A DNA stretch of 64,000 nucleotides from sequence record NZ_CP128202.1; one strand, given 5' to 3'. This document shows, piece after piece, positions 1 through 64,000 of the stretch. Positions within the stretch are counted from its first letter, which is position 1; each line of letters starts with the position of its first letter. This stretch comes from a plasmid. A program made the position numbers and the translations under genes. The notes beneath the pieces are model-generated. The model made no database searches, was not told the DNA's origin, and saw nothing but the letters and a program-made list of their open reading frames with translations.

Positions 1-1
1 A

Positions 2-982
<981 letters not shown>

Positions 983-1256
983 CCACTACATGTTGTAGCA
1001 TAGTGAACATGCTCACTAGGTTAGAGCTATTTTCAATACGCCCTGTAATCCATTAAATACTAAATTTGATATGCATGTAATTCAGAGATCTCCAAAAGCA
1101 ACCTGCTCGATACGTGGCAGCTTGCGTGCCTCCGGGTTAACTTCACTTCTATTTACACATCTCATAGAATGCCCAACTTATTGCTCAACAAATCTGTAAA
1201 CTTTCTTAAATCACAATTATATGATGCGCTAAGTTTACTAAGATAATCAGTATTTT

Positions 1257-2330
1257 ATGATCATAAAAAACGAAATCAGACAAGTTCTATCATTGATTCT
1301 GCCAGTTTTATTAACGGCATCTATCGTTTCATACCTTGCGACCCTAATGCACCACCTGCCCACAACGCCATTGATGATCGCTTCGATAGGCGCTTCCATT
1401 ACAATTGTATTCGTTGTGCCAAGTAGTCCTATGGGGAGAACTTGGCCTGTTTTGGCAGGCCATCTGCTGCCGGCATTAGTTGGTGTATGTCTTACATCTT
1501 TGATAGACGATGCGACAATACTTTGCTTAACGACGATAACGCTGAGCATTATTACGATGGTTATTTTTAAGTGCGTTCATCCGCCTGGTGTGGCCACAGC
1601 ACTGGTGCCAGCAATAAGCCAAAGTACGCAGCCAGCAATGGGACTCTCATTTCTTCTAGATCCGGTATTATTCAATATTATCCCGCTTATCATTTGTGGC
1701 TATTTTTACCGTTGGTACCTCAACCACAGGGCATCTAAAAAAGAGTCATCAGGCTCAACATCAACACTCGCTCACAATAAAAGCTCTATCTTTTTTAGTG
1801 AGTTACATGAAACCATTGCAGCGAGAAATGAGTGGCTCGATATCGATGAGAGAACGCTAGACGATATTTTCAAACAGACTCATTTACTTGCGCTGGAACA
1901 TCGGCATCAAAAATTGACTTGTGAGCATGTAATGACGAGCCGGTTGATAACATTGAAGCCGAATGACACTATCCATAAAGCATTGGAACTACTTCAGCAG
2001 AATCAATTTACGGCTTTACCTGTGGTTGATGATGAGCATGAGCTTGTGGGGATATTTTCCTTGGTTGACTTTCTAAGAAGTGTTGAGAATAGAAAGTTTG
2101 ACTCATTTATCGCGCTTTACCTGCACGCAAAGAAAAAAGCCAAGAAAGAGGTAAGCCAATTTATGAATGCAGCGCCAGTGTTTATGCGCACGGATACCCA
2201 TATCGCGCGAATGATTCCTCTTCTAACATCAGGGTATCACCATATACCTATTGTCGATAATAGAAACCGACTTAAAGGCATGGTGACTCAATCAGACCTC
2301 ATTGAATTCCTTTACAATATCAAGGCCTAA
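1257..2330 (+). CDS. HPP-family membrane protein with C-terminal CBS pair
   Basis: The N-terminal about 160 aa are polytopic and hydrophobic. The C-terminal half has two CBS-like segments (LPVVDDEHELVGIFSLVDFL; HIPIVDNRNRLKGMVTQSDLIEFL). Confidence 0.65.
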   Translation: MIIKNEIRQVLSLILPVLLTASIVSYLATLMHHLPTTPLMIASIGASITIVFVVPSSPMGRTWPVLAGHLLPALVGVCLTSLIDDATILCLTTITLSIITMVIFKCVHPPGVATALVPAISQSTQPAMGLSFLLDPVLFNIIPLIICGYFYRWYLNHRASKKESSGSTSTLAHNKSSIFFSELHETIAARNEWLDIDERTLDDIFKQTHLLALEHRHQKLTCEHVMTSRLITLKPNDTIHKALELLQQNQFTALPVVDDEHELVGIFSLVDFLRSVENRKFDSFIALYLHAKKKAKKEVSQFMNAAPVFMRTDTHIARMIPLLTSGYHHIPIVDNRNRLKGMVTQSDLIEFLYNIKA

Positions 2331-2399
2331 CGATGCGTTTTTATAGTGTACAAGCCACTTAAAACCTATTCTTGACGCTGTGAAAGGGCGTTCGATGTT

Positions 2400-3077
2400 T
2401 CAAGTTATCCTGTCATCGAAGGGGACATCCAGCCCTAAACTCTCTTTTGCCCAAATGACGGCCTGAACCCTATTCTTTGCGTTGATTTTTTTGAATAGAT
2501 TATGCAGATGGGATTTTACGGTATTCAGACTTACGCCAAAATGCTCAGCGATTTCAGGGTTCGTTTGTCCTTTCACTAATAATTTAACGACCTCATGCTC
2601 ACGTTTGGTCAGCACGGCGCCTAGCATTCGGCTGGAGAGCACAGGGATATTGCTGCGAAAATGTAGGATATAGTCCTGAGAGAGTTGCCTGGACAGCCAC
2701 ATTTCACCTTGCATGATTTTATGGGTGCCTTGCAAAATCTTGTCAATATAGTCATCTGCATAAAACACCCCATACAAATTGGGCCACTTGAATAAGTACG
2801 CCACGCTGATGTCTCTCGGGCAGTTAATCAGTATTTCTTTGGCGTGTAAGCCTATCTGATATTTGATGTTGTAGTAGTTGTTCTCGAACTCATCCGTAAT
2901 GTGGGCAAAATCAATAAAAATGTATTTTGCGCAGGTACTTTTCTCGATGCTCAACTGGCTGAAACGTTGTAATTCAACCGACAGAGGAAGGCTTCGCCCC
3001 AGAGTTTCTTTGAGCATGGTCGACGTAAGGCTTTCTTCTGAAAAAAGCAGGGCGTTCTGGATGCCTGGATAGTTCAT
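2400..3077 (-). CDS. CsgD/VpsT-family LuxR-type regulator with a W[LF][ST]R c-di-GMP-binding-type motif
   Basis: The C-terminal HTH (TKREHEVVKLLVKGQTNPEIAEHFGVSLNTVKSHLHNLFKKINAKNRVQAVIWA) is close to the CsgD C-terminus. LYGVFY and WLSR motifs lie in the receiver-like domain. Confidence 0.8.
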   Translation of the reverse strand: MNYPGIQNALLFSEESLTSTMLKETLGRSLPLSVELQRFSQLSIEKSTCAKYIFIDFAHITDEFENNYYNIKYQIGLHAKEILINCPRDISVAYLFKWPNLYGVFYADDYIDKILQGTHKIMQGEMWLSRQLSQDYILHFRSNIPVLSSRMLGAVLTKREHEVVKLLVKGQTNPEIAEHFGVSLNTVKSHLHNLFKKINAKNRVQAVIWAKESLGLDVPFDDRIT

Positions 3078-3238
3078 GGGTACCTTTCGATATAGGCAAT
3101 AAGTTGTCTATTACTCTACCGCGATGATTTTGTGTCTCAAGAGGGATGTGGCGAATTGTGATAACCGTCAACGTAGCAATAAAACACTCACCCATGGAAA
3201 GAGGGGGCGTCCGTGTTGTCATCGCCTGGTTATGGCAT

Positions 3239-3466
3239 TCACAGCTTTAATCGCACGTTAAGCTCTCCTGACACTCCCTTTGAATTAGGACAGTACTGCG
3301 TTAACGATATCTCCATGGCTTTAAGAAGAGCAATGTAGATGTCTTCCGGTTGCTCGTAACTGATAGCGTTGCTGTCGATGGAGAGTATGGTTTCACCCCT
3401 CAGAGAGAAATGGTACTGAAGACCATCGAGGCTGAAGGTCGGGGCCAACTGATTATTTGTTTTCAT
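3239..3466 (-). CDS. hypothetical protein (75 aa)
   Basis: Open ORF only. Confidence 0.25.
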   Translation of the reverse strand: MKTNNQLAPTFSLDGLQYHFSLRGETILSIDSNAISYEQPEDIYIALLKAMEISLTQYCPNSKGVSGELNVRLKL

Positions 3467-3664
3467 CGCGAATCTTCACATAGTTGCTGTATACCTTAAC
3501 TTTAGTATTAGAAATGACAATACGCCACATTATGCTTATCAGCTTCAGACCAAAGAGTGAGAGCAGCCGTCACGTCACGCGGTCTGAAAGCCAGCGGCAT
3601 GGTGCATTGTTATTGCGAGTAAAAGGGGGTTAAATGAGGGCTTCTTTGGCTCTTACGAACACGT

Positions 3665-4246
3665 ATGAAACACGATAGCGATTACTACTCACAACTGGCA
3701 GCGTTAGTGTGCCATGCATTGCTTCATCTTTTTATGGAAGTCTCCGCGACACCTCGGCTTGTGCCTGTCTCAAAGCGAAACGACATATTGGTTCGCTATC
3801 TCAAGCACAAGTTGAACGCGCGCCACGGTCATCAGTTCAAAAAGGACATCAAAGCCATGATTCAGTTAGGGCGCAGCCTTAACGGCAATTTAGAAGCCAA
3901 GCTTTTAAGCCTACATGACAGCATGACCATGGCGAATACGACCGATATGGCTAAGTTGCATGCTTTATTGCTGTATCTGAATGAGAGGCTGGGAGTAGAG
4001 TCCGAAGTCTTTCTTGAAGGACAAGAACCGAGTCCGGACATCCTCTATATGCTGGAAGAGCAAATCCAACACGGCTTCAACGACCACAAGCAGCAAGTGG
4101 CACCGCTGTCGATGTTGCTTCAATCGGACCAAGCGCACCGACTTGAGTCTGTGGTGAATGAGCATGGTGGCTTTATTGCAGAAACCAAGGAATGGAACGC
4201 GGACACTCAGCAGCTCCACCTGCTGCTGCATCCTTTGAGAGGTTGA
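3665..4246 (+). CDS. hypothetical protein (193 aa)
   Basis: ORF with plausible coding composition. No family recognised. Confidence 0.4.
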   Translation: MKHDSDYYSQLAALVCHALLHLFMEVSATPRLVPVSKRNDILVRYLKHKLNARHGHQFKKDIKAMIQLGRSLNGNLEAKLLSLHDSMTMANTTDMAKLHALLLYLNERLGVESEVFLEGQEPSPDILYMLEEQIQHGFNDHKQQVAPLSMLLQSDQAHRLESVVNEHGGFIAETKEWNADTQQLHLLLHPLRG

Positions 4247-4273
4247 TGCTAAAGGCGCAAAAACGTATTCAGG

Positions 4274-4537
4274 CTAAATCGCATAGTCTGGTGAGATGTC
4301 TTCAATTTTCACCAAATGAACATCGACTTCGGAGAGCCGAGCAAAGGTGGGCTCATCTGAGGGTTGTTCGACAATATGGACGATATTGGCCACCCGATAA
4401 CACCCAGCGCTGGGTGCCTTGAAGAACACCGTTTCATCCAGTTTCGGCAATAGCGGAGTGGTATTGTCGACAGACGTAATTCGATTTCGGATAGATAGCG
4501 TGCCATCGGGCGCGACTTCATAAAAGTTAACAATCAT
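4274..4537 (-). CDS. hypothetical protein (87 aa)
   Basis: ORF only. Confidence 0.3.
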   Translation of the reverse strand: MIVNFYEVAPDGTLSIRNRITSVDNTTPLLPKLDETVFFKAPSAGCYRVANIVHIVEQPSDEPTFARLSEVDVHLVKIEDISPDYAI

Positions 4538-4711
4538 GCGCTTCTCTGGGGTTGTTCAGTGAATGTCCTGTACTAAAACAACGTGGCAGAATAATCAATG
4601 CCATGATTGCAAAACTGACAAGTAGGACCTCTCGAACTACCCTTAAGTGGGTATCCTGCCTCTATTGCCCACCTCAGTATTACGGCCAACGTTGCGGCGG
4701 ATTTTTAAAAA

Positions 4712-4987
4712 GTGCTCATGCAATGTGAGAGATTTGAGATGAAAGAAAGAGTCTACCATGAGGCGCTGCTGGTTATTCAGGCACTGGTTGTGCCTGACAC
4801 TCGGTATCCCGCGGCTTTTTGCACGAGAGACTTTATCCAGCAATGCCAGCTTTGTGGGATGTCTGGGAGCGTTAGCCTGTCCGACGCGAATCGGTTGTTG
4901 CGCGAACTGGCTCAAAGGAACGATGCGGTGTGGCAAGGCTGCCAATTTGACCCTGACTGCAACTTAAGTTGGAACTATCGCCGCTGA
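4712..4987 (+). CDS. hypothetical protein (91 aa)
   Basis: ORF only. Confidence 0.3.
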   Translation: MLMQCERFEMKERVYHEALLVIQALVVPDTRYPAAFCTRDFIQQCQLCGMSGSVSLSDANRLLRELAQRNDAVWQGCQFDPDCNLSWNYRR

Positions 4988-5302
4988 ACTAATTGACGAA
5001 TCCATGTTCCGCGCGGTTTGTTTCACCAGAGTCATTAGGACATGGGTCACATTTCTGCATCTCCGTTCATCGTGTCATGCACGTTTGCCTATACTGAGTG
5101 AATAGAGGCCCTACCCAACCTCTATAATGTAAGTATCACGATTGATAAACCCTCAAAGCAGCCGCCGTTTGGCGGCTCTTTTTTCAATGACTAAGCGCAC
5201 AGTTCTCTCGCCATTCTTCCAAAATTGATTTACGAACAGAACGTCGTTCGTTTACAGTCAAGCATAACCACTCACGACCGACATGGATGTAAGAGGTGAA
5301 CC

Positions 5303-5515
5303 ATGATGCACAGCCATGCTGACAGTTGGGACCGATACCATGCTGCCTGCGAACGCCTGGCACTGCTCGAAGCCAGCTATACCCATACGCAGCACCGTTA
5401 TCTTCAAGGTCAGGTTTCTCAGGAAGTGTACGAACTGGCGTGGAGTCTGAAACTCTCGGCAGAGCGACAAGTCCGAATTTTACGTCACCAGCTCGCGATG
5501 GAAGTTTGCGGCTGA
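5303..5515 (+). CDS. hypothetical small protein (70 aa) directly upstream of the EAL-CBS gene
   Basis: The ORF ends 22 nt before the start of the next gene. Confidence 0.3.
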   Translation: MMHSHADSWDRYHAACERLALLEASYTHTQHRYLQGQVSQEVYELAWSLKLSAERQVRILRHQLAMEVCG

Positions 5516-5537
5516 GAGCAGAACGAAGGAGTCACTG

Positions 5538-7283
5538 ATGGCCCCCGTATCAACGTCAACTCAATCCGAATCGTCACGCACCATGGACCAGGCTGCTTTT
5601 ATCTCGGCGGCGGAGTCCAAAATGCACACCGCACGGTATCAGAACATCTCGCTGGTGCTTGCCATTAAGCCCGCCAGTCTGGATCCCAGAGCGTTTGACG
5701 TTTTCCACAAAGTCATGCAAACCGTGAAAAGTGCTCAGGTGGTCGGGAATCTGAATCAGAATTTCCTGTTGGTCTACGTGTGCGAACCGATATGCATTAG
5801 CCAAAACCAGGCCCGCGCGATTCATTTCAGCATTCGTCATTTCTTTTCTGAAGTGAAGCAGGCCGATGAGCGCATGTATCGGTTTTTAATTTCCGGGAAA
5901 GTTGGTGTGTCGGTGTTGGGGAAGGACACCCATTCCATGAAGACGGCAGTCGTGCATGCTTCTCAGGCGACATTGGCTCAGCAAGCCGGACATAAAAGCC
6001 GTATACAGTTCTACGATACCGATTTGCAACTGACGATTAAGCGCTACGTGCTGTTAGAGGACCTTGTACGAGATGCCATCGAGAAAGGCGCGATAGGCGT
6101 TCAGTACCAACCTATTATACGGTGTCAGGACTGGGTGGTGGCTGGCTATGAGGCGCTGTGCCGTTTTAACCTGGACGCGGCGCTTAACGCGACAACCACG
6201 GAGTTGATTGGGCTCGCTGAAGATTTAAATCTCATCTCAGAGCTGGATTTACTGACTTACCAGAACGCGTTTTCCCAGTGTGCGCCGTGGCTGAAAAAGT
6301 CCGGTCGTTTCCTGAATCTCAACCTTTCGCCGAATACCCAACAGAGTTTGTCCGAAGTCCTGGAATGCATGGTGCTGCTTGCGAAGCAGGAGCAAGTCGA
6401 GCCACGGCACATTGTCATCGACATGAATGAAGTCAAAAGCCCAGCGGCAACGCTCGATGTCTCAACGTTACTCCCGGAGTTTCGTCAGCGGGGCGTACAG
6501 TTTGCGCTGGACGACTTGTCCGAGGGATTCCGACTGGCTGACCTACTGAGCCAAGGACAATTTCAGTACCTCAGAGTCAGCCGCGAGCTGATTGAACGCA
6601 GCCATGAGCGGGGGGAATACTACCAGGTCATTAAGCTGTTGGTCAGACTATGCCACCGCCTGGACGTTGAGGTGATTGCTGAAGGTATCGAAACGCCGGA
6701 CGAAGCCCGTTTGCTGTCTTACCTGGGGGTGGACTATATGCAAGGGTACCTGTTTGCTAAGCCGGTTGATTATGGCGACCTACAGGAGGCGGAGAAACAG
6801 CTCGAGACGATACTTCGACAGCTGCATGCCGATGGCCTGACGGATAGCTCGGATGCGGATGAAGAAGCCATCACCTTACTCAATATTGCCAGCAAAAGCC
6901 TGCCTCGTTTAGACCCCGGTGAGCCGCTCATCCTGGCTAACGAATACTTAAAACCCGACGCCATTAATGTGATCCCCGTTATCAACAAAGGGGAATGTGT
7001 CGGATTGGTGGACAAAGCTCAGCTCAATCTTCATCTGACTCCGGCCATGGGAACTGAACATGAAACCATGAAAGAAGCAGGCATCTGGAATAAGCCTGTT
7101 GCCAGTATGATGAATACGCAACTGACCATCATGGACGCACAGGCGCTGCTCACGGATGTGCTCCCGTTACTCAAAGAGAGCGCGCTTTCTCTGCCCATCG
7201 TTTTGGTCTCCGATAATCGCTATAAAGGCTTGGTGACGGAAACGGACATTACACACTATCTCTTAAAGCGGCTAAAATTGTAG
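5538..7283 (+). CDS. EAL-domain protein (c-di-GMP phosphodiesterase-like) with C-terminal CBS pair
   Basis: EAL signatures are present: YEALCRF, DDLSEGF, AEGIETPDEARLL..QGYLFAKP. The last about 150 aa are CBS-like. The N-terminal about 150 aa may be a degenerate GGDEF domain. Confidence 0.8.
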   Translation: MAPVSTSTQSESSRTMDQAAFISAAESKMHTARYQNISLVLAIKPASLDPRAFDVFHKVMQTVKSAQVVGNLNQNFLLVYVCEPICISQNQARAIHFSIRHFFSEVKQADERMYRFLISGKVGVSVLGKDTHSMKTAVVHASQATLAQQAGHKSRIQFYDTDLQLTIKRYVLLEDLVRDAIEKGAIGVQYQPIIRCQDWVVAGYEALCRFNLDAALNATTTELIGLAEDLNLISELDLLTYQNAFSQCAPWLKKSGRFLNLNLSPNTQQSLSEVLECMVLLAKQEQVEPRHIVIDMNEVKSPAATLDVSTLLPEFRQRGVQFALDDLSEGFRLADLLSQGQFQYLRVSRELIERSHERGEYYQVIKLLVRLCHRLDVEVIAEGIETPDEARLLSYLGVDYMQGYLFAKPVDYGDLQEAEKQLETILRQLHADGLTDSSDADEEAITLLNIASKSLPRLDPGEPLILANEYLKPDAINVIPVINKGECVGLVDKAQLNLHLTPAMGTEHETMKEAGIWNKPVASMMNTQLTIMDAQALLTDVLPLLKESALSLPIVLVSDNRYKGLVTETDITHYLLKRLKL

Positions 7284-7673
7284 CGTTGTCTTTCGTTTGC
7301 GTTGGGCTGGAAGTCAGGGATGAATCGATATTACGTAAATAAATGTGTGAATTCGCAAGGGCACCATGAGGTTCACCGATTGGGCTGTGCTCTGCAGGCT
7401 GAAATAGAAAGCCGAATCTATTTGGGCGTATTCCCATCAGGGACGATGGCCTTGGTGTTTGCGCGTCGATTGTATGGTGATTCGCAGTACTGCGTGCTTT
7501 GCAGAAACACCGATAGCAGTGAACTCGTTACATAGCCGCTCTCCTAAATGAGAACTCCACCTGAGGAGTGTTGAAAATAACGTTGAGCAAATGACCCTGA
7601 CAGGTCATAGGCAAGTCTTCGGTTCGTTGACTACTCTTTTTCTACCACTCACTATTTAGAATGGAGAAAGAGT

Positions 7674-7964
7674 GTGATGCTCATTTGTGACGATACCAGA
7701 CAGTTCATCATCGCGACAATTGACGATATGCAGACTCGTCTCAGTGACGATAAGCCGGTCTGCGCTCGCTTACAGTTGACGAATGACTGGCTCAAGCTTT
7801 GGATTGACTATCAATACTGGAATATGGTTTTTCATCTCGAGCGACCGGTTGAAGGGATGCTGGCAACGTCAGAGCTGAATATCTTCGCGTTTACGGCTGA
7901 GCATATTGCTGATGCATTAATCAGAGACTTGGAAGAGAAAGTCGATGTGACTGAAGATGAATGA
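7674..7964 (+). CDS. hypothetical acidic protein (96 aa)
   Basis: ORF with an RBS-like gagaaagagtgtg upstream. Confidence 0.4.
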   Translation: MMLICDDTRQFIIATIDDMQTRLSDDKPVCARLQLTNDWLKLWIDYQYWNMVFHLERPVEGMLATSELNIFAFTAEHIADALIRDLEEKVDVTEDE

Positions 7965-8320
7965 TGTCACCATCACCGTGGTACTGCTATGGTTAGCGTG
8001 TTTCCGTTAACGTAATTCTCTGCGCCCGAGTTAACATAAATGCCGAGTGCTACAGAGGCCACATTGCTGGTCTCTAGGGGGCGTCGTTCGTAATGAGTCG
8101 TCCCCGTTACTGCGAACGCGTATCGTCAAACGGGAAAGCCCGTATTCTTTGCTATGTGCAACCAGCGCAGAAACTCAAATGGGTTTCAGTTCATGTAGCA
8201 CAGCACGTGAGTGCCATCATCTTGAACGCAGACTCTGGGCTTTACTGCGATGGACAATGACACTTATGCTGTTGTCATTGTAGCGCATCATTCTATGAAA
8301 TTTTCAGGGAGGAGTTAGGT

Positions 8321-8584
8321 ATGGACAGGAAACAGCGACAAGAGTGGTTGTTACAAAGACGCAACGGTTTTCTTCACTATGTATACACGAAAGGGCTGGC
8401 TTGCGCATTTGCATTCGTGTTTGGGTTGGAGTTTCTAAACAATGACTTTTATCTGGATATCATCTCACCAGGCTCAGTGCATTTATACATGACCACACTC
8501 TTGGTTGCCTTTATTTGCTCTGCGATAAATTGGACGTGCAATGAATGCAGTTTAAAGCGCTCAAAAGTAAATCCTCCAACCTAA
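8321..8584 (+). CDS. hypothetical small membrane protein
   Basis: ORF with two hydrophobic segments. Confidence 0.3.
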   Translation: MDRKQRQEWLLQRRNGFLHYVYTKGLACAFAFVFGLEFLNNDFYLDIISPGSVHLYMTTLLVAFICSAINWTCNECSLKRSKVNPPT

Positions 8585-8724
8585 AATCGCTAAAATGGAG
8601 GACAATGGATCTTCTCAACGATACACATGTCTAGATGCGTTCCCGGTCGCAACTCATGAAGCATTGTAACACTACCTCAGAAATCGAAATTAGTAACAAG
8701 GCGCCCAATCGAGCGCCCTTGAGT

Positions 8725-10143
8725 TCAGCGAGTTGTTCTGCATCTGCCTTGGTAAGGTAGATTGCATCGATACTGATGCAAATTCTTAGTGATGACCGAA
8801 GGTACCTGGTAGAGATTAGCGACGTCTTCATCGTAGTTTTCCAAACCAAGGTCACAGGCGTGAACCACACCATCTTTAAAATCCCACTTTCTCAGTGCAT
8901 TTGGGTAATCACAACCGACCAACTCCATAGCTTTCGGGAGAGTGGTCGCAACTAATGTTTTTTGGATGGGGCCGTGGCAGAACCAAATGTCCTTCTGACC
9001 ACTCTTCGGCTCTTTGAGCGTCCAGCAGTAGGCAATCGCCTCTTTGAAGTCTTTAGTTCGTGCTGTACTTATAGGTTTAGCATTCCCACCGGTTTGTTGA
9101 GTTGGGTTAGCCTGAACGGTTGTCCCGTTGGTTGACGGTTGACTTGAAGCAGCAGACGCGACAGATGGTGCCGTCGTTGTTTTATTTCCGGCTTGGGTAG
9201 CACTTTTCATCGTAGCCAGAGCCTGCTCTCTCTTTTCCATGCGATCCATGTAAGTCGGTTGGATTTGCGCGTACTGCTTACTCAGGTTCGGTCGGGGAAT
9301 GTAGTTGTTAGTATTCGATTGGCTGTATGTAGGCAGTGTTTTAACGCTAGTATCGAAGTTTGCCAACCCTTGGCGGATACCTGCGCTGACCGCTTCACTA
9401 TCTCGTTTCTTCTGTTCTGCAACCATCTGGTTGTAGGCTTTAGATGCTTCGGAACTCTTATCTCCTTTGGCTGCCAGGTAAGCAAGTGAGGTATTAACAC
9501 GCTTAATGGACGCGGCTGTTCGGGATAAATCCGCTTCCTGAAACTGTTCTGGTGTCTTGTGCAGTGAGTCCATAAAGCCCTCACACTTTCTCATCGAAAG
9601 GTAGGATGATGACTTGAGGCATGGGTGACTCGATTCAAACCCAATGACAAAGGTAATCTGCTCTTCAACGATTGCGGTTTCCACTTCGTTGGGAAGGTTT
9701 TTCCACGTTCTGTCGATCGTCAATATCGTTGAGCCATCACCAAGGACATACCGCCAAGAGCGAGTTTGAGTGCTGTCCCAACCTCTTCTAAAGTAGTAAC
9801 TCACCACGTGTCCACCCGCGACGATAGGGTAGTGCTCCTTAAGAACTTGATCGAACGTATCGATACCACGTGTCATTGCTTCAAACCAATCTCCTGAACG
9901 TCCCCAGAAATCCCATTGTGTGTTGAACGTAAAGCGGCATGAATTACCTTTCCACGCTTTGGTGGAATCTAGGCAGTACTGTTCCATACGGTTGATAACG
10001 TATTGAGAGGATTTGGTCATCTCTTCAGGCGTCTCCGTGGGTTCATCACTGTGCCCCCAAATTGCCTGGTGCATCCCATAAGTGCAGCCCGTTAACATTG
10101 CAGTGAGCAATAGTAACGTTGGAAATAGAACCTTATTGGTCAT
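8725..10143 (-). CDS. lipoprotein of unknown function (472 aa)
   Basis: Signal peptide with lipobox LLLLTAMLTGC. No recognisable catalytic motif. Confidence 0.6.
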   Translation of the reverse strand: MTNKVLFPTLLLLTAMLTGCTYGMHQAIWGHSDEPTETPEEMTKSSQYVINRMEQYCLDSTKAWKGNSCRFTFNTQWDFWGRSGDWFEAMTRGIDTFDQVLKEHYPIVAGGHVVSYYFRRGWDSTQTRSWRYVLGDGSTILTIDRTWKNLPNEVETAIVEEQITFVIGFESSHPCLKSSSYLSMRKCEGFMDSLHKTPEQFQEADLSRTAASIKRVNTSLAYLAAKGDKSSEASKAYNQMVAEQKKRDSEAVSAGIRQGLANFDTSVKTLPTYSQSNTNNYIPRPNLSKQYAQIQPTYMDRMEKREQALATMKSATQAGNKTTTAPSVASAASSQPSTNGTTVQANPTQQTGGNAKPISTARTKDFKEAIAYCWTLKEPKSGQKDIWFCHGPIQKTLVATTLPKAMELVGCDYPNALRKWDFKDGVVHACDLGLENYDEDVANLYQVPSVITKNLHQYRCNLPYQGRCRTTR

Positions 10144-10544
10144 CTTGTGAGCTCATCATGTCATTGTTGTTATTGATAGAAAGTATAAATCAGGTAAATC
10201 AATAAAAAATTATGCATTGGTTTGAATCGGATATGATTTCTGTAGGCCACAGCCAAACCAGAGACTCCTGAAGGTGGTGAATTTGAAAAGTTAGCTGCAT
10301 TAGTTGAAGAGTATGAGGAAAAACACTTCCCATTTAATAACTGTAATCCACTTTTGCCCCTTTATGTTTTAACGTACATTCTCAGCGATGAATGACACCA
10401 CCAAATTTTCGATACTTTTTCTCATGACAATCAACATAGGTCATTGACTGTTTAGTATGAAACTTTATTCCTCTCCTACAGTACGGTATCGTAACAAGTC
10501 TAAAGGCTGCATTCGTCATATCGCCATTTCTTAAAGTCTTTGGA

Positions 10545-11066
10545 GAGGGAGAGTGGAAAGTCAAAAAACACGGAAACGAAAAGCGCAGAACATGGCGTAA
10601 ACGGCATCTTGCTGTAGATGTAGATACGCATGAAGTCATCAGTGCTGAAGTGAGCTTGGTTAATGTCGGTGATAGTGAAGTGCTTCCGACGCTGCTTAAT
10701 CCATTACGAAGAAAAATAGGTTCAGTCTCTGGCGATGGTGCATACGATACGAAGGGTTGCCATAACGTGTTACAAAGAAAAGGCATTACTCCGTTAATAC
10801 CGCCACGTAAAAATGCTAGCTTCTGGGATGATGGACACCCAAGAAACGAAGCAGTAAAAGCGTTAAAAAGTGATACGTTGGCTCAATGGAAAATTAACTC
10901 TGGTTATCACGACCGTTCTCTATCTGAAACGGCAATGTCACGATACAAAGGGCTAACGAGTGGCCAATTGAGCTTAAGGAATTATAATGCTCAAGTAGGT
11001 GAAGCGCTTGCCAATGTCAAAGCCATGAACAAAGTAATAGGACTAGGTATGCCAGTTCAAAACTAA
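10545..11066 (+). pseudogene. 5'-truncated transposase of a divergent IS903-group (IS5 family) element
   Basis: About 50% identical to the C-terminal 180 aa of the 306-aa IS903-like transposases in this window (EWKVKKHG...SGDGAYDT...HDRSLSETAMSRYKGL...SLRNYNAQVGE). It lacks the N-terminal about 125 aa. Confidence 0.6.
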
Positions 11067-11299
11067 TGCTGATAGAACGTAGGCAAGATATGTCCTTCAC
11101 CTGATTTGTTCAACAACGCCATGCGACATTACCAAAAGTTGCAGGCTCACTCGTATCCAGAATTACGGATAATTTTCAGATATTGAAACCTGCATCTTCA
11201 AGTTGAATAGGTATAGCCATTGAGAATTGGTCAAAATCACTATTTAATGGGAATAAATTCATATAAACTGATTACTTATTCATATCAAGGAAGAGGACT

Positions 11300-12652
11300 A
11301 TGTCACACATACACGATACTATTGTTGCGTTACAACACAGTAGCCCGGCTCAAAAAGAGTTTTACCAAGCCGTAGAAGAAGTATTAACTTCTCTCGCTCC
11401 AGTCATAGAAAGCAATAATAAATATAAAGAACAAGCGATTATCCAAAGAATCGTAGAACCAGAACGTCAAATCATGTTTCGAGTTCCTTGGGTCGATGAC
11501 GCAGGGAATGTGCAAGTAAACAAAGGCTACCGCGTCGAGTTTAACTCCGCGTTAGGTCCATACAAAGGCGGACTGAGGTTCCATCATTCAGTGAACGCGA
11601 GCATCATAAAGTTCCTCGGCTTTGAACAGATTTTTAAAAACGCGCTTACTGGCCTTCCAATTGGTGGCGGAAAAGGCGGTTCAAATTTCGATCCTAAAGG
11701 AAAATCTGACGGTGAAATCATGCGATTTTGCCAATCATTTATGAACGAGTTATACCGCCACATTGGTCCCGTTACCGATGTTCCTGCTGGCGATATCGGC
11801 GTCGGTGCGCGTGAAATTGGTTATATGTTTGGTCAATATAAACGATTGACGGGCCGCTACGAAGGAGTACTTACAGGCAAGAGCCTTCTTTGGGGGGGCT
11901 CACTTGTTAGAAAAGAAGCAACGGGATACGGAACCGTATATTTTGCGGAATGCATGCTCAATGACCGTAATGATTCACTAAAAGGCAAAACTTGCCTCGT
12001 TTCTGGCGCAGGTAACGTCGCTATCTATGCAATTGAAAAGCTATACCACATGGGAGCAACCCCAGTAACATGCAGCGATTCTAGAGGCACGATTTATCAT
12101 GAACACGGTATTGATCTGCAGCTCCTCAAGCAACTAAAAGAAGTGAAAAGAGCAAGTTTAGAAGAGTATTTAGACACTTACCCTGAAGCAGAGTATACGC
12201 CGTTGGGTGACTATCCTAATGAAGGGCATGCTGTATGGCGATATCAAGCTGACGCCGCATTCCCTTGCGCGACCCAAAATGAACTGACGTCAAACGATGC
12301 TCTTGCTCTTATCGATAATGGGTGTGTTTTGATTAGTGAAGGCGCAAACATGCCAACCACTCGTGATGCGGTCAATATCATCGTGGATTCCGAAATGGCT
12401 TATGGGCCAGCGAAAGCAGCCAATGCAGGCGGCGTTGCAACCAGTCAGCTTGAAATGGCACAAAATGCCAGCATGCAAAACTGGACCTTCGAGCAAGTCG
12501 ATAGCCAGTTGCAGACCATCATGAAAAACATCTTTATTAATGCAAACGAAACCAGTCGAGAGTTTGGTCAACCTGGTAATTTAGTTTTAGGCGCAAACAT
12601 TGCCGGCTTTAGAAGAGTCGCTGATGCCATGATCGAGCAAGGCATCGTTTAG
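11300..12652 (+). CDS. gdhA: NADP-specific glutamate dehydrogenase
   Basis: 450 aa with the Glu/Leu/Phe/Val dehydrogenase signature KGGLRFHHSVN..LPIGGGKGGSNFDPKGKSDGE and a Rossmann GAGNVA motif. Confidence 0.9.
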   Translation: MSHIHDTIVALQHSSPAQKEFYQAVEEVLTSLAPVIESNNKYKEQAIIQRIVEPERQIMFRVPWVDDAGNVQVNKGYRVEFNSALGPYKGGLRFHHSVNASIIKFLGFEQIFKNALTGLPIGGGKGGSNFDPKGKSDGEIMRFCQSFMNELYRHIGPVTDVPAGDIGVGAREIGYMFGQYKRLTGRYEGVLTGKSLLWGGSLVRKEATGYGTVYFAECMLNDRNDSLKGKTCLVSGAGNVAIYAIEKLYHMGATPVTCSDSRGTIYHEHGIDLQLLKQLKEVKRASLEEYLDTYPEAEYTPLGDYPNEGHAVWRYQADAAFPCATQNELTSNDALALIDNGCVLISEGANMPTTRDAVNIIVDSEMAYGPAKAANAGGVATSQLEMAQNASMQNWTFEQVDSQLQTIMKNIFINANETSREFGQPGNLVLGANIAGFRRVADAMIEQGIV

Positions 12653-12867
12653 TTCACAATAGCCAGCAGCCGGACTGCTGGCTTAACACTATTCGGCGAT
12701 ACACTGCGCTTTGACAAAGAGCTTCATTTAATCTGCAATAAGCGTCGTCACTTCAGTTTTAACCGAATTGGCGATAAAACAATTCTCATGAGCCATGTGG
12801 TGCATTTTTTCTAATTGAGATCGTGTCGGTTGATTATCACCAGCAAATGTTATCTTAGAGTTTAGTA

Positions 12868-13921
12868 GGCTTTGTTGCGTAATTCAGACGAGAAACCAAA
12901 CCTCCTAAAGTTGAGCGACTTTTATACAATATACGGAGTTTCAGGCATACCAAGCCCTGTAAGTTTGTTCAGTGCTTTGATCATGGCGTAAGTCTCGCCA
13001 ACCTGAGCGTTGTAGTTTCTCAGGCTTAATTTTCCACCTAACAACTGTTTCACCCGATACATTGCTGTCTCTGATAGCGAGCGCTTATGATAGCCATACC
13101 GATTTTTCCATTTCTTGTTGGAGCCGTAGAGCTTCTGACAACCTACTGCTAAATTGCGAGGGTGTCCTTGTTCCCAGAAGGTAGCTCCTTCTCGTGACGG
13201 GATAAGCGGAACCGCTCGCTTGAACCGTATAGCATCATGGCAATTCCTTGTGTCATAAGTGCCATCGCCTGATATCTCAATGATTTTATGACGTGTCTGC
13301 TTGAGTAAGTTGGGGAGCACTTCGGCATCAGTTACGTTAGATAAGCTCAGCTCTGCTGCGACTATTTCGTGGGTGCTTGTATCTACCGCGATATGTAGCT
13401 TACGCCAGACTCTTCGCTTCCCATCAGTTCCATGCTTCTTGACCTTCCATTCACCTTCGCCATAAACCTTGAGGCCAGTGGCATCAATTGCCAGATGTTG
13501 TATCGCACCTCTGGTTTTGGTTTTAAATGAAACCTCAACTTCCTTAGCTCGGCGGCTTATACAGGTGTAGTGTGGGCAAACAAGCGAGATGTTAGCCAGC
13601 TTAAATACTGAGTCTAAAAAACCTTGCAGCGCTCTCAATGGCATAGAGAAAACGCGTTTCACCATCAGAGCGGTAGTAATGGCTAAGTCGCTGAATCGGC
13701 GAGGTCTACCACGCTTGCCTTGTTTGTTTTGCTTCCACTCGGCTATCGCTTCCTCATCAATCCAAAAGGTCAGAGAACCACGTTTGATTAAGGCTTTATT
13801 GTACTGCTTCCAGTTAGTTGTTTTGTAACGAGGTTTAGGCATGAGGCTACGACGATTGATGGGCGTAACCGCTCAGATCGTAGCTTCTTGATTTAGTTCC
13901 ATCGAATTACGCAACAAAGCC
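12868..13921 (-). mobile_element. IS903-group (IS5 family) insertion sequence, copy 1
   Basis: The 1054-bp element is bounded by the 18-bp terminal inverted repeats GGCTTTGTTGCGTAATTC at 12868-12885 and its reverse complement at 13904-13921. The flanks differ (agtttagta vs ttcagttgg), so there is no 9-bp TSD. Confidence 0.8.
12922..13842 (-). CDS. IS903-like transposase (306 aa)
   Basis: Full-length IS5-family DDE transposase, about 94% identical to the other two copies. Confidence 0.9.
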   Translation of the reverse strand: MPKPRYKTTNWKQYNKALIKRGSLTFWIDEEAIAEWKQNKQGKRGRPRRFSDLAITTALMVKRVFSMPLRALQGFLDSVFKLANISLVCPHYTCISRRAKEVEVSFKTKTRGAIQHLAIDATGLKVYGEGEWKVKKHGTDGKRRVWRKLHIAVDTSTHEIVAAELSLSNVTDAEVLPNLLKQTRHKIIEISGDGTYDTRNCHDAIRFKRAVPLIPSREGATFWEQGHPRNLAVGCQKLYGSNKKWKNRYGYHKRSLSETAMYRVKQLLGGKLSLRNYNAQVGETYAMIKALNKLTGLGMPETPYIV

Positions 13922-14463
13922 TTCAGTTGGTGAAAGCCAATTCCTGAGACCTGAGATCAGAATTTATTCTACATATCTAAAAGCGAATGATGAAACGCCT
14001 TTTGCTGATAATAAGGACAGTCAACTGAGCTTTGGTATACAGATGGAAGCTTGGTGGTAAGACTCTAAAAATGAATCGGGCAATTCCCCCAATTGTCCGA
14101 ATATTTTGTTGAATGTATTTAAACGCTACACAGAATTTAAACTATTCATCGCTCCTGAAATTAGTCTCTCTAGACATCTTTACCCTTGATTTCTCCCGTA
14201 CTAATTTGTACCAGCTAAAAACGTTATAAGTTGAGTGAGTTTTACATACTTAAAGTAATTCGTGTTTAACTAAATTAAGTAGAAACTCTAACGAGCTTTT
14301 GTCCAAAACCTTCTCAAAATGGTTCAGAAATCTTGTGAACCCGTCATTCCGCAGCCAATTTCAGAATTAAAACAATGTGATCCAGTGATCGTTTACAAAT
14401 GTTAGTGCGACAGACCTCTTGACCGCGATCCCCAGTTTTGATCTATTACTGTTATTTAACGGT

Positions 14464-14825
14464 CACTTTATTATGTCTGCTGCTCAACCTGTCATTAAAC
14501 GCCTAGATCACTTAGGGCTGATCGCTGCTTTCTGCCATGAAATCGGCTTACCTGGTATTATTGATCGCGTCATTCCCAAGTACTCGGATCATAACGTTTC
14601 ACATGGCGATGCGGTCTTGGCTTTCACAGCAGAACGCTGCATATGTTTTCTGACTTCTTCGAGACGAAGCCTGTTGCCAAGTTGCTTGCTAAAGATATTG
14701 AAGCTCACCATTTAACGGACGATGTACTCGGACGCACGTTAGATGCTTTATATGAAGCAGATGTCTCCGCACTTTATCAAGCGATTGCAGAGCATGTCGT
14801 TGATAAGCTAGGACTTAAAACGTAA
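14464..14825 (+). pseudogene. Fragment of a DUF4277-type (IS1634/IS4-like) transposase N-terminus, frameshifted and truncated
   Basis: It matches the N-terminal about 120 aa of ORF 22454..23056. The reading frame breaks near 14640 and the fragment ends at 14825 next to an IS66 fragment. Confidence 0.55.
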
Positions 14826-14870
14826 TCGTTCACCAAGGTAACTTGACTCGATATTAACGGGGGGAACAGC

Positions 14871-15788
14871 CTATAGATCAAAGATGTTGGGGTACGGTCT
14901 CTTCGCCACAACAGCCGTGATGATCTCACTCAACACTGACATTGCCGACAAGCCACGTTTTTTGCAGGTTTCGATGAGGGTATGTACCCTACTGCGGAAT
15001 TTATCGCCTGCATCCGAGGTCGTTCCGAAGCTGATTTTCCTTTGGATTACAAAACCTCTAATACATCGCTCAGCTTCATTATTGGTTAAGGGGATTGACA
15101 CTTTCTTGAGGAAAACCCACAAGCTCTCTCTATGTTTGAGCAGTAACTTGCATCGCCCCCGATATCGCTTGACCATGACATCAGTCCCTTTGCTCAACCA
15201 ATGATCGAACGATTTCTGCAACCTACGCATTCTTCGTAAGTATAGCGCATAATTTAACTCATCTTGTTCATAACGATGCCGAGTATGGAAAATGGCGTTC
15301 GTCAGCAAACAAAGATGTCTGCCAATATAAGCGGTGTGGCCACCGCCACTATAATCCGCCATTTGCTGAAGGTTACGCTTCACATGTGCCCAACATAACT
15401 GATGACGGTCTGCGGCTATCCAGTTATAGCTAGGGCACTGGTCGCTGACCACAATGACTGCATAGTCTTCATCAATGACCTTTTTCGCTGATGAGGTCGA
15501 GCGCGAATAAAGTATTTGCTCATAGACAAGGTCATCACTTGCCACTAACCAACACCAGCGAAGGCTTTGTTCATCATTTCTGTGATGAGAGGTCTCGTCA
15601 GCATGAATCAAAGGTGATCTGAACCAGGTCACCGTTGCTACTGGAAAGGTTAGCGATCGTATCGCGCAGAGAAATAATCGGACGATAAAAAAGTTGATCA
15701 AGAAAATGCGATAACCACGCAAACTATCGTGGCAACAACCGTCGCAAGGATCGCATTGTTTCTGGTCCATCGAACTGAGCAAAGGCAA
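14871..15788 (-). pseudogene. IS66-family transposase (TnpC) C-terminal fragment
   Basis: HADETSH...CWAHVKRNL...NNEAERCIR... motifs of IS66 TnpC are present. The N-terminal zinc-finger/leucine-zipper part is missing. Confidence 0.65.
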
Positions 15789-15913
15789 TCGAACGGTCTA
15801 AGCCAATTGCCTAGTACCATTTTTGTCCCCAACATTAATAACATGTGAGAACAAGATTTTGGGTTACCCGTTAAGAGTGTAGTCAAACACAGAGCTCTGT
15901 TTACCAACAGCAT

Positions 15914-16424
15914 TCAGCACGGCTTCTTAAGCCTAGGATAATCCGTAACTTTGTCGCCACTTTTAGTAACAGACGACGATGAAGGCAGCAATGTCGTGTT
16001 GTCACTCATGATCACAGCCACCGCACTCGAGATAGTCGTTTTGACCATGTCGTTCAAAAACGATAAGGTCAGATCCGCGGATACGGTACCGCCCTGCATT
16101 TTTTCGATACAGGAAGCGCGCTGCGCTCTCCAGATTGAGCGCGTTAGCCAGAGACTTGGTCTGGTTAATCAGTTCATCGGCAGAGCCTGTCATCGGCTGG
16201 TTTTTATACTGTTGGGCAATTTTGCTCACACCGCCGGCTTTCTCATCGATGTAGGAGCTGATCATTTCCGCTTGCTCCAATACAAAACTGTTACTTTGAG
16301 CCATAATACTCTTAGTCAAAGAGGTTTTTGCTCGTAGTGGCCAATGCAACGGAGATTGCAACCAGTAAGATAACGGACAATAATAAGGTCCTTTTAATGC
16401 CATGTTTTTCATTATTTTTTCCAT
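15914..16424 (-). pseudogene. Frameshifted gene for a secreted hypothetical protein
   Basis: The 140-aa ORF has a signal-peptide-like N-terminus. It continues in another frame (15914..16099) after a T6 run at about 16068, and abuts the IS66 fragment. Confidence 0.3.
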
Positions 16425-16598
16425 CTCAGATGGTGATTTATGGCAGTACTAACTGGGTATTTTTTATATTAGGAGAGTTTTATATCCAATGGAAATGACC
16501 TAAATCATTTTCTTGGAAAAAGAGAAGCACTCACATTATCTGAGTGCTTAGCTTCTCACGACATCTAGTGAATTTTTATAACCAACAATGGAGAGAAA

Positions 16599-18242
16599 AT
16601 GAGTAGCGATAATGGTGGTGTTCCCCACCCTAGTGGCAAAGCAAACCCAATCGATACGGATTATACCGTTGGTCAGGACAACGTCGTTCTTTCCGTCGGT
16701 CCGTTTGGCCTGGACATTCATAACCGGGTTTTCGCCGTCTCAGGCTTAGCGATTGTCATCTTTGTATTTGCAACCCTAATCTTTCGCGAACAAGTCGAAC
16801 CCCTGTTTCTTCACTTAAGATCTTGGCTCACCTCAAGTTTTGATTGGTTCTTCTTGTTATCAGGTAACATTTTTGTTGTCGTCTGTCTCGGACTGGCCAT
16901 ATCACCGTTAGGCCGGGTCAGAATCGGCGGTACCGATGCCACTCCGGATTATTCCTATTCAGGATGGCTGGCGATGTTATTTGCGGCCGGCATGGGGATT
17001 GGCCTAGTCTTCTTTGGCGTTTCTGAACCCATGACCCATTTCACTACCGCGCTGGGCGGCACCACACTGGAAAATGGTGTGCGTACCGACTGGGCACCAC
17101 TGGGTGGTGCGATGGGTGATACCGAAGCCGCACGTTCGCTCGGTATGGCAGCGACGATTTACCATTGGGCACTTCACCCTTGGGCAATATACGCATTGCT
17201 GGCTCTGGGACTGGCTATTTTCTCGTTCAACAAAGGGTTACCACTGACTATGCGTTCAGTGTTCTATCCGCTGTTTGGCGAACGAGTCTGGGGCTGGACT
17301 GGTCATATCATCGATATTCTGGCAATTGTGGCGACGGTCTTCGGTCTGGCGACATCTCTGGGCTACGGCGCGTCTCAGGCTGCGACCGGGTTAAACTTCC
17401 TGTTTGATATCCCATTGACTGACACCACGCAAATTATTCTGATCATTGTGATCACTGCATTTGCACTGCTGTCTGTACTGGCTGGCCTTGATGGCGGCGT
17501 AAAACGCCTGTCAGAAATGAACATGCTGCTGGCTGCACTGCTGCTGTTTTTCGTGGTAGTCATCGGTCCGACAGCCGCGATTCTGCTCGGATTTTTCGAT
17601 AATATCGGTGCTTATCTGACCAACTTCCCTGCACTGTCGATGCCATTTGGCCGTGAAGATGTGAACTATTCTCAAGGCTGGACATCGTTCTACTGGGCGT
17701 GGTGGATTTCATGGTCACCATTCGTCGGTATGTTCATTGCTCGTGTATCACGTGGCCGAACCGTACGCGAGTTTATCGTCTGTGTGCTGATTGTTCCGTC
17801 AACCGTGTGTGTGTTCTGGATGACGGCGTTCGGTGGTACCGCGATCAGTCAATACGTCAACGATGGTTATAAAGCCGTGATGGACGCAGACCTGCCATTG
17901 AAACTGTTCGAAATGCTTGAAGTTATGCCTCTGCATGAAATTACATCATTCATCGGTATCGTACTGGTCGTTGTGTTCTTTATCACATCATCGGATTCAG
18001 GTTCGCTGGTTATCGATACCATTGCTGCCGGCGGTAAAGTGGATGCACCGACACCACAGCGCGTGTTCTGGTGTACCTTCGAAGGCTTAGTAGCGATAGC
18101 ATTGCTGCTGGGTGGTGGTTTGGCTGCGGCGCAGGCGATGGCGGTAACAACCGGCTTCCCGTTCACTATCGTCTTGTTGATAGCGACAATATCGCTGATT
18201 AAAGGCCTGATGAGTGAACCGCGGGTTAAGAAAGCCAAATAA
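16599..18242 (+). CDS. BCCT-family (betaine/carnitine/choline) transporter
   Basis: 547 aa polytopic protein with the BCCT signature region WTSFYWAWWISWSPFVGMFIARVSRGRTVREF. Confidence 0.85.
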   Translation: MSSDNGGVPHPSGKANPIDTDYTVGQDNVVLSVGPFGLDIHNRVFAVSGLAIVIFVFATLIFREQVEPLFLHLRSWLTSSFDWFFLLSGNIFVVVCLGLAISPLGRVRIGGTDATPDYSYSGWLAMLFAAGMGIGLVFFGVSEPMTHFTTALGGTTLENGVRTDWAPLGGAMGDTEAARSLGMAATIYHWALHPWAIYALLALGLAIFSFNKGLPLTMRSVFYPLFGERVWGWTGHIIDILAIVATVFGLATSLGYGASQAATGLNFLFDIPLTDTTQIILIIVITAFALLSVLAGLDGGVKRLSEMNMLLAALLLFFVVVIGPTAAILLGFFDNIGAYLTNFPALSMPFGREDVNYSQGWTSFYWAWWISWSPFVGMFIARVSRGRTVREFIVCVLIVPSTVCVFWMTAFGGTAISQYVNDGYKAVMDADLPLKLFEMLEVMPLHEITSFIGIVLVVVFFITSSDSGSLVIDTIAAGGKVDAPTPQRVFWCTFEGLVAIALLLGGGLAAAQAMAVTTGFPFTIVLLIATISLIKGLMSEPRVKKAK

Positions 18243-18378
18243 CGGTTTACTTTAAAAGACAATGGGCAGGCTCCGTGTCCGAGTTTGTGTAACGGAGCCA
18301 CTCATTGACAAAGTGACTATTCAGTCTCTCGTCATCAATATGTAAACACATTTCAGGACGAGACACTGATACGAAAAA

Positions 18379-18408
18379 GCCTCGCAGTGATAACTGCGAG
18401 GCTTTTTT
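18379..18408. terminator. Bidirectional Rho-independent terminator
   Basis: gcctcgcagtgataactgcgaggc followed by tttttt. It lies between the convergent BCCT and MscS genes. Confidence 0.65.
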
Positions 18409-18437
18409 ATGTAGCATTAAACGCTAATGGCTGAGCA

Positions 18438-19295
18438 TCAGGCCTTGTTCTGACCCAGCAATTCCTGCGCTTGAGGCTGAGTCATCGTAATGTGCAGATC
18501 ACGTTGCGGGAACGGAATGGTCATACCCGCTTCCTCAATCTTACCTTTCACCTGACGCTGAATGCTCCAGTAGGTTTCCCAGTATTTATCCGTGGTACAC
18601 CAGGCGCGTAGTTGCAGATTCACTGAGCTGTCCGCCAGCATCTGAACCATCACCTGCGGTTTCGGATCCAGCATGACTGCTTCATGGCTGAGCGCTAAAT
18701 CCTGAAGCACTTTCAGGCCGGTTTCAATTGAATCCTCGTAAGAGATACCTACCACGATTTCCATACGACGACGGCCGTTACGGCTGAAGTTACGAATGGT
18801 TGCGTTCCAGACGGTGCGATTCGGGCTGGAAATATACAGGCCGTCACCGGTTTCAAATACTGAGGTGAACAAACCAATATCTTTTACCGTACCGCTGTAA
18901 CCGGCAAACTCAACGAATTCACCTTTTTTTATCGGTTTCAGGAACAAAATCATAATCCCCGCAGCAATATTGCTCAGGGTATCTTTTAATGCCAGGCCAA
19001 TCGCCAAACCGGCCGCACCGACTAAGGCAACCAAACTGGTGGTATTGACACCAAACAGGTCGAGAATAATGACCAGAGCGAGAATGTAGACAATATAACC
19101 ACCGACTTTAGACATCAGAGACGCGACAATCTCATCACCATTGCTCACTTTCATAATGGCTTTCTGAATACCGGCACGCATCAGTTTTGATGCGATAGAA
19201 GCAATCACTAAAATAAGCAGGGTTAAAATTGAGTTCTGGATGATATCCAGAATCAACGCCTGATGTGTCTCGTAAAAGCTGACGAGTAACTCCAT
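18438..19295 (-). CDS. MscS-family small-conductance mechanosensitive channel
   Basis: 285 aa with three N-terminal TM helices followed by an MscS beta-domain-like region. Confidence 0.8.
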   Translation of the reverse strand: MELLVSFYETHQALILDIIQNSILTLLILVIASIASKLMRAGIQKAIMKVSNGDEIVASLMSKVGGYIVYILALVIILDLFGVNTTSLVALVGAAGLAIGLALKDTLSNIAAGIMILFLKPIKKGEFVEFAGYSGTVKDIGLFTSVFETGDGLYISSPNRTVWNATIRNFSRNGRRRMEIVVGISYEDSIETGLKVLQDLALSHEAVMLDPKPQVMVQMLADSSVNLQLRAWCTTDKYWETYWSIQRQVKGKIEEAGMTIPFPQRDLHITMTQPQAQELLGQNKA

Positions 19296-19372
19296 TTTTA
19301 TCTCCGTAACGGGTTATGGATGTTGTAAAACGGTACCCGGATATCTCAACCAGGCACCAGCATTAAGCAGCG

Positions 19373-19900
19373 CTAACCAACACTGCCTTGAATCAAGTAA
19401 ATGTTATAACTTAAATAACACAGAACGAACACTCCCCCTTCCAGGCGGGAAATAGTTTTTGCTTTACCAATTTTTACCGCAGTGAAGAGCAGCAAGGCCG
19501 TACAGAACAGGACCGATGACCAGTCACGCCAGAAAATTTCCGCTCCAACATCGGAAATCGGCTCAATGGCACCGGCAATACCGACCACGGCCAGCGAATT
19601 AAACATGTTTGAGCCTACCACGTTACCGACAGCCAAGTCATGCTCACCTTTACGCGCTGCCGCAAGCGATGCCGCCAGTTCCGGCAATGAAGTCCCCAGA
19701 GCGACAATCGTCAGACCAATCGTCAGTTCACTGACACCCAGTTCCTGAGCAATATTGACCGCTCCCCACACTAAAATGCGAGAGCTCGCGACCAGCAACA
19801 CCAAACCGGTAACGAGCCAGAAAATAGCGCGGGATAAGGTCATAGATTGCGGCATCACCTGTTGTTCTACTTCAGGCGATAGCTGGCTTTTCCGTGGCAT
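19373..19900 (-). pseudogene. C-terminal half of a CaCA-family (YrbG-like) Na+/Ca2+ exchanger
   Basis: Only one alpha-repeat is present (GTSLPELAASLAAARKGEHDLAVGNVVGSNMFN). The expected N-terminal half would lie where the IS110 element now sits. Confidence 0.5.
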
Positions 19901-20017
19901 TCGTTCACTGGATGAGCAACAACAGAAGTGATCCGCACCAGCAGATAATTGGACTCCCCTCCTTACTAACCGTAAGCTAGATAATTCGAAGCTTGCTACA
20001 TAAAACTGGAGTTCAGC

Positions 20018-21055
20018 ATGAAGAAAACTATCGTTGGTGTCGACTTAGCAAAGAAAGTGGTTCAAGTTTGTGTCTATGCAAACAAGAAGGTGCGTTCCAA
20101 TACCGAAATGACGCCGAATGAATTCGCTTTGTGGTTAGCTAACTCCAAGCCAATGACAGTGATATTTGAAGCGTGTAGTACTTCCAATTACTGGAAGCAG
20201 CGGACTGCATCTTTAGGTCATGATGCCCGACTTATTTCTCCAAATTTAGTTGCTTCAGTAAGACAAAATCAAAAAACAGATAAGAATGATGCACTGGCCA
20301 TTATTCAAGCTTCATTGCTTCCAGATGTCGCATTTGTTTCTGGAAAATCTGTAGAACAACAGCAGCTTCAATCCATAATGCGCATGAGAGAGCTTTGCAT
20401 GAAGCAAAAGACAGCCGCGAAAAATCAGATTATCGCTTTGCTATCGGAGTTCAATATTAAAGTGTCTAAGCGCAAGGGTGGATTATTACGAGTTATTGAA
20501 TCAACACTTGAAGATGCTGAAAACGGCTTTTCTATGGAGTTCAGGGTTGCTCTCTGTGCAGCTAAAGAACAGTATCTCACTTTGGTTGAAACTATTAGTA
20601 CTTACGATACCTGCCTTGAGCAATCTATAAAGTCTCATCCCGACTGCAAAAAACTTCTGAAGATCGAGGGAATCGGAATACTGAACGCCATAAACTTGTA
20701 CATTGCACTGGGCTGCGCGGATATCGGCTCTTTCACAAAAGGGAAAGATGCCGCGGCATGTATTGGTTTAACACCGATACAACACTCCTCGGGAGGTAAA
20801 TCCAAGGTGGGGTCTATAGGTCGCCGAACAAAGAATACCATTTTAAGAAGTCAATTGATAACAGGGGCAATGTCTATAGTCAATCACTTAGGGACTAGAG
20901 CAGCTAAAACGAAGAAAGAGCTATGGCTTAAAGCGCTGATTGAGCGTCGAGGCAAAAAGTGTGCAGCAGTCGCTTTAGCCAATAAAAATGTTAGAACAGC
21001 CTTCGCCTTGCTTACCCAAGGTTCGGAATACAAAGCGGATCCTGTATCAGCTTAA
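20018..21055 (+). CDS. IS110-family transposase
   Basis: 345 aa. The N-terminal DEDD-type domain (VGVDLAKKVVQVCV) and C-terminal Transposase_20-like region are present. Confidence 0.85.
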   Translation: MKKTIVGVDLAKKVVQVCVYANKKVRSNTEMTPNEFALWLANSKPMTVIFEACSTSNYWKQRTASLGHDARLISPNLVASVRQNQKTDKNDALAIIQASLLPDVAFVSGKSVEQQQLQSIMRMRELCMKQKTAAKNQIIALLSEFNIKVSKRKGGLLRVIESTLEDAENGFSMEFRVALCAAKEQYLTLVETISTYDTCLEQSIKSHPDCKKLLKIEGIGILNAINLYIALGCADIGSFTKGKDAAACIGLTPIQHSSGGKSKVGSIGRRTKNTILRSQLITGAMSIVNHLGTRAAKTKKELWLKALIERRGKKCAAVALANKNVRTAFALLTQGSEYKADPVSA

Positions 21056-21310
21056 ACGTGTCAAAACAGTGAAATGCATATATGATAAAAATCAACTGGT
21101 TATGCAGGTCCAAAACAAGAGCTTCTAGCTCGTCTAGCAGAATTGCAACTAGTTCGCGTAAATATCATAGAGCCTGAGTTCGCTACTCTTCGAGAGCTCG
21201 TACATAAGTGCGCATTTATTTCATATTATAATTTTTACTGTTGACAACGGGGAGTCCACATAAGTTTTGGACACTGAGTTAAGTGAGTACAATCACTAAC
21301 GAGGTGAACC

Positions 21311-21592
21311 ATGACAAACAAGAAGAAACGTATTATCCATTCTCCTGAATTTAAAGCCGAAACTCTGAAGCTAGCAGAGAACGTGGGAGTCGCTGCGGCA
21401 GCAAGACAGCTCTCCTTACATGAATCTCAGATCTACGCTTGGCGCAAGACTGTAAAGAAAGACACCACAACCAGTCAGCGAGAACAAGAGCTAGCCGCTG
21501 AAGTAGCCAAGCTTAAAAGGCAGTTGGCAGAACAAGCAGAAGAGCTAGATATCGTAAAAAAGGCCACCTACTTCGCGAAAAATCTAAAGTAG
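21311..21592 (+). CDS. IS3-family transposase OrfA
   Basis: 93 aa HTH/leucine-zipper protein. OrfB follows in the -1 frame. Confidence 0.8.
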   Translation: MTNKKKRIIHSPEFKAETLKLAENVGVAAAARQLSLHESQIYAWRKTVKKDTTTSQREQELAAEVAKLKRQLAEQAEELDIVKKATYFAKNLK

Positions 21593-21606
21593 ATTGCTAT
21601 GAATTC

Positions 21607-22457
21607 ATGCTAGAACACCTGCTGTGCTTCAGTGTTGTCCGCATGGCTAAGGTGTTCAGGGTTTCTCGAAGTGGGTTTTATTATTGGATTAAGCATCGCC
21701 ACAAGGCTATTCAACGCGAAGCAACTCGCCAAGAACTTGATACAAAGGTTAAAGATGCTTTTGACAACAGTAAGGGGAGAGATGGTTCAAGGCGCATCCA
21801 GAAAGAACAGTCTGAGAACGGTGATAGCCATGATGTTAAAACCATTGCAGCCAGCATGAAGCGTCAGGATTTAACGCCGAAAGCGGCACGCAAGTTTAAG
21901 TGTACAACGGACAGCAAGCATAAGATGCCTGTAGCTCCGAACTTGCTAGCTCAGGACTTTAATGCAACGGCCCCGAATCAGAAATGGGCGGGAGATATCA
22001 CGTATCTTGCCACAAGCGAAGGCTGGTTGTATTTGGCTGTGATCATTGACCTTTACTCACGACAAGTAATAGGCTGGTCGATGGATACGAGGATGACGGC
22101 AACACTGGTCTGCGATGCATTATCAATGGCTCGTTCCGTCGAGGCTTCCCAGAGGAAGTTATTGTTCATAGTGATCGGGGTAGCCAGTATTGCTCAAAAG
22201 ATTATCGAGACCTCATAACTGCTTATAATCTAAAACAAAGTATGAGTAGGAAAGGAAACTGCTGGGACAATGCTTGTGTTGAGAGCTTCTTTCATTCGAT
22301 GAAAGTAGAAGCGATTCAATACGAACCGATAATGACGAGAGATGAGATGCGCCAAACGGTCTTCGAGTACATAGAGGTTGATTATAATCGGACGAGAAGG
22401 CACAGTGCTCTTGGATATCTAAGCCCAGTTAACTTTGAACAGCAAAATGTCGCTTAA
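21607..22457 (+). pseudogene. IS3-family transposase OrfB, disrupted by a 1-nt frameshift near 22130
   Basis: The first part runs ...[11 protein letters not shown]... The expected continuation [20 protein letters not shown]...[13 protein letters not shown] reads in another frame. Confidence 0.7.
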
Positions 22458-23056
22458 TGAAGTGTCCAGTCTGGCTGGAGCAGATCATCATTGGTGTTAC
22501 CACTCAGTGCTTGCATGTAAACAGGAATACCTGCTTGGTTTTCACAGATGAGTTCAAGCACGACTTGGTTAAGCTCTGGCCTATGATCCCGACTATAACC
22601 TCTTACAAGCTTAATCACGTTGGTGTTTTCATCTTGTGCATACTCACCATCAACGTGGAAGCTAGTGATATCAAGATGAACAGAATCGGTCGTCAAGCCC
22701 AGTTTATCAACAACACGCTCAGCAATAACCTGATAGAGCGCTGAGACATCGGCTTCGTATAGAGCATCTAATGTGCGGCCTAGTACATCATCAGTCAGGT
22801 GGTGTGCTTCAATGTCTTTGGCGAGTAGCTTAGATACAGGCTTGGTCTTAAAAAAGTCCGAGAACATGTGCAGTGTTCTGCTATGAAAGCCAAGTCCATT
22901 TAGGAGCATGGCCAATACCGCGTCACCATGAGAAACATTGTGGTCAGAATATTTTGGGATAACGGCATCTATCATCCGTGGCAGGCCAATTTCGTGACAA
23001 AAGGCGGCAATGAGACCAAGGTGATCTAAGCGTTTAATAACAGGATGGGTAGACAT
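22454..23056 (-). pseudogene. DUF4277-type (IS1634/IS4-like) transposase N-terminal fragment, truncated by the IS3 insertion
   Basis: The 200-aa ORF has its last about 10 codons encoded by the IS3 terminus. The N-terminus is nearly identical to the fragment at 14464..14825. Confidence 0.6.
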
Positions 23057-23328
23057 ATTTTGAGACCGTCAAATAGCAGTAATAGATCAAAACTGTCGAT
23101 CGCGGTCAAGATGGTGTCGTAGTTTTTATGAAAAGCTGATCGCCAGATCACACTATTTAAATTCTGGAATTAGCTGCGGAATAACGGATAGAATGGTCCA
23201 TCACTGGCATGGGCGGGCAAGATGAATAGCAAGAAAATAATGATTGGGATGGTCACCCATGGGATGAACCAAGGGAGAGTGTCCTGAATTCTGTGTAACT
23301 GTCTAGACTTAAGCCTTAAAGGCTAAGG

Positions 23329-23690
23329 ATGGACAATATGGATAAGAAAGCACTCGAAGCTTTTGCTCGTGAAGCAGCAAAGTCAATTAAGACAGAATCT
23401 GATCTTGATGACTTCCGAAAAATGTTAACCAAGGTGACCGTTGAAACGGCGTTAAACGCTGAACTCGATGAGCACCTTGGATATCAAAAACACCAATCTA
23501 GAACCAGCTCCAACTCCCGCAATGGTTACTCGGGTAAGTCAATCATCACCGATGATGGAGAGGTCGATATCGACGTCCCTCGCGACCGTGAAGCCAGCTT
23601 TGAACCTCAACTCGTCCGCAAGCACCAAACTCGATTCCAATCCATGGACGACAAGATATTGAGCCTATACGGGGTTCTAGGGATTTTCCC
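23329..23690 (+). pseudogene. IS256-family transposase, N-terminal part
   Basis: MDNMDKKALEAFAREAAK...DDKILSLY then breaks at the TATAC insertion site. Confidence 0.7.
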
Positions 23691-24122
23691 CTCTAAAGTA
23701 ACATAGAATGCTACAGGCTTTGTATTATATAGCCTCCAGCTGTGGGTTACTTTCGTTTCCAAGCTTAATCATCCACGATTGGCTTCGTAATTTCACTAAT
23801 ATCAGGCAATTTTCCGGTATTGGTGAAGTTATACGTCCCGCTTAAGTTGATATTTTGCCATGCAACGGGCGAAACAGCACGAGTGATAGCCGCTTTTTCT
23901 TCATCACCTGTCGCTTCAAAGTGTCCCAGAAGATGACTCAGTATCGCGGAGTTGAAGTAGATGAGCGCATTGGCAAGCAATCTTGCGCATTCATTCCAGA
24001 TAGCGATTTCAGACTCGTTTTTGCCACGGAACTGATCACCATTCACCGACGCAATGGCTCGTCTAAGGAAGTGCCATGCTTCTCCCCGGTTCAGGGCACG
24101 TTGCACATACTGCCGCAAACTG
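23671..24122 (-). mobile_element. Solo left-end fragment of the Tn3-family element (27-bp IR plus about 420 bp of tnpA 3' end)
   Basis: The IR GGGGTTCTAGGGATTTTCCCCTCTAAA at 23671-23697 is followed by a near-identical copy of the last 117 codons of tnpA. Confidence 0.6.
23765..24118 (-). pseudogene. Duplicated 3' fragment of Tn3-family tnpA
   Basis: 117 aa, more than 95% identical to the C-terminus of ORF 24216..25805. Confidence 0.7.
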
Positions 24123-27100
24123 GGGTTCTAGGGATTTTCCCCTCTAAAAAGACATAATCCTCTGTAGACCACACCAATAAATGGCTGCGGAGGTGGTTTA
24201 CTTTCAGCTTGGAGCCTAATCATCCACTATCGGCCTTGTTATTTCGCCAATATTGGGCAATTTCCCAGTATTAGTGAAGTTATACGTTCCGCTTAAGTTG
24301 ATATTTTGCCACGCAACGGGCGAAACAGCACGAGTGATACCCGCTTTCTCTTCATCTCCTCTCGCTTCAAAGTGTCCCAGAAGATGACTCAGTATCGCGG
24401 AGTTGAAGTAGATGATCGCGTTGGCAAGCAATCTTGCGCATTCATTCCAGATAGCGATTTCAGACTCGTTTTTGCCACGGAACTGATCACCATTCACCGA
24501 CGCAATGGCTCGTCTAAGGAAGTGCCATGCTTCTCCCCGGTTCAGGGCACGTTGCACATACTGCCGCAAACTGGCATCGTCGATGTAGTCAAGTAAATAT
24601 TGCGCTTTAACCAGTCGATTATACTCCGTCAGAGCCTGTAATATTGGGTGTCCAGAAGGGTAACCAGACAACTTTCTTACCAGCATTGCTTGTGTCGTCC
24701 GCTTTGTCTGAAGTGACAGAACAATACGCCTGATATCTTGCCATCCCGTTGTAATAACATTCGTTCTGATAGGCTTCTTTAGCGCCAGTATGGTGCTGCC
24801 TTGTTCACTTTCAGTCACATCAAACAGATCATTGATGACACTACTGAACTGCGCGTATCGCGGTGCAAAACTGTAACCGCATAGATCCAGTAAGGCGAAG
24901 TTAACATGATTGACACCGTGTGTATCTGTCGAGAGTACGTCAGGTTTGATTTCACTGCTGTTGGATTGTAACAGGTCATAAATATAGTGTGATTCGTGCT
25001 CGTTGGAACCGATGATCCGAGCATTGAGGGCGCTGTGGTTGGCCACCAGTGTCATGGCCGTGATCCCTTTGTTGGTGCCGAAATACTTAGAGGAGTACCG
25101 GGTTTTAAAGGTTTCCAGATGGGTTTCGAATTTCTGACCATCCGCACTGGCATGCAGCTGGTCCTCCTGAATATGGTAGTGGCGGAAGATGGGTAGCGCT
25201 GCAACCGCATTATTGATCACGTCGCTGGCGTCATGCAGCGTTTCAGGCCGGATATAGTTGGCCTGCACCGTACTCAGGTGTTCATAGCTTCGATCGGAGA
25301 TCTGCGCCATGCCATACACACCACGGTGAGTGGCGTTGGCAATCAGAATGGCCAGTAAATCATCCTGATGAGTGAACCCTTGTTTTTGTATCGGAAGTAC
25401 ATGAGTCAGACATTTCATGAACCCGGTTTCGCGCTCTACATACCGCAGTACATCCGCGATACCGACCGGTTGCATTCGCTTAAAAAAGGGATTGTTGACC
25501 AGAGATGTAGCGCTTTTGGTCGGCAGACGCCAGCGGGTACCGGTACGATTTTTCATGATCACATTTCGATTGTCTCCCTCATCAATATGGAGAGCAACGT
25601 CTTTGAGTGCACTTTCCAGCCGGTGTTGTTTCTCCTGTAACAATAACTCTGCGGGCTGTTTTAGTCTGTCCAGTGTTGATGAGGCCAGCAAGGTATCCTG
25701 CGATGTCTGGGGATCAGGTCGTCTTCCAGTGCGCGGTATTTGGTAACATTTGGCAAATAAATGCGTCCATTCAGTCGTGAGGTTAACTGCCGGTAGAGCA
25801 GCCATTCGTAACGTTGCGGGTTAACGTTATCCTGTTTAACCAACCATGGGAGGTGCTTTTTCGGGATGAGCGACGTATCCATCGTCTTCAGTGGTCCACC
25901 GAATGCGATTTCCGTCTGCATCTGTTGAAGTTGGGCGACGACGGCTTCTGAGCCTTTACCGGCCTCACATTCAAGGCACAAGAACACCTGCCTTAACAGT
26001 TGCTCCAGGAGATTGCATTGTTCATCGTAATGTTGCCACTGGTACTCTTCCACGGTCCGTTTCTGTTTTTTCAGGTAAAGGCAGAGGGTCTGGATATCCC
26101 TGTCATTCATGACCTTCAATGCCTGTTGTCTGACTACTGAGAAGGGCTGATTGTCATCAATATTCTCGTCAACAAACAGGTGAAGTAGCTCTGCCGCTTT
26201 CGTGACATTGTCCGCAGCTGACTGCCAGGACAGGAACACTGCTTGTTGTGCAAAGGCGTTGGCGGCTTCCTGTTGTTTTCGGATATGGTAAACAAACCCA
26301 TCCGTCAGGCGCTCCAGTGCAAGTTGCATGCGCTCTGTCAGATGACACAGTAACCACAGGTGCTGCTGTGAGCGTTTGAAGCGCCGCACTTTACTGCCGT
26401 AGTAATCAATAAGGCCGCTGAAGTGTTGTCGATTTTTTAGCGACAGATTGAGCCTGTCCACAACGTCATTTATTTGCGTGTGCCATGGTGCTAACCGGTG
26501 GTAAATGGCGAGCTCTTTTTTAAGCTCAGGCACGGTCAGACTTTTGGCACCACCCCTGAGATGGCTCAGACTCAGCCCGTCGTCTTTAGTAGTGATTATG
26601 TTGTCCAGAAAGACGTTAAGTTCATTACTGGTAAGTTGATTCAGTTGGAGCGTCAGGTCTTTTCTGACCTGTTGCATTGTGCGGCTTATCAGTCTTTGAA
26701 GCACGGAGTACTTAGGAATGGCAATGTTATGGCTGGCAAGGTATTCAATGGCCGCATCAAAGAGGTGTCGAGGCTCCAGCCAGGCATGACCAATGTAAAC
26801 CAGGTGGTGGCACAGAGCATTGAGGTGCTGTTTTTCATTCCACTTATTGTAATTTAGTAGACGCAGTATCCTTGAGTAAATACGGTCACGCTGCATTTTA
26901 CTGACACTGAAAGGCCTGATCCCTTTACCTCTTTGAATTTGGGAGGCAATAAACTGCATGTCGATACTGATATCACGGAAACTCGGAGCAATGATCACTG
27001 GCTTAGATTTAAAATAGCCCAGAAGCGCCACGAAATAACAACGATGTTTAGTAAGCCTGATAGTACGGCATTCGGCCTGTTCTACATCGTTTAGCGAAAA

Positions 27101-27334
27101 ATACAAACGTTGTTCCTCAATAGAAAACTGAGGTGCTGAATACAAGTCTCGTTGTTCTGCCTGAGTCAGAATCGAGAGTTCATTACTAATTGCCATGATG
27201 AATAAACGCCAATATGATTGATGGTGTTTATATAAGATGGCAGAATATTGGAAGGTAACCCACCGCCACAGACCATATAATATAATACCTGTAGCGTTCT
27301 ATGTTACTTTAGAGGGGAAAATCCCTAGAACCCC
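24123..27334 (-). mobile_element. Tn3-family transposase-only element (3.2 kb, IS1071-like organisation)
   Basis: The IR GGGGTTCTAGGGATTTTCCCCTCTAAA sits at 24123 and inverted at 27308-27334. Together with the adjacent 452-bp fragment, the insertion is flanked by 5-bp direct repeats TATAC at 23666-70 and 27335-39. Confidence 0.7.
24216..27196 (-). pseudogene. tnpA: Tn3-family transposase TnpA, split by a frameshift in the 25661..25805 overlap
   Basis: The 511-aa N-terminal ORF plus the 529-aa C-terminal ORF make about 1000 aa. The C-terminal part aligns with Tn3 TnpA (KYFGTNKGIT...GYSFAPRYAQ...YLLDYIDDASLRQ..LNRGEAWH). Confidence 0.75.
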
Positions 27335-27348
27335 TATACGCGAAAGGC

Positions 27349-28215
27349 ATGACCACACGTGAAATCGTCGCAACGTTCAAGGAAATGTATGATGCTGATG
27401 TCTCACCAACGCTGATATCGAAAGTAACCGACTCGGTGCTTGAGCAAGTGATTGAATGGCAGTCGCGACCTCTCGACGAAATTTACCCTATCGTTTATCT
27501 CGATTGCATCGTGGTTAAGGTGCGTCAAGACAAGCAAGTCATCAACAAAGCGGTCTATCTTGCGTTAGGCGTCAACATGGAAGGCCAAAAAGAACTGCTC
27601 GGTATGTGGCTCTCTGAAACAGAAGGTGCCAAGTTCTGGCTTAACGTGCTGACTGAACTTCAAAACCGTGGGGTAAAAGACATCCTTATCGCTTGCGTTG
27701 ACGGACTAAAAGGCTTTCCTGACGCCATCAACACTGCGTTCCCAGAGACGCAAATACAGCTCTGTATCGTCCACATGGTGCGAAACTCGGTCAAGTACGT
27801 CCCTTGGAAAGACTATAAAGCGGTGACGACTGACCTGAAGAAAATCTACCAATCAGCCACAGAAGATGAGGCTCTGCTGGCTCTAGCGCAGTTCTCTGAC
27901 CGATGGGATAGTAAGTATCCTCAAATCAGTCGCTCTTGGACGGCGCATTGGGACAACCTCAACCCCCTGTTTAACTACCCAGAGGATATTCGCCGAGCCA
28001 TTTACACGACTAACGCCATTGAATCCCTCAACAGCGTTATTAGAAAAGCGATTAAGAAGCGCAAGCTCTTCCCAACGGATGAATCAGCTAGAAAGGTGAT
28101 CTACCTGGCTATCCGAGATGCTTCCAAGAAATGGACGATGCCGATCAGAAACTGGCGACAAGCTCTAAACCGCTTTATGATTATGTTCGAAGACCGACTC
28201 ACTCAATACATGTAA
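27349..28215 (+). pseudogene. IS256-family transposase, C-terminal part
   Basis: MTTREIVATFKEMY...DGLKGF...CIVHMVRNS are mutator-family motifs. It continues the N-terminal fragment across the Tn3-family insertion. Confidence 0.7.
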
Positions 28216-28576
28216 CCCCGACAGTTACACAGAATTATTTACAGGGTCAACCAAGGGAACAAGGGGGTTCTCATTGTCAGCTCCAGAAAATTTCATAGAG
28301 CTAACATGCTAATGATCCCGGTAAGAGCGATTGGCCAGATAGATGAATGAATCGTGTGTTTTTCTGACTAGCTGTTGTGACCAGTAACAACAGCTAATTT
28401 TAACGAGCCAAATTTATGATTGGACCGCTTTGAGCGAATTGCGGAAATTTCTCTTCGTATCATAGTGCTCATTCAAAAGTATGCTTTGTTTGATATAGCG
28501 GGCATTACCTTTTCGGATTTTATTGCCCATAAACTACTAAATTAAAACCCGCTTAATGTACCTTACTAATTATCTT

Positions 28577-31500
28577 TTAAAAATGCAGCTCTTCTATCCG
28601 ACACGGTTTTCCGTATAAATAGCCTTGATAGGTGTGACACCCCATACTCTGCAATAACGCGCGCTGAGCTTCTGTTTCAACACCCTCAGCTATGACTTGC
28701 AGTTCAATTGAGTCGGCTAATGTTATAACTGCCTGAGCGATGGCCCTATCATTACTGCTATTGATAATATCTCGAACAAACCCTTGGTCAATTTTCAACT
28801 GATTTATAGGCAATTGTTTTAAGTAGGATAAGGATGAATAGCCTGTACCAAAATCATCGATTGAAAAAGTCACGCCGTGCTGCTGCAACTCTTTCATCTT
28901 AGCTTTAACATCAGGAATGTTATTTGCGAGCAACGTTTCCGTAATTTCCAGCTTTAGCAACTGTGGATTTGCACCTGAGGTTTTCAATGCATTTAAAACA
29001 GTCTGAACAAAATTATCTTTGCTAAATTGAACTACGCTTATGTTAACCGCAATGCTTAGGTGTTGTTTTTCGGATTCTAAAGACCATTTTGCCAGAGTGG
29101 CGCAAGCTTCCTCTAGCACCCACTCGCCAATGGGCACAATAAGACCTGTTTCCTCCGCTAATGGGATAAATTGCAGTGGCGACACCATGCCTTTTTCTGG
29201 GTGTATCCAGCGTAACAATACCTCAACACCAATACACTGCTTCAGGTGATTGACCTGTTTTTGATAGAAAAGTACAAATTGTTGGCTTTGTATTGCGGAG
29301 TATAAATCACTCACAATTGACGCTCTTGAGCTTACTGAGACTTGCATTTGCGGGTCAAAAAACTGCACACCATTTCGGCCAGCATATTTAGCCTTGTACA
29401 TAGCCATATCAGCTTGCTTTAACAAATCTTCTTTGGGTAGATTTTCACTGTTAAAAAGTGTTACACCAATGCTTGCCGAACTATTGTAAGTTAGACCGTC
29501 AAGATTATATTCCCTTGTTAAATTACTCACGATTTTTTGTGCAAGCCTCTCAGCCTGGTTCGCTGCTAATGTTGGTTCATGACTTAAATCTGATGCAATA
29601 ATAACAAACTCATCGCCGCCTAAACGCGCTACGGTATCACCTTGTCTCACTGAGTTAACAAGACGCTCAGCGACCTGACCCAACAGCAAATCACCTTTAT
29701 TATGACCAGCACTATCATTAAGGTTTTTAAAGTTATCTAAATCAAGAAAAAATAATGCTGAGAAGTTCCTTGTACGAACGCTATGATTTATAGCTTCCGT
29801 CAATCTGTCCAACAACAGACGTCGATTAGGTAGCAATGTTAATGGGTCATAAAATGCTAACTGGTGAATTTCATTTTCACGTTGTTTACGCTCAGTGATA
29901 TCCCTGACAACACCGATAAAGTTAACTTCACCAGCCATTTGAACTTCAACTATACTAAGCTCGATTGGAAACATAGAACCATCTTTGCGCAAGGCCTCAA
30001 GCTCACGAATACGCCCAGTAATCTCACTGACACCACGTTCTATATAATTTGATAAGTAGCTATCGTGATGCTCTCGATGAGGTGACCCCATCAACATGCT
30101 AATATTTTTGCCAAGCGTTTCATCTTCCGTATAGCCGAAGATTTCCTGTGCGGCTTGGTTAAATGTCAGAATTTTACCACGACCATCAATAGTAATAATG
30201 CCATCAAGCAACCCTTCAACAACAGCTTCCATCTGCCTTGACTTATCACTAAGCGCTTTTTCTGCAATTATTTGGTCATTGATATCAAAGTGTGTACCCA
30301 ATAACCATAGAGCTTTGCCATCATATATCCTTGAAGAAATACGCCCTCTGGTGTTTATCCATATCCATTCACCATTTTTGTGTTTCATACGAAGATTGGC
30401 TTCATATATGGGTATTAGGCCTGACACGTGCTTTTCAAGAATAGTTGTACAATAAGCCAGGTCATCAGGATGCGTTAGCCTTTCCCACGTGTATCTGTTT
30501 GCAGGTAATAGCTCAGAAAGTGTGTAACCCAGTAATGCGGCCCATTTATCATTGATAATCAACTCGCCTGTTTGAATATTAAAATGCCATGTGCCTATAT
30601 TGTTAGCGTCTATTACGGCCTTAAGTAAATTCTGACTGTTCCTTATGAGCTCTTCATCCTGTTTCTCTTTTGTAATATCTGTTTCAATTGCAATATAGCC
30701 GCTCAAACTACCACTTTCACTAAACAGCGGGTTACAAGCTATTCTCACCCAGTAGGAATTTTGCGCTTTTGAATAATTTACAACATCAACATTAAAGCCG
30801 TTCTGTTGAGCAAGCGCATCTCTCATTATTGCAACAGTTGCCGGATCAGTGTCTTCCCCTTGTAATAACTCCCCAGGCTTTTTACCCTGCATTTCTTCAA
30901 TGCTATATCCTGTAAGAAAGGAGAAGGCTTCATTAATCCATATAACTCGACCTTTGACATCAGTTATTACCACACCATTGGTTGTCTGCCTTGCAACTTC
31001 AGAAAGGCGTCTTATTTCTGACTGCGCTTCAACTTGTGCAGAGGTATTACGAATGACCACTAATACTTCATTATCATCAATCTTTTTGTATCGGGCTTCG
31101 AACGATTGATTTGACTTTTCAAACGTGTAGTTATGATGAATCACATCGTTGTTACAAAAGGCTTGCTTGAGGCACTCTACGAGTTGATGACCTAGCTCAT
31201 TGGGTAGTATCTCATGAACGGTACGCCCCAAAATCGCTTGTTGAGGTTTAAGTAAGTCAGGATGCTCTTTGCAAACCAAAAAACGAAAGTTTCGGTCAAT
31301 AACAAATACCATATCAGGCAGTGTTGCCAGTATTGAGGTTGTTCTTGCCATGCCTTTTAAAAACTGCTCTTGAAGTCGAGCTTGATCTTCTTTGGCAATT
31401 TCATACTCAACCATGTCTGCAAATTCGCGCAGTTCTTGCTGCTCTTTTGCTGAAAAGTCTCTGGCCACGGAGTCAATTAGACATAGAGTGCCGATGGGTT

Positions 31501-31870
31501 GCCCACTTGTCTCTCGCAGCGGTGCACCCGCATAAAAACGAATATGCGGCGCGTGGGTTACTAAAGGATTTGACGAAAAGCGCTCATCTTTTGTTGCATC
31601 TGAAACAATTAAAATATCCTCATGCAATATCGCATGGCCACAAAATGAGATATCACGGCCTGTTTCACAAGCGTCAAGACCCACTTTAGATTTAAACCAT
31701 TGCCGGTCACTATCCACCAAAGAGATAAGGCATATTGGCACTTTAAATACAGACGCGGCTAATCTTGTAATGCGGTCAAAGCGCTTCTCTGCTGGCGTAT
31801 CCAGCAAATTACTTCGCTGTAATGCAAGTAAACGAGCAGCTTCATCAACAGGGAATTCAGGTGCGTTCAA
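28577..31870 (-). CDS. GAF-PAS-PAS-PAS-GGDEF-EAL multidomain c-di-GMP signalling protein
   Basis: 1097 aa. An N-terminal GAF domain is followed by three PAS/PAC modules, a GGDEF domain (RLGGDEF) and an EAL domain (EVLLRW..., AEGVETEAQRALL). Confidence 0.85.
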   Translation of the reverse strand: MNAPEFPVDEAARLLALQRSNLLDTPAEKRFDRITRLAASVFKVPICLISLVDSDRQWFKSKVGLDACETGRDISFCGHAILHEDILIVSDATKDERFSSNPLVTHAPHIRFYAGAPLRETSGQPIGTLCLIDSVARDFSAKEQQELREFADMVEYEIAKEDQARLQEQFLKGMARTTSILATLPDMVFVIDRNFRFLVCKEHPDLLKPQQAILGRTVHEILPNELGHQLVECLKQAFCNNDVIHHNYTFEKSNQSFEARYKKIDDNEVLVVIRNTSAQVEAQSEIRRLSEVARQTTNGVVITDVKGRVIWINEAFSFLTGYSIEEMQGKKPGELLQGEDTDPATVAIMRDALAQQNGFNVDVVNYSKAQNSYWVRIACNPLFSESGSLSGYIAIETDITKEKQDEELIRNSQNLLKAVIDANNIGTWHFNIQTGELIINDKWAALLGYTLSELLPANRYTWERLTHPDDLAYCTTILEKHVSGLIPIYEANLRMKHKNGEWIWINTRGRISSRIYDGKALWLLGTHFDINDQIIAEKALSDKSRQMEAVVEGLLDGIITIDGRGKILTFNQAAQEIFGYTEDETLGKNISMLMGSPHREHHDSYLSNYIERGVSEITGRIRELEALRKDGSMFPIELSIVEVQMAGEVNFIGVVRDITERKQRENEIHQLAFYDPLTLLPNRRLLLDRLTEAINHSVRTRNFSALFFLDLDNFKNLNDSAGHNKGDLLLGQVAERLVNSVRQGDTVARLGGDEFVIIASDLSHEPTLAANQAERLAQKIVSNLTREYNLDGLTYNSSASIGVTLFNSENLPKEDLLKQADMAMYKAKYAGRNGVQFFDPQMQVSVSSRASIVSDLYSAIQSQQFVLFYQKQVNHLKQCIGVEVLLRWIHPEKGMVSPLQFIPLAEETGLIVPIGEWVLEEACATLAKWSLESEKQHLSIAVNISVVQFSKDNFVQTVLNALKTSGANPQLLKLEITETLLANNIPDVKAKMKELQQHGVTFSIDDFGTGYSSLSYLKQLPINQLKIDQGFVRDIINSSNDRAIAQAVITLADSIELQVIAEGVETEAQRALLQSMGCHTYQGYLYGKPCRIEELHF

Positions 31871-31962
31871 AACGTTACTCCAATAATTTGCTGCTTAATC
31901 GATTATTATCAATTGTACTGCAAGAATACACTGTTAAATGTTTTAGGCTTTCACTTGAAAGA

Positions 31963-33516
31963 TTACCGCTTAAACCGTACTACCAGTTCATGAAGCTCAT
32001 CAGCAATCTTGTTCAAATAAATAATCGTCTCTGAAAGCTGCATCGAGCTGTCATTACTTAAATCGGCAAGCGTTGAAATATTTACTATTTGCCGGTTAAT
32101 GTCTTCAGCAACATGGGCTTGCTCTTCCACTGCTGCAGCCATTTGGGTCGACATAGAAGCGATTTGACCTATGGATTCTGAAATACCGCTTAACATTTTG
32201 CCGCTTTCAATAACATTAGAGAGTCCCTCTTCGGCATCAATAGCGCCTGCATCAGCGATTTTTACGGCATCACCTGCTCGATGAGTTAACTCGGTGACGA
32301 TACCGTAAATCTCTTTTGTCGACTCCTGAGTACGCCTTGCGAGATTTCTAACCTCATCTGCAACTACCGCAAAACCTCGCCCCTGCTCACCAGCACGAGC
32401 AGCTTCAATAGCGGCATTAAGCGCAAGAAGATTGGTTTGGTCGGCAATCTGCTCAATCATTTGTGCCGCATTGGCAATACGAGCGGTTTGTTCTGATACA
32501 CCGCGAACAGAGCTACCAATTTGCTCTACCGTGAGTTTTAACTTTTGAATAGAGCCCCTGGTTACATTAGCCACCTCATTACCCTTCGAGGCAAGATGAT
32601 TAGCGGTGTCAGCCTGTATTGCAGTATCACTGACATGCTTAGATACTTCAGCAATAGTCGTCGACATTTCGTTCATCGCGGTGGCGACTTGCATCGTTTC
32701 AGACTGCTGACTCTCTATATCTTTTCGCGTTTTTGCTGTGAGCTCCGCGCCTTTTTCAGACTCTTTGGCAACGACAAGCGCTGCACTTTCTATGCGGGTA
32801 ATCACCGTGCCTAAATGCGCTAACTGACTCAGAATAGCCACTTTTAGCTTACCTAAATCACCTGTTTCATCAGTGTAACTTTGTACTGCAAGTTCATCTG
32901 AAAATGCAAGATTGAGCATCTCGTTTAATGCATTCAGGGTTTTCTTTCTATTTAATGAGACCCAAAAGGCAAAGATGATGACAGAGACAAGCAAAGCTAA
33001 CTCAGAAAGCTCTTTGAAACCGAAGCCAAATAAACCAGCACAAATGGCGATAGATAAGATTAAAAAAGCATTTTCAAGTGATATGGGTAAAGCGGCGCGT
33101 TTCGTTTTGCCGGCATTGATATCACGATACAGCTTAGCTGCTCGTTCAACGTCTTGTCTTGATGGACAAGAGCGCACAGACTCATAACCGATCACCTTAC
33201 CGTTCTGTGTTACTGGCGTAACATAAGCGTTTACCCAGTAAAAATCGCCATTTTTACAACGATTTTTCACCAAGCCCATCCAAGGTTTTCCAGCTTTGAG
33301 GTAATGCCACATTTTTTCATATGCCTCTGAAGGCATATCAGGGTGCCTCACCACATTGTGAGGCTGCCCTATTAGCTCATGTTTTTCAAAACCACTGACT
33401 TCAACAAAGGCATCATTGCACTCAAGAATAGTCCCTTGAGTATCCGTGACTGAAATTAACTTAGTATTGCTTCCGAACGTTTTTTCTCTATCAGTAACAG
33501 GAAGGTTTTTACGCAT
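31963..33516 (-). CDS. PAS-domain methyl-accepting chemotaxis protein
   Basis: 517 aa. An N-terminal PAS domain (Aer-like) is followed by TM helices, HAMP and an MCP signalling domain ([30 protein letters not shown]). Confidence 0.85.
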
Positions 33517-33871
33517 GAATGTTCCTTATCGCAAAGTATTGAAAAACTAACCTAAATTGTAATATGGCGAGTTACTTAAAAATAGATAGTTAAAGCTCAA
33601 GATTCTCTGCAGACGCCAACGCACCTTGCCCATCAATCCCCAAATAGCGCACCGTACTCTCAATTTTATGAAATAAATTTTTATAGTGGCTTCCCGACAT
33701 TTTGAGAAACCATGACGTCTGGCCACTTGGTATTGATACAAAGCTCTCTAAAATAAAGTTCAAAAAAATACACGAATTGAGGAAGGCTTAATCAGTGAAT
33801 TCCGCTCTGCAACCGAAAGCTGACGTTCGTTGTGAAAGACTGAAATGTCAGCAACTGGCACATAAGTAATA

Positions 33872-34130
33872 TTGATCTGCTCCAGCCAGACTGGACACTT
33901 CATTAAGCGACATTTTGCTGTTCAAAGTTAACTGGGCTTAGATACCCAAGAGCACTGTGCCTTCTCGTCCGATTATAATCAACCTCTATGTACTCGAAGA
34001 CCGTTTGGCGCATCTCATCTCTCGTCATTATCGGTTCGTATTGAATCGCTTCTACTTTCATCGAATGAAAGAAGCTCTCAACACAAGCATTGTCCCAGCA
34101 GTTTCCTTTTCCCCGCTCCGGCATAAGCGA
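33872..34130 (-). mobile_element. 260-bp right-end fragment of the second-type IS3 element (OrfB 3' end plus terminus)
   Basis: ORF 33903..34175 carries ...[24 protein letters not shown]...FEQQNVA*, identical to the OrfB C-terminus at 22242..22457, and the same terminal sequence. The upstream sequence is unrelated. Confidence 0.65.
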
Positions 34131-34247
34131 ATCCCTTAACATTATCACCCGCCTGAACCGCATCAATGATGTCATTCATTTCCGGCGTAAGGTTGTGTTC
34201 TCCAATTGTTCGTTCTGAACTTTTTATTTCCATATATCACCTGCCTT

Positions 34248-34808
34248 TTAACTTAGTTTTTCTTTATAGCCTTTTATCGATGCGGTTATTGGTATTACCC
34301 TCTCTTTGATTGGAATCGATTTTAATGGCTCATGAGAATGTTTTGAAGCAGCAAGCAGATGAAAGTGTGATTTCATCAAATTCTTAACCACGCTTCGATG
34401 AGAATAAAGAACATCTTCCATCTCTTCTATCATCTCCAATTCCCATTCACGAGCATGTTTGAACTGTGCGCGTTTGTATTTACCCTCCCTCGGTGTTGCA
34501 ATGGCTTTGACTACGCGAATTGTTTTACTCCCACGCTTAACAAATTGAACCCTAATCCATCGGCATGTGAATGCAATGCCAGTAAATTCCAAACGAAACT
34601 CGTAATTCGTTGATTCAGTCCGTCTGCTGGCATCACCTCGACGGCTAAGCTCTCGCTCCGCCACCTTGCGCATCCAGATTGAATGCACAATCTTAGCTCC
34701 CTCGTATTCTCTGTCTATCTGTGCGTATATTGCCGCTTGTATTGCTGCAAATGACATCTTTAAACGATCTCCATTATGCTTAAAGTTGTTTTCAACAAAT
34801 TTTACCAT
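34248..34808 (-). CDS. hypothetical basic protein (186 aa), first gene of the island block
   Basis: ORF with RBS. An imperfect palindrome lies about 10-35 bp upstream of the start. Confidence 0.45.
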   Translation of the reverse strand: MVKFVENNFKHNGDRLKMSFAAIQAAIYAQIDREYEGAKIVHSIWMRKVAERELSRRGDASRRTESTNYEFRLEFTGIAFTCRWIRVQFVKRGSKTIRVVKAIATPREGKYKRAQFKHAREWELEMIEEMEDVLYSHRSVVKNLMKSHFHLLAASKHSHEPLKSIPIKERVIPITASIKGYKEKLS

Positions 34809-34815
34809 AACAAAT

Positions 34816-34843
34816 GTAGTAACAAAATGTAGTTACATTTTGT
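34816..34843. promoter_or_regulatory. Imperfect 20-bp palindrome caaaatgtagttacattttg upstream of the 186-aa gene (candidate operator)
   Basis: Seen directly in the sequence. It differs from its reverse complement at one position. Confidence 0.3.
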
Positions 34844-35256
34844 ACTAACAAGTTAAGGACAAAATAGCATGATTTTTTGTATTATAAGTCATAGGCGACC
34901 TTCGACTCGCTTGGTCGGATCGCCAGATGGGATGCAATGATCGCCAAATCTGGCTTGGTGCTGGTAGTGATAGCTGTCCAAGATGAGGCGTTTTTCTGGT
35001 TGGCTACAGAGGTGATGTGTACTGGCAATTTAACATAATTACTTATATCTTTGCGATTTTGGAATTATTTTTGATGTGGTAGGATTAATTTAATTCTAAT
35101 TTATTAATGGATGGATATGTTTATGGAAGGTATAGTTGTGTTGGTTATTATGTATTTTTGGATGCGATTTGTTTTTAAACTTATCATTCCTCGCTGTAAT
35201 TCTTTTAGGAAGTTTATTTGGTATTGTATGCTAGGGATTTTTTAAAATTGAGGTGG

Positions 35257-35508
35257 AACATGAGTAAAATAATTCATATTTTTATTTGTATTTTTGCAGT
35301 GGTTGTGAATTTTACAACGGCTTTTGCAAGCACAAATCTTTTGAGTGATGATGGTGATAAGTTGTTGGTCGAATCAATTGTGTCATCAACTTTTGGTAAC
35401 TCGGATAACCTATCATCTATCAGTGACTACAATATTCATAACGCAAAAATAAAAGCGGCAGAATTTACAGGTGAAGTGAATATGTCGACTCCCGCACTAA
35501 GGTTGTGA
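35257..35508 (+). CDS. small secreted hypothetical protein
   Basis: An internal Met gives MSKIIHIFICIFAVVVNFTTAFAS, a signal peptide. The gene is isolated in an AT-rich region. Confidence 0.35.
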   Translation, partial: NMSKIIHIFICIFAVVVNFTTAFASTNLLSDDGDKLLVESIVSSTFGNSDNLSSISDYNIHNAKIKAAEFTGEVNMSTPALRL

Positions 35509-35767
35509 ACGGACGTATTTCTAAGCAACAGGTTAGAGTCATTTCTTCCAGTTATGTGCGACTCGTCTCATTGGATGAACGCAAAGCGGTAGATGATTTG
35601 GGTAATTTTACTCTGACCTCAATTGCTACGTTTGAGTTAAGAAAATCTGATGTCATGAATCATGATTAAAAGACTTAAAAATGAGGAAGATTTACTTGAT
35701 AGAATTCAAAGTTTACAATCAAAAAATGATGAACTTATGTTGATTATTGAACGTCTATCGTCTGGTG

Positions 35768-36928
35768 TTAATTTTGCTTTTCTAGCACTACCGGTTCGTA
35801 CACTGCTTCTTCTACCGCTTGGTTTTCTGTTTCACCAAGATCGAAGCTGAAATCGTCATCGCTGAACGCGAAGTCTGATTCTGGCTCTTCACTGGTTTCA
35901 ATCGCCGTCTGTTCAGCCGAGAGAACCGCATCACTGGTCACAGTGGTTTGGTCATCAATGGTTGAATCCCCAAGATCGAAGCTGAAATCATCATCGTTGA
36001 ACGCGAAGTCTGATTCTGGCTCTTTCATTGGTTCCAACGGTCCCGCATTCTGAGGTTCGGATTGAACGCTCGCCATTGCAGGTTGATTGGTTGATGCTTC
36101 TTGCAGACTCTTCATGAGAGTGAGCAATTTTTCCTTATTTGCCATACGAAACAGTAATCCAGACAGGATGTTGGTTTCGTCAGTGGACAGCTTACCCGCA
36201 ATCGGCATTTGCTCTTCGACCTTTTTGATTTCCTGAACAAGTCGAGAAAATCGGCCATTGAGAAACGCTAACCCTTCCACCTTTTCTCGCAATCCGACTA
36301 GGCCGTTTACGTTGGTGCGGTTGGGTGCAATCGCGTCTGTTAAGCTGGATAAAAGCTTATTCGCAGTTTTCAAAATGTCGTCATCAAGAGAATTGCTTAA
36401 ACCATCGATCTCTTTGCCCATGCTGATGTCCACAGACTGAACCGCAGCTTGAGCCGATTGCACTTTGAACATTGAGTAGCTTGCTGAGATTTTGCTTTTG
36501 ACTTCTTGTGCCGGTGTTAATGCGGCGCGAAGTTTTTGCTCATACTCAGGATACTTTTTAACCCATTCATCTTGGATTAAATCGTGTCGAGAACAATACG
36601 CGTCAGCTTCTTTTTCGTAGTCATGAACAATTTTGCTCAATCCTAACGCCAAAGCATCGGCCTTGGAGGACGGTATCGCATAGCCACCCATAAATCGGAT
36701 GCCTACACTCAGACACAAACGCTCCGCTTGACGTTTCAGGGTATTAAATACCTTGAGGTCTTTGGGGTCAGTTGTGTATTTCGAACCTAAAGAGATGATC
36801 TCTTTCGGCGGGGTTTCCCCACGAAGAGATAAGTCGCTTTCTGCCAACTTTTTCCGACCTGTCCAGGTTGAAAAACGTAAGTGAACGGCGACGACATCGT
36901 TTAGAACGTTGATGTTTGAATTGCTCAT
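35768..36928 (-). CDS. DUF3150-like protein with two C-terminal acidic repeats
   Basis: The N-terminus (VHLRFSTWTGRKKL...SLGSKYTTDPKDLKVF...GIRFMGGYAIP) resembles DUF3150 proteins of ICEs. The C-terminus carries the motif EPESDFAF[NS]DDDFSFDLG twice. Confidence 0.5.
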   Translation of the reverse strand: MSNSNINVLNDVVAVHLRFSTWTGRKKLAESDLSLRGETPPKEIISLGSKYTTDPKDLKVFNTLKRQAERLCLSVGIRFMGGYAIPSSKADALALGLSKIVHDYEKEADAYCSRHDLIQDEWVKKYPEYEQKLRAALTPAQEVKSKISASYSMFKVQSAQAAVQSVDISMGKEIDGLSNSLDDDILKTANKLLSSLTDAIAPNRTNVNGLVGLREKVEGLAFLNGRFSRLVQEIKKVEEQMPIAGKLSTDETNILSGLLFRMANKEKLLTLMKSLQEASTNQPAMASVQSEPQNAGPLEPMKEPESDFAFNDDDFSFDLGDSTIDDQTTVTSDAVLSAEQTAIETSEEPESDFAFSDDDFSFDLGETENQAVEEAVYEPVVLEKQN

Positions 36929-36973
36929 AATGGTATCTCCAATTTTTGATATAAAAAAAAGGACATACCATTA

Positions 36974-37005
36974 CCCGCTAGGGCAAATGATATGCCCTAT
37001 GGCGG
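36974..37005 (-). repeat. Related palindrome (X-type hairpin only) upstream of the DUF3150-like gene
   Basis: cccgctagggca...tgccctatggcgg. Confidence 0.4.
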
Positions 37006-37055
37006 TGTAGAAATGTAGATAAGTCGCGCTAAACGCTAGGACTTATCTTTCTTTT

Positions 37056-37166
37056 TCAGTGCTTTTTTGCGAGTTGTCTGTCGCACCAAGCGTTGATTTG
37101 AGGGGAATAAAGAGCCACTAAACTGACTATTAATCCACCAGCGATAATCACAAATAAACCATTCAT
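37056..37166 (-). CDS. candidate small membrane peptide (36 aa)
   Basis: MNGLFVIIAGGLIVSLVALYSPQINAWCDRQLAKKH with an aggag RBS. Confidence 0.2.
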   Translation of the reverse strand: MNGLFVIIAGGLIVSLVALYSPQINAWCDRQLAKKH

Positions 37167-37199
37167 GATGATCTCCTTGTTTATGTTCTATGCCAAATA

Positions 37200-37445
37200 T
37201 TACTCTTGTTTTAACTTTTTCGCAAAAACAGTGAATACAATACCTGACACGATTAGAGCGGCCATCTTCACATCGATACCCGTTTGGATCGCATAGACGT
37301 AGGAGCCAGTGTAACCAGCTATGCCTAAATTCCCCACATGAGTACCAATTTCCTTCCGATGGCAAATTATCCAACCTGAACATTTCTTGATTTGTGCAAC
37401 AAACCAAAGATAGGCAATCACATAATCGAACATGTATAACTCCAT
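37200..37445 (-). CDS. small membrane protein (81 aa)
   Basis: Two hydrophobic helices. The start codon sits inside an 8-bp inverted repeat ctccataa/ttatggag. Confidence 0.3.
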   Translation of the reverse strand: MELYMFDYVIAYLWFVAQIKKCSGWIICHRKEIGTHVGNLGIAGYTGSYVYAIQTGIDVKMAALIVSGIVFTVFAKKLKQE

Positions 37446-37464
37446 AAATTATTATGGAGTACCT

Positions 37465-37494
37465 ACCCACACGGGATAGATACCCCGCGTGGGT
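37465..37494 (-). repeat. Related palindrome (X-type hairpin only) between the AAA gene and the small membrane gene
   Basis: acccacacggg...ccccgcgtgggt. Confidence 0.4.
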
Positions 37495-37503
37495 TAAAGC
37501 TGC

Positions 37504-38457
37504 TTAGTTGTTGTTAAAATCAGCACCAAACAACGCTACAGCTAATGTTTGAATAGTTTCACGTTCTTCTTCTTCCGAGCAGCGGTTTAACAATGCACGA
37601 TCAAGCGCGTAGCTTAATGCATTGTTTGCTCCTTGGAATCGTTGAGTGAGTATCGCCCAACGAATTAACGTGCGAGTTGAAAAGGTGATCGATAATTCTG
37701 AGTCACCTTGCTCCCCTTTGAAGATAGCGCGAACCTTATTAGCCAGCTCAATCATCTTCTTACGCAGCACTTTAGGAATGTTCGGTGCCAGTTTTTCCAG
37801 TACCGCCATTTCCGTATCTTCGCTGGCGTAATCTTCTTTGATCACCACAAAGCGGTCCATGAACGCCATGTTTAGGCGGTTCACTCCCATGTAGTTGCCG
37901 TCACCACCAGATCCGTTTGAGTTCGATGTTGCAATCAAACGAAATGCGGGGTGAGGTCGTACAATTTCGCCGTTAAGCTGAGTGATCACGAGTGGCGCAC
38001 CTTCCAAAATGGCATTCAGGTTTGCCAATTCCGCCGGATCAACCAAGTCGATCTCGTTCAGAATCAGTACATGCCCTCCGCGCATCGCAGTCGTCAGTAC
38101 GCCATCCATCCAGACAGTATTGCCGTTCACTAATGTGTATTGGCCCACTAAGTCCATGTACTCAGTCGAACCGCCACATGTATAGCTTTGGGCTGGATAA
38201 TTTAATCTGGCTAGTACCTGCTCAACCGCTGACGTTTTACCGCAGCCGGTTGGACCGGTGATCATCAAGCCATCGCCAAATGAGCAATCCAAAAACGCCA
38301 CGATGTCGCGTAACGTTTCCCGACGAAAGATGTAGTCTTTCTTGGCCGGAATATTTGGATGTCCACTTGGTGCAAAACCTTCAACCGTAACGTTTGTGCC
38401 AGGAAAACCGAACACATCCATTGGGTAGCTTTGCGGAGTTAGAGTTAGAGTAGTCAT
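37504..38457 (-). CDS. AAA_5-type ATPase (CobS/MoxR/NorQ-like)
   Basis: Walker A GPTGCGKTS, Walker B VLILNEID, and sensor regions. Confidence 0.8.
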   Translation of the reverse strand: MTTLTLTPQSYPMDVFGFPGTNVTVEGFAPSGHPNIPAKKDYIFRRETLRDIVAFLDCSFGDGLMITGPTGCGKTSAVEQVLARLNYPAQSYTCGGSTEYMDLVGQYTLVNGNTVWMDGVLTTAMRGGHVLILNEIDLVDPAELANLNAILEGAPLVITQLNGEIVRPHPAFRLIATSNSNGSGGDGNYMGVNRLNMAFMDRFVVIKEDYASEDTEMAVLEKLAPNIPKVLRKKMIELANKVRAIFKGEQGDSELSITFSTRTLIRWAILTQRFQGANNALSYALDRALLNRCSEEEERETIQTLAVALFGADFNNN

Positions 38458-38479
38458 AATGTTGTCCTTAATTAATCAA

Positions 38480-38512
38480 TAAAAAAGGCAACTTACGACT
38501 CCCCTAGTGGGC
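38480..38512 (-). repeat. Bipartite hairpin element, left half; the right half lies at 39757-39778, split by the ISAs1 insertion
   Basis: Joining the two flanks across the TSD gives aaaaaaggcaact..cccctagtgggcagc..agttgcc..gcccgataggg, again with four arms. Confidence 0.45.
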
Positions 38513-39746
38513 AAGGGCGGGATCGAACTTTAACCACTGAAAATAAAAGACTTTATTTTATTGGGAACTTTTCAAGGTAATCACGATCTGATCATGAAGT
38601 TAAAAATATGAGAAACTCGTGCATGATTATCATTGAGCAGCTAAAAAAAGTGAAAGATACCCGTTCGCATATCAACCAAGTGTATCCTGTTATGGAAGTG
38701 GCTTTCTTGGTCATAACCGCCATGATTTGTGGTCAAAATAAGTGGACTGATATTAAGGATTTCGGCGAAGGAAATATCGAGTGGTTGCGTGAGTATCTCC
38801 CCTACGACAATGGTCTCCCCACTCGGCATAATATTGCCGCGATAATGAGAACTGTTGTACCAGAGACGCTCTTGGAAGCGATGGTAGGCTGGGTCAATTT
38901 GCACAGAGAAAAGCATGCTCAGCCCATAATCAGCGTTGATGGGAAGGTTCTAAAAGGAGCGAAAGCAAGCAAACAAGAACACCCTCTCTATATGGTTTCG
39001 GCATTTGACGTAGATGAAGGTTTGACTCTCACACATCAACCTTGTGACGGTAAAGGTATGGAGCTAATAGCGATAAAAAACATGCTCGACGCTTTGGATG
39101 TCAGAGGGTGCTTATTAACTGCTGATGCGCTTCATTGTCAGGTTGAAACACTGAATAAAGTGGTTGATAAAGGTGGTGATTTCTTAGTGCAAGTCAAACT
39201 GAATCAGCCAAGTTTGTTAGCAGAGATTGATGCGCAGTTCCAAGACTATTGGGCTTTGCCAGAAGAACAACAGGAATCGTATATCACTGAAGATAAAGGG
39301 CATGGAAGAGAAGAGATTCGTGAGGTTTACGTGCTTCCTGCCTCCTTCAGCGAAGAACTCAAAGATAAGTGGAGTGTTGTAAAAAGCATTGTTGCGGTGG
39401 TAAGAGATAGAAGCGTCAAAGGGAAAGGAAGCTATGAAACATCGTACTACATTTGCACAGACCATTTGTCTTTAGAGTTAGCCTCAAACGCAACAAGGAA
39501 ACACTGGAACATCGAGAACCAGCAGCACTGGGCTTTGGACGTTATTTTCAAAGAAGACGAGCAGCGAATTTACGCTGGGGACTCAGCATTGAATATGGCT
39601 TGTTGTCACCGATTTGTGCAGAACCTCTTCAGGAAGTCAGAAGGGAGCGTGTCTGTACCAAGGAAGATGAATAAGGCTACGTGGGACAAAGATTATAGAG
39701 CAAAAGTTCTCTTTACATCAGCTTAACAAAGTACGTTCGCGCCCTT
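38513..39746 (+). mobile_element. ISAs1-family insertion sequence with 10-bp target-site duplication
   Basis: Ends are AAGGGCGGGATCGAAC... and ...reverse complement AAGGGCGCGAACG. It is flanked by CCTAGTGGGC at 38503-38512 and 39747-39756. Confidence 0.7.
38608..39726 (+). CDS. ISAs1-family (H-repeat-associated) transposase
   Basis: 372 aa with DDE_Tnp_ISAs1-like motifs (VISVDGKVLKGA...LLTADALHCQ...HWNIENQQHWALDV). Confidence 0.85.
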   Translation: MRNSCMIIIEQLKKVKDTRSHINQVYPVMEVAFLVITAMICGQNKWTDIKDFGEGNIEWLREYLPYDNGLPTRHNIAAIMRTVVPETLLEAMVGWVNLHREKHAQPIISVDGKVLKGAKASKQEHPLYMVSAFDVDEGLTLTHQPCDGKGMELIAIKNMLDALDVRGCLLTADALHCQVETLNKVVDKGGDFLVQVKLNQPSLLAEIDAQFQDYWALPEEQQESYITEDKGHGREEIREVYVLPASFSEELKDKWSVVKSIVAVVRDRSVKGKGSYETSYYICTDHLSLELASNATRKHWNIENQQHWALDVIFKEDEQRIYAGDSALNMACCHRFVQNLFRKSEGSVSVPRKMNKATWDKDYRAKVLFTSA

Positions 39747-39823
39747 CCTAGTGGGCAGCTTTCAGTTGCCCGATAGGGTTGATATTCATTGAATTAGTCA
39801 ATCGCTCGACTAATTCCCTCTTC

Positions 39824-41056
39824 TTAAAAATGCATGTTTCGTACAGATTTTTCGAAGAAATTACTTGGTGACGTTGGGGTAGCGATCATTGGAATGACCT
39901 TGGCGGTTTCTGTCGGCTCAGGCTCAGTTTTCGGTTGAGTCTCTTCCGGCATTAACGCGCTTGGCGATTTCACCGTCATCACGTTTAACGATTCGGCTTG
40001 CACCGGTTCCGTTGAGTGTTCAGGTTGAACGTTCGCATTGTCGCTGGTTTGAACAGTCGGTGTGATGGTTTCTGGCTCATCAGTTACATTGACTAAGTAG
40101 TAAGACGACCCTTTCTTCGTGTGCTTAGCTAGTAACTCTGGTGGTATCGCCACATTGAGATCCTTCGCCAGCTCATTAAGAACCGCTTGGTAGTCCACAC
40201 TGCCATTTCGTTCCACTCGCGTAGCCCGAATACCACCTTTATCGAATGTTTTGACATCACTAGGGATTTGCTCAGTGAAGTAACTTTCAAGCTGATTCAC
40301 ATCGGCCTTGACCGCATTCATTTTGCGTTCAATCTCACCTAGATACGCTTTTTTCTCTTTCAGTTGCTCCACTCGGCTTAGCCAGGTTGGATCAACTTGA
40401 GAAAGTGGCGTGTCGTACACAACGGTATCGCGGCCTTCCATCATTGGCGGTGGCGTCTTAGTTTGCACCAAGTTCCAGAACCACAATGCTTTTTGTTCCG
40501 CTTTTTGGATAAACGCATCGTCACGTTTAATGTTTACCGCAATTGAACGTTTACCGCGCAAGTAAAAAAACAAACGACCTTGAGGGCTTCCGGCGCAGTT
40601 AAGTTGCCACTGCACTTGGGCAGCGTACATCTTGAACGTTGGCGCTTTGGATTGAAGTTCAACAAGTTCGTTGTAGATCTTTTCACAAGGACATTTGATT
40701 TCGAGCACTTCCCGAATGCCTTTAGAGATGGCTTGTAGGCCATCCAAAGACGCTTTGAACAGTGGATTATGGTCTGCTTCTACGCACACTGGCATATACA
40801 CAATGCCGTATTGATCTTCCACGGCGCTTCGCGCTTCCGGCTCTTGCTCGACACCACGTTGAACGTGAAAGTTTTTAGACAGGTCATCTGGTTGTTTATA
40901 ACCGACTAACTCTGCCCACAGTCCGTATGGGGTTTGATAAGGTGACAGGCCCATAATCACAGGGATCATGGAGGCTGTAATGCCCGTTTTCCGCCACGCA
41001 AACCATTTTTCACTACGTTGTACTAAGTCAACAATAGGCATAAGTGCCTCCTTCAT
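39824..41056 (-). CDS. YqaJ / lambda-Exo-type (PD-(D/E)XK) recombination exonuclease with C-terminal extension
   Basis: The N-terminal 200 aa carry WFAWRKTGITASMIP...GLW...EIKCP, which are YqaJ viral recombinase motifs. The C-terminal about 200 aa are unassigned. Confidence 0.7.
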   Translation of the reverse strand: MKEALMPIVDLVQRSEKWFAWRKTGITASMIPVIMGLSPYQTPYGLWAELVGYKQPDDLSKNFHVQRGVEQEPEARSAVEDQYGIVYMPVCVEADHNPLFKASLDGLQAISKGIREVLEIKCPCEKIYNELVELQSKAPTFKMYAAQVQWQLNCAGSPQGRLFFYLRGKRSIAVNIKRDDAFIQKAEQKALWFWNLVQTKTPPPMMEGRDTVVYDTPLSQVDPTWLSRVEQLKEKKAYLGEIERKMNAVKADVNQLESYFTEQIPSDVKTFDKGGIRATRVERNGSVDYQAVLNELAKDLNVAIPPELLAKHTKKGSSYYLVNVTDEPETITPTVQTSDNANVQPEHSTEPVQAESLNVMTVKSPSALMPEETQPKTEPEPTETAKVIPMIATPTSPSNFFEKSVRNMHF

Positions 41057-41065
41057 ATTGTGTTC

Positions 41066-41113
41066 AATAAAAAGGGCGCACTATCCCCTACGGGCAGTGT
41101 CGCCCGTTAGGGT
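41066..41113 (-). repeat. Bipartite hairpin element, copy between the 133-aa gene and the exonuclease gene
   Basis: On the + strand: an A-run, then arm gggcgcact, arm cccctacgggc, arm agtgtcgccc, arm gcccgttagggt. This makes two overlapping stems (1:3 and 2:4). Confidence 0.5.
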
Positions 41114-41138
41114 AGATGGATAATTAGGGTACTTTCCT

Positions 41139-41492
41139 TTATAGAGAAACGGTCACGCAGTATTCACGCGAGCCATTGTGGTTCTGGTAATCCGAGCTCA
41201 CCGTTTTTAATTGCGCCACTGTGTGCTGACTGCTCAACGTCACCTGTTCGGTGAGAACATCTTGGGTTTGGGCTTGGCCCTTGCCTTCGGTTGTGATGCT
41301 TTTCAGTTCCGTTCTGGCATTCACGGTGGCCCCAAGCTCATGAGAGAGTTGCCCCTTTGCCAATGCCTTTGCGGTGATTTCATCAACCACCGGATTGCCA
41401 GTGTCCGGCACACAGGCTGAGCCGGTGATCGTCTTTGAGGCCGCGAACTCACTCACCACCAGTAAGCTGACCAACAACAGATATTTATTCAT
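41139..41492 (-). CDS. small secreted protein (about 117 aa from MNKYLLL)
   Basis: Signal peptide. Overlaps the upstream gene by 8 nt. Confidence 0.45.
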   Translation of the reverse strand: MNKYLLLVSLLVVSEFAASKTITGSACVPDTGNPVVDEITAKALAKGQLSHELGATVNARTELKSITTEGKGQAQTQDVLTEQVTLSSQHTVAQLKTVSSDYQNHNGSREYCVTVSL

Positions 41493-42684
41493 ATTTCCAC
41501 TCGCTCGATTCTTTTTCCGGCACCACCACCACACGCGCATCCAGTGAACTGATGCCCTGCAGTTCCGCTTGAGTCACGTTCTTGATGATGACCGGATTGC
41601 GATAACGGGAACGATGGTCAGCATCTAACATGCGGTTATCTTTGGAGTCATTGGAGAATTGAAGCGCGAAGTTGCTCCCTGCGAAGAAATCGCTTCGGCC
41701 ACTGATTGGCAAATACCCCACTTTGTTCGCCGCTTTAATCTCAATAGCGACTGTATGACCGGACAGGTAATCCAGCAATTCGCCGCTGTAGGGCTTTAAT
41801 TGTTTATTGCCACGGTTATTGTACGAAGGGAACTCAATGGTGTAGGGCGGTGCATGTCGGTCTTTCTCTTTCAGTACCAGATAATTCGACATGACGCTGC
41901 GCACCGGTTTCATCGGGACATTCCAACGCACCGGAACGTGAATGTTGTACGTTCCGTCAGTGTTCTTTTTGAACTCTGGATTGCCAAGCGAAATCTTTGT
42001 TTGGGTTTTTAAGTAGCCAAATACATCTCGGTTCACGGCCTCTTTCGCCAGGTCGTAGTCTTGTCCATCCAGCATCGCCAGTTGGAAAAGAGTACCCTGC
42101 TCGAACACTTTCTTTGTGGCCGCACGATTGCTATCGAGCTTTGCCAACACCGCGTCACGCTCAGCCAGCAAATCCGTTCGTGCGCCCTCGTTAATCTTGC
42201 GGGTTAACTCAAGCACTTCGCCGCGCAGACGTTGATTGTCTTTCTCAAGTGCGTCCATCTTGGCCTTGCGTTCTGGATCGCTTTTCAGCTTTGCCAACCC
42301 ATCACGAATGGACGCTTTGGACAGCTTTATTTTAGCGTAGGTATCGAGCACGAGACTGCCATTGGCTCCTACTGAACGCTTATCTTCACGGCTTAACACC
42401 TCAAGAAACCCTGCCGTTAACACGCGCACTTGTTGTTTGGTGATGGTTTGGTTTGACACCTGCAGCACCGATTCAATGTAGGTTCCGGCGTAGTCGGAAG
42501 CCGATTTCTTGGCTTGCTCTAGCGTGATTTCTCTGGCACTGGTTAATGTGTCGTTATCACCAAGCACATAACGTTCCGTCACGTTCAGCGTGATGTGGTC
42601 CTGATTCTCGGAATCCAGCGATACGGCGGCATGAGTAGAGAAAGACAGCCCAACCAGTAGGGCCAGTAATGTTCGATTCATCAT
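41485..42684 (-). CDS. secreted protein with central coiled coil (399 aa)
   Basis: Signal peptide MMNRTLLALLVGLSFSTHA. No family recognised. Confidence 0.55.
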   Translation of the reverse strand: MMNRTLLALLVGLSFSTHAAVSLDSENQDHITLNVTERYVLGDNDTLTSAREITLEQAKKSASDYAGTYIESVLQVSNQTITKQQVRVLTAGFLEVLSREDKRSVGANGSLVLDTYAKIKLSKASIRDGLAKLKSDPERKAKMDALEKDNQRLRGEVLELTRKINEGARTDLLAERDAVLAKLDSNRAATKKVFEQGTLFQLAMLDGQDYDLAKEAVNRDVFGYLKTQTKISLGNPEFKKNTDGTYNIHVPVRWNVPMKPVRSVMSNYLVLKEKDRHAPPYTIEFPSYNNRGNKQLKPYSGELLDYLSGHTVAIEIKAANKVGYLPISGRSDFFAGSNFALQFSNDSKDNRMLDADHRSRYRNPVIIKNVTQAELQGISSLDARVVVVPEKESSEWKYE

Positions 42685-42695
42685 TTCGTCCTTTG

Positions 42696-43079
42696 TTAGT
42701 CAGCCCGAAACCAGTGAGAATCCAACCCCATGCTGGCGCACGCGGTACAAATCAACTCGTTTCCGTTGTTCGTGATGATTATCTCCAAATCTGGCCGGAC
42801 AACGCCGACGATATCTCGGTTACGCATCGTGACCACGATTTTGTTCCCCCTGACCAGAAACGGCTTATCCATGCTGCCAAATTTGCTTGAGAGTGTTGCG
42901 GTATCGTGAGTGAATTGAAGCGTAGCGTTTTGTTTCGACTCAGAGTATTTGCCCTTGATAAATTCTTTATTGAAGATGTCTGACACATCAGCAGGAGGAT
43001 AATGAGCGGTATCAGAATCACACCCTGATACCGCCAATGCGCTCACCAAACACCATTTACTCAGGCTTGATGAACTCAT
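42696..43079 (-). CDS. lipoprotein (start assumed at MSSSSLSKWCLVSALAVSGC)
   Basis: Lipobox AVSGC. The longer ORF overlaps the upstream gene. Confidence 0.45.
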   Translation of the reverse strand: MSSSSLSKWCLVSALAVSGCDSDTAHYPPADVSDIFNKEFIKGKYSESKQNATLQFTHDTATLSSKFGSMDKPFLVRGNKIVVTMRNRDIVGVVRPDLEIIITNNGNELICTACASMGLDSHWFRAD

Positions 43080-43944
43080 ATTTTTTGCCTTGCGTGTAAA
43101 TAGCGGGTAAGACTTCCGCATAGTCGGTATATATTTTATTGTCGTATTCAGTTTGAGGCATTGATGATGTGTAGACATAAAACCCTTTGGGTAAATGCTG
43201 AGTAATGCCTGTATAGAATTCCGTAGTATCAATATTCTTGCCGCTCTCGACCGTGAATATTAAATGCGTTGGGATCATTATTAATCTATCTTTTATAGTG
43301 GATTTTTTCACCCCATAGGTATAATAGCTTCCCGCATTTCCCTCTAGCGATTGGTCGGTTTTAGTTAGCACCCCCTCCTTGGGCGTATTTATTTGAAAGC
43401 CCCCCATAAGGTAGTCCACTCCACCATGATTGAGGTAAAAAAGCTTGCCTCGCTCTCCCACGGGTTGCAATTTCACTTCCCCATATTTGCTTAATGCTTC
43501 AAGTGTCGCGGCATTGATTGTATCGATGATGTATTGCTGCGCATCCAGTTCCGAAGAAAACGGGGTAGCGTCTACTTCAATGATCCACTCTGTAGCGCCA
43601 GCAGCGTGATCGCGGCTGGCAATGTTGGCGACTGCCCCCCCTGCTATATCAATCGCACCCGTGAGATCCAGTGTCAGGAGTTTTAAGCCTCCAATTAACA
43701 AAGAGGGATTACCGCCACTTCTTGATCGGCCTACGGCTTGAGTAATTTCGGCTTCCTCTTCTCTGGTGAAGTCGCGGAGTGGGCTATCATTGCGCATCAG
43801 GATAGTTTGATTGGCTACGTTATAGGCGTAACTGTGTTCGTTGCTGAATGGCATCGGTTCAACAGGCTTTGGGGTCGATTTACAACCCACTAAGGTCAAA
43901 CCTAATCCAGCGGCAATTAAAATGGGTTTTATGTATCCTTTCAT
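43057..43944 (-). CDS. lipoprotein (295 aa)
   Basis: Lipobox LTLVGC. Confidence 0.6.
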   Translation of the reverse strand: MKGYIKPILIAAGLGLTLVGCKSTPKPVEPMPFSNEHSYAYNVANQTILMRNDSPLRDFTREEEAEITQAVGRSRSGGNPSLLIGGLKLLTLDLTGAIDIAGGAVANIASRDHAAGATEWIIEVDATPFSSELDAQQYIIDTINAATLEALSKYGEVKLQPVGERGKLFYLNHGGVDYLMGGFQINTPKEGVLTKTDQSLEGNAGSYYTYGVKKSTIKDRLIMIPTHLIFTVESGKNIDTTEFYTGITQHLPKGFYVYTSSMPQTEYDNKIYTDYAEVLPAIYTQGKKYEFIKPE

Positions 43945-44010
43945 TTTCTCGTTCTCATTTTTTGCTGATATAACACTACGGTATCACCGATTATTTTTTT
44001 CCAAAATGCA

Positions 44011-47000
44011 TCATTGGCTGCGACTCCACGCATCCTCATACGCATCGCGGCGAACTTCGTCAGCATCGATATTTTCCATACGCTCTCGATTGGCCTCTAG
44101 GACATTATTTCTGTCTGTTCCGCCTTGCTGAGTGTTCAAATTGGACCCTTTGCCCGTGAGGGAATCAATATTCACATTCACCATGTCGGTGTAATTCCCC
44201 GTACTGATGAGTATGCCAATCCATTCATCCAGATTCACTTCATCCCAATCGACTTTATCCAAATCTTGAATACCGACACCTGTGCAGTTCGGTTTTTTCG
44301 CGGTTCCCCAATTTAAATTCATCTGTGACTGAGCATAAATTTGCTCCATCATGATACGAGATAATGGAGAATCAAATACGCAGTAAGACTGGCGTTTTTC
44401 AATACAGGAACCAAGCACCTCTGTCTTACAATAGGAGCCAATTTTATGCGTCGATAACAGCTCTCGTTTCATAGCTAAATCCAGCTCTTCCTCTTCGCAT
44501 TCGTAGATAACATTGACCAGCAAATTAAACACGACATACGCCAGATATGCGTAATACACATACATCAAGGCTTGTCCGGCGGCGGCCATTTCAGCACTTG
44601 CACCAAGAACCGCTTCACCAGCCGCACTTGTACCCACTTCTTGGAAAAACATTTTCGCTACCTCTGGACCAAAGGTGTCTATCAAAAACTGGTTGGTGTA
44701 TTGCATCATTTGTTGTGCCACTGCGCTCATGAGGCCCTTGTTTGCACCATCTGTTCCCATTTGCGCCACAATATCCGCCGGTGATATAAATTCACCTTGT
44801 ACCGCCGACCAAGCAGATTGAGCCGTGGCACTTCCCCACGTTGATGCGGTTTCCCACACACCAGGATAGTTTTCCAACCCCATGACCTGACCCGTTAGCG
44901 CATCCATCTGCATCATTTTGGTCGTGAGCGAAATGTAATCAGCAAGCGTGACCGCTACAGGGGATTCACAGCAATTCTGCATCCCCCCCACCGCAATTTT
45001 GCATTCGGACGCAGTACCTTTGAAGAGTTCGCACGTAACGTTGGTATCTCCCCCGCTACTGGTTGTGACCGACGAGGTGGACATGGTACTCATTGACATC
45101 GGCTGAGCAGTAGAACTTGCTGACGCAAGGCCCATGAGCTGCTGTCTGCCCACTGTCGTCAACGCAATGTTGTTCTGTTGTTCTTCAGCCATAGAAAGGA
45201 ATTGCTCGGCCACGTACTGTTGCATCGTTTCTTGCGTCAGTTTGGCTTCCTCTGACCCCTGCAACTCGCTGCTTGCGTTCGCTTTGGGAATTAACGTATC
45301 CAGCATGTGCTCGAACGGCGAAAGAACCATTGCAATCACTTCTTGTGTTTGGGTCGGGTTTAGTGGTTCATTGTTCAATTCGAACTGTGATCGAACATTA
45401 GCCAACGGGGAAATACTACTGGATTCGCAACGGTTTTCTTCTGCATTCCAAATAGGGTAACTTGTAGGACAGCTAATGCTAGCTGGTTCTTCGCGTATGC
45501 AACGTCCAGTTGTAGCATTGTAATATGTACCTTCCTCGCTACACACCCATTCAGGAGGACTAACAGAGCCAGCTTTGCACTTACCAGTAGCACTATCATA
45601 AGAGCCTATCGCGCACACTGGATCCTTTGTAGTGTTGACATTAGTACAAATCTCATAGGTATAGTTCCAATCTTGAGTCATAATACACCAGCCAGCAAAA
45701 TGGCCAGTTCCATTATAATTACTTAACGTTCCTCTGCCTCTATTTATGATATTTGAGCTAGGACCCCAACTAGAGTAATTTAACGTTCTACCGCAACCAG
45801 CACTACTACCAGAGTAATATTTCCACTGTTCTCGTTGTTTACCTCTCCAAAACGCACCACTACCTAAATAAGCGTTGCTTGGTTTAATCGTCGCTGGATC
45901 ATCACCACAAAAATCATAGTAAGTGTTGTGGCAAAGACCATCGAGAACCCTCGTTTCAGTCCTTGGTGTATTAAGCCCTGAATGCTCACCATTACTAATG
46001 ACAAAGGCATCTTTATCGAAATAACAACCTTCCTTAATACCTACACATTGCCCATTACTAAGTGTTAAACCACTGTCGCATTGAGCATCCGTATATGTAA
46101 TACCGTTGCAAAGCCCAGTTGCAGCATCGTAAGTTTCATTTGCATTATTGCATTTGGGTACTGCCGGAATATCAAGCAAACACTTATCATCCAAAACACT
46201 CCAAGGATCACCACCTTCAATCAACGGCACACCTTCAGGACACGTTGGTGTCGGCGGTATTTCACAATACCCCGTCTTGGGATTGAGCGTGTGATCAGGA
46301 CTTGGGCAACCACTCGGAATGACTGGTGATTCTGCATTGGTACAGACCTCATAAAAGGTATCAGTCGCCAGTTTTTTCTTTGCCTCACCACATGTATAAG
46401 TCACCCCATTTTTCTTCACGGGTATGCAGGTAGGAACGCTGGCATCATCCACCACCACTTGATTTCCCACCAGCACTTGAATGCCATTGCGCGAGCTCGC
46501 GGCATAAAAATCGTTGTCAGAATAGGTACAGCCTGTTGGTTTCAAACATTGGTTAGTTTGTTTGTTGTAAACGAACCCGTCAGCACAACTTGGAACGGGA
46601 ATGTATTGGTCCGGCGGTGCATCTGCATCGTATGGGGATTCGGGAATGCCTTGGCAGGTCATGTCAGCTTTTGCGTATTTCAGCATTTCCAGATAGGCAT
46701 TCACTTTGCCAAAATCTTCATTCGCGCCATCACGCGCAGGGCTGTAACAATTCTCGCCAACACACTGAAGTTTGCCGTTACAGCGCAATACCTGCTCTTC
46801 TTTCGGCTGTCCCGTTGAAGCCGTGAAGCCACAATCGTAGGTGTCTTCTTGGACATAACAGTGGCCGGAGCTGCCTTCGGCCCCTTCCACACACTCACTC
46901 TTGATATAAGAACACGTAGGGTTCTCTTCGTATTTTTTACACTGATTGCGATCTACTGTGTCATTATCAAAACAGCGCTCTACCCCATTGAGATCCTTTG

Positions 47001-48432
47001 AGCAAAATTGGCCTTCGTTAAACCCACAGTTGGAAGTCACTTCCACTTTTCGACAAAACGGACTGATGCCTAAACTAGCAAATGGGTTCGATTTGAAATT
47101 AGACTCACAGACTTTCACCCCGTTCATCACCGTACAACCGGCTGCATCAAGGCTTGGCATGTCGGTACACTGAAACGAGCCGGTACAGTAACCGTCATCG
47201 ATCTGTTTTTTTACTTGGAAAGCTTTGTCGATGTTTTCTTGCGTTGTCCAATTGTCACCGTACACGAGATCGTTCATGTTGTAGTACACCAACAAAGAGG
47301 AATAGCCTTCCCCTTCCCCCGCTACAGAGGTGCGAGTTTTAAACGTTATCTCACCATATTCAGGCACACTGGTGAATGAACTGGTGACGTTAATGTTAGG
47401 TCGGGTGTCCCAGGAAGTGCTTAACTCACATTTCGTCCCGACTTCGGGCGGAAATTCACCGTTCGGGCCGTTGTAGATTTTCACCCCGTTCAAATACACT
47501 TGGTGATAATCATCGAACTTCGAGCGATCCAGAACGGCATAAGTAATTTTATCCGGCTTCAACACTTCAACGGACATGCTCTCTTCATAAATCGTACACC
47601 AGCCTGGCCAGTAATTGTTGCCTACTGTGCCGATCCAAACCTGTGTGCAGCCATTTCCGCAAGAAACAAGGTTCACCGGACCGCTTTTATGTCTCAAAAT
47701 GCCGACTTTGTATTCGTGGCTGATGGTAAATGTCTCTTCGACAACCGGTAGTTTTTCGCACGTTTCGTATTTCGGCACATGGTAATCCTTGCCTGACGAA
47801 ATGAGCTCAGTCGTGAGTGTGCAGTTGGCAAAGTCTTTGGTAATGTCGGTGAGGTTGTCGAGTACCTGATCGGTGTTCTTCCACATCGGATCGTTGCTTA
47901 AATCCGGCTTTTGAGTAGCAAAAGACCTCTTCAGTAGATGATAAGCTCGTTCACCGCTTGAATCGGCGGTTTCGAGTGTCTTTTGTTCGTATTTATCTTT
48001 CGCTAACTGGCCTTGGATAAGGGTTTTGGAATCACTGCCATAGGTGTCGGTATCAGCGGGGATGTAATCATTGTCGCGCTGACCCGTGAGCTCCTGTTTC
48101 GTCATAATGGCTTTGCCATTGACCATCAGCGAACCATCTGACGAAAAGGTTGGATTAGAGTGTGCGTTTTTGACAGGTTGTTTAACCTGTGTTTTTTGCA
48201 CGTTTGCATTGGGTTGTTTCGCCAAAACCTTAAAGGTGAAGCGAATCAAGCAGAACGCAAGATAGGCAACCAACGAAACCGTTGCCAGTAGGATAAATGC
48301 TGCCACCATCCGAGCTGGATTCTCTGCTTGGTAAGCAACAAAGGCACCAATAAAACACAAAGCAAAAACCGTGAAGTTTTTGAATGATGTTTTTGGTAGA
48401 AGTGTTGATAGGGTTTGAGTTGAAGTGTTCAT
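44011..48432 (-). CDS. giant Cys-rich exported protein, TraN-like (mating-pair stabilisation)
   Basis: 1473 aa, with about 75 Cys in repeated C-x-C modules and a hydrophobic N-terminus. The C-terminal region resembles F-type TraN tails. Confidence 0.45.
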   Translation of the reverse strand: MNTSTQTLSTLLPKTSFKNFTVFALCFIGAFVAYQAENPARMVAAFILLATVSLVAYLAFCLIRFTFKVLAKQPNANVQKTQVKQPVKNAHSNPTFSSDGSLMVNGKAIMTKQELTGQRDNDYIPADTDTYGSDSKTLIQGQLAKDKYEQKTLETADSSGERAYHLLKRSFATQKPDLSNDPMWKNTDQVLDNLTDITKDFANCTLTTELISSGKDYHVPKYETCEKLPVVEETFTISHEYKVGILRHKSGPVNLVSCGNGCTQVWIGTVGNNYWPGWCTIYEESMSVEVLKPDKITYAVLDRSKFDDYHQVYLNGVKIYNGPNGEFPPEVGTKCELSTSWDTRPNINVTSSFTSVPEYGEITFKTRTSVAGEGEGYSSLLVYYNMNDLVYGDNWTTQENIDKAFQVKKQIDDGYCTGSFQCTDMPSLDAAGCTVMNGVKVCESNFKSNPFASLGISPFCRKVEVTSNCGFNEGQFCSKDLNGVERCFDNDTVDRNQCKKYEENPTCSYIKSECVEGAEGSSGHCYVQEDTYDCGFTASTGQPKEEQVLRCNGKLQCVGENCYSPARDGANEDFGKVNAYLEMLKYAKADMTCQGIPESPYDADAPPDQYIPVPSCADGFVYNKQTNQCLKPTGCTYSDNDFYAASSRNGIQVLVGNQVVVDDASVPTCIPVKKNGVTYTCGEAKKKLATDTFYEVCTNAESPVIPSGCPSPDHTLNPKTGYCEIPPTPTCPEGVPLIEGGDPWSVLDDKCLLDIPAVPKCNNANETYDAATGLCNGITYTDAQCDSGLTLSNGQCVGIKEGCYFDKDAFVISNGEHSGLNTPRTETRVLDGLCHNTYYDFCGDDPATIKPSNAYLGSGAFWRGKQREQWKYYSGSSAGCGRTLNYSSWGPSSNIINRGRGTLSNYNGTGHFAGWCIMTQDWNYTYEICTNVNTTKDPVCAIGSYDSATGKCKAGSVSPPEWVCSEEGTYYNATTGRCIREEPASISCPTSYPIWNAEENRCESSSISPLANVRSQFELNNEPLNPTQTQEVIAMVLSPFEHMLDTLIPKANASSELQGSEEAKLTQETMQQYVAEQFLSMAEEQQNNIALTTVGRQQLMGLASASSTAQPMSMSTMSTSSVTTSSGGDTNVTCELFKGTASECKIAVGGMQNCCESPVAVTLADYISLTTKMMQMDALTGQVMGLENYPGVWETASTWGSATAQSAWSAVQGEFISPADIVAQMGTDGANKGLMSAVAQQMMQYTNQFLIDTFGPEVAKMFFQEVGTSAAGEAVLGASAEMAAAGQALMYVYYAYLAYVVFNLLVNVIYECEEEELDLAMKRELLSTHKIGSYCKTEVLGSCIEKRQSYCVFDSPLSRIMMEQIYAQSQMNLNWGTAKKPNCTGVGIQDLDKVDWDEVNLDEWIGILISTGNYTDMVNVNIDSLTGKGSNLNTQQGGTDRNNVLEANRERMENIDADEVRRDAYEDAWSRSQ

Positions 48433-48450
48433 AATGTGTCTCCATTAGAC

Positions 48451-48499
48451 AAAAAAATGGGACACATTACCCCTACGGGCTTTGTGTCCCGTTTGGGGT
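48451..48499 (-). repeat. Bipartite hairpin element, copy upstream of the TraN-like gene
   Basis: aaaaaaa, then gggacaca, acccctacggg, tgtgtccc, cccgtttggggt. Same four-arm topology as the copy at 41066. Confidence 0.5.
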
Positions 48500-48515
48500 T
48501 TGAATTAATATCGAC

Positions 48516-48632
48516 CTATTTATCTAGATGATACTTTTTGCTGTAGTGCTTGACGACTTGCCATCCGACAATACCAAGTATTGTCACAAAGCCAATACAC
48601 ATACCAAGATAGATTAGTGCGCCAGTAGTCAT
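48516..48632 (-). CDS. candidate small membrane peptide (38 aa)
   Basis: MTTGALIYLGMCIGFVTILGIVGWQVVKHYSKKYHLDK with an aggaga RBS. Confidence 0.3.
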   Translation of the reverse strand: MTTGALIYLGMCIGFVTILGIVGWQVVKHYSKKYHLDK

Positions 48633-48682
48633 ATGATTCTCCTTTTCGATAAGTATAACAAAGTGGCGTTTTTTAAACCAAA

Positions 48683-48916
48683 TTATTCCTCTCCATCGCT
48701 GTTTTGAACCATATCACCTATCACCAAGCCCACATCAATAATCACATAGGCGAGCATAAATGCTATACCGACTGCAATTGTGATGACGTTCATTGGGATA
48801 TTGTCTGCTGTGCTAACTAAGTTGATTCCTCCTGTGACCATTATACCTGCGCCTATTGCTAGGAACACATTGGCAAACGCTCGAAGAAATGCTTTTTTTA
48901 TAATATTCATACGCAT
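48683..48916 (-). CDS. small membrane protein (77 aa)
   Basis: Two TM helices. Confidence 0.4.
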   Translation of the reverse strand: MRMNIIKKAFLRAFANVFLAIGAGIMVTGGINLVSTADNIPMNVITIAVGIAFMLAYVIIDVGLVIGDMVQNSDGEE

Positions 48917-48967
48917 TACCTCATTTGTTATTTTGAATATTTAATAACAGAGATAAACGTATGGCCC

Positions 48968-49000
48968 GTAAGGGATAGTTTATCCCCGTTGGGCTGAACA
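48968..49000 (-). repeat. Related palindrome (X-type hairpin only) upstream of the 77-aa gene
   Basis: gcccgtaagggata...tatccccgttgggc. Confidence 0.4.
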
Positions 49001-49060
49001 CATCGTCAAAGTAAAAACTTATCGGATGGTAAAGAGTGACCGTTATTGGTCAATTGAAAA

Positions 49061-50114
49061 GGCCTTGTTGCTTAAATCAATGGAACTAAATCAGGAAGCT
49101 ACGATCTGATCGGCTACACCCATCAATCGTCGTAGCCTCATGCCTAAACCTCGTTACAAAACAACTAACTGGAAGCAGTACAATAAATCCTTAATCAACC
49201 GTGGTTCTCTGGCCTTTTGGATTGATGAGGAAGCGATAGCTGAGTGGAAGCAAAACAAACAAGGCAAGCGTGGTAGATCTCGCCGATTCAGCGACTTAGC
49301 CATTACTACCGCACTGATGGTGAAACGCGTTTTCTCTATGCCCTTGAGAGCGCTGCAAGGTTTTCTAGACTCCGTATTTAAGCTGGCTAACATCCCGCTT
49401 GTTTGCCCGCACTACACCTGTATAAGCCGCCGAGCTAAGGAAGTTGAAGTTTCATTTAAAACCAAAACCAGAGGAGCAATACAACATCTGGCCATTGATG
49501 CCACTGGCCTCAAGGTTTATGGCGAAGGTGAATGGAAGGTCAAGAAGCATGGAACTGATGGGAAGCGAAGAGTCTGGCGTAAGCTGCATATCGCGGTAGA
49601 TACAAGCACCCACGAAATAGTCGCAGCAGAGCTGAGCTTATCTAACGTAACTGATGCCGAAGTGCTCCCCAACTTACTCAAGCAAACACGTCGTAAAATC
49701 ATTGAGATATCAGGCGATGGCGCTTATGACACAAGGAATTGCCATGATGCCATACGGATCAAGCGAGCTGTTCCGCTCATCCCGCCAAGAGAAGGAGCAG
49801 CCTTCTGGGAACAAGGGCATCCTCGTAACTTAGCGGTAGGTTGCCAGAAGCTCTATGGCTCCAACAAGAAGTGGAAAAAGCGGTATGGCTATCATAAGCG
49901 CTCTCTATCAGAGACCGCAATGTACCGAGTAAAACAGCTGCTAGGTGGGAAATTAAGCCTGAGGAACTACAACGCTCAAGTTGGCGAGACTTACGCTATG
50001 ATTAAAGCCCTGAATAAGCTTACAGGGCTTGGTATGCCTGAAACACAGTATATCGGTTAAGAATTAAGCACAATGGGGCAGGCATGGCTTATCTATGAAT
50101 TAAGCAACAAAGCC
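49061..50114 (+). mobile_element. IS903-group insertion sequence, copy 2
   Basis: Its left IR is the variant GGCCTTGTTGCTTAAATC. The right IR is the reverse complement of GGCTTTGTTGCTTAATTC. There is no TSD, and the right end overlaps the 3' end of the resolvase gene. Confidence 0.8.
49140..50060 (+). CDS. IS903-like transposase (306 aa)
   Basis: Near-identical to copy 3 (2 aa differences). Confidence 0.9.
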   Translation: MPKPRYKTTNWKQYNKSLINRGSLAFWIDEEAIAEWKQNKQGKRGRSRRFSDLAITTALMVKRVFSMPLRALQGFLDSVFKLANIPLVCPHYTCISRRAKEVEVSFKTKTRGAIQHLAIDATGLKVYGEGEWKVKKHGTDGKRRVWRKLHIAVDTSTHEIVAAELSLSNVTDAEVLPNLLKQTRRKIIEISGDGAYDTRNCHDAIRIKRAVPLIPPREGAAFWEQGHPRNLAVGCQKLYGSNKKWKKRYGYHKRSLSETAMYRVKQLLGGKLSLRNYNAQVGETYAMIKALNKLTGLGMPETQYIG

Positions 50115-50897
50115 TTTAATAATATCAATTTCGCTGAACCATTCCTGTGTGCTCCAATCGCTCGTATTTTGACTAGTTCGAATCATCACCGTTTGACCAA
50201 TCATCGTTTGAGCTTTGTTCAAAACTTCTAATGCAGACTCTTTGTATTTAGTAATACTCATTTTTCTGGTATCGCCTGTACTATTTTTGATGATAATAAT
50301 TGAACCTACTTTCGATGCTGATACCAGTGTTCCAAAGTCATTCCACACAAAATTGTTCATTTCTAAAACCTTATAAACGGTTGTACGACTGCATCCTAAC
50401 TCTTTACTAATAGCATGCTTGTTCATTCCCTGCTCAGCAAACGCTTCTATGCGTTCATGTAGTTGCTTATCAGGAAATCGTCCGATGTGCCTGCCTTCAG
50501 CTTTAGCTCTCTCCCTGCCCTCGTTACAGCGCTGTAAGATACGTTTTCTTTCCATTTCTGCGAAAGCGGAAATCGTTGTGTAAATGACCCGTCCCACATC
50601 ACTATTGATGTCTAAATCCCCGAGGTCATGAAACACCAGTCCAGCCCCCTTATCTGAAAGCTCATCGGCAATCTTAAGAGCATCTATCGTATTACGTGCA
50701 ATGCGGTCCACTTTAGTTACATGGATAACATCACCTTCACGGGCAAACTCGATCAAGCGAGAAAGCTCTTCACGATCAGCCGACTTTCCGCTGGCTTTTT
50801 CCTGGAATACTTTCTCACATCCTATCGATTGAAGTTGCTCAAGCTGAACATTCAGAGTTTGGTCGTCAGAACTAACACGGGCATAGCCGATTTTCAT
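50100..50897 (-). CDS. serine recombinase (resolvase/invertase family) with extended C-terminus
   Basis: The N-terminal catalytic domain (GYARVSSDDQ) and HTH are followed by an extra about 80 aa. The last codons overlap the IS903 IR. Confidence 0.8.
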   Translation of the reverse strand: MKIGYARVSSDDQTLNVQLEQLQSIGCEKVFQEKASGKSADREELSRLIEFAREGDVIHVTKVDRIARNTIDALKIADELSDKGAGLVFHDLGDLDINSDVGRVIYTTISAFAEMERKRILQRCNEGRERAKAEGRHIGRFPDKQLHERIEAFAEQGMNKHAISKELGCSRTTVYKVLEMNNFVWNDFGTLVSASKVGSIIIIKNSTGDTRKMSITKYKESALEVLNKAQTMIGQTVMIRTSQNTSDWSTQEWFSEIDIIKGFVA

Positions 50898-51097
50898 GAT
50901 AGAGGCCTTAAAGTGAACAATAAGATAAGCAGTAATTAGTGTACATGTTCACTAATAATAATTAAGACTAACTGAACAGTTTTGTGATGGGTGCTTCATT
51001 ATGTCCATAAAGGTACACCTTTATGGACATTTAGTCATAACATTCGAATAGTTTAAATCGTTCGATTCGTTTATAATTAACCCAAAGGAGAGTAACT

Positions 51098-51343
51098 ATG
51101 CAATCATTAACAGCAAATACAGCAAAAACCAAATTTGGCGATTTACTGATGAAGGTTCAGCGTGAACCCGTGCAAATCAGTAAAAATGGCTCACCGGTTG
51201 CGGTGATGATGTCCTGTGAAGAATATGAGCAATTAGAAGCACTCAAGATGATGCTGGTTAAATCTCGTTTTGAACAGGCAGAAATTGATATCAGGAATGG
51301 CGATCTGGTCGATGGTGATGAATTTATGAAATCTCTGGCTTAA
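51098..51343 (+). CDS. Phd/YefM-family antitoxin
   Basis: 81 aa (TKFGDLLMKVQREPVQISKNGSPVAVMMSCEEYEQL). Confidence 0.8.
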   Translation: MQSLTANTAKTKFGDLLMKVQREPVQISKNGSPVAVMMSCEEYEQLEALKMMLVKSRFEQAEIDIRNGDLVDGDEFMKSLA

Positions 51344-51357
51344 GGGTTAATGTTTTC

Positions 51358-51660
51358 ATGAGCAGTTATAAGCTTTCACCTTTAGCCCAGTCTGATCTCA
51401 CTGATATTCGTCGTTACACCATAGAACATTGGGGCAGTACTCAATGGTCCGTCTATTTTAATGAATTACAGGAATCGATGTCATTGCTGGCAAGTAACGA
51501 ACTGATCGGAATTCAGATCCCGGAAATGGGAGAGCGATACTACCGTTTTCCTCTGAAGCACCATGTGATTTATTACATCACTCAGGAAGACCATATCGTT
51601 ATCGTCGCTGTGCTGGGTAAGCATATGTCTCCTGCAAAACATTTTGCGTCTATTTCTTAA
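51358..51660 (+). CDS. ParE/RelE-family toxin
   Basis: 100 aa, starting 14 nt after the antitoxin gene. The ParE fold pattern is present (LSPLAQSDLTDIRRYT...HHVIYYI). Confidence 0.8.
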   Translation: MSSYKLSPLAQSDLTDIRRYTIEHWGSTQWSVYFNELQESMSLLASNELIGIQIPEMGERYYRFPLKHHVIYYITQEDHIVIVAVLGKHMSPAKHFASIS

Positions 51661-52259
51661 TTTTTTAATTTCCGGCGAATAATATAATCACGCAATGTGC
51701 TCGGTGCTTCATCTATCAACTTTGCCGTAGGCCGGATACCTAGCCCCATTTTGAGGTATTTTTCGATTTGATCACGTTTAGCGTCCAGCTTTAATTTATT
51801 TGCCGGCCCTTTAGGTCTGCCAAGAATTACCCCATCCTTTTTGCGTGCCGCCAGTGCTTCTTTGGTCCGCATCGAGATAAACTCGCGTTCAATCTCAGCG
51901 GCGAGCCCAAGCACTGTTGCGGTAATTCTGGCCTGCATAGAGCCGTCCAGCTGCATGTTCTGTTTGGCTATGTACACATCGATTTTTTTCTCCATGCATA
52001 CTTCCAACACTTCAAGTACCTGTAAGGTAGAACGGGCGATACGGCTCACTTCGGCAAAAATGAGTTTATCTCCGGATGTCATGCCCTCTATCAGAGCTCC
52101 GAGTTTGCGCTCGTGCCATTTTTTCTTGCCTGTGACGATGTCTTCAACAAAGCAAAGACCGGATAAACCAACTTTGTTGGCGTATTCATAGATACCGTGC
52201 TTTTGGTTAGCAACATCCTGGCTGTCGGAAGATACTCTAAGGTAGGCGTAGTGGGTCAT
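51657..52259 (-). CDS. serine recombinase / resolvase (200 aa)
   Basis: YAYLRVSSDSQ catalytic motif plus a C-terminal HTH. Confidence 0.85.
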   Translation of the reverse strand: MTHYAYLRVSSDSQDVANQKHGIYEYANKVGLSGLCFVEDIVTGKKKWHERKLGALIEGMTSGDKLIFAEVSRIARSTLQVLEVLEVCMEKKIDVYIAKQNMQLDGSMQARITATVLGLAAEIEREFISMRTKEALAARKKDGVILGRPKGPANKLKLDAKRDQIEKYLKMGLGIRPTAKLIDEAPSTLRDYIIRRKLKN

Positions 52260-52379
52260 GGCAATCTCCTTTTGTTCAGGAGTGTTATAACAATCCCAGA
52301 CATAAAAAAGGTGTGCGATTACCTGGATTGTGACCTTTAAAAAATAAAAAGAAGAAAGAAATGTAATTGTTATTGTTGT

Positions 52380-52870
52380 GGTTAACTGTGTAAATCTTTG
52401 ATTTTCCAGTTATCCACATCAGCTATAAAGATCTATAGATAACTATTAAAACTATACAGACTATAAATCTATAAGATCTATAGTTTATGTAACGTACTGA
52501 TTATTAATAATAAAAATAGCATTTATGATCCTATTTTAGGTATTTAGATAACACTATTCAGGTTGAAATGATCTTATTTCAGGTGTGGTTGATCACTTAT
52601 CAGGTGAATAGATGACACATTTCAGGTGTTAATGATCGTATGTCAGGTGTTTAGATGACAGTTTTTAGGTGTCCGGAAGTCAGATCAGGCACTTACTGAG
52701 CATGGCGGATGTATTACAGCGATTACTACACCTGATTTCTGTCTTTGATACCGCTTAAGTATCACATTTTAGGTGGATCTCGTTCTTTACACCTAAAATG
52801 TGTCATACATCACGTGGATATACCTTATTTATGTCCGTTGTGGGAGATAAGCACCTAAATTATGTCTGCT
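52380..52870. promoter_or_regulatory. Iteron-type plasmid replication origin (oriV)
   Basis: A perfect DnaA box TTATCCACA is at 52418-52426. An AT-rich stretch has short atctatag repeats. Six direct iterons of 21-22 bp (consensus xTTTCAGGTGttaaTGATc) span 52554-52681, with further copies in both orientations at 52726-52866. Confidence 0.65.
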
Positions 52871-53963
52871 AGTACTCTGGGTTGTTACTGATTTCTGACA
52901 GGGTTTCTATCTTATCCAGCAGCGAATCAACTTCATTCTGAGTGTTTTCTTCTTGTTCTGCTTGTTGCTTAAGGTGACGTTTCGATAAGCTCTCTTCCAC
53001 TTTGATGGCGTGTTCTTCTTTCCCTATGTAACGATAAGCAATCGCCAGGGACTCGAGCTCTGCTTTAGAAAGGCGAATGTTGTTTTGCAGCCTTTTAAGC
53101 TCAAGTTCCCGAATTGTTTTCAGTGCGTCATGCTGATTGAGTTCGTCTACAGTGCCGAGCTTTATCCAGCGGAACAGGAACTTGATCCCAGTGATGGTCC
53201 GGCCTTTCTTGATCACTTCAAATCCTTTTTCTCCGCTATCGCTTTCGAGAAATAGAAGTTCTTTTCGGATCTGTGGATGCTCAGAGAGTTCCTTAATGCT
53301 TTCACGAATACAGCGCTTCATGAATACGCTGTTGTTCTTAAAAGAAGTCTTATCCTTTTTAAGCTTCCCTGCTTCATTAAGGAGGCCAAAGACGCCTTTC
53401 AGCTCGTCGAGCTTTTGCTGGTGCATTTCAAAGCCTTTGTCTTTGAAGCGGCTCAGCAGCTCATAAAGGCGCTTGGAGTATTCTTTTTTTACATCAAAGA
53501 AATTACGGGTGTTGATCAAGGCAAATCCCTGATTGTACTCGATGTATTCAGATTTAAGCATGTCGTTAGGAACCATGGTTAATACACCATTTTTATAGGC
53601 AATATGCTTAAACAGAGGACGATAGTCGAACTCTGTATCTCCTTTTCTGGATTCGATTTTGATACCGATTTTACGGCTGGCCAGACGATTAGCTACCGGG
53701 CTTAAGTTACTGCCAATGTGTTTGGATTCAACGCCTAACCATTCTGATAACTGGTGTGAAGTGAATTCGTAATGTGGAGTGTTGGTATCCCAGTCAGCCG
53801 CTTTCATATGAGCCACCATCAGCGCAAACATATCCGCTTCCCTGGCTGAAAGATCCTGACGGCTGAATACCAGCTGATGACCTTTCTTGATGTGCTTTGG
53901 CAGGTTGTCACTGACGACAGGATAGTAATATTGTTCTTCGCTCATGGTTTCCATCCAAGACAT
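52869..53963 (-). CDS. repA: plasmid replication initiator RepA-like protein (364 aa)
   Basis: The size, basic winged-helix-like composition and position next to the iterons support this call. An iteron-like site gcacctgataaaacatc lies at 54494 in its upstream region. Confidence 0.6.
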   Translation of the reverse strand: MSWMETMSEEQYYYPVVSDNLPKHIKKGHQLVFSRQDLSAREADMFALMVAHMKAADWDTNTPHYEFTSHQLSEWLGVESKHIGSNLSPVANRLASRKIGIKIESRKGDTEFDYRPLFKHIAYKNGVLTMVPNDMLKSEYIEYNQGFALINTRNFFDVKKEYSKRLYELLSRFKDKGFEMHQQKLDELKGVFGLLNEAGKLKKDKTSFKNNSVFMKRCIRESIKELSEHPQIRKELLFLESDSGEKGFEVIKKGRTITGIKFLFRWIKLGTVDELNQHDALKTIRELELKRLQNNIRLSKAELESLAIAYRYIGKEEHAIKVEESLSKRHLKQQAEQEENTQNEVDSLLDKIETLSEISNNPEY

Positions 53964-54888
53964 AACTTAGGTTAATTATTACATAATATAGGTGAGCTGA
54001 ACAAATTAATACCTGGATTGTGTCACATAAAATTTGACAGATATATTTCTCTTTTGAGGCGGCGCAAAAACAGGCGTGTAATTGTTTTGATCCTCGCTGT
54101 TTAAAGATCAGATCTTCGATCTCAGCATGGATCTAAAAGAGATGCATAAATGAAAGTTTTTCCCCCTCAATTATGTCCGGTTCTTACATGCCGGTCGTTA
54201 CGGGAAAAGACGCCAGCGACAGTAAATAAATGGGCGGCCATTGTGCTTGTACAATCAAAGAAAATGTAAGTGACAACGTGATGTCGTCTTGACGGGTGAC
54301 GCCTGAGTTTTGGTTTTAACTTACTCAGGATAAACAGGTTCTACGGGTGATGATGACCCTGCCTTGCTGTTAGGTTGATTAATTTTTAACACAAACCAGT
54401 AAAGGAAACGGAAGAGAGTAACGCCTCGACCTGCGATGGAGTGGCGAACCATGTGACTAAGCCCAGCCCTAACTAATCTGTCACAAATTTACGCACCTGA
54501 TAAAACATCACGAAGAAAAACCAACATCTTAAATATTCCTGGATGGGAGAAGACAGGGTTGATGCTAACGCTTTTATGTGGCATCACCCAGCCCCGTCAT
54601 AGACTTCCTATGTGCGAAAAATACGGTCGTTAATTTTAATCATCTACCCTAATCATCATCACTGTCACTTATCATCCTATTGTTTACCCCTTTCTTTCGA
54701 TTAAAAACCCGCGACGCTGTGCGAGATTAACCTGTGTCCCCTGCCCTCCCGGATTGAGACGAGAGCTGGCTCCACTTTGTTCAATATACAACACCATTAC
54801 ATTTTTATTTCGGGTGAGTCGCAGGGAATTTGCTCACGCTTTTTTTATTTCTCTTACCTTGTATGTTGTAGCGGTCAGGAAGAAGAGT

Positions 54889-55611
54889 ATGCGATTTTTA
54901 AAACTTAGAACCGATCATAAACGCCAGCGAAAAGACGGGTCTCGTTATGTGACACCTTTAATCGTAGATACCCCTCGTCGCTTTGCGCCAAGCCGGGATC
55001 GAAAAGAAACCAGCTTACGCCGAACCCAGTGTCAGCTGATAACCGGTGCGCATGATTCGGGTAAAAGCCGGTGGCTCACCCGCCTGCGTGACAGCCGGCA
55101 CGAGATCTGGGGCAGTAAACCACAACCGGTTTTGCTGGAAGGCCTGATGCCGCTTTCCAGCTGGGTGGAAGTGAAAGGGATTGAACAATGGTACGAAAAT
55201 TGTCACGAAGAAGACGCCTGTTTTACTCCCTGGAGCAAGCTCAACCTGCAACTCAAAGCGGATTTACTGGCTGATTACCTGGTTGAGACTCAATCGCTGC
55301 TGTTCATCGACGATGCTCACAAGCTGACAGGACGTAAAGCACAGATAGCGCGTAAATGTCTGCTGTCAGCAAAAACCTGGCTGATGGCCTGCAGTGAAGA
55401 AGGACGCTTGCCTCCTTCTATTCGCCCTATTGTTGAAAGGCGTGAGCCTCAACGTATCAATCTGGAAAGTGACGTGAGTTACGACACAACGAAAGCCCTG
55501 ATCTGGTTCATGGTTGCCTTATGTGTCGTTGCCGGCGCCTGGGAAGCGGGGGCTGTGATTGGGGGGCTTCAGATGTTGGGCAATGGACGGAGGTCTACCC
55601 GTGCAGATTAG
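54889..55611 (+). CDS. P-loop NTPase with C-terminal transmembrane anchor
   Basis: Walker A GAHDSGKS, Walker B LLFIDDAH, C-terminal TM ALIWFMVALCVVAGAW. The start is assumed at MRFLKL. Confidence 0.45.
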   Translation: MRFLKLRTDHKRQRKDGSRYVTPLIVDTPRRFAPSRDRKETSLRRTQCQLITGAHDSGKSRWLTRLRDSRHEIWGSKPQPVLLEGLMPLSSWVEVKGIEQWYENCHEEDACFTPWSKLNLQLKADLLADYLVETQSLLFIDDAHKLTGRKAQIARKCLLSAKTWLMACSEEGRLPPSIRPIVERREPQRINLESDVSYDTTKALIWFMVALCVVAGAWEAGAVIGGLQMLGNGRRSTRAD

Positions 55612-56350
55612 AGCACCCTGGATGTTACTTGGGATACTGGCTGTTAGCCAAAGCTATGCGAATGACTGGGGGATCGATTCTCCCTGGAAGGAACCTGTCG
55701 CACCTCCTCCGGAAATAAAACCATTCGTGTTACCTACTCTCACAGGAGAAGCCCCACATTACAACACCCCTGCTCCGGCTTTAAAACCTGCCCCTAAAAT
55801 CGACCCTGATGTTATTTTTCAAACCGTTCTGAATTGCTACCCGGAGAAGAGTAAATTTAAGCTGGACTTAAGTCTGGTCGCGGGAATGAAAACCAATCTT
55901 GACGAGTACAACAGTGATGACTGGCCGGAAATCTCCGAGCACTATGTTGGGATTGTCGGCAAGATGCCGCTCTATTCCACGACAGAACAGTCACGGGAAC
56001 GCCAGTGGGAGTATCAGCGTCGTACCTCAACCGCAACTTCGGTGGCGGCGTTTGCTCAGGCCCTTGCTGACCGTAATTATGCGTATCGTCTGATGGGACT
56101 GTATTTATCTCTCGAGGCTCGCTCACAGCAGCGTGTGGCTCAGGGGGTGGCAAGCGTTAATGAGCAAGTCGCATTACTTGAAAAGGTCGCGGGCTCTCAT
56201 CGCAATGTTCTGGCGCATGAAGCCAAAATAGTAGAGCACCGGTTAGCACTGGTTGCACTCTGTGAAGACAGCTACAGTAAGAGGGTTAATCAGTACTTGC
56301 TGGACTTAGCGTTTCTTCCTCCTCATCAGGCGGAACATCAAAGCAAATGA
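55583..56350 (+). CDS. exported hypothetical protein (start assumed at MDGGLPV)
   Basis: Signal peptide. Overlaps the upstream ATPase gene by 29 nt and the downstream gene by 4 nt. Confidence 0.45.
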   Translation: MDGGLPVQIRAPWMLLGILAVSQSYANDWGIDSPWKEPVAPPPEIKPFVLPTLTGEAPHYNTPAPALKPAPKIDPDVIFQTVLNCYPEKSKFKLDLSLVAGMKTNLDEYNSDDWPEISEHYVGIVGKMPLYSTTEQSRERQWEYQRRTSTATSVAAFAQALADRNYAYRLMGLYLSLEARSQQRVAQGVASVNEQVALLEKVAGSHRNVLAHEAKIVEHRLALVALCEDSYSKRVNQYLLDLAFLPPHQAEHQSK

Positions 56351-56820
56351 AGTGGCTCAATCATGGTCTCATCGCTGGCGCTGTTTGTGCCGTTGTCTCG
56401 CCACCTCATGTACCCATATGCATTGCAGGAGCCACCGCTCCAGACTGGATTGAATACGTTGTTAAAGTGTTTGGTCACAATATCAAGCATCGTGGCACTA
56501 CCCATATTTTTACCCACTGGCTTATCGTTGCCCTCGTCTTCACATTTGTCTGGGACTATCAGGGGGTAGGAATGGCGTTCGCATGGGGTGGTGTCAGCCA
56601 TATCCTGACCGATGCCATGACCGTTTCCGGTGTTCCTTTTTCTCCCTACAGTGACAGACGTTTCCATCTGTTTGGTGGACGGTTCCGGACCGGTGACCCG
56701 GTGGAATATGCCATCTCTGCTGGCGTTGTGATTGTCTGTATCGCTTTGTCTCATATCTCCGGAGGGCAAGGTTTGCTCCATTTTTTTATGACTGGGCCGG
56801 TATGTATGAGCGCGGATTAA
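56347..56820 (+). CDS. YdjM-like membrane-bound metal-dependent hydrolase family protein
   Basis: 157 aa, TM helices with a His/Asp-rich pattern (HNIKHRGTTH...HILTDAMT). Confidence 0.5.
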   Translation: MKWLNHGLIAGAVCAVVSPPHVPICIAGATAPDWIEYVVKVFGHNIKHRGTTHIFTHWLIVALVFTFVWDYQGVGMAFAWGGVSHILTDAMTVSGVPFSPYSDRRFHLFGGRFRTGDPVEYAISAGVVIVCIALSHISGGQGLLHFFMTGPVCMSAD

Positions 56821-56876
56821 TTGATGCTCTGGAGTGGAAAACAAACCGGTTCAGGCTGATTTAAATGGGCTGAAAG

Positions 56877-56900
56877 TTGTCAATATTCAGGCTGAATATC
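56877..56900. repeat. Partial copy of the 27-bp palindrome (left arm intact)
   Basis: ttgtcaatattcaggctgaatatc. Confidence 0.45.
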
Positions 56901-56972
56901 TTTTGGTTTTCGCTCCCGGTTCCATTATCCTAACCCCTTGGTTGATAAGTTGTTTGCAGTTAGAAGAGTGAG

Positions 56973-57674
56973 ATGGGCATTAATGTTTCCAAATCAAAAC
57001 TGGTGTCACTGACCGATGCCCATGAGCGACTGGTTGTCACCCACCCGGATAAAAATCCGGTGGAGTATAACCTCGGCTTAGAGAAATACCTGACGGCGGT
57101 TTTTCAGCGTAAGAAAGCCCGGAACAGGACCGGAGACGGTAATCCGCTCATTTACGCACTGAAGAACATGCACAGGTTCCGTATTTCGGATGAAGACAGA
57201 GCGTCTCTGTTTGGATTGATGAAGTCCATTATTGCACGCCATTATCAGGGGGAAGTATTTGATCGTATTCTGCCTTTGCCCTCTTCAAAACCGGTGGTGT
57301 TCTGGGTGGCTCAGGCTTGTCAGGAAGCCCAGGGCGTGCCGGTTGAGCGTAATGCGTTTGTCAAAGCGACCAATGCCAATGTGCTGGCCCAGCTGCAGCA
57401 GGTGGAGAGCCACAAAGAAATTATTGAACTGAGGAAGTTACTGGAAGCGCGCAAACCGAATGCGGTTTTTAGTATGAAAGACTTGTCGCAGTTTCAGCGT
57501 CAGTTTGTTGAGCCTGTCCGTCTGAACCCGTTTTTTACGCCCGAAGGCAGAGTGCTTTTGGTGGATGATTTGGTTTCCTCAGGTGCAACGTTTAAATCCG
57601 GCTATCGGTCGGTGAAAAACAAACATCCGGAAGTGGATATAGAATGCTTGTCGTTGCTTGGTCCGGTGACTTGA
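56973..57674 (+). CDS. phosphoribosyltransferase-domain protein with unassigned N-terminal domain
   Basis: The C-terminal PRTase PRPP-binding motif is VLLVDDLVSSGATF. Confidence 0.55.
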   Translation: MGINVSKSKLVSLTDAHERLVVTHPDKNPVEYNLGLEKYLTAVFQRKKARNRTGDGNPLIYALKNMHRFRISDEDRASLFGLMKSIIARHYQGEVFDRILPLPSSKPVVFWVAQACQEAQGVPVERNAFVKATNANVLAQLQQVESHKEIIELRKLLEARKPNAVFSMKDLSQFQRQFVEPVRLNPFFTPEGRVLLVDDLVSSGATFKSGYRSVKNKHPEVDIECLSLLGPVT

Positions 57675-57852
57675 CTCGGTAACGCAGGGACGTATAATTG
57701 AACATACAGACCGTACATGTGCTCTATGGTCTTTAAAGAAGATATGAGCGAAAGCTTATGAGCCCGAGCTGCACCCTGAAACGAGGTCAGACCATAAGGG
57801 TTGAGTATCGTTTAGTTAGGCATCGGCTAACACCATTAATTTATTAATGACA

Positions 57853-57882
57853 ACAGCGCCCGGTTTATCCGGGCGCTGTTGT
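57853..57882 (+). terminator. Rho-independent terminator
   Basis: acagcgcccggtttatccgggcgctgt followed by tgtat. Confidence 0.5.
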
Positions 57883-57918
57883 ATCTGCAGTTTACCACTC
57901 GTTTTATTCTCCGGAATT

Positions 57919-57947
57919 TTGTCAATATTCAGGCTGAATATTGACAA
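57919..57947. repeat. Perfect 27-bp palindrome TTGTCAATATTCAG-G-CTGAATATTGACAA (candidate parS/operator)
   Basis: Seen directly. Partial copies lie at 56877-56900 and 63140-63165. Confidence 0.5.
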
Positions 57948-57962
57948 ACTCCGCTCTGATAT

Positions 57963-58859
57963 TCATTCATATTTCAAGGTCTTAACCGTTTCTTTTGAGC
58001 AGGCGGAGAAGTGACGGGAAAGATCACTGCGGATACGGTCTGAGGCGTAATACATAGTGTATCGATACTCCAGCCCCGGGCTGAAAGGACGGGTCACTAC
58101 GTTATCTTTTGGCCACAGATGGGCGTTGAAAGGATCCAGCAAAGCAAGACAAAGCCCGTTGGCAACCAGACCGTATCCGGACAGCGATCGCTGAGTCGCG
58201 AACTGGAAGCGGACATCGATGTTGTGTTCCTCGAGCATGGCTTTATGCCGGTTCCATTCTATGCCGTCTTCATCGACCAGTTTTAGCAGGTTTTCTCCGT
58301 TCAGATCCTGAGGGTTAATCACCTCTTTCTCCGCAAGCCGATGGCCTGCCGGCATCACACATACCCAGTTCACAGTGATCAGCGGCTCATCAATAAAGCC
58401 AAAATCGTAGCTGACATGGTTGGTAATAATCAGATCGTATTTGGCGTGACGCAATCCCTGCATTAGCTGGTTGACGCTGTCAGAGAGCAGGCTTACCTGA
58501 ACATCCGGATACGAAGTTACAAAGTCTTTGATGATGCGCGGTACCACCCAGGTAGCCAGAGCGGGCGTAGCCCCGATCGATAAACGGCCGCGTGAGGAAT
58601 GACGAAGATTTTCCGCCACACTTTCCAGGTGCTTAATGCCGTGAAAGATGTTTTTCACCTCATCGTAAAACGCCATCGCTTCCGCAGTCGGGTGCATCCG
58701 GCCCTTTTCCTTACGGAATAATTCAAACTCGACGCCTTCCTGCAAATCCTTGATGAGCCGGCTGACAGAAGGCTGGGAAATACGCAGCTCTTCGGCTGCC
58801 CGGGAAAATGACCCGGTCTGAATGACCGAGAGAAAAGCCTGAAGCTGTTTATATTGCAT
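57963..58859 (-). CDS. LysR-family transcriptional regulator
   Basis: N-terminal HTH QLQAFLSVIQTGSFSRAAEELRISQPSVSRLIKDLQ. Confidence 0.85.
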   Translation of the reverse strand: MQYKQLQAFLSVIQTGSFSRAAEELRISQPSVSRLIKDLQEGVEFELFRKEKGRMHPTAEAMAFYDEVKNIFHGIKHLESVAENLRHSSRGRLSIGATPALATWVVPRIIKDFVTSYPDVQVSLLSDSVNQLMQGLRHAKYDLIITNHVSYDFGFIDEPLITVNWVCVMPAGHRLAEKEVINPQDLNGENLLKLVDEDGIEWNRHKAMLEEHNIDVRFQFATQRSLSGYGLVANGLCLALLDPFNAHLWPKDNVVTRPFSPGLEYRYTMYYASDRIRSDLSRHFSACSKETVKTLKYE

Positions 58860-58982
58860 GAGTAATACCTATAGCATTTTCAAATAATACTATACAAAAA
58901 TGGCCATTGAATAAATAAGGTATGTGTGGAACATTGCCCGTACACCGGATGAATTATTTCCCGGAAAGCAAAACGGATTTAC

Positions 58983-60464
58983 TTGGACATACAGAAACGG
59001 AGAACTGTCATGAGTACGATGAGCCAGGAGCAGAGCCGCTCCCGGGAAACTGAGATGCCGAGCCGTTGGTATCAGCGCTTCCCTGATCCTATGGTACTGA
59101 TTTTTTATATTCTGCTGGTTGCCAGTGCGCTGACCTGGCTGGTACCTAAAGGTGCCTACGATACCGAAAGCGTCGACGGACGCCAGCGGGTTATCGCCGG
59201 TTCCTTTCATTACTTAACTGAGAGTGACGCACCGGCCGGTGTGTTTAGCGTCATCAATAAGCTGTTCGATATTTTTGTCGCCATCCCGCAGGGGCTGGTT
59301 CAGTCGGCGCAATACCTGTTTATTGTGTTCATTGCCGGAGGACTGTTTAACATTCTTTACCGCACCCACGCACTGGAAAACTTCGTCGGTTCTTCTGTTA
59401 AGCGTATCGGTCTGGAACGCGGTAATCTGCTGATCTGGTTATCCACTTACCTTTATGGTGTATTCGGGATTGCAGTGGGTTTTGAAAACAATATTGCGCT
59501 GGTACCGGTCGCGCTGCTGGTTTCGAGTGCCCTGGGTTATAAGAACCTGGTTGGGGCCTGCATTGCGATCGGGGGGATTGGAATTGGTTTCGCTCTGTCA
59601 CCGATTAACCCTTACACCGTCGGTGTGGCGCAGAATATTGCCGGGCTGCCGATTTTCTCAGGCGCTCTGGTCCGTTGTATTTTAACCTTTGTCTGTCTGT
59701 CGATGCTTGCCTGGTACATCACTGCGGTTGTCGCTCCCAAAGCGCGCAGGGAAGATACCGGACAGGACGGGTTATCTTCTGAACTCAGCAGCTACAGCAT
59801 GAGCATGCAGGACAAAGCCGTCATTCTGATTTTTCTGGCCGGTATTGTGGTTATTGCCGGATGTTCCTATCTGGCGGGTACTGGCGCGCTGGGCCGCAGC
59901 TGGTACATTAAAGAAATCACGGCGGTATTCCTGCTGATCTCTATTGCGATTGCCGCTACCTGCCGTATCGGTGCCAATCAATACGTGAAATACATGATTG
60001 AAGGGGCATCCGGCGTGACTGGAGGAGCTCTGGTTATCGGTCTGGCAGCTTCGATTAAAGTGGTGCTGGAAGACGGCCAAATCATTTATACCATAGTGCA
60101 CACCTTTAACCTGCTGATTGGCTACGTACCGGACGCGCTGACAGCGGTCACTATTAGTGTGATTCAGGGGTTCATTAACCTGTTTATTCCGAGTGGTTCA
60201 GGACAGGCTCTGGTGACCATGCCTATTCTGATCCCGCTGGCAGACCTGATTGGTATCAGCCATCAGGTGATGATTTTGGCGTTTCAGGTCGGTGACGGCA
60301 TCACTAACCTGATCATCCCGACCTCAGGCGGTACGCTGGCCATGCTGGCTCTGGCCAAGGTGAGCTTTTCCAATTGGGTGAAAACCATCTTCCCGGTCAT
60401 TGTCATGGCATATGTCTTAAGCTGGGTATGTCTGGTAATAGCCCAGTACACCAACTGGTCATAA
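58983..60464 (+). CDS. YfcC-family (AbgT/DcuC-like) membrane transporter
   Basis: About 490 aa polytopic protein. Divergent from the LysR gene. Confidence 0.65.
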   Translation: MDIQKRRTVMSTMSQEQSRSRETEMPSRWYQRFPDPMVLIFYILLVASALTWLVPKGAYDTESVDGRQRVIAGSFHYLTESDAPAGVFSVINKLFDIFVAIPQGLVQSAQYLFIVFIAGGLFNILYRTHALENFVGSSVKRIGLERGNLLIWLSTYLYGVFGIAVGFENNIALVPVALLVSSALGYKNLVGACIAIGGIGIGFALSPINPYTVGVAQNIAGLPIFSGALVRCILTFVCLSMLAWYITAVVAPKARREDTGQDGLSSELSSYSMSMQDKAVILIFLAGIVVIAGCSYLAGTGALGRSWYIKEITAVFLLISIAIAATCRIGANQYVKYMIEGASGVTGGALVIGLAASIKVVLEDGQIIYTIVHTFNLLIGYVPDALTAVTISVIQGFINLFIPSGSGQALVTMPILIPLADLIGISHQVMILAFQVGDGITNLIIPTSGGTLAMLALAKVSFSNWVKTIFPVIVMAYVLSWVCLVIAQYTNWS

Positions 60465-60513
60465 ACAAGAGACCGCAGCGTGGCTGGCACCGCGCTGCTG
60501 TATGGAGATGTAA

Positions 60514-61419
60514 GTGAATACAGTGAAAAATATCGCGTTGATCGGCGGCACCCACGGTAATGAGTTATCCGGGATTTATCTGGTGAAAAAGTGGCAGCAG
60601 AACCGGACACTGACGCAGTGGCCTGAGCTCAGCATCACTACCAAAATTTCAAATCCGAGAGCCTGTGAGAACAGTGTGCGTTATATGGAATCGGATCTGA
60701 ACCGGGAATTCTGTCAGGCTGATCTGGACGATAACAGTAAGGTCGGTTACGAGCAGTTGCTGGCAAAAAAGCTTAACGCTGAACTGGGGCCAAAAGGTGC
60801 GTCACCGTTTGATTTCATTATCGATCTGCACAACACCACCTCTAACATGGGAGCGTGTCTGATGCTGTTGAAAAAAGATGATTTCAACTTAAAGCTGGGC
60901 GCGTATGTTAAAAGCCGCATGCCGGAATCGAACATCTACTTCCAGGACAATATCCCGGAGAACAAACGCAGCTTTCTGATCACCATCGCAGAGCAGGGGG
61001 TGACGGTCGAAGTCGGCGCACAGCCAAATTCAGTGTTGCAGCATAAAACGCTGGAGCTGATGGAAACCATGACCGCGCACATCCTGAACTTTTGTGAGCA
61101 GTATAATCAGGGCTCTGAACTGGACCTGCCGGACGGTTATGAGGCCTTCCAGTACTGCGGAGACCTGAAGCTGCCGATGACCGAAAACGGTGAACGAAAC
61201 GGAATGGTGCTGAAATCGATTGATCAGCGTGACTTCTCTCCGGTTGAACCGGGGCAGGCGATCATGGAGACCTTCGATGGCCAACTAATTTACTGGGAAG
61301 GCGATTATACTGCTTATCCGTTGTTCATCAATGAAGCGGCATATCGAAAAAGCAGCAACGCGATGAGCCTGTCAAAGAAAATCACGATAAGCGGGTATCA
61401 GGCCTGTCTTACTGAGTAA
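60514..61419 (+). CDS. succinylglutamate desuccinylase / aspartoacylase family deacylase
   Basis: Zinc-binding motif GGTHGNEL near the N-terminus. 301 aa. Confidence 0.7.
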   Translation: MNTVKNIALIGGTHGNELSGIYLVKKWQQNRTLTQWPELSITTKISNPRACENSVRYMESDLNREFCQADLDDNSKVGYEQLLAKKLNAELGPKGASPFDFIIDLHNTTSNMGACLMLLKKDDFNLKLGAYVKSRMPESNIYFQDNIPENKRSFLITIAEQGVTVEVGAQPNSVLQHKTLELMETMTAHILNFCEQYNQGSELDLPDGYEAFQYCGDLKLPMTENGERNGMVLKSIDQRDFSPVEPGQAIMETFDGQLIYWEGDYTAYPLFINEAAYRKSSNAMSLSKKITISGYQACLTE

Positions 61420-61555
61420 AATTTTCACGAATGAAAAACGTCTGAAGCCGTGTTATTACTTGGTTCTTCAGGCTTTTTTTGTTTGTGGTTGCGCTGATGT
61501 TTAGGAACAATAAAGTTTGTACACTAAATCAATTTTGGAATAATAAAGTTTGTAC

Positions 61556-62609
61556 GGCTTTGTTGCGTAATTCGATGGAACTAAATCAAGAAACTATGAT
61601 CTGAGCGGCTACGCCCATCAATCGTCGTAGCCTCATGCCTAAACCTCGTTACAAAACAACTAACTGGAAGCAGTACAATAAATCCTTAATCAACCGTGGT
61701 TCTCTGGCCTTTTGGATTGATGAGGAAGCGATAGCTGAGTGGAAGCAAAACAAACAAGGCAAGCGTGGTAGACCTCGCCGATTCAGCGACTTAGCCATTA
61801 CTACCGCACTGATGGTGAAACGCGTTTTCTCTATGCCCTTGAGAGCGCTGCAAGGTTTTCTAGACTCCGTATTTAAGCTGGCTAACATCCCGCTTGTTTG
61901 CCCGCACTACACCTGTATAAGCCGCCGAGCTAAGGAAGTTGAAGTTTCATTTAAAACCAAAACCAGAGGAGCAATACAACATCTGGCCATTGATGCCACT
62001 GGCCTCAAGGTTTATGGCGAAGGTGAATGGAAGGTCAAGAAGCATGGAACTGATGGGAAGCGAAGAGTCTGGCGTAAGCTGCATATCGCGGTAGATACAA
62101 GCACCCACGAAATAGTCGCAGCAGAGCTGAGCTTATCTAACGTAACTGATGCCGAAGTGCTCCCCAACTTACTCAAGCAAACACGTCGTAAAATCATTGA
62201 GATATCAGGCGATGGCGCTTATGACACAAGGAATTGCCATGATGCCATACGGATCAAGCGAGCTGTTCCGCTCATCCCGCCAAGAGAAGGAGCAGCCTTC
62301 TGGGAACAAGGGCATCCTCGTAACTTAGCGGTAGGTTGCCAGAAGCTCTATGGCTCCAACAAGAAGTGGAAAAAGCGGTATGGCTATCATAAGCGCTCTC
62401 TATCAGAGACCGCAATGTACCGAGTAAAACAGCTGCTAGGTGGGAAATTAAGCCTGAGGAACTACAACGCTCAGGTTGGCGAGACTTACGCCATGATCAA
62501 AGCACTGAACAAACTTACAGGGCTTGGTATGCCTGAAACTCAGTATATTGTATAAAAGTCGCTCAACTTTAGGAGGTTTGGTTTCTCGTCTGAATTACGC
62601 AACAAAGCC
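61556..62609 (+). mobile_element. IS903-group insertion sequence, copy 3
   Basis: IRs GGCTTTGTTGCGTAATTC at 61556-61573 and inverted at 62592-62609. There is no TSD. It lies in the same orientation as copy 2. Confidence 0.8.
61635..62555 (+). CDS. IS903-like transposase (306 aa)
   Basis: As above. Confidence 0.9.
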   Translation: MPKPRYKTTNWKQYNKSLINRGSLAFWIDEEAIAEWKQNKQGKRGRPRRFSDLAITTALMVKRVFSMPLRALQGFLDSVFKLANIPLVCPHYTCISRRAKEVEVSFKTKTRGAIQHLAIDATGLKVYGEGEWKVKKHGTDGKRRVWRKLHIAVDTSTHEIVAAELSLSNVTDAEVLPNLLKQTRRKIIEISGDGAYDTRNCHDAIRIKRAVPLIPPREGAAFWEQGHPRNLAVGCQKLYGSNKKWKKRYGYHKRSLSETAMYRVKQLLGGKLSLRNYNAQVGETYAMIKALNKLTGLGMPETQYIV

Positions 62610-62637
62610 GATTATTGATGCTAATGGCCCTAAGGGC

Positions 62638-62859
62638 ATGGATAAATTCAAAGGACAGCTGGCTCATAATATGTTGTCTATTCAGAAATATTTACCTGAA
62701 TCGTCACGGTTTGAAGTTGTCGATAAAGGATTGTTTCTGACATTGCCATTAACTTGGGCCGAGGAAAACCATGACTTGAAAGATAACTTGGAAAATTTAC
62801 TTTCCGTGTTAACGCCTCTTAAATTAGCTCAGAAATCAAGCTCCATTGATGCTGGTTAA
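62638..62859 (+). CDS. hypothetical protein (about 73 aa from MDKFKG)
   Basis: The longer ORF starts inside the IS. It may be a remnant of a gene disrupted by IS903. Confidence 0.2.
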   Translation: MDKFKGQLAHNMLSIQKYLPESSRFEVVDKGLFLTLPLTWAEENHDLKDNLENLLSVLTPLKLAQKSSSIDAG

Positions 62860-62866
62860 ATTTTGT

Positions 62867-62889
62867 GAATAAGCCGGGAACCCCGGCTT
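62867..62889. terminator. Bidirectional hairpin aagccgggaaccccggctt
   Basis: GC stem between the convergent small ORF and parB. It is followed by a gcttatt x3 tandem. Confidence 0.45.
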
Positions 62890-62908
62890 AACTTCTGCTG
62901 CTTATTGC

Positions 62909-63979
62909 TTATTGCTTATTCAGTACCGAATGAATAGCTTTATCCAACTCATCCTGAACCTCTTTCGACAATCGTCCGAACTCGTAAGAAAAGTTACGGC
63001 CTTTTACCCGCTTACGGGCAAACATACCTTTGCTGTCGAAATGGGCCAGGGGAGTCACTTCGGCTTTGTCCTTATCTTGCTTTTCTTCTTCTATCTTGAG
63101 CTCAGCTTTGATGGCAGAAACAATAGCGTCTTTCTGATCCTGAAGGTCGTATTCAGCCTGAATATTGACAATATGCTTTTCGATTTTATTTACGAAGCCT
63201 GAAAGCTGCCTGTTGTCCTGGCAAACCTTCATCACCTTATCAAGTAAGGTATAGTCAGGATGGGAAAGGGCGTTTGCAACTGGGAATAACTGGACGAGCT
63301 TTTCATCAACGCTGGCCGCCTTGATTGCTTTACTTACACCGGCCTGGCTAAGACCAACTTGTTTTGCAATTTCAGCCTGAGTGAGTTCTTCATTCGAAGC
63401 TTTGATTGCTAAACATTGTTTGCCTATTTCCCGAAGGTTGTGCTCTTTGGCTGTCTGCAATTGTTTGGCTAATGCTTTTGCATCGGCAACCGAAATATCA
63501 TCCTGAGTAACCAGAATACGGAACGACTCTACGCGACCTTCCTGCAGCAGGAACCAGGCGCGACGACGAGAGCCATCCAGCACATCAATTTTACCATCGA
63601 CTTCGCGGCCAACTGCCGGGTAGAACTGTTGAAACTCGAGTGAATTTAAATCTGAAAGTGACTCTGGCGTCAATAATGACTGGTCCCGGCCGTTTACATC
63701 AAAAGTAACGACGGTTTCATCACGAACCTGTTCATGTGACAATGTCACTTCATTAAAGGTTGCCGTATTGCCAGATGAAAGCTGCCAGACCATGCTCTGG
63801 CCAACTGAATCGATACCAAATTGCTCTTTAAGGAATGCCGCCGCGTTTTCACCGGCTTTCTCTATTTCAGTAGTCAGTTGCTGAGTTAAATTAGTCAGGT
63901 TTGCTTTTGCTGCCGATTGTTGTGCTTCTGCAGATCCAGGAGCATTACCCAAAGGGCTGCCACCACGTTTTTTGGCCAT
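62909..63979 (-). CDS. parB: ParB/SopB-family partition protein
   Basis: 356 aa with the ParB-box IDVLDGSRRRAWFLL and an HTH (TQAEIAKQVGLSQAGVSKA). The cognate parA would lie beyond the window end. Confidence 0.7.
   Translation of the reverse strand: MAKKRGGSPLGNAPGSAEAQQSAAKANLTNLTQQLTTEIEKAGENAAAFLKEQFGIDSVGQSMVWQLSSGNTATFNEVTLSHEQVRDETVVTFDVNGRDQSLLTPESLSDLNSLEFQQFYPAVGREVDGKIDVLDGSRRRAWFLLQEGRVESFRILVTQDDISVADAKALAKQLQTAKEHNLREIGKQCLAIKASNEELTQAEIAKQVGLSQAGVSKAIKAASVDEKLVQLFPVANALSHPDYTLLDKVMKVCQDNRQLSGFVNKIEKHIVNIQAEYDLQDQKDAIVSAIKAELKIEEEKQDKDKAEVTPLAHFDSKGMFARKRVKGRNFSYEFGRLSKEVQDELDKAIHSVLNKQ
63140..63165. repeat. Partial copy of the 27-bp palindrome inside the parB coding sequence
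   Basis: tattcagcctgaatattgacaatat. Confidence 0.45.
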
Positions 63980-64000
63980 TATGCTTGCTCCTGTTCACGC

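Follow-up and report, generated by a model that had tools for sequence, protein, structure and literature searches.

The closest systems described so far are translational attenuators of SXT and the IncA/C plasmids. A review (PMC4542580), in its passage on attenuation, reports high transcription of bet and exo in SXT with their translation restrained by a strong attenuator, and it places this strong translational attenuator upstream of bet, in IncA/C as well. For vcrx089, the section of Roy et al. [quoted passage not shown] The element described here shares with these attenuators its gene neighbourhood (AAA ATPase/Vcrx089, ssb-bet-exo and DUF3150), its position directly 5' of a start codon and the proposed mode of action, namely RBS sequestration with high mRNA and low translation. 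The SXT and IncA/C reports, in their passages on attenuation, deal with single sites, whereas the element forms a multi-copy family, and no description of the X/T/S helix architecture, of a chain of CCC/GGG mimics, of a multi-copy family or of its wider spread was found in these parts of the attenuator literature. What appears to be new is the multi-copy family, the three-helix design and the occurrence in IncHI1B, a Pseudomonas megaplasmid, Marinobacter, Salinisphaera and Vibrio plasmids.

Six copies of the element lie in the window, that is, the whole 64-kb stretch of plasmid DNA analysed (NZ_CP128202.1), and the genes flanking all six sites are on the minus strand; each copy would represent a cis-acting leader in an intercistronic gap of a polycistronic minus-strand mRNA. 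On the mRNA-sense strand the 5'-to-3' order of the arms is X5' - T5' - X3' - T3' - R in all six. X5' (blocks a and b) and X3' (blocks c and d) both have the form CCC...GGG, T5' begins in the GGG of X5' and extends into the X loop, T3' is a C-rich anti-Shine-Dalgarno (anti-SD) arm, and R extends from the Shine-Dalgarno sequence (SD) to the AUG of the gene that follows. Three competing helices emerge from the sequence analysis and the predicted folds, X (X5':X3'), S (T3':R) and T (T5':T3'), of which X and S are predicted to be compatible and T to be incompatible with both. Helix S, the complementarity of T3' to the downstream SD and start-codon region as well, was overlooked in the initial annotation. 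The 3' arm of S begins within about 2 nt of the SD and extends to the AUG, the end of the element is 19-51 nt from the start codon, and the apical loops of S are single-stranded and, in the Vibrio copies inspected, AU-rich.

The flagged site, copy A (41039..41115, minus strand), occupies the gap 5' of a YqaJ-type exonuclease gene (Pfam YqaJ), with X5' at 41101-41112, T5' at 41096-41105, X3' at 41085-41096, T3'/anti-SD at 41065-41082 (41074-41082 being the portion that pairs in T), a U-run at 41066-41073, the RBS arm at 41043-41060 and the AUG at 41039-41041. Its covariance-model match reaches 43.1 bits (E = 1.3e-9), and its minimum free energy structure (MFE) of -36 kcal/mol consists of the X hairpin and the S hairpin (z = -7.06). 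Copy B (48430..48500, minus strand), in the gap 5' of traN (Pfam F_T4SS_TraN), comprises X5' 48488-48499, T5' 48483-48490, X3' 48469-48479, T3'/anti-SD 48456-48468, a U-run at 48449-48455, the RBS arm 48433-48446 and AUG 48430-48432; it matches with 44.5 bits (E = 5.4e-10) and folds as X + S at -31.3 kcal/mol (z = -5.33). The first copy of the block, F (48908..48996, minus strand), has an IS5 just upstream and stands 5' of a 77-aa ORF, with X5' 48981-48994, T5' 48978-48987, X3' 48964-48977, T3'/anti-SD 48943-48963, the RBS arm 48908-48932 and a probable AUG at 48908-48910; the match is 27.6 bits (E = 2.9e-5), z is -4.95, and the T stem has 10 bp including G-U. Copy E (37431..37496, minus strand), without a U-run, is also 5' of a 77-aa ORF, for which no Pfam match was obtained, and is made up of X5' 37482-37494, T5' 37477-37486, X3' 37465-37477, T3' 37456-37465, anti-SD 37452-37460, RBS arm 37439-37447 and AUG 37431-37433 (30.9 bits, E = 3.5e-6; MFE -35.1 kcal/mol, z = -6.75; T stem of 10 bp with two G-U pairs). 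In copy D (36926..37006, minus strand), 5' of a DUF3150 gene (Pfam DUF3150), the arms are X5' 36993-37005, T5' 36986-36997, X3' 36975-36985, T3' 36961-36972, anti-SD arm 36954-36974 and RBS arm 36927-36947, with a U-run at 36953-36960 and AUG 36926-36928 (36.4 bits, E = 1e-7; MFE -37.7 kcal/mol, z = -8.33; T stem of 12 bp with two G-U pairs).

Copy C is split by an ISAs1-family insertion sequence (38513..39746, plus strand; annotated in NZ_CP128206) that sits within its X3'. The 5' fragment (39747..39778, minus strand), identified by pattern match, holds X5', T5' and the first half of X3', and the 3' fragment (38455..38512, minus strand) holds the remaining X3', T3'/anti-SD, a U-run, the RBS arm and AUG 38455-38457; the gene that follows encodes an AAA_5/CbbQ_C ATPase, a Vcrx089-like protein (Pfam AAA_5 + CbbQ_C). 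By itself the 3' fragment gives a weak covariance-model match (15.9 bits, E = 0.055). That these are two halves of one copy, as previously reconstructed, is confirmed by the uninterrupted allele in NZ_CP040989 (empty site, L002:5456-5538), which folds as X + S. The insertion has a 10-bp target duplication, CCTAGTGGGC at 38503-38512 and 39747-39756.

All the sites cited earlier are indeed present at the coordinates given, and the strict pattern CCC-N2-6-GGG-N3-18-CCC-N2-6-GGG occurs far above expectation, with 8 strand-hits in the window against 0.25 +/- 0.72 in 200 dinucleotide shuffles. Apart from a chance site at 17162, a looser pattern scan of the window returned the six sites and nothing more, and the covariance model, run over the whole window with filters off, found exactly the five copies that are intact, each on the minus strand (E = 5e-10 to 3e-5), and the ISAs1 remnant; neither pattern scan nor covariance model gave further copies in the rest of the 64-kb window (~51 kb). 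Three sites (36974, 37465 and 48968) formerly taken to carry an X palindrome only turned out to have T arms of 9-12 bp too, and all six copies are full; these arms went unseen on the plus strand because they need G-U pairs, which exist on the minus strand only.

Strand specificity is evident throughout. Plus-strand readings of the window copies score 11-13 bits against the covariance model. When both strands were folded against shuffles, as had been proposed, the minus-strand copies reached z-scores of -4.95 to -8.33 with 0 of 200 shuffles as stable, and the plus-strand folds were weaker in six of six comparisons (z -2.99 to -6.25); pairing of the T arms amounts to -1.8 to -4.0 kcal/mol on the plus strand vs -12 to -16 kcal/mol on the minus strand. 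Over the 67 copies of the family found by covariance model, the sense fold is on average 3 kcal/mol more stable than the antisense fold (48 of 67 copies, p = 6e-6). The suggestion of a structure under selection is upheld, and the relevant molecule is the minus-strand transcript. Exactly two hairpins, X and S, make up the MFE in 63 of 67 copies. In the window copies the MFE pairs SD and AUG with T3', and the probability that the SD is free, P(SD free), has a median of 1.4e-5 and is below 0.1 in every one of 45 copies. The SXT bet copy folds weakly (z = -1.65).

The T state lies at a median of 7.6 kcal/mol above X + S. In a nascent prefix ending at T3', T beats X in 51 of 67 copies by a median of 3.0 kcal/mol, and for copies A, B, C and D it is the MFE of that prefix, at -21 to -22 kcal/mol vs -15 to -19 kcal/mol for X. 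Blocking the outer X5' arm switches many MFEs to T; in 31 of 45 copies P(SD free) then increases by a factor of more than 5, the median reaching only 0.004. The barriers estimated along nested paths are ~19 kcal/mol for X->T, an overestimate with pseudoknotted paths ignored, and ~12 kcal/mol for T->X+S. Because of these high barriers T would rarely be visited spontaneously, and for this reason it might have another role, e.g. as a terminator or 3'-end hairpin. As to the relation of T and X, the proposal of mutually exclusive overlapping stems stands, but a stable pseudoknot is unlikely: the 2-4 nt linker to T3' is too short for the full 10-bp X (a steric argument), and X+T would be expected at most as an intermediate with the inner X helix alone.

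The picture of T arms that covary while X is conserved, first drawn from the window, extends to the family. With segment alignments anchored by per-sequence duplex predictions, which bias the paired percentages for T and S upwards and for which shuffle and slide controls are a partial remedy, 85.5% of cells are paired in the T helix vs 61.2% when partners are shuffled (the observed value is reached in 0 of 500; slid controls 34-51%), and 71.4% in the S helix vs 49.9% in shuffles (0 of 500). T shows 115 cells changed on both sides vs 46 expected and a covariation score of 0.717 vs 0.28, S a covariation score of 0.657 vs 0.26, and X, kept as CCC/GGG blocks, is paired in 79.4% of cells vs 71.1% in shuffles (0 of 500). 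MAFFT alignments (A1, A2) failed to register the helices, and therefore pattern matching with duplex energies, tagged fixed-length segment alignments (A3, A6) and a covariance-model-derived alignment (A5) were used. Cognate T5':T3' duplexes average -14.8 kcal/mol vs -8.9 kcal/mol for non-cognate ones, the cognate partner being the best of 46 in 22 cases; for 23 copies retrieved with a T-blind model, the values are -13.8 vs -8.4 kcal/mol, with a median rank of 2 of 67. Covariation of T is equally good in the IncC, Salinisphaera, Pseudomonas and Marinobacter lineages. Each copy has T and S arms of its own, sequence conservation is confined to the CCC and GGG blocks, most copies having just these triplets in common, and no conserved ligand-binding core was found beyond them.

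The covariance-model search suggested earlier gave 72 matches at E<=0.01, corresponding to 67 distinct copies at ten loci, all on the sense strand of the flanking genes. Their hosts are Vibrio plasmids, IncC, IncHI1B, a Pseudomonas megaplasmid, Marinobacter and Salinisphaera, with nine further copies in an SXT/R391-type ICE and 5-17 copies per element, a breadth drawn mainly from plasmid records plus one SXT-type contig (an AAA ATPase scan of genome contigs gave 4 loci). The element is consequently not specific to the island, as had been supposed: IncC, IncHI1B, SXT/R391 and other elements carry it as well, and in distant hosts the copies accompany the AAA-ATPase/DUF3150/exo gene block. Providencia pPROV252-1 (L010), V. 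fluvialis pIDH5335-2 (L003) and a Desulfovibrio MAG (L006) gave no copies. Directly upstream of bet in the SXT/R391-type ICE, a copy (L015:9938-10003) ends at the bet start codon; in IncC, copies lie upstream of bet (L008:16464-16543) and of the AAA ATPase at the vcrx089 site (L008:13903-13970), the latter orthologous to copy C. The published bet attenuator may well be identical with the element, as position and one sentence of the review suggest. Three IncC copies are near-identical over 43 nt, and two of them have a 121-nt identical block in common. The initial annotation recognised no known REP, attC or riboswitch class, in agreement with Rfam 15, which at gathering score gives no match in the window, L008, L007 or L005 and at E<=5 nothing that overlaps any copy.

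We read the element as a modular cis-acting translational attenuator or switch, with a probability of about 0.72. The control is placed primarily in translation, not transcription, because the output conserved across the family is sequestration of the RBS by T3'; of the attenuator family first envisaged, the translational form is thus retained and the transcriptional one given up as the primary mode. In the ground state X + S, the RBS and start codon would be buried and translation OFF, and in the T state, with X3' folded on itself as the stem tip, the RBS would be single-stranded and translation ON. The invariant CCC/GGG blocks would form a chain of SD/anti-SD mimics (a:d, b:c, b:e, e:SD) that would allow toggling by branch migration. 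Every independently initiated cistron of the accessory, anti-defence-type operon would be silent in translation by default, in accord with the published attenuation of the highly transcribed bet and exo of SXT. Release would come about when X is opened or R is held open. The trigger might be a ribosome that completes the upstream cistron, a latch set by a ribosome once initiation has occurred for the first time, cleavage in the AU-rich S loop, or a trans-acting factor. In the AT-rich Vibrio lineage, T with its U-tract may also act as a partial intrinsic terminator. A more tentative extension, less likely than not, is a self-contained, factor-independent RNA toggle working as translational relay or latch, in which X opening or one initiation would flip a copy to T and give an operon-wide, brief and self-limiting pulse, e.g. 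after host entry.

Several specific triggers were considered. Between the upstream stop codon and X5' the gap is 0 nt for several IncC copies, has a median of about 17 nt and extends to 35 nt or more; since it is broad and differs between orthologues, direct ribosome occlusion is not general, and an occlusion relay, rejected as the general trigger on account of these variable gaps, is kept as one candidate. In 26 of 67 copies, 15 of them among the 17 from IncC, X5' directly follows a stop triplet, and an AA consensus at positions -2 and -1 accounts for part of this. A leader peptide was discarded: a consistent uORF was not found, and the candidate mini-ORFs are without SD and not conserved. 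An internal promoter that truncates X was rejected too, because the P_vcrx087 transcript contains the whole element, its start site, published at pVCR94 65081-65083 (Table S3) and placed here by approximate offset, being ~105 nt upstream of the first IncC copy; the P_vcrx087 region has two AcaCD boxes only. Purely kinetic delayed folding was down-weighted: T is favoured in the nascent prefix, yet X is made earlier and the estimated X->T barrier is high, which makes a purely kinetic window doubtful.

A run of at least five U directly follows T3' in four of the six copies of the window and in 20 of 30 from the Vibrio-lineage loci (window, L002, L004, L007), it precedes any A-run in the copies inspected, which fits a terminator better than a symmetric loop, T is the nascent-prefix MFE for copies A-D, and a simple terminator scan detects incomplete forms at 48473 and 41089. 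These features would suit a transcriptional attenuator in which T with the U-run is an intrinsic terminator and X an antiterminator, setting read-through between cistrons. As an account of the family it nevertheless seems unlikely: such a run is present in only 3 of 17 IncC and 0 of 14 Salinisphaera, Pseudomonas and Marinobacter copies, the lineages that mostly go without it show T covariation just as good, and window copies E and F have none. The 13-19 nt insert enclosed by T is atypical of efficient terminators, X is the first to form in transcription with a high estimated X->T barrier, and the match of T3' to each gene's SD and AUG would be left unexplained. Since the U-tract is largely limited to Vibrio lineages, termination does not appear to be a conserved feature of the family, and the terminator formerly proposed could apply to most Vibrio-lineage copies, at most as a lineage add-on. 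Somewhat less probable still is an intercistronic processing or stability element with RNase E or RNase III sites or 3'-exonuclease barriers, where a cut in the S loop would part the anti-SD from the RBS and activate the downstream cistron, and T would cap the upstream fragment. Such a role agrees with the exposed AU-rich S loops of the Vibrio copies and with the stability of T, which exceeds that of X in 51 of 67 copies after loss of R, and it offers a possible release trigger that requires no upstream ribosome; X, however, is at ~10 bp too short for a typical RNase III site, complementarity of T3' to the RBS is needless for a stabiliser, and processing would complement translational attenuation, not replace it.

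The paired, conserved palindromes of the X arms could also be read at the DNA level, as CCCnnnnGGG operators for an island-encoded dimeric regulator or as Bet/Exo annealing or module-shuffling substrates, for which recombination at the short palindrome-containing repeats rptI-IV, as given in the relevant passage of PMC7498323, and the near-identity of the three IncC copies speak. We regard this as very improbable, as the G-U pairs of T and S become A-C mismatches on the opposite strand and every copy at E<=0.01 is in the sense orientation; covariation of T and S with the gene's own RBS would be pointless for a DNA site, the position 19-51 nt from the start codon, inside operons, is too close for a promoter to fit in after an operator, and the common CCC/GGG triplets are too little for annealing in most copies. 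The protein-binding operator family offered in the initial annotation is contradicted by the same strand asymmetry and RBS covariation. The element also departs from the operators of KorA/KorB-like global plasmid regulators, which are strand-symmetric palindromes situated at promoters. A generic genome-wide REP/BIME- or MITE-like repeat unconnected to genes, the outcome against which that annotation had set its proposal, would account for a short GC-rich imperfect palindrome in intergenic DNA and for little else, and is hardly credible: the remaining ~51 kb of the window holds none, the copies share a single orientation and stand in fixed register to the SD and AUG that follow, T and S arms differ in every copy, terminal repeats and target duplications are absent, and the copies move with the AAA-ATPase/DUF3150/exo block across distant hosts.

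The genes behind the elements include homologues of the IncC hde operon, namely the Vcrx089-type ATPase and the YqaJ exonuclease, and since ISAs1 cuts one module in two, the insertion in copy C has probably altered expression of the anti-restriction ATPase. If every cistron of these operons is masked, the module would give the main multidrug-resistance vectors of Gram-negative pathogens a shared point at which host range is controlled. Should the toggle or pulse prove true, it would constitute a previously unrecognised control layer over plasmid anti-restriction and anti-CRISPR functions, installed in the host-defence-evasion and accessory operons of IncC, IncHI1, SXT/R391 and relatives. The element is an abundant structured motif absent from Rfam 15, and its unusual crossing three-helix design together with the strong natural covariation makes it immediately testable.

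Among other known systems, attC sites are structured imperfect palindromes at each array junction that are able to impede translation of the downstream cassette. The element resembles them as a structured palindrome at multi-gene junctions; unlike attC, it has no R''/L''-L'/R' organisation, would act on sense RNA, not recombining single-stranded DNA, and has arms that covary with the RBS. The annotation of related records contains nothing suggestive of an integron. With intrinsic terminator/antiterminator attenuators, most Vibrio-lineage copies share a GC-rich stem with a U-tract, and the element in general an upstream rival stem that shares the GGG(C) of the terminator 5' arm, but its U-tract is not conserved in the family, its terminator-like 3' arm doubles as anti-SD, and it has no evident sensor (leader peptide, tRNA, ligand aptamer or protein site). 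Leader-peptide attenuation of ermC and cat/cmlA likewise relies on exclusive hairpins, an upstream segment that governs the anti-SD and a default OFF state. The element differs in that no conserved leader ORF or stalling peptide was found, in lying between full-length cistrons and recurring through the operon, and in carrying its anti-anti-SD inside the loop of the first hairpin, so that T crosses X. In the MS2 maturation gene and in hok mRNA, the SD is paired at equilibrium with an upstream complement, and a local alternative hairpin transiently opens the RBS. The same combination of equilibrium SD masking and a competing local hairpin is predicted for the element, whose competing X hairpin is, unlike theirs, transcribed first and faces a high X->T barrier; MS2 and hok each represent a single phage or toxin leader, whereas the element is modular and multi-copy.

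All sites cited in the initial annotation were found in the window, where the strict X-pair pattern gave 8 strand-hits versus 0.25 ± 0.72 in dinucleotide shuffles. Three of them, copy D upstream of the DUF3150 gene and copies E and F upstream of the 77-aa ORFs, had been described as carrying an X-type palindrome only; each proved to have a T stem on the minus strand, GGGCAUAUCAUU/AAUGGUAUGUCC (12 bp) in D, GGGGUAUCUA/UAGGUACUCC (10 bp) in E and GGGGAUAAAC/GUUUAUCUCU (10 bp) in F, invisible on the plus strand because G-U pairs are needed. Every copy has a fifth arm, T3' being complementary also to the Shine-Dalgarno sequence (SD), spacer and start codon of the downstream gene, as in copy B upstream of traN (UAAUGUGUCCCAUU/AAUGGAGACACAUUAUG) and in copy D (AAUGGUAUGUCC/GGAGAUACCAUUAUG). 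As modelled, the element is composed of three helices, X (X5':X3'), T (T5':T3') and S (T3' with the RBS arm), with T incompatible with both X and S. The minimum free energy (MFE) fold of each window copy consists of two adjacent hairpins, X and S, the latter burying the RBS; against shuffled controls the whole element folded with z = −4.95 to −8.33 on the minus strand, and plus-strand folds were weaker in 6/6 window comparisons.

The assignment as a real structured RNA family is strongly supported. In an ungapped count that begins at the leading G of the inner GGG, the base of the T stem in 38/45 copies, the T helix had 85.5% of its cells paired versus 61.2% in partner shuffles (0/500 reached the observed value) and 34–51% in slid controls. 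Both sides had changed in 115 cells versus 46 expected, with a covariation score of 0.717 versus 0.28, which bears out the covariation-like T stems noted early on, and each of positions 4–8 showed five or six pair types. Duplexes of cognate T5' and T3' arms averaged −14.8 kcal/mol versus −8.9 kcal/mol for non-cognate ones, and the same effect was seen in the 23 copies found by a T-blind model (−13.8 versus −8.4 kcal/mol). The S helix, whose 3' arm starts no more than about 2 nt from the SD and extends to the AUG, was paired in 71.4% of cells versus 49.9% in shuffles (0/500), with a score of 0.657 versus 0.26; for the X helix the values were 79.4% and 71.1% (0/500), with covariation at positions on either side of the invariant CCC and GGG blocks. 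It can be rationalized that a chain of SD/anti-SD mimics accounts for the conservation of these blocks without any protein: the 3' end of T3' would be CUCC or CCC because it has to pair with the SD (GGAG), the T5' base GGG(G/C) because it has to mimic the SD, and the X3' inner arm CCC because it has to pair with the T5' base. The X3' outer arm, which would become part of the stem tip when T forms, would be GGG because it has to pair with the inner arm at that stage, and the X5' outer arm CCC because its partner is the X3' outer arm.

The calculations give X plus S as the ground state, with T a median of 7.6 kcal/mol above it, and the median probability of a free SD is ~1e-5. For a nascent transcript ending at T3', T beats X in 51/67 copies (median 3.0 kcal/mol). 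When the outer X5' arm is blocked, many MFE folds switch to T and SD accessibility rises more than 5-fold in 31/45 copies, with a median of only 0.004. Nested-path barriers amount to ~12 kcal/mol for T to X plus S and to ~19 kcal/mol for X to T, the latter figure being too high since the calculation ignores pseudoknotted routes. Overall, the predicted default outcome is OFF, and formation of T would probably require X to be opened or the arm from SD through AUG to be held open. A relay by the upstream ribosome is an attractive trigger for copies in which X5' directly follows the stop codon: ~5 IncC copies have a gap of 0 to the preceding annotated CDS, and a stop triplet occurs at position 0 or −1 in 15/17 IncC copies. 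Gaps outside those IncC copies, typically 10–35 nt and unequal between orthologues, count against a general relay, and no conserved leader ORF was found at the copies. Promoter-dependent truncation of X was rejected because transcripts from the AcaCD promoter P_vcrx087 begin ~105 nt ahead of the first IncC copy (approximate mapping, Table S3, PMC4207636). Other possible triggers are cleavage within the AU-rich loop of S, a latch set by a ribosome and a trans-acting factor.

Related loci were retrieved via the AAA ATPase, and one SXT/R391-type ICE via Bet. Covariance model R1 (45 copies; X pairs and sequence only, no T information) returned 72 hits at E ≤ 0.01, comprising 67 distinct copies across ten loci, all on the sense strand relative to flanking genes: 5 in the window, 4 in NZ_CP040989 beyond those in common with the window, 8 in V. 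halioticoli, 13 in Vibrio sp. JCM 19236, 17 within 15 kb in IncC pSNE1-1924, 5 each in Salinisphaera, Marinobacter pMAD49a and IncHI1B pEC2-4, 4 in Pseudomonas asiatica pMD9A and 1 in pSEA1. In the SXT-type ICE, a separate search found nine copies, all on the sense strand. With filters off, the model yielded five intact copies and the ISAs1 remnant in the window, and nothing else. No Rfam 15 family matched any copy even at E ≤ 5, in line with the earlier view that the element is not recognisable as a REP, attC or riboswitch class. The V. fluvialis plasmid pIDH5335-2 (L003), a close relative in the TraN region, has a 28-nt gap upstream of traN without the element (13055-13084), and the MOBH Providencia plasmid pPROV252-1, with the same gene order ssb-recT-exo-AAA-DUF3150, has no detectable copies despite 60–100-nt gaps; the element is thus not obligatory for the gene block.

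A second repeated intergenic motif occurs in IncC and Salinisphaera: a short hairpin whose loop reads YAGCUGR (GCGA-UAGCUGG-UCGC), and after it ACAAACAGCA or AGCACAGCA, ~25–35 nt upstream of those attenuator copies whose gap to the preceding gene is long. It lies at 12802-12842, 13817-13886, 18652-18721, 22484-22553 and 26898-26967 of the pSNE1-1924 locus (L008) and at 1941, 8718, 12076 and 15416 of the Salinisphaera locus (L005); it had no Rfam match, and none was seen in the window. It probably represents the rptI repeats used by Bet/Exo repair in Roy et al. 2020, whose deletion sizes imply a first-to-second spacing of 1042 bp, compared with 1044 bp here. In IncC, the copies preceding the AAA ATPase and DUF3150 genes have in common an identical 121-nt block including X, T5' and T3' (L008 13826-13946 and 18661-18781), a third copy (27399-27441) has 43 nt of it, and the RBS arms differ slightly (GGAGCGCACC versus GGAGUGCAUC), a pattern suggesting that whole modules were recently duplicated or gene-converted.

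The V. furnissii plasmid pVFBJ05 (NZ_CP128206), whose record contains mobI(A/C), matches the window with 99.3% identity over a 14-kb query. Between 35.7 and 48.9 kb all genes lie on the minus strand, with the sole exception of the ISAs1 transposase gene; they encode a 77-aa ORF, TraN (1473 aa), four closely spaced or overlapping ORFs without Pfam match, a YqaJ-type exonuclease, an AAA_5/CbbQ_C ATPase, a second 77-aa ORF and a DUF3150 protein. AAA_5/CbbQ_C is the domain pair reported for Vcrx089, a member of the IncC 'host defence evasion' (hde) operon vcrx089-090-ssb-bet-exo (PMC7498323). An IS5-family transposase gene (49140-50060, plus strand) lies directly upstream of copy F (48908-48996), the first copy of the block, and probably cuts the operon off from the sequence that originally preceded it; a sigma-70-like match (TTGACC-16-TACCAT, minus strand, 49053 to 49026) is located between the two. 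A 184-nt non-coding stretch (48499-48682, minus strand) from the 77-aa ORF to copy B far exceeds the other stop-to-element gaps in the window, and a perfect 9-bp hairpin, GAATTAGTC-N8-GACTAATTC, is found at 39791-39816, after the stop codon of the YqaJ gene and before copy C. The latter copy, reconstructed in the initial annotation from its ISAs1-split halves, could be confirmed by the uninterrupted allele in NZ_CP040989. ISAs1 (38513-39746) lies inside X3' of copy C, upstream of the Vcrx089-like AAA ATPase gene, with a 10-bp target duplication (38503-38512 and 39747-39756), and what this gene retains of the element is limited to T3', U-run and RBS arm. After the insertion S would still be able to form, X and T would not, and expression of the ATPase is probably shut off or driven by IS-borne signals only.

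The initial annotation had placed the regulation at transcription, with T as a candidate intrinsic terminator. A U-run indeed follows T3' in 4/6 window copies and 20/30 overall in Vibrio lineages, but it is rare or absent in non-Vibrio lineages, where T covaries equally well; termination may therefore be a lineage-specific add-on at most and is probably not the defining function of the element. An attenuator built on alternative structures was the correct part of that proposal, the likely step being translation. Its other suggestion, a protein-binding operator, was rejected, given that hits at E ≤ 0.01 are sense-only, folding favours the sense over the antisense strand by a mean of 3 kcal/mol (48/67 copies, p = 6e-6), and T and S covary; a REP reading was likewise rejected.

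Literature searches returned single-site mentions only, and neither the multi-copy family nor its five-segment architecture or breadth appears to have been described so far. A review (PMC4542580) places a strong translational attenuator upstream of bet in SXT and reports it for IncA/C plasmids as well, and copies lie exactly at this position in both the SXT-type ICE and IncC. Likewise, the vcrx089 RBS is likely sequestered by a structure predicted in Roy et al. 2020 (PMC7498323), and the copy at L008 13903-13970 lies at that site. Since copies sit at the published bet and vcrx089 sites, this kind of translational attenuator is already known from single cases.
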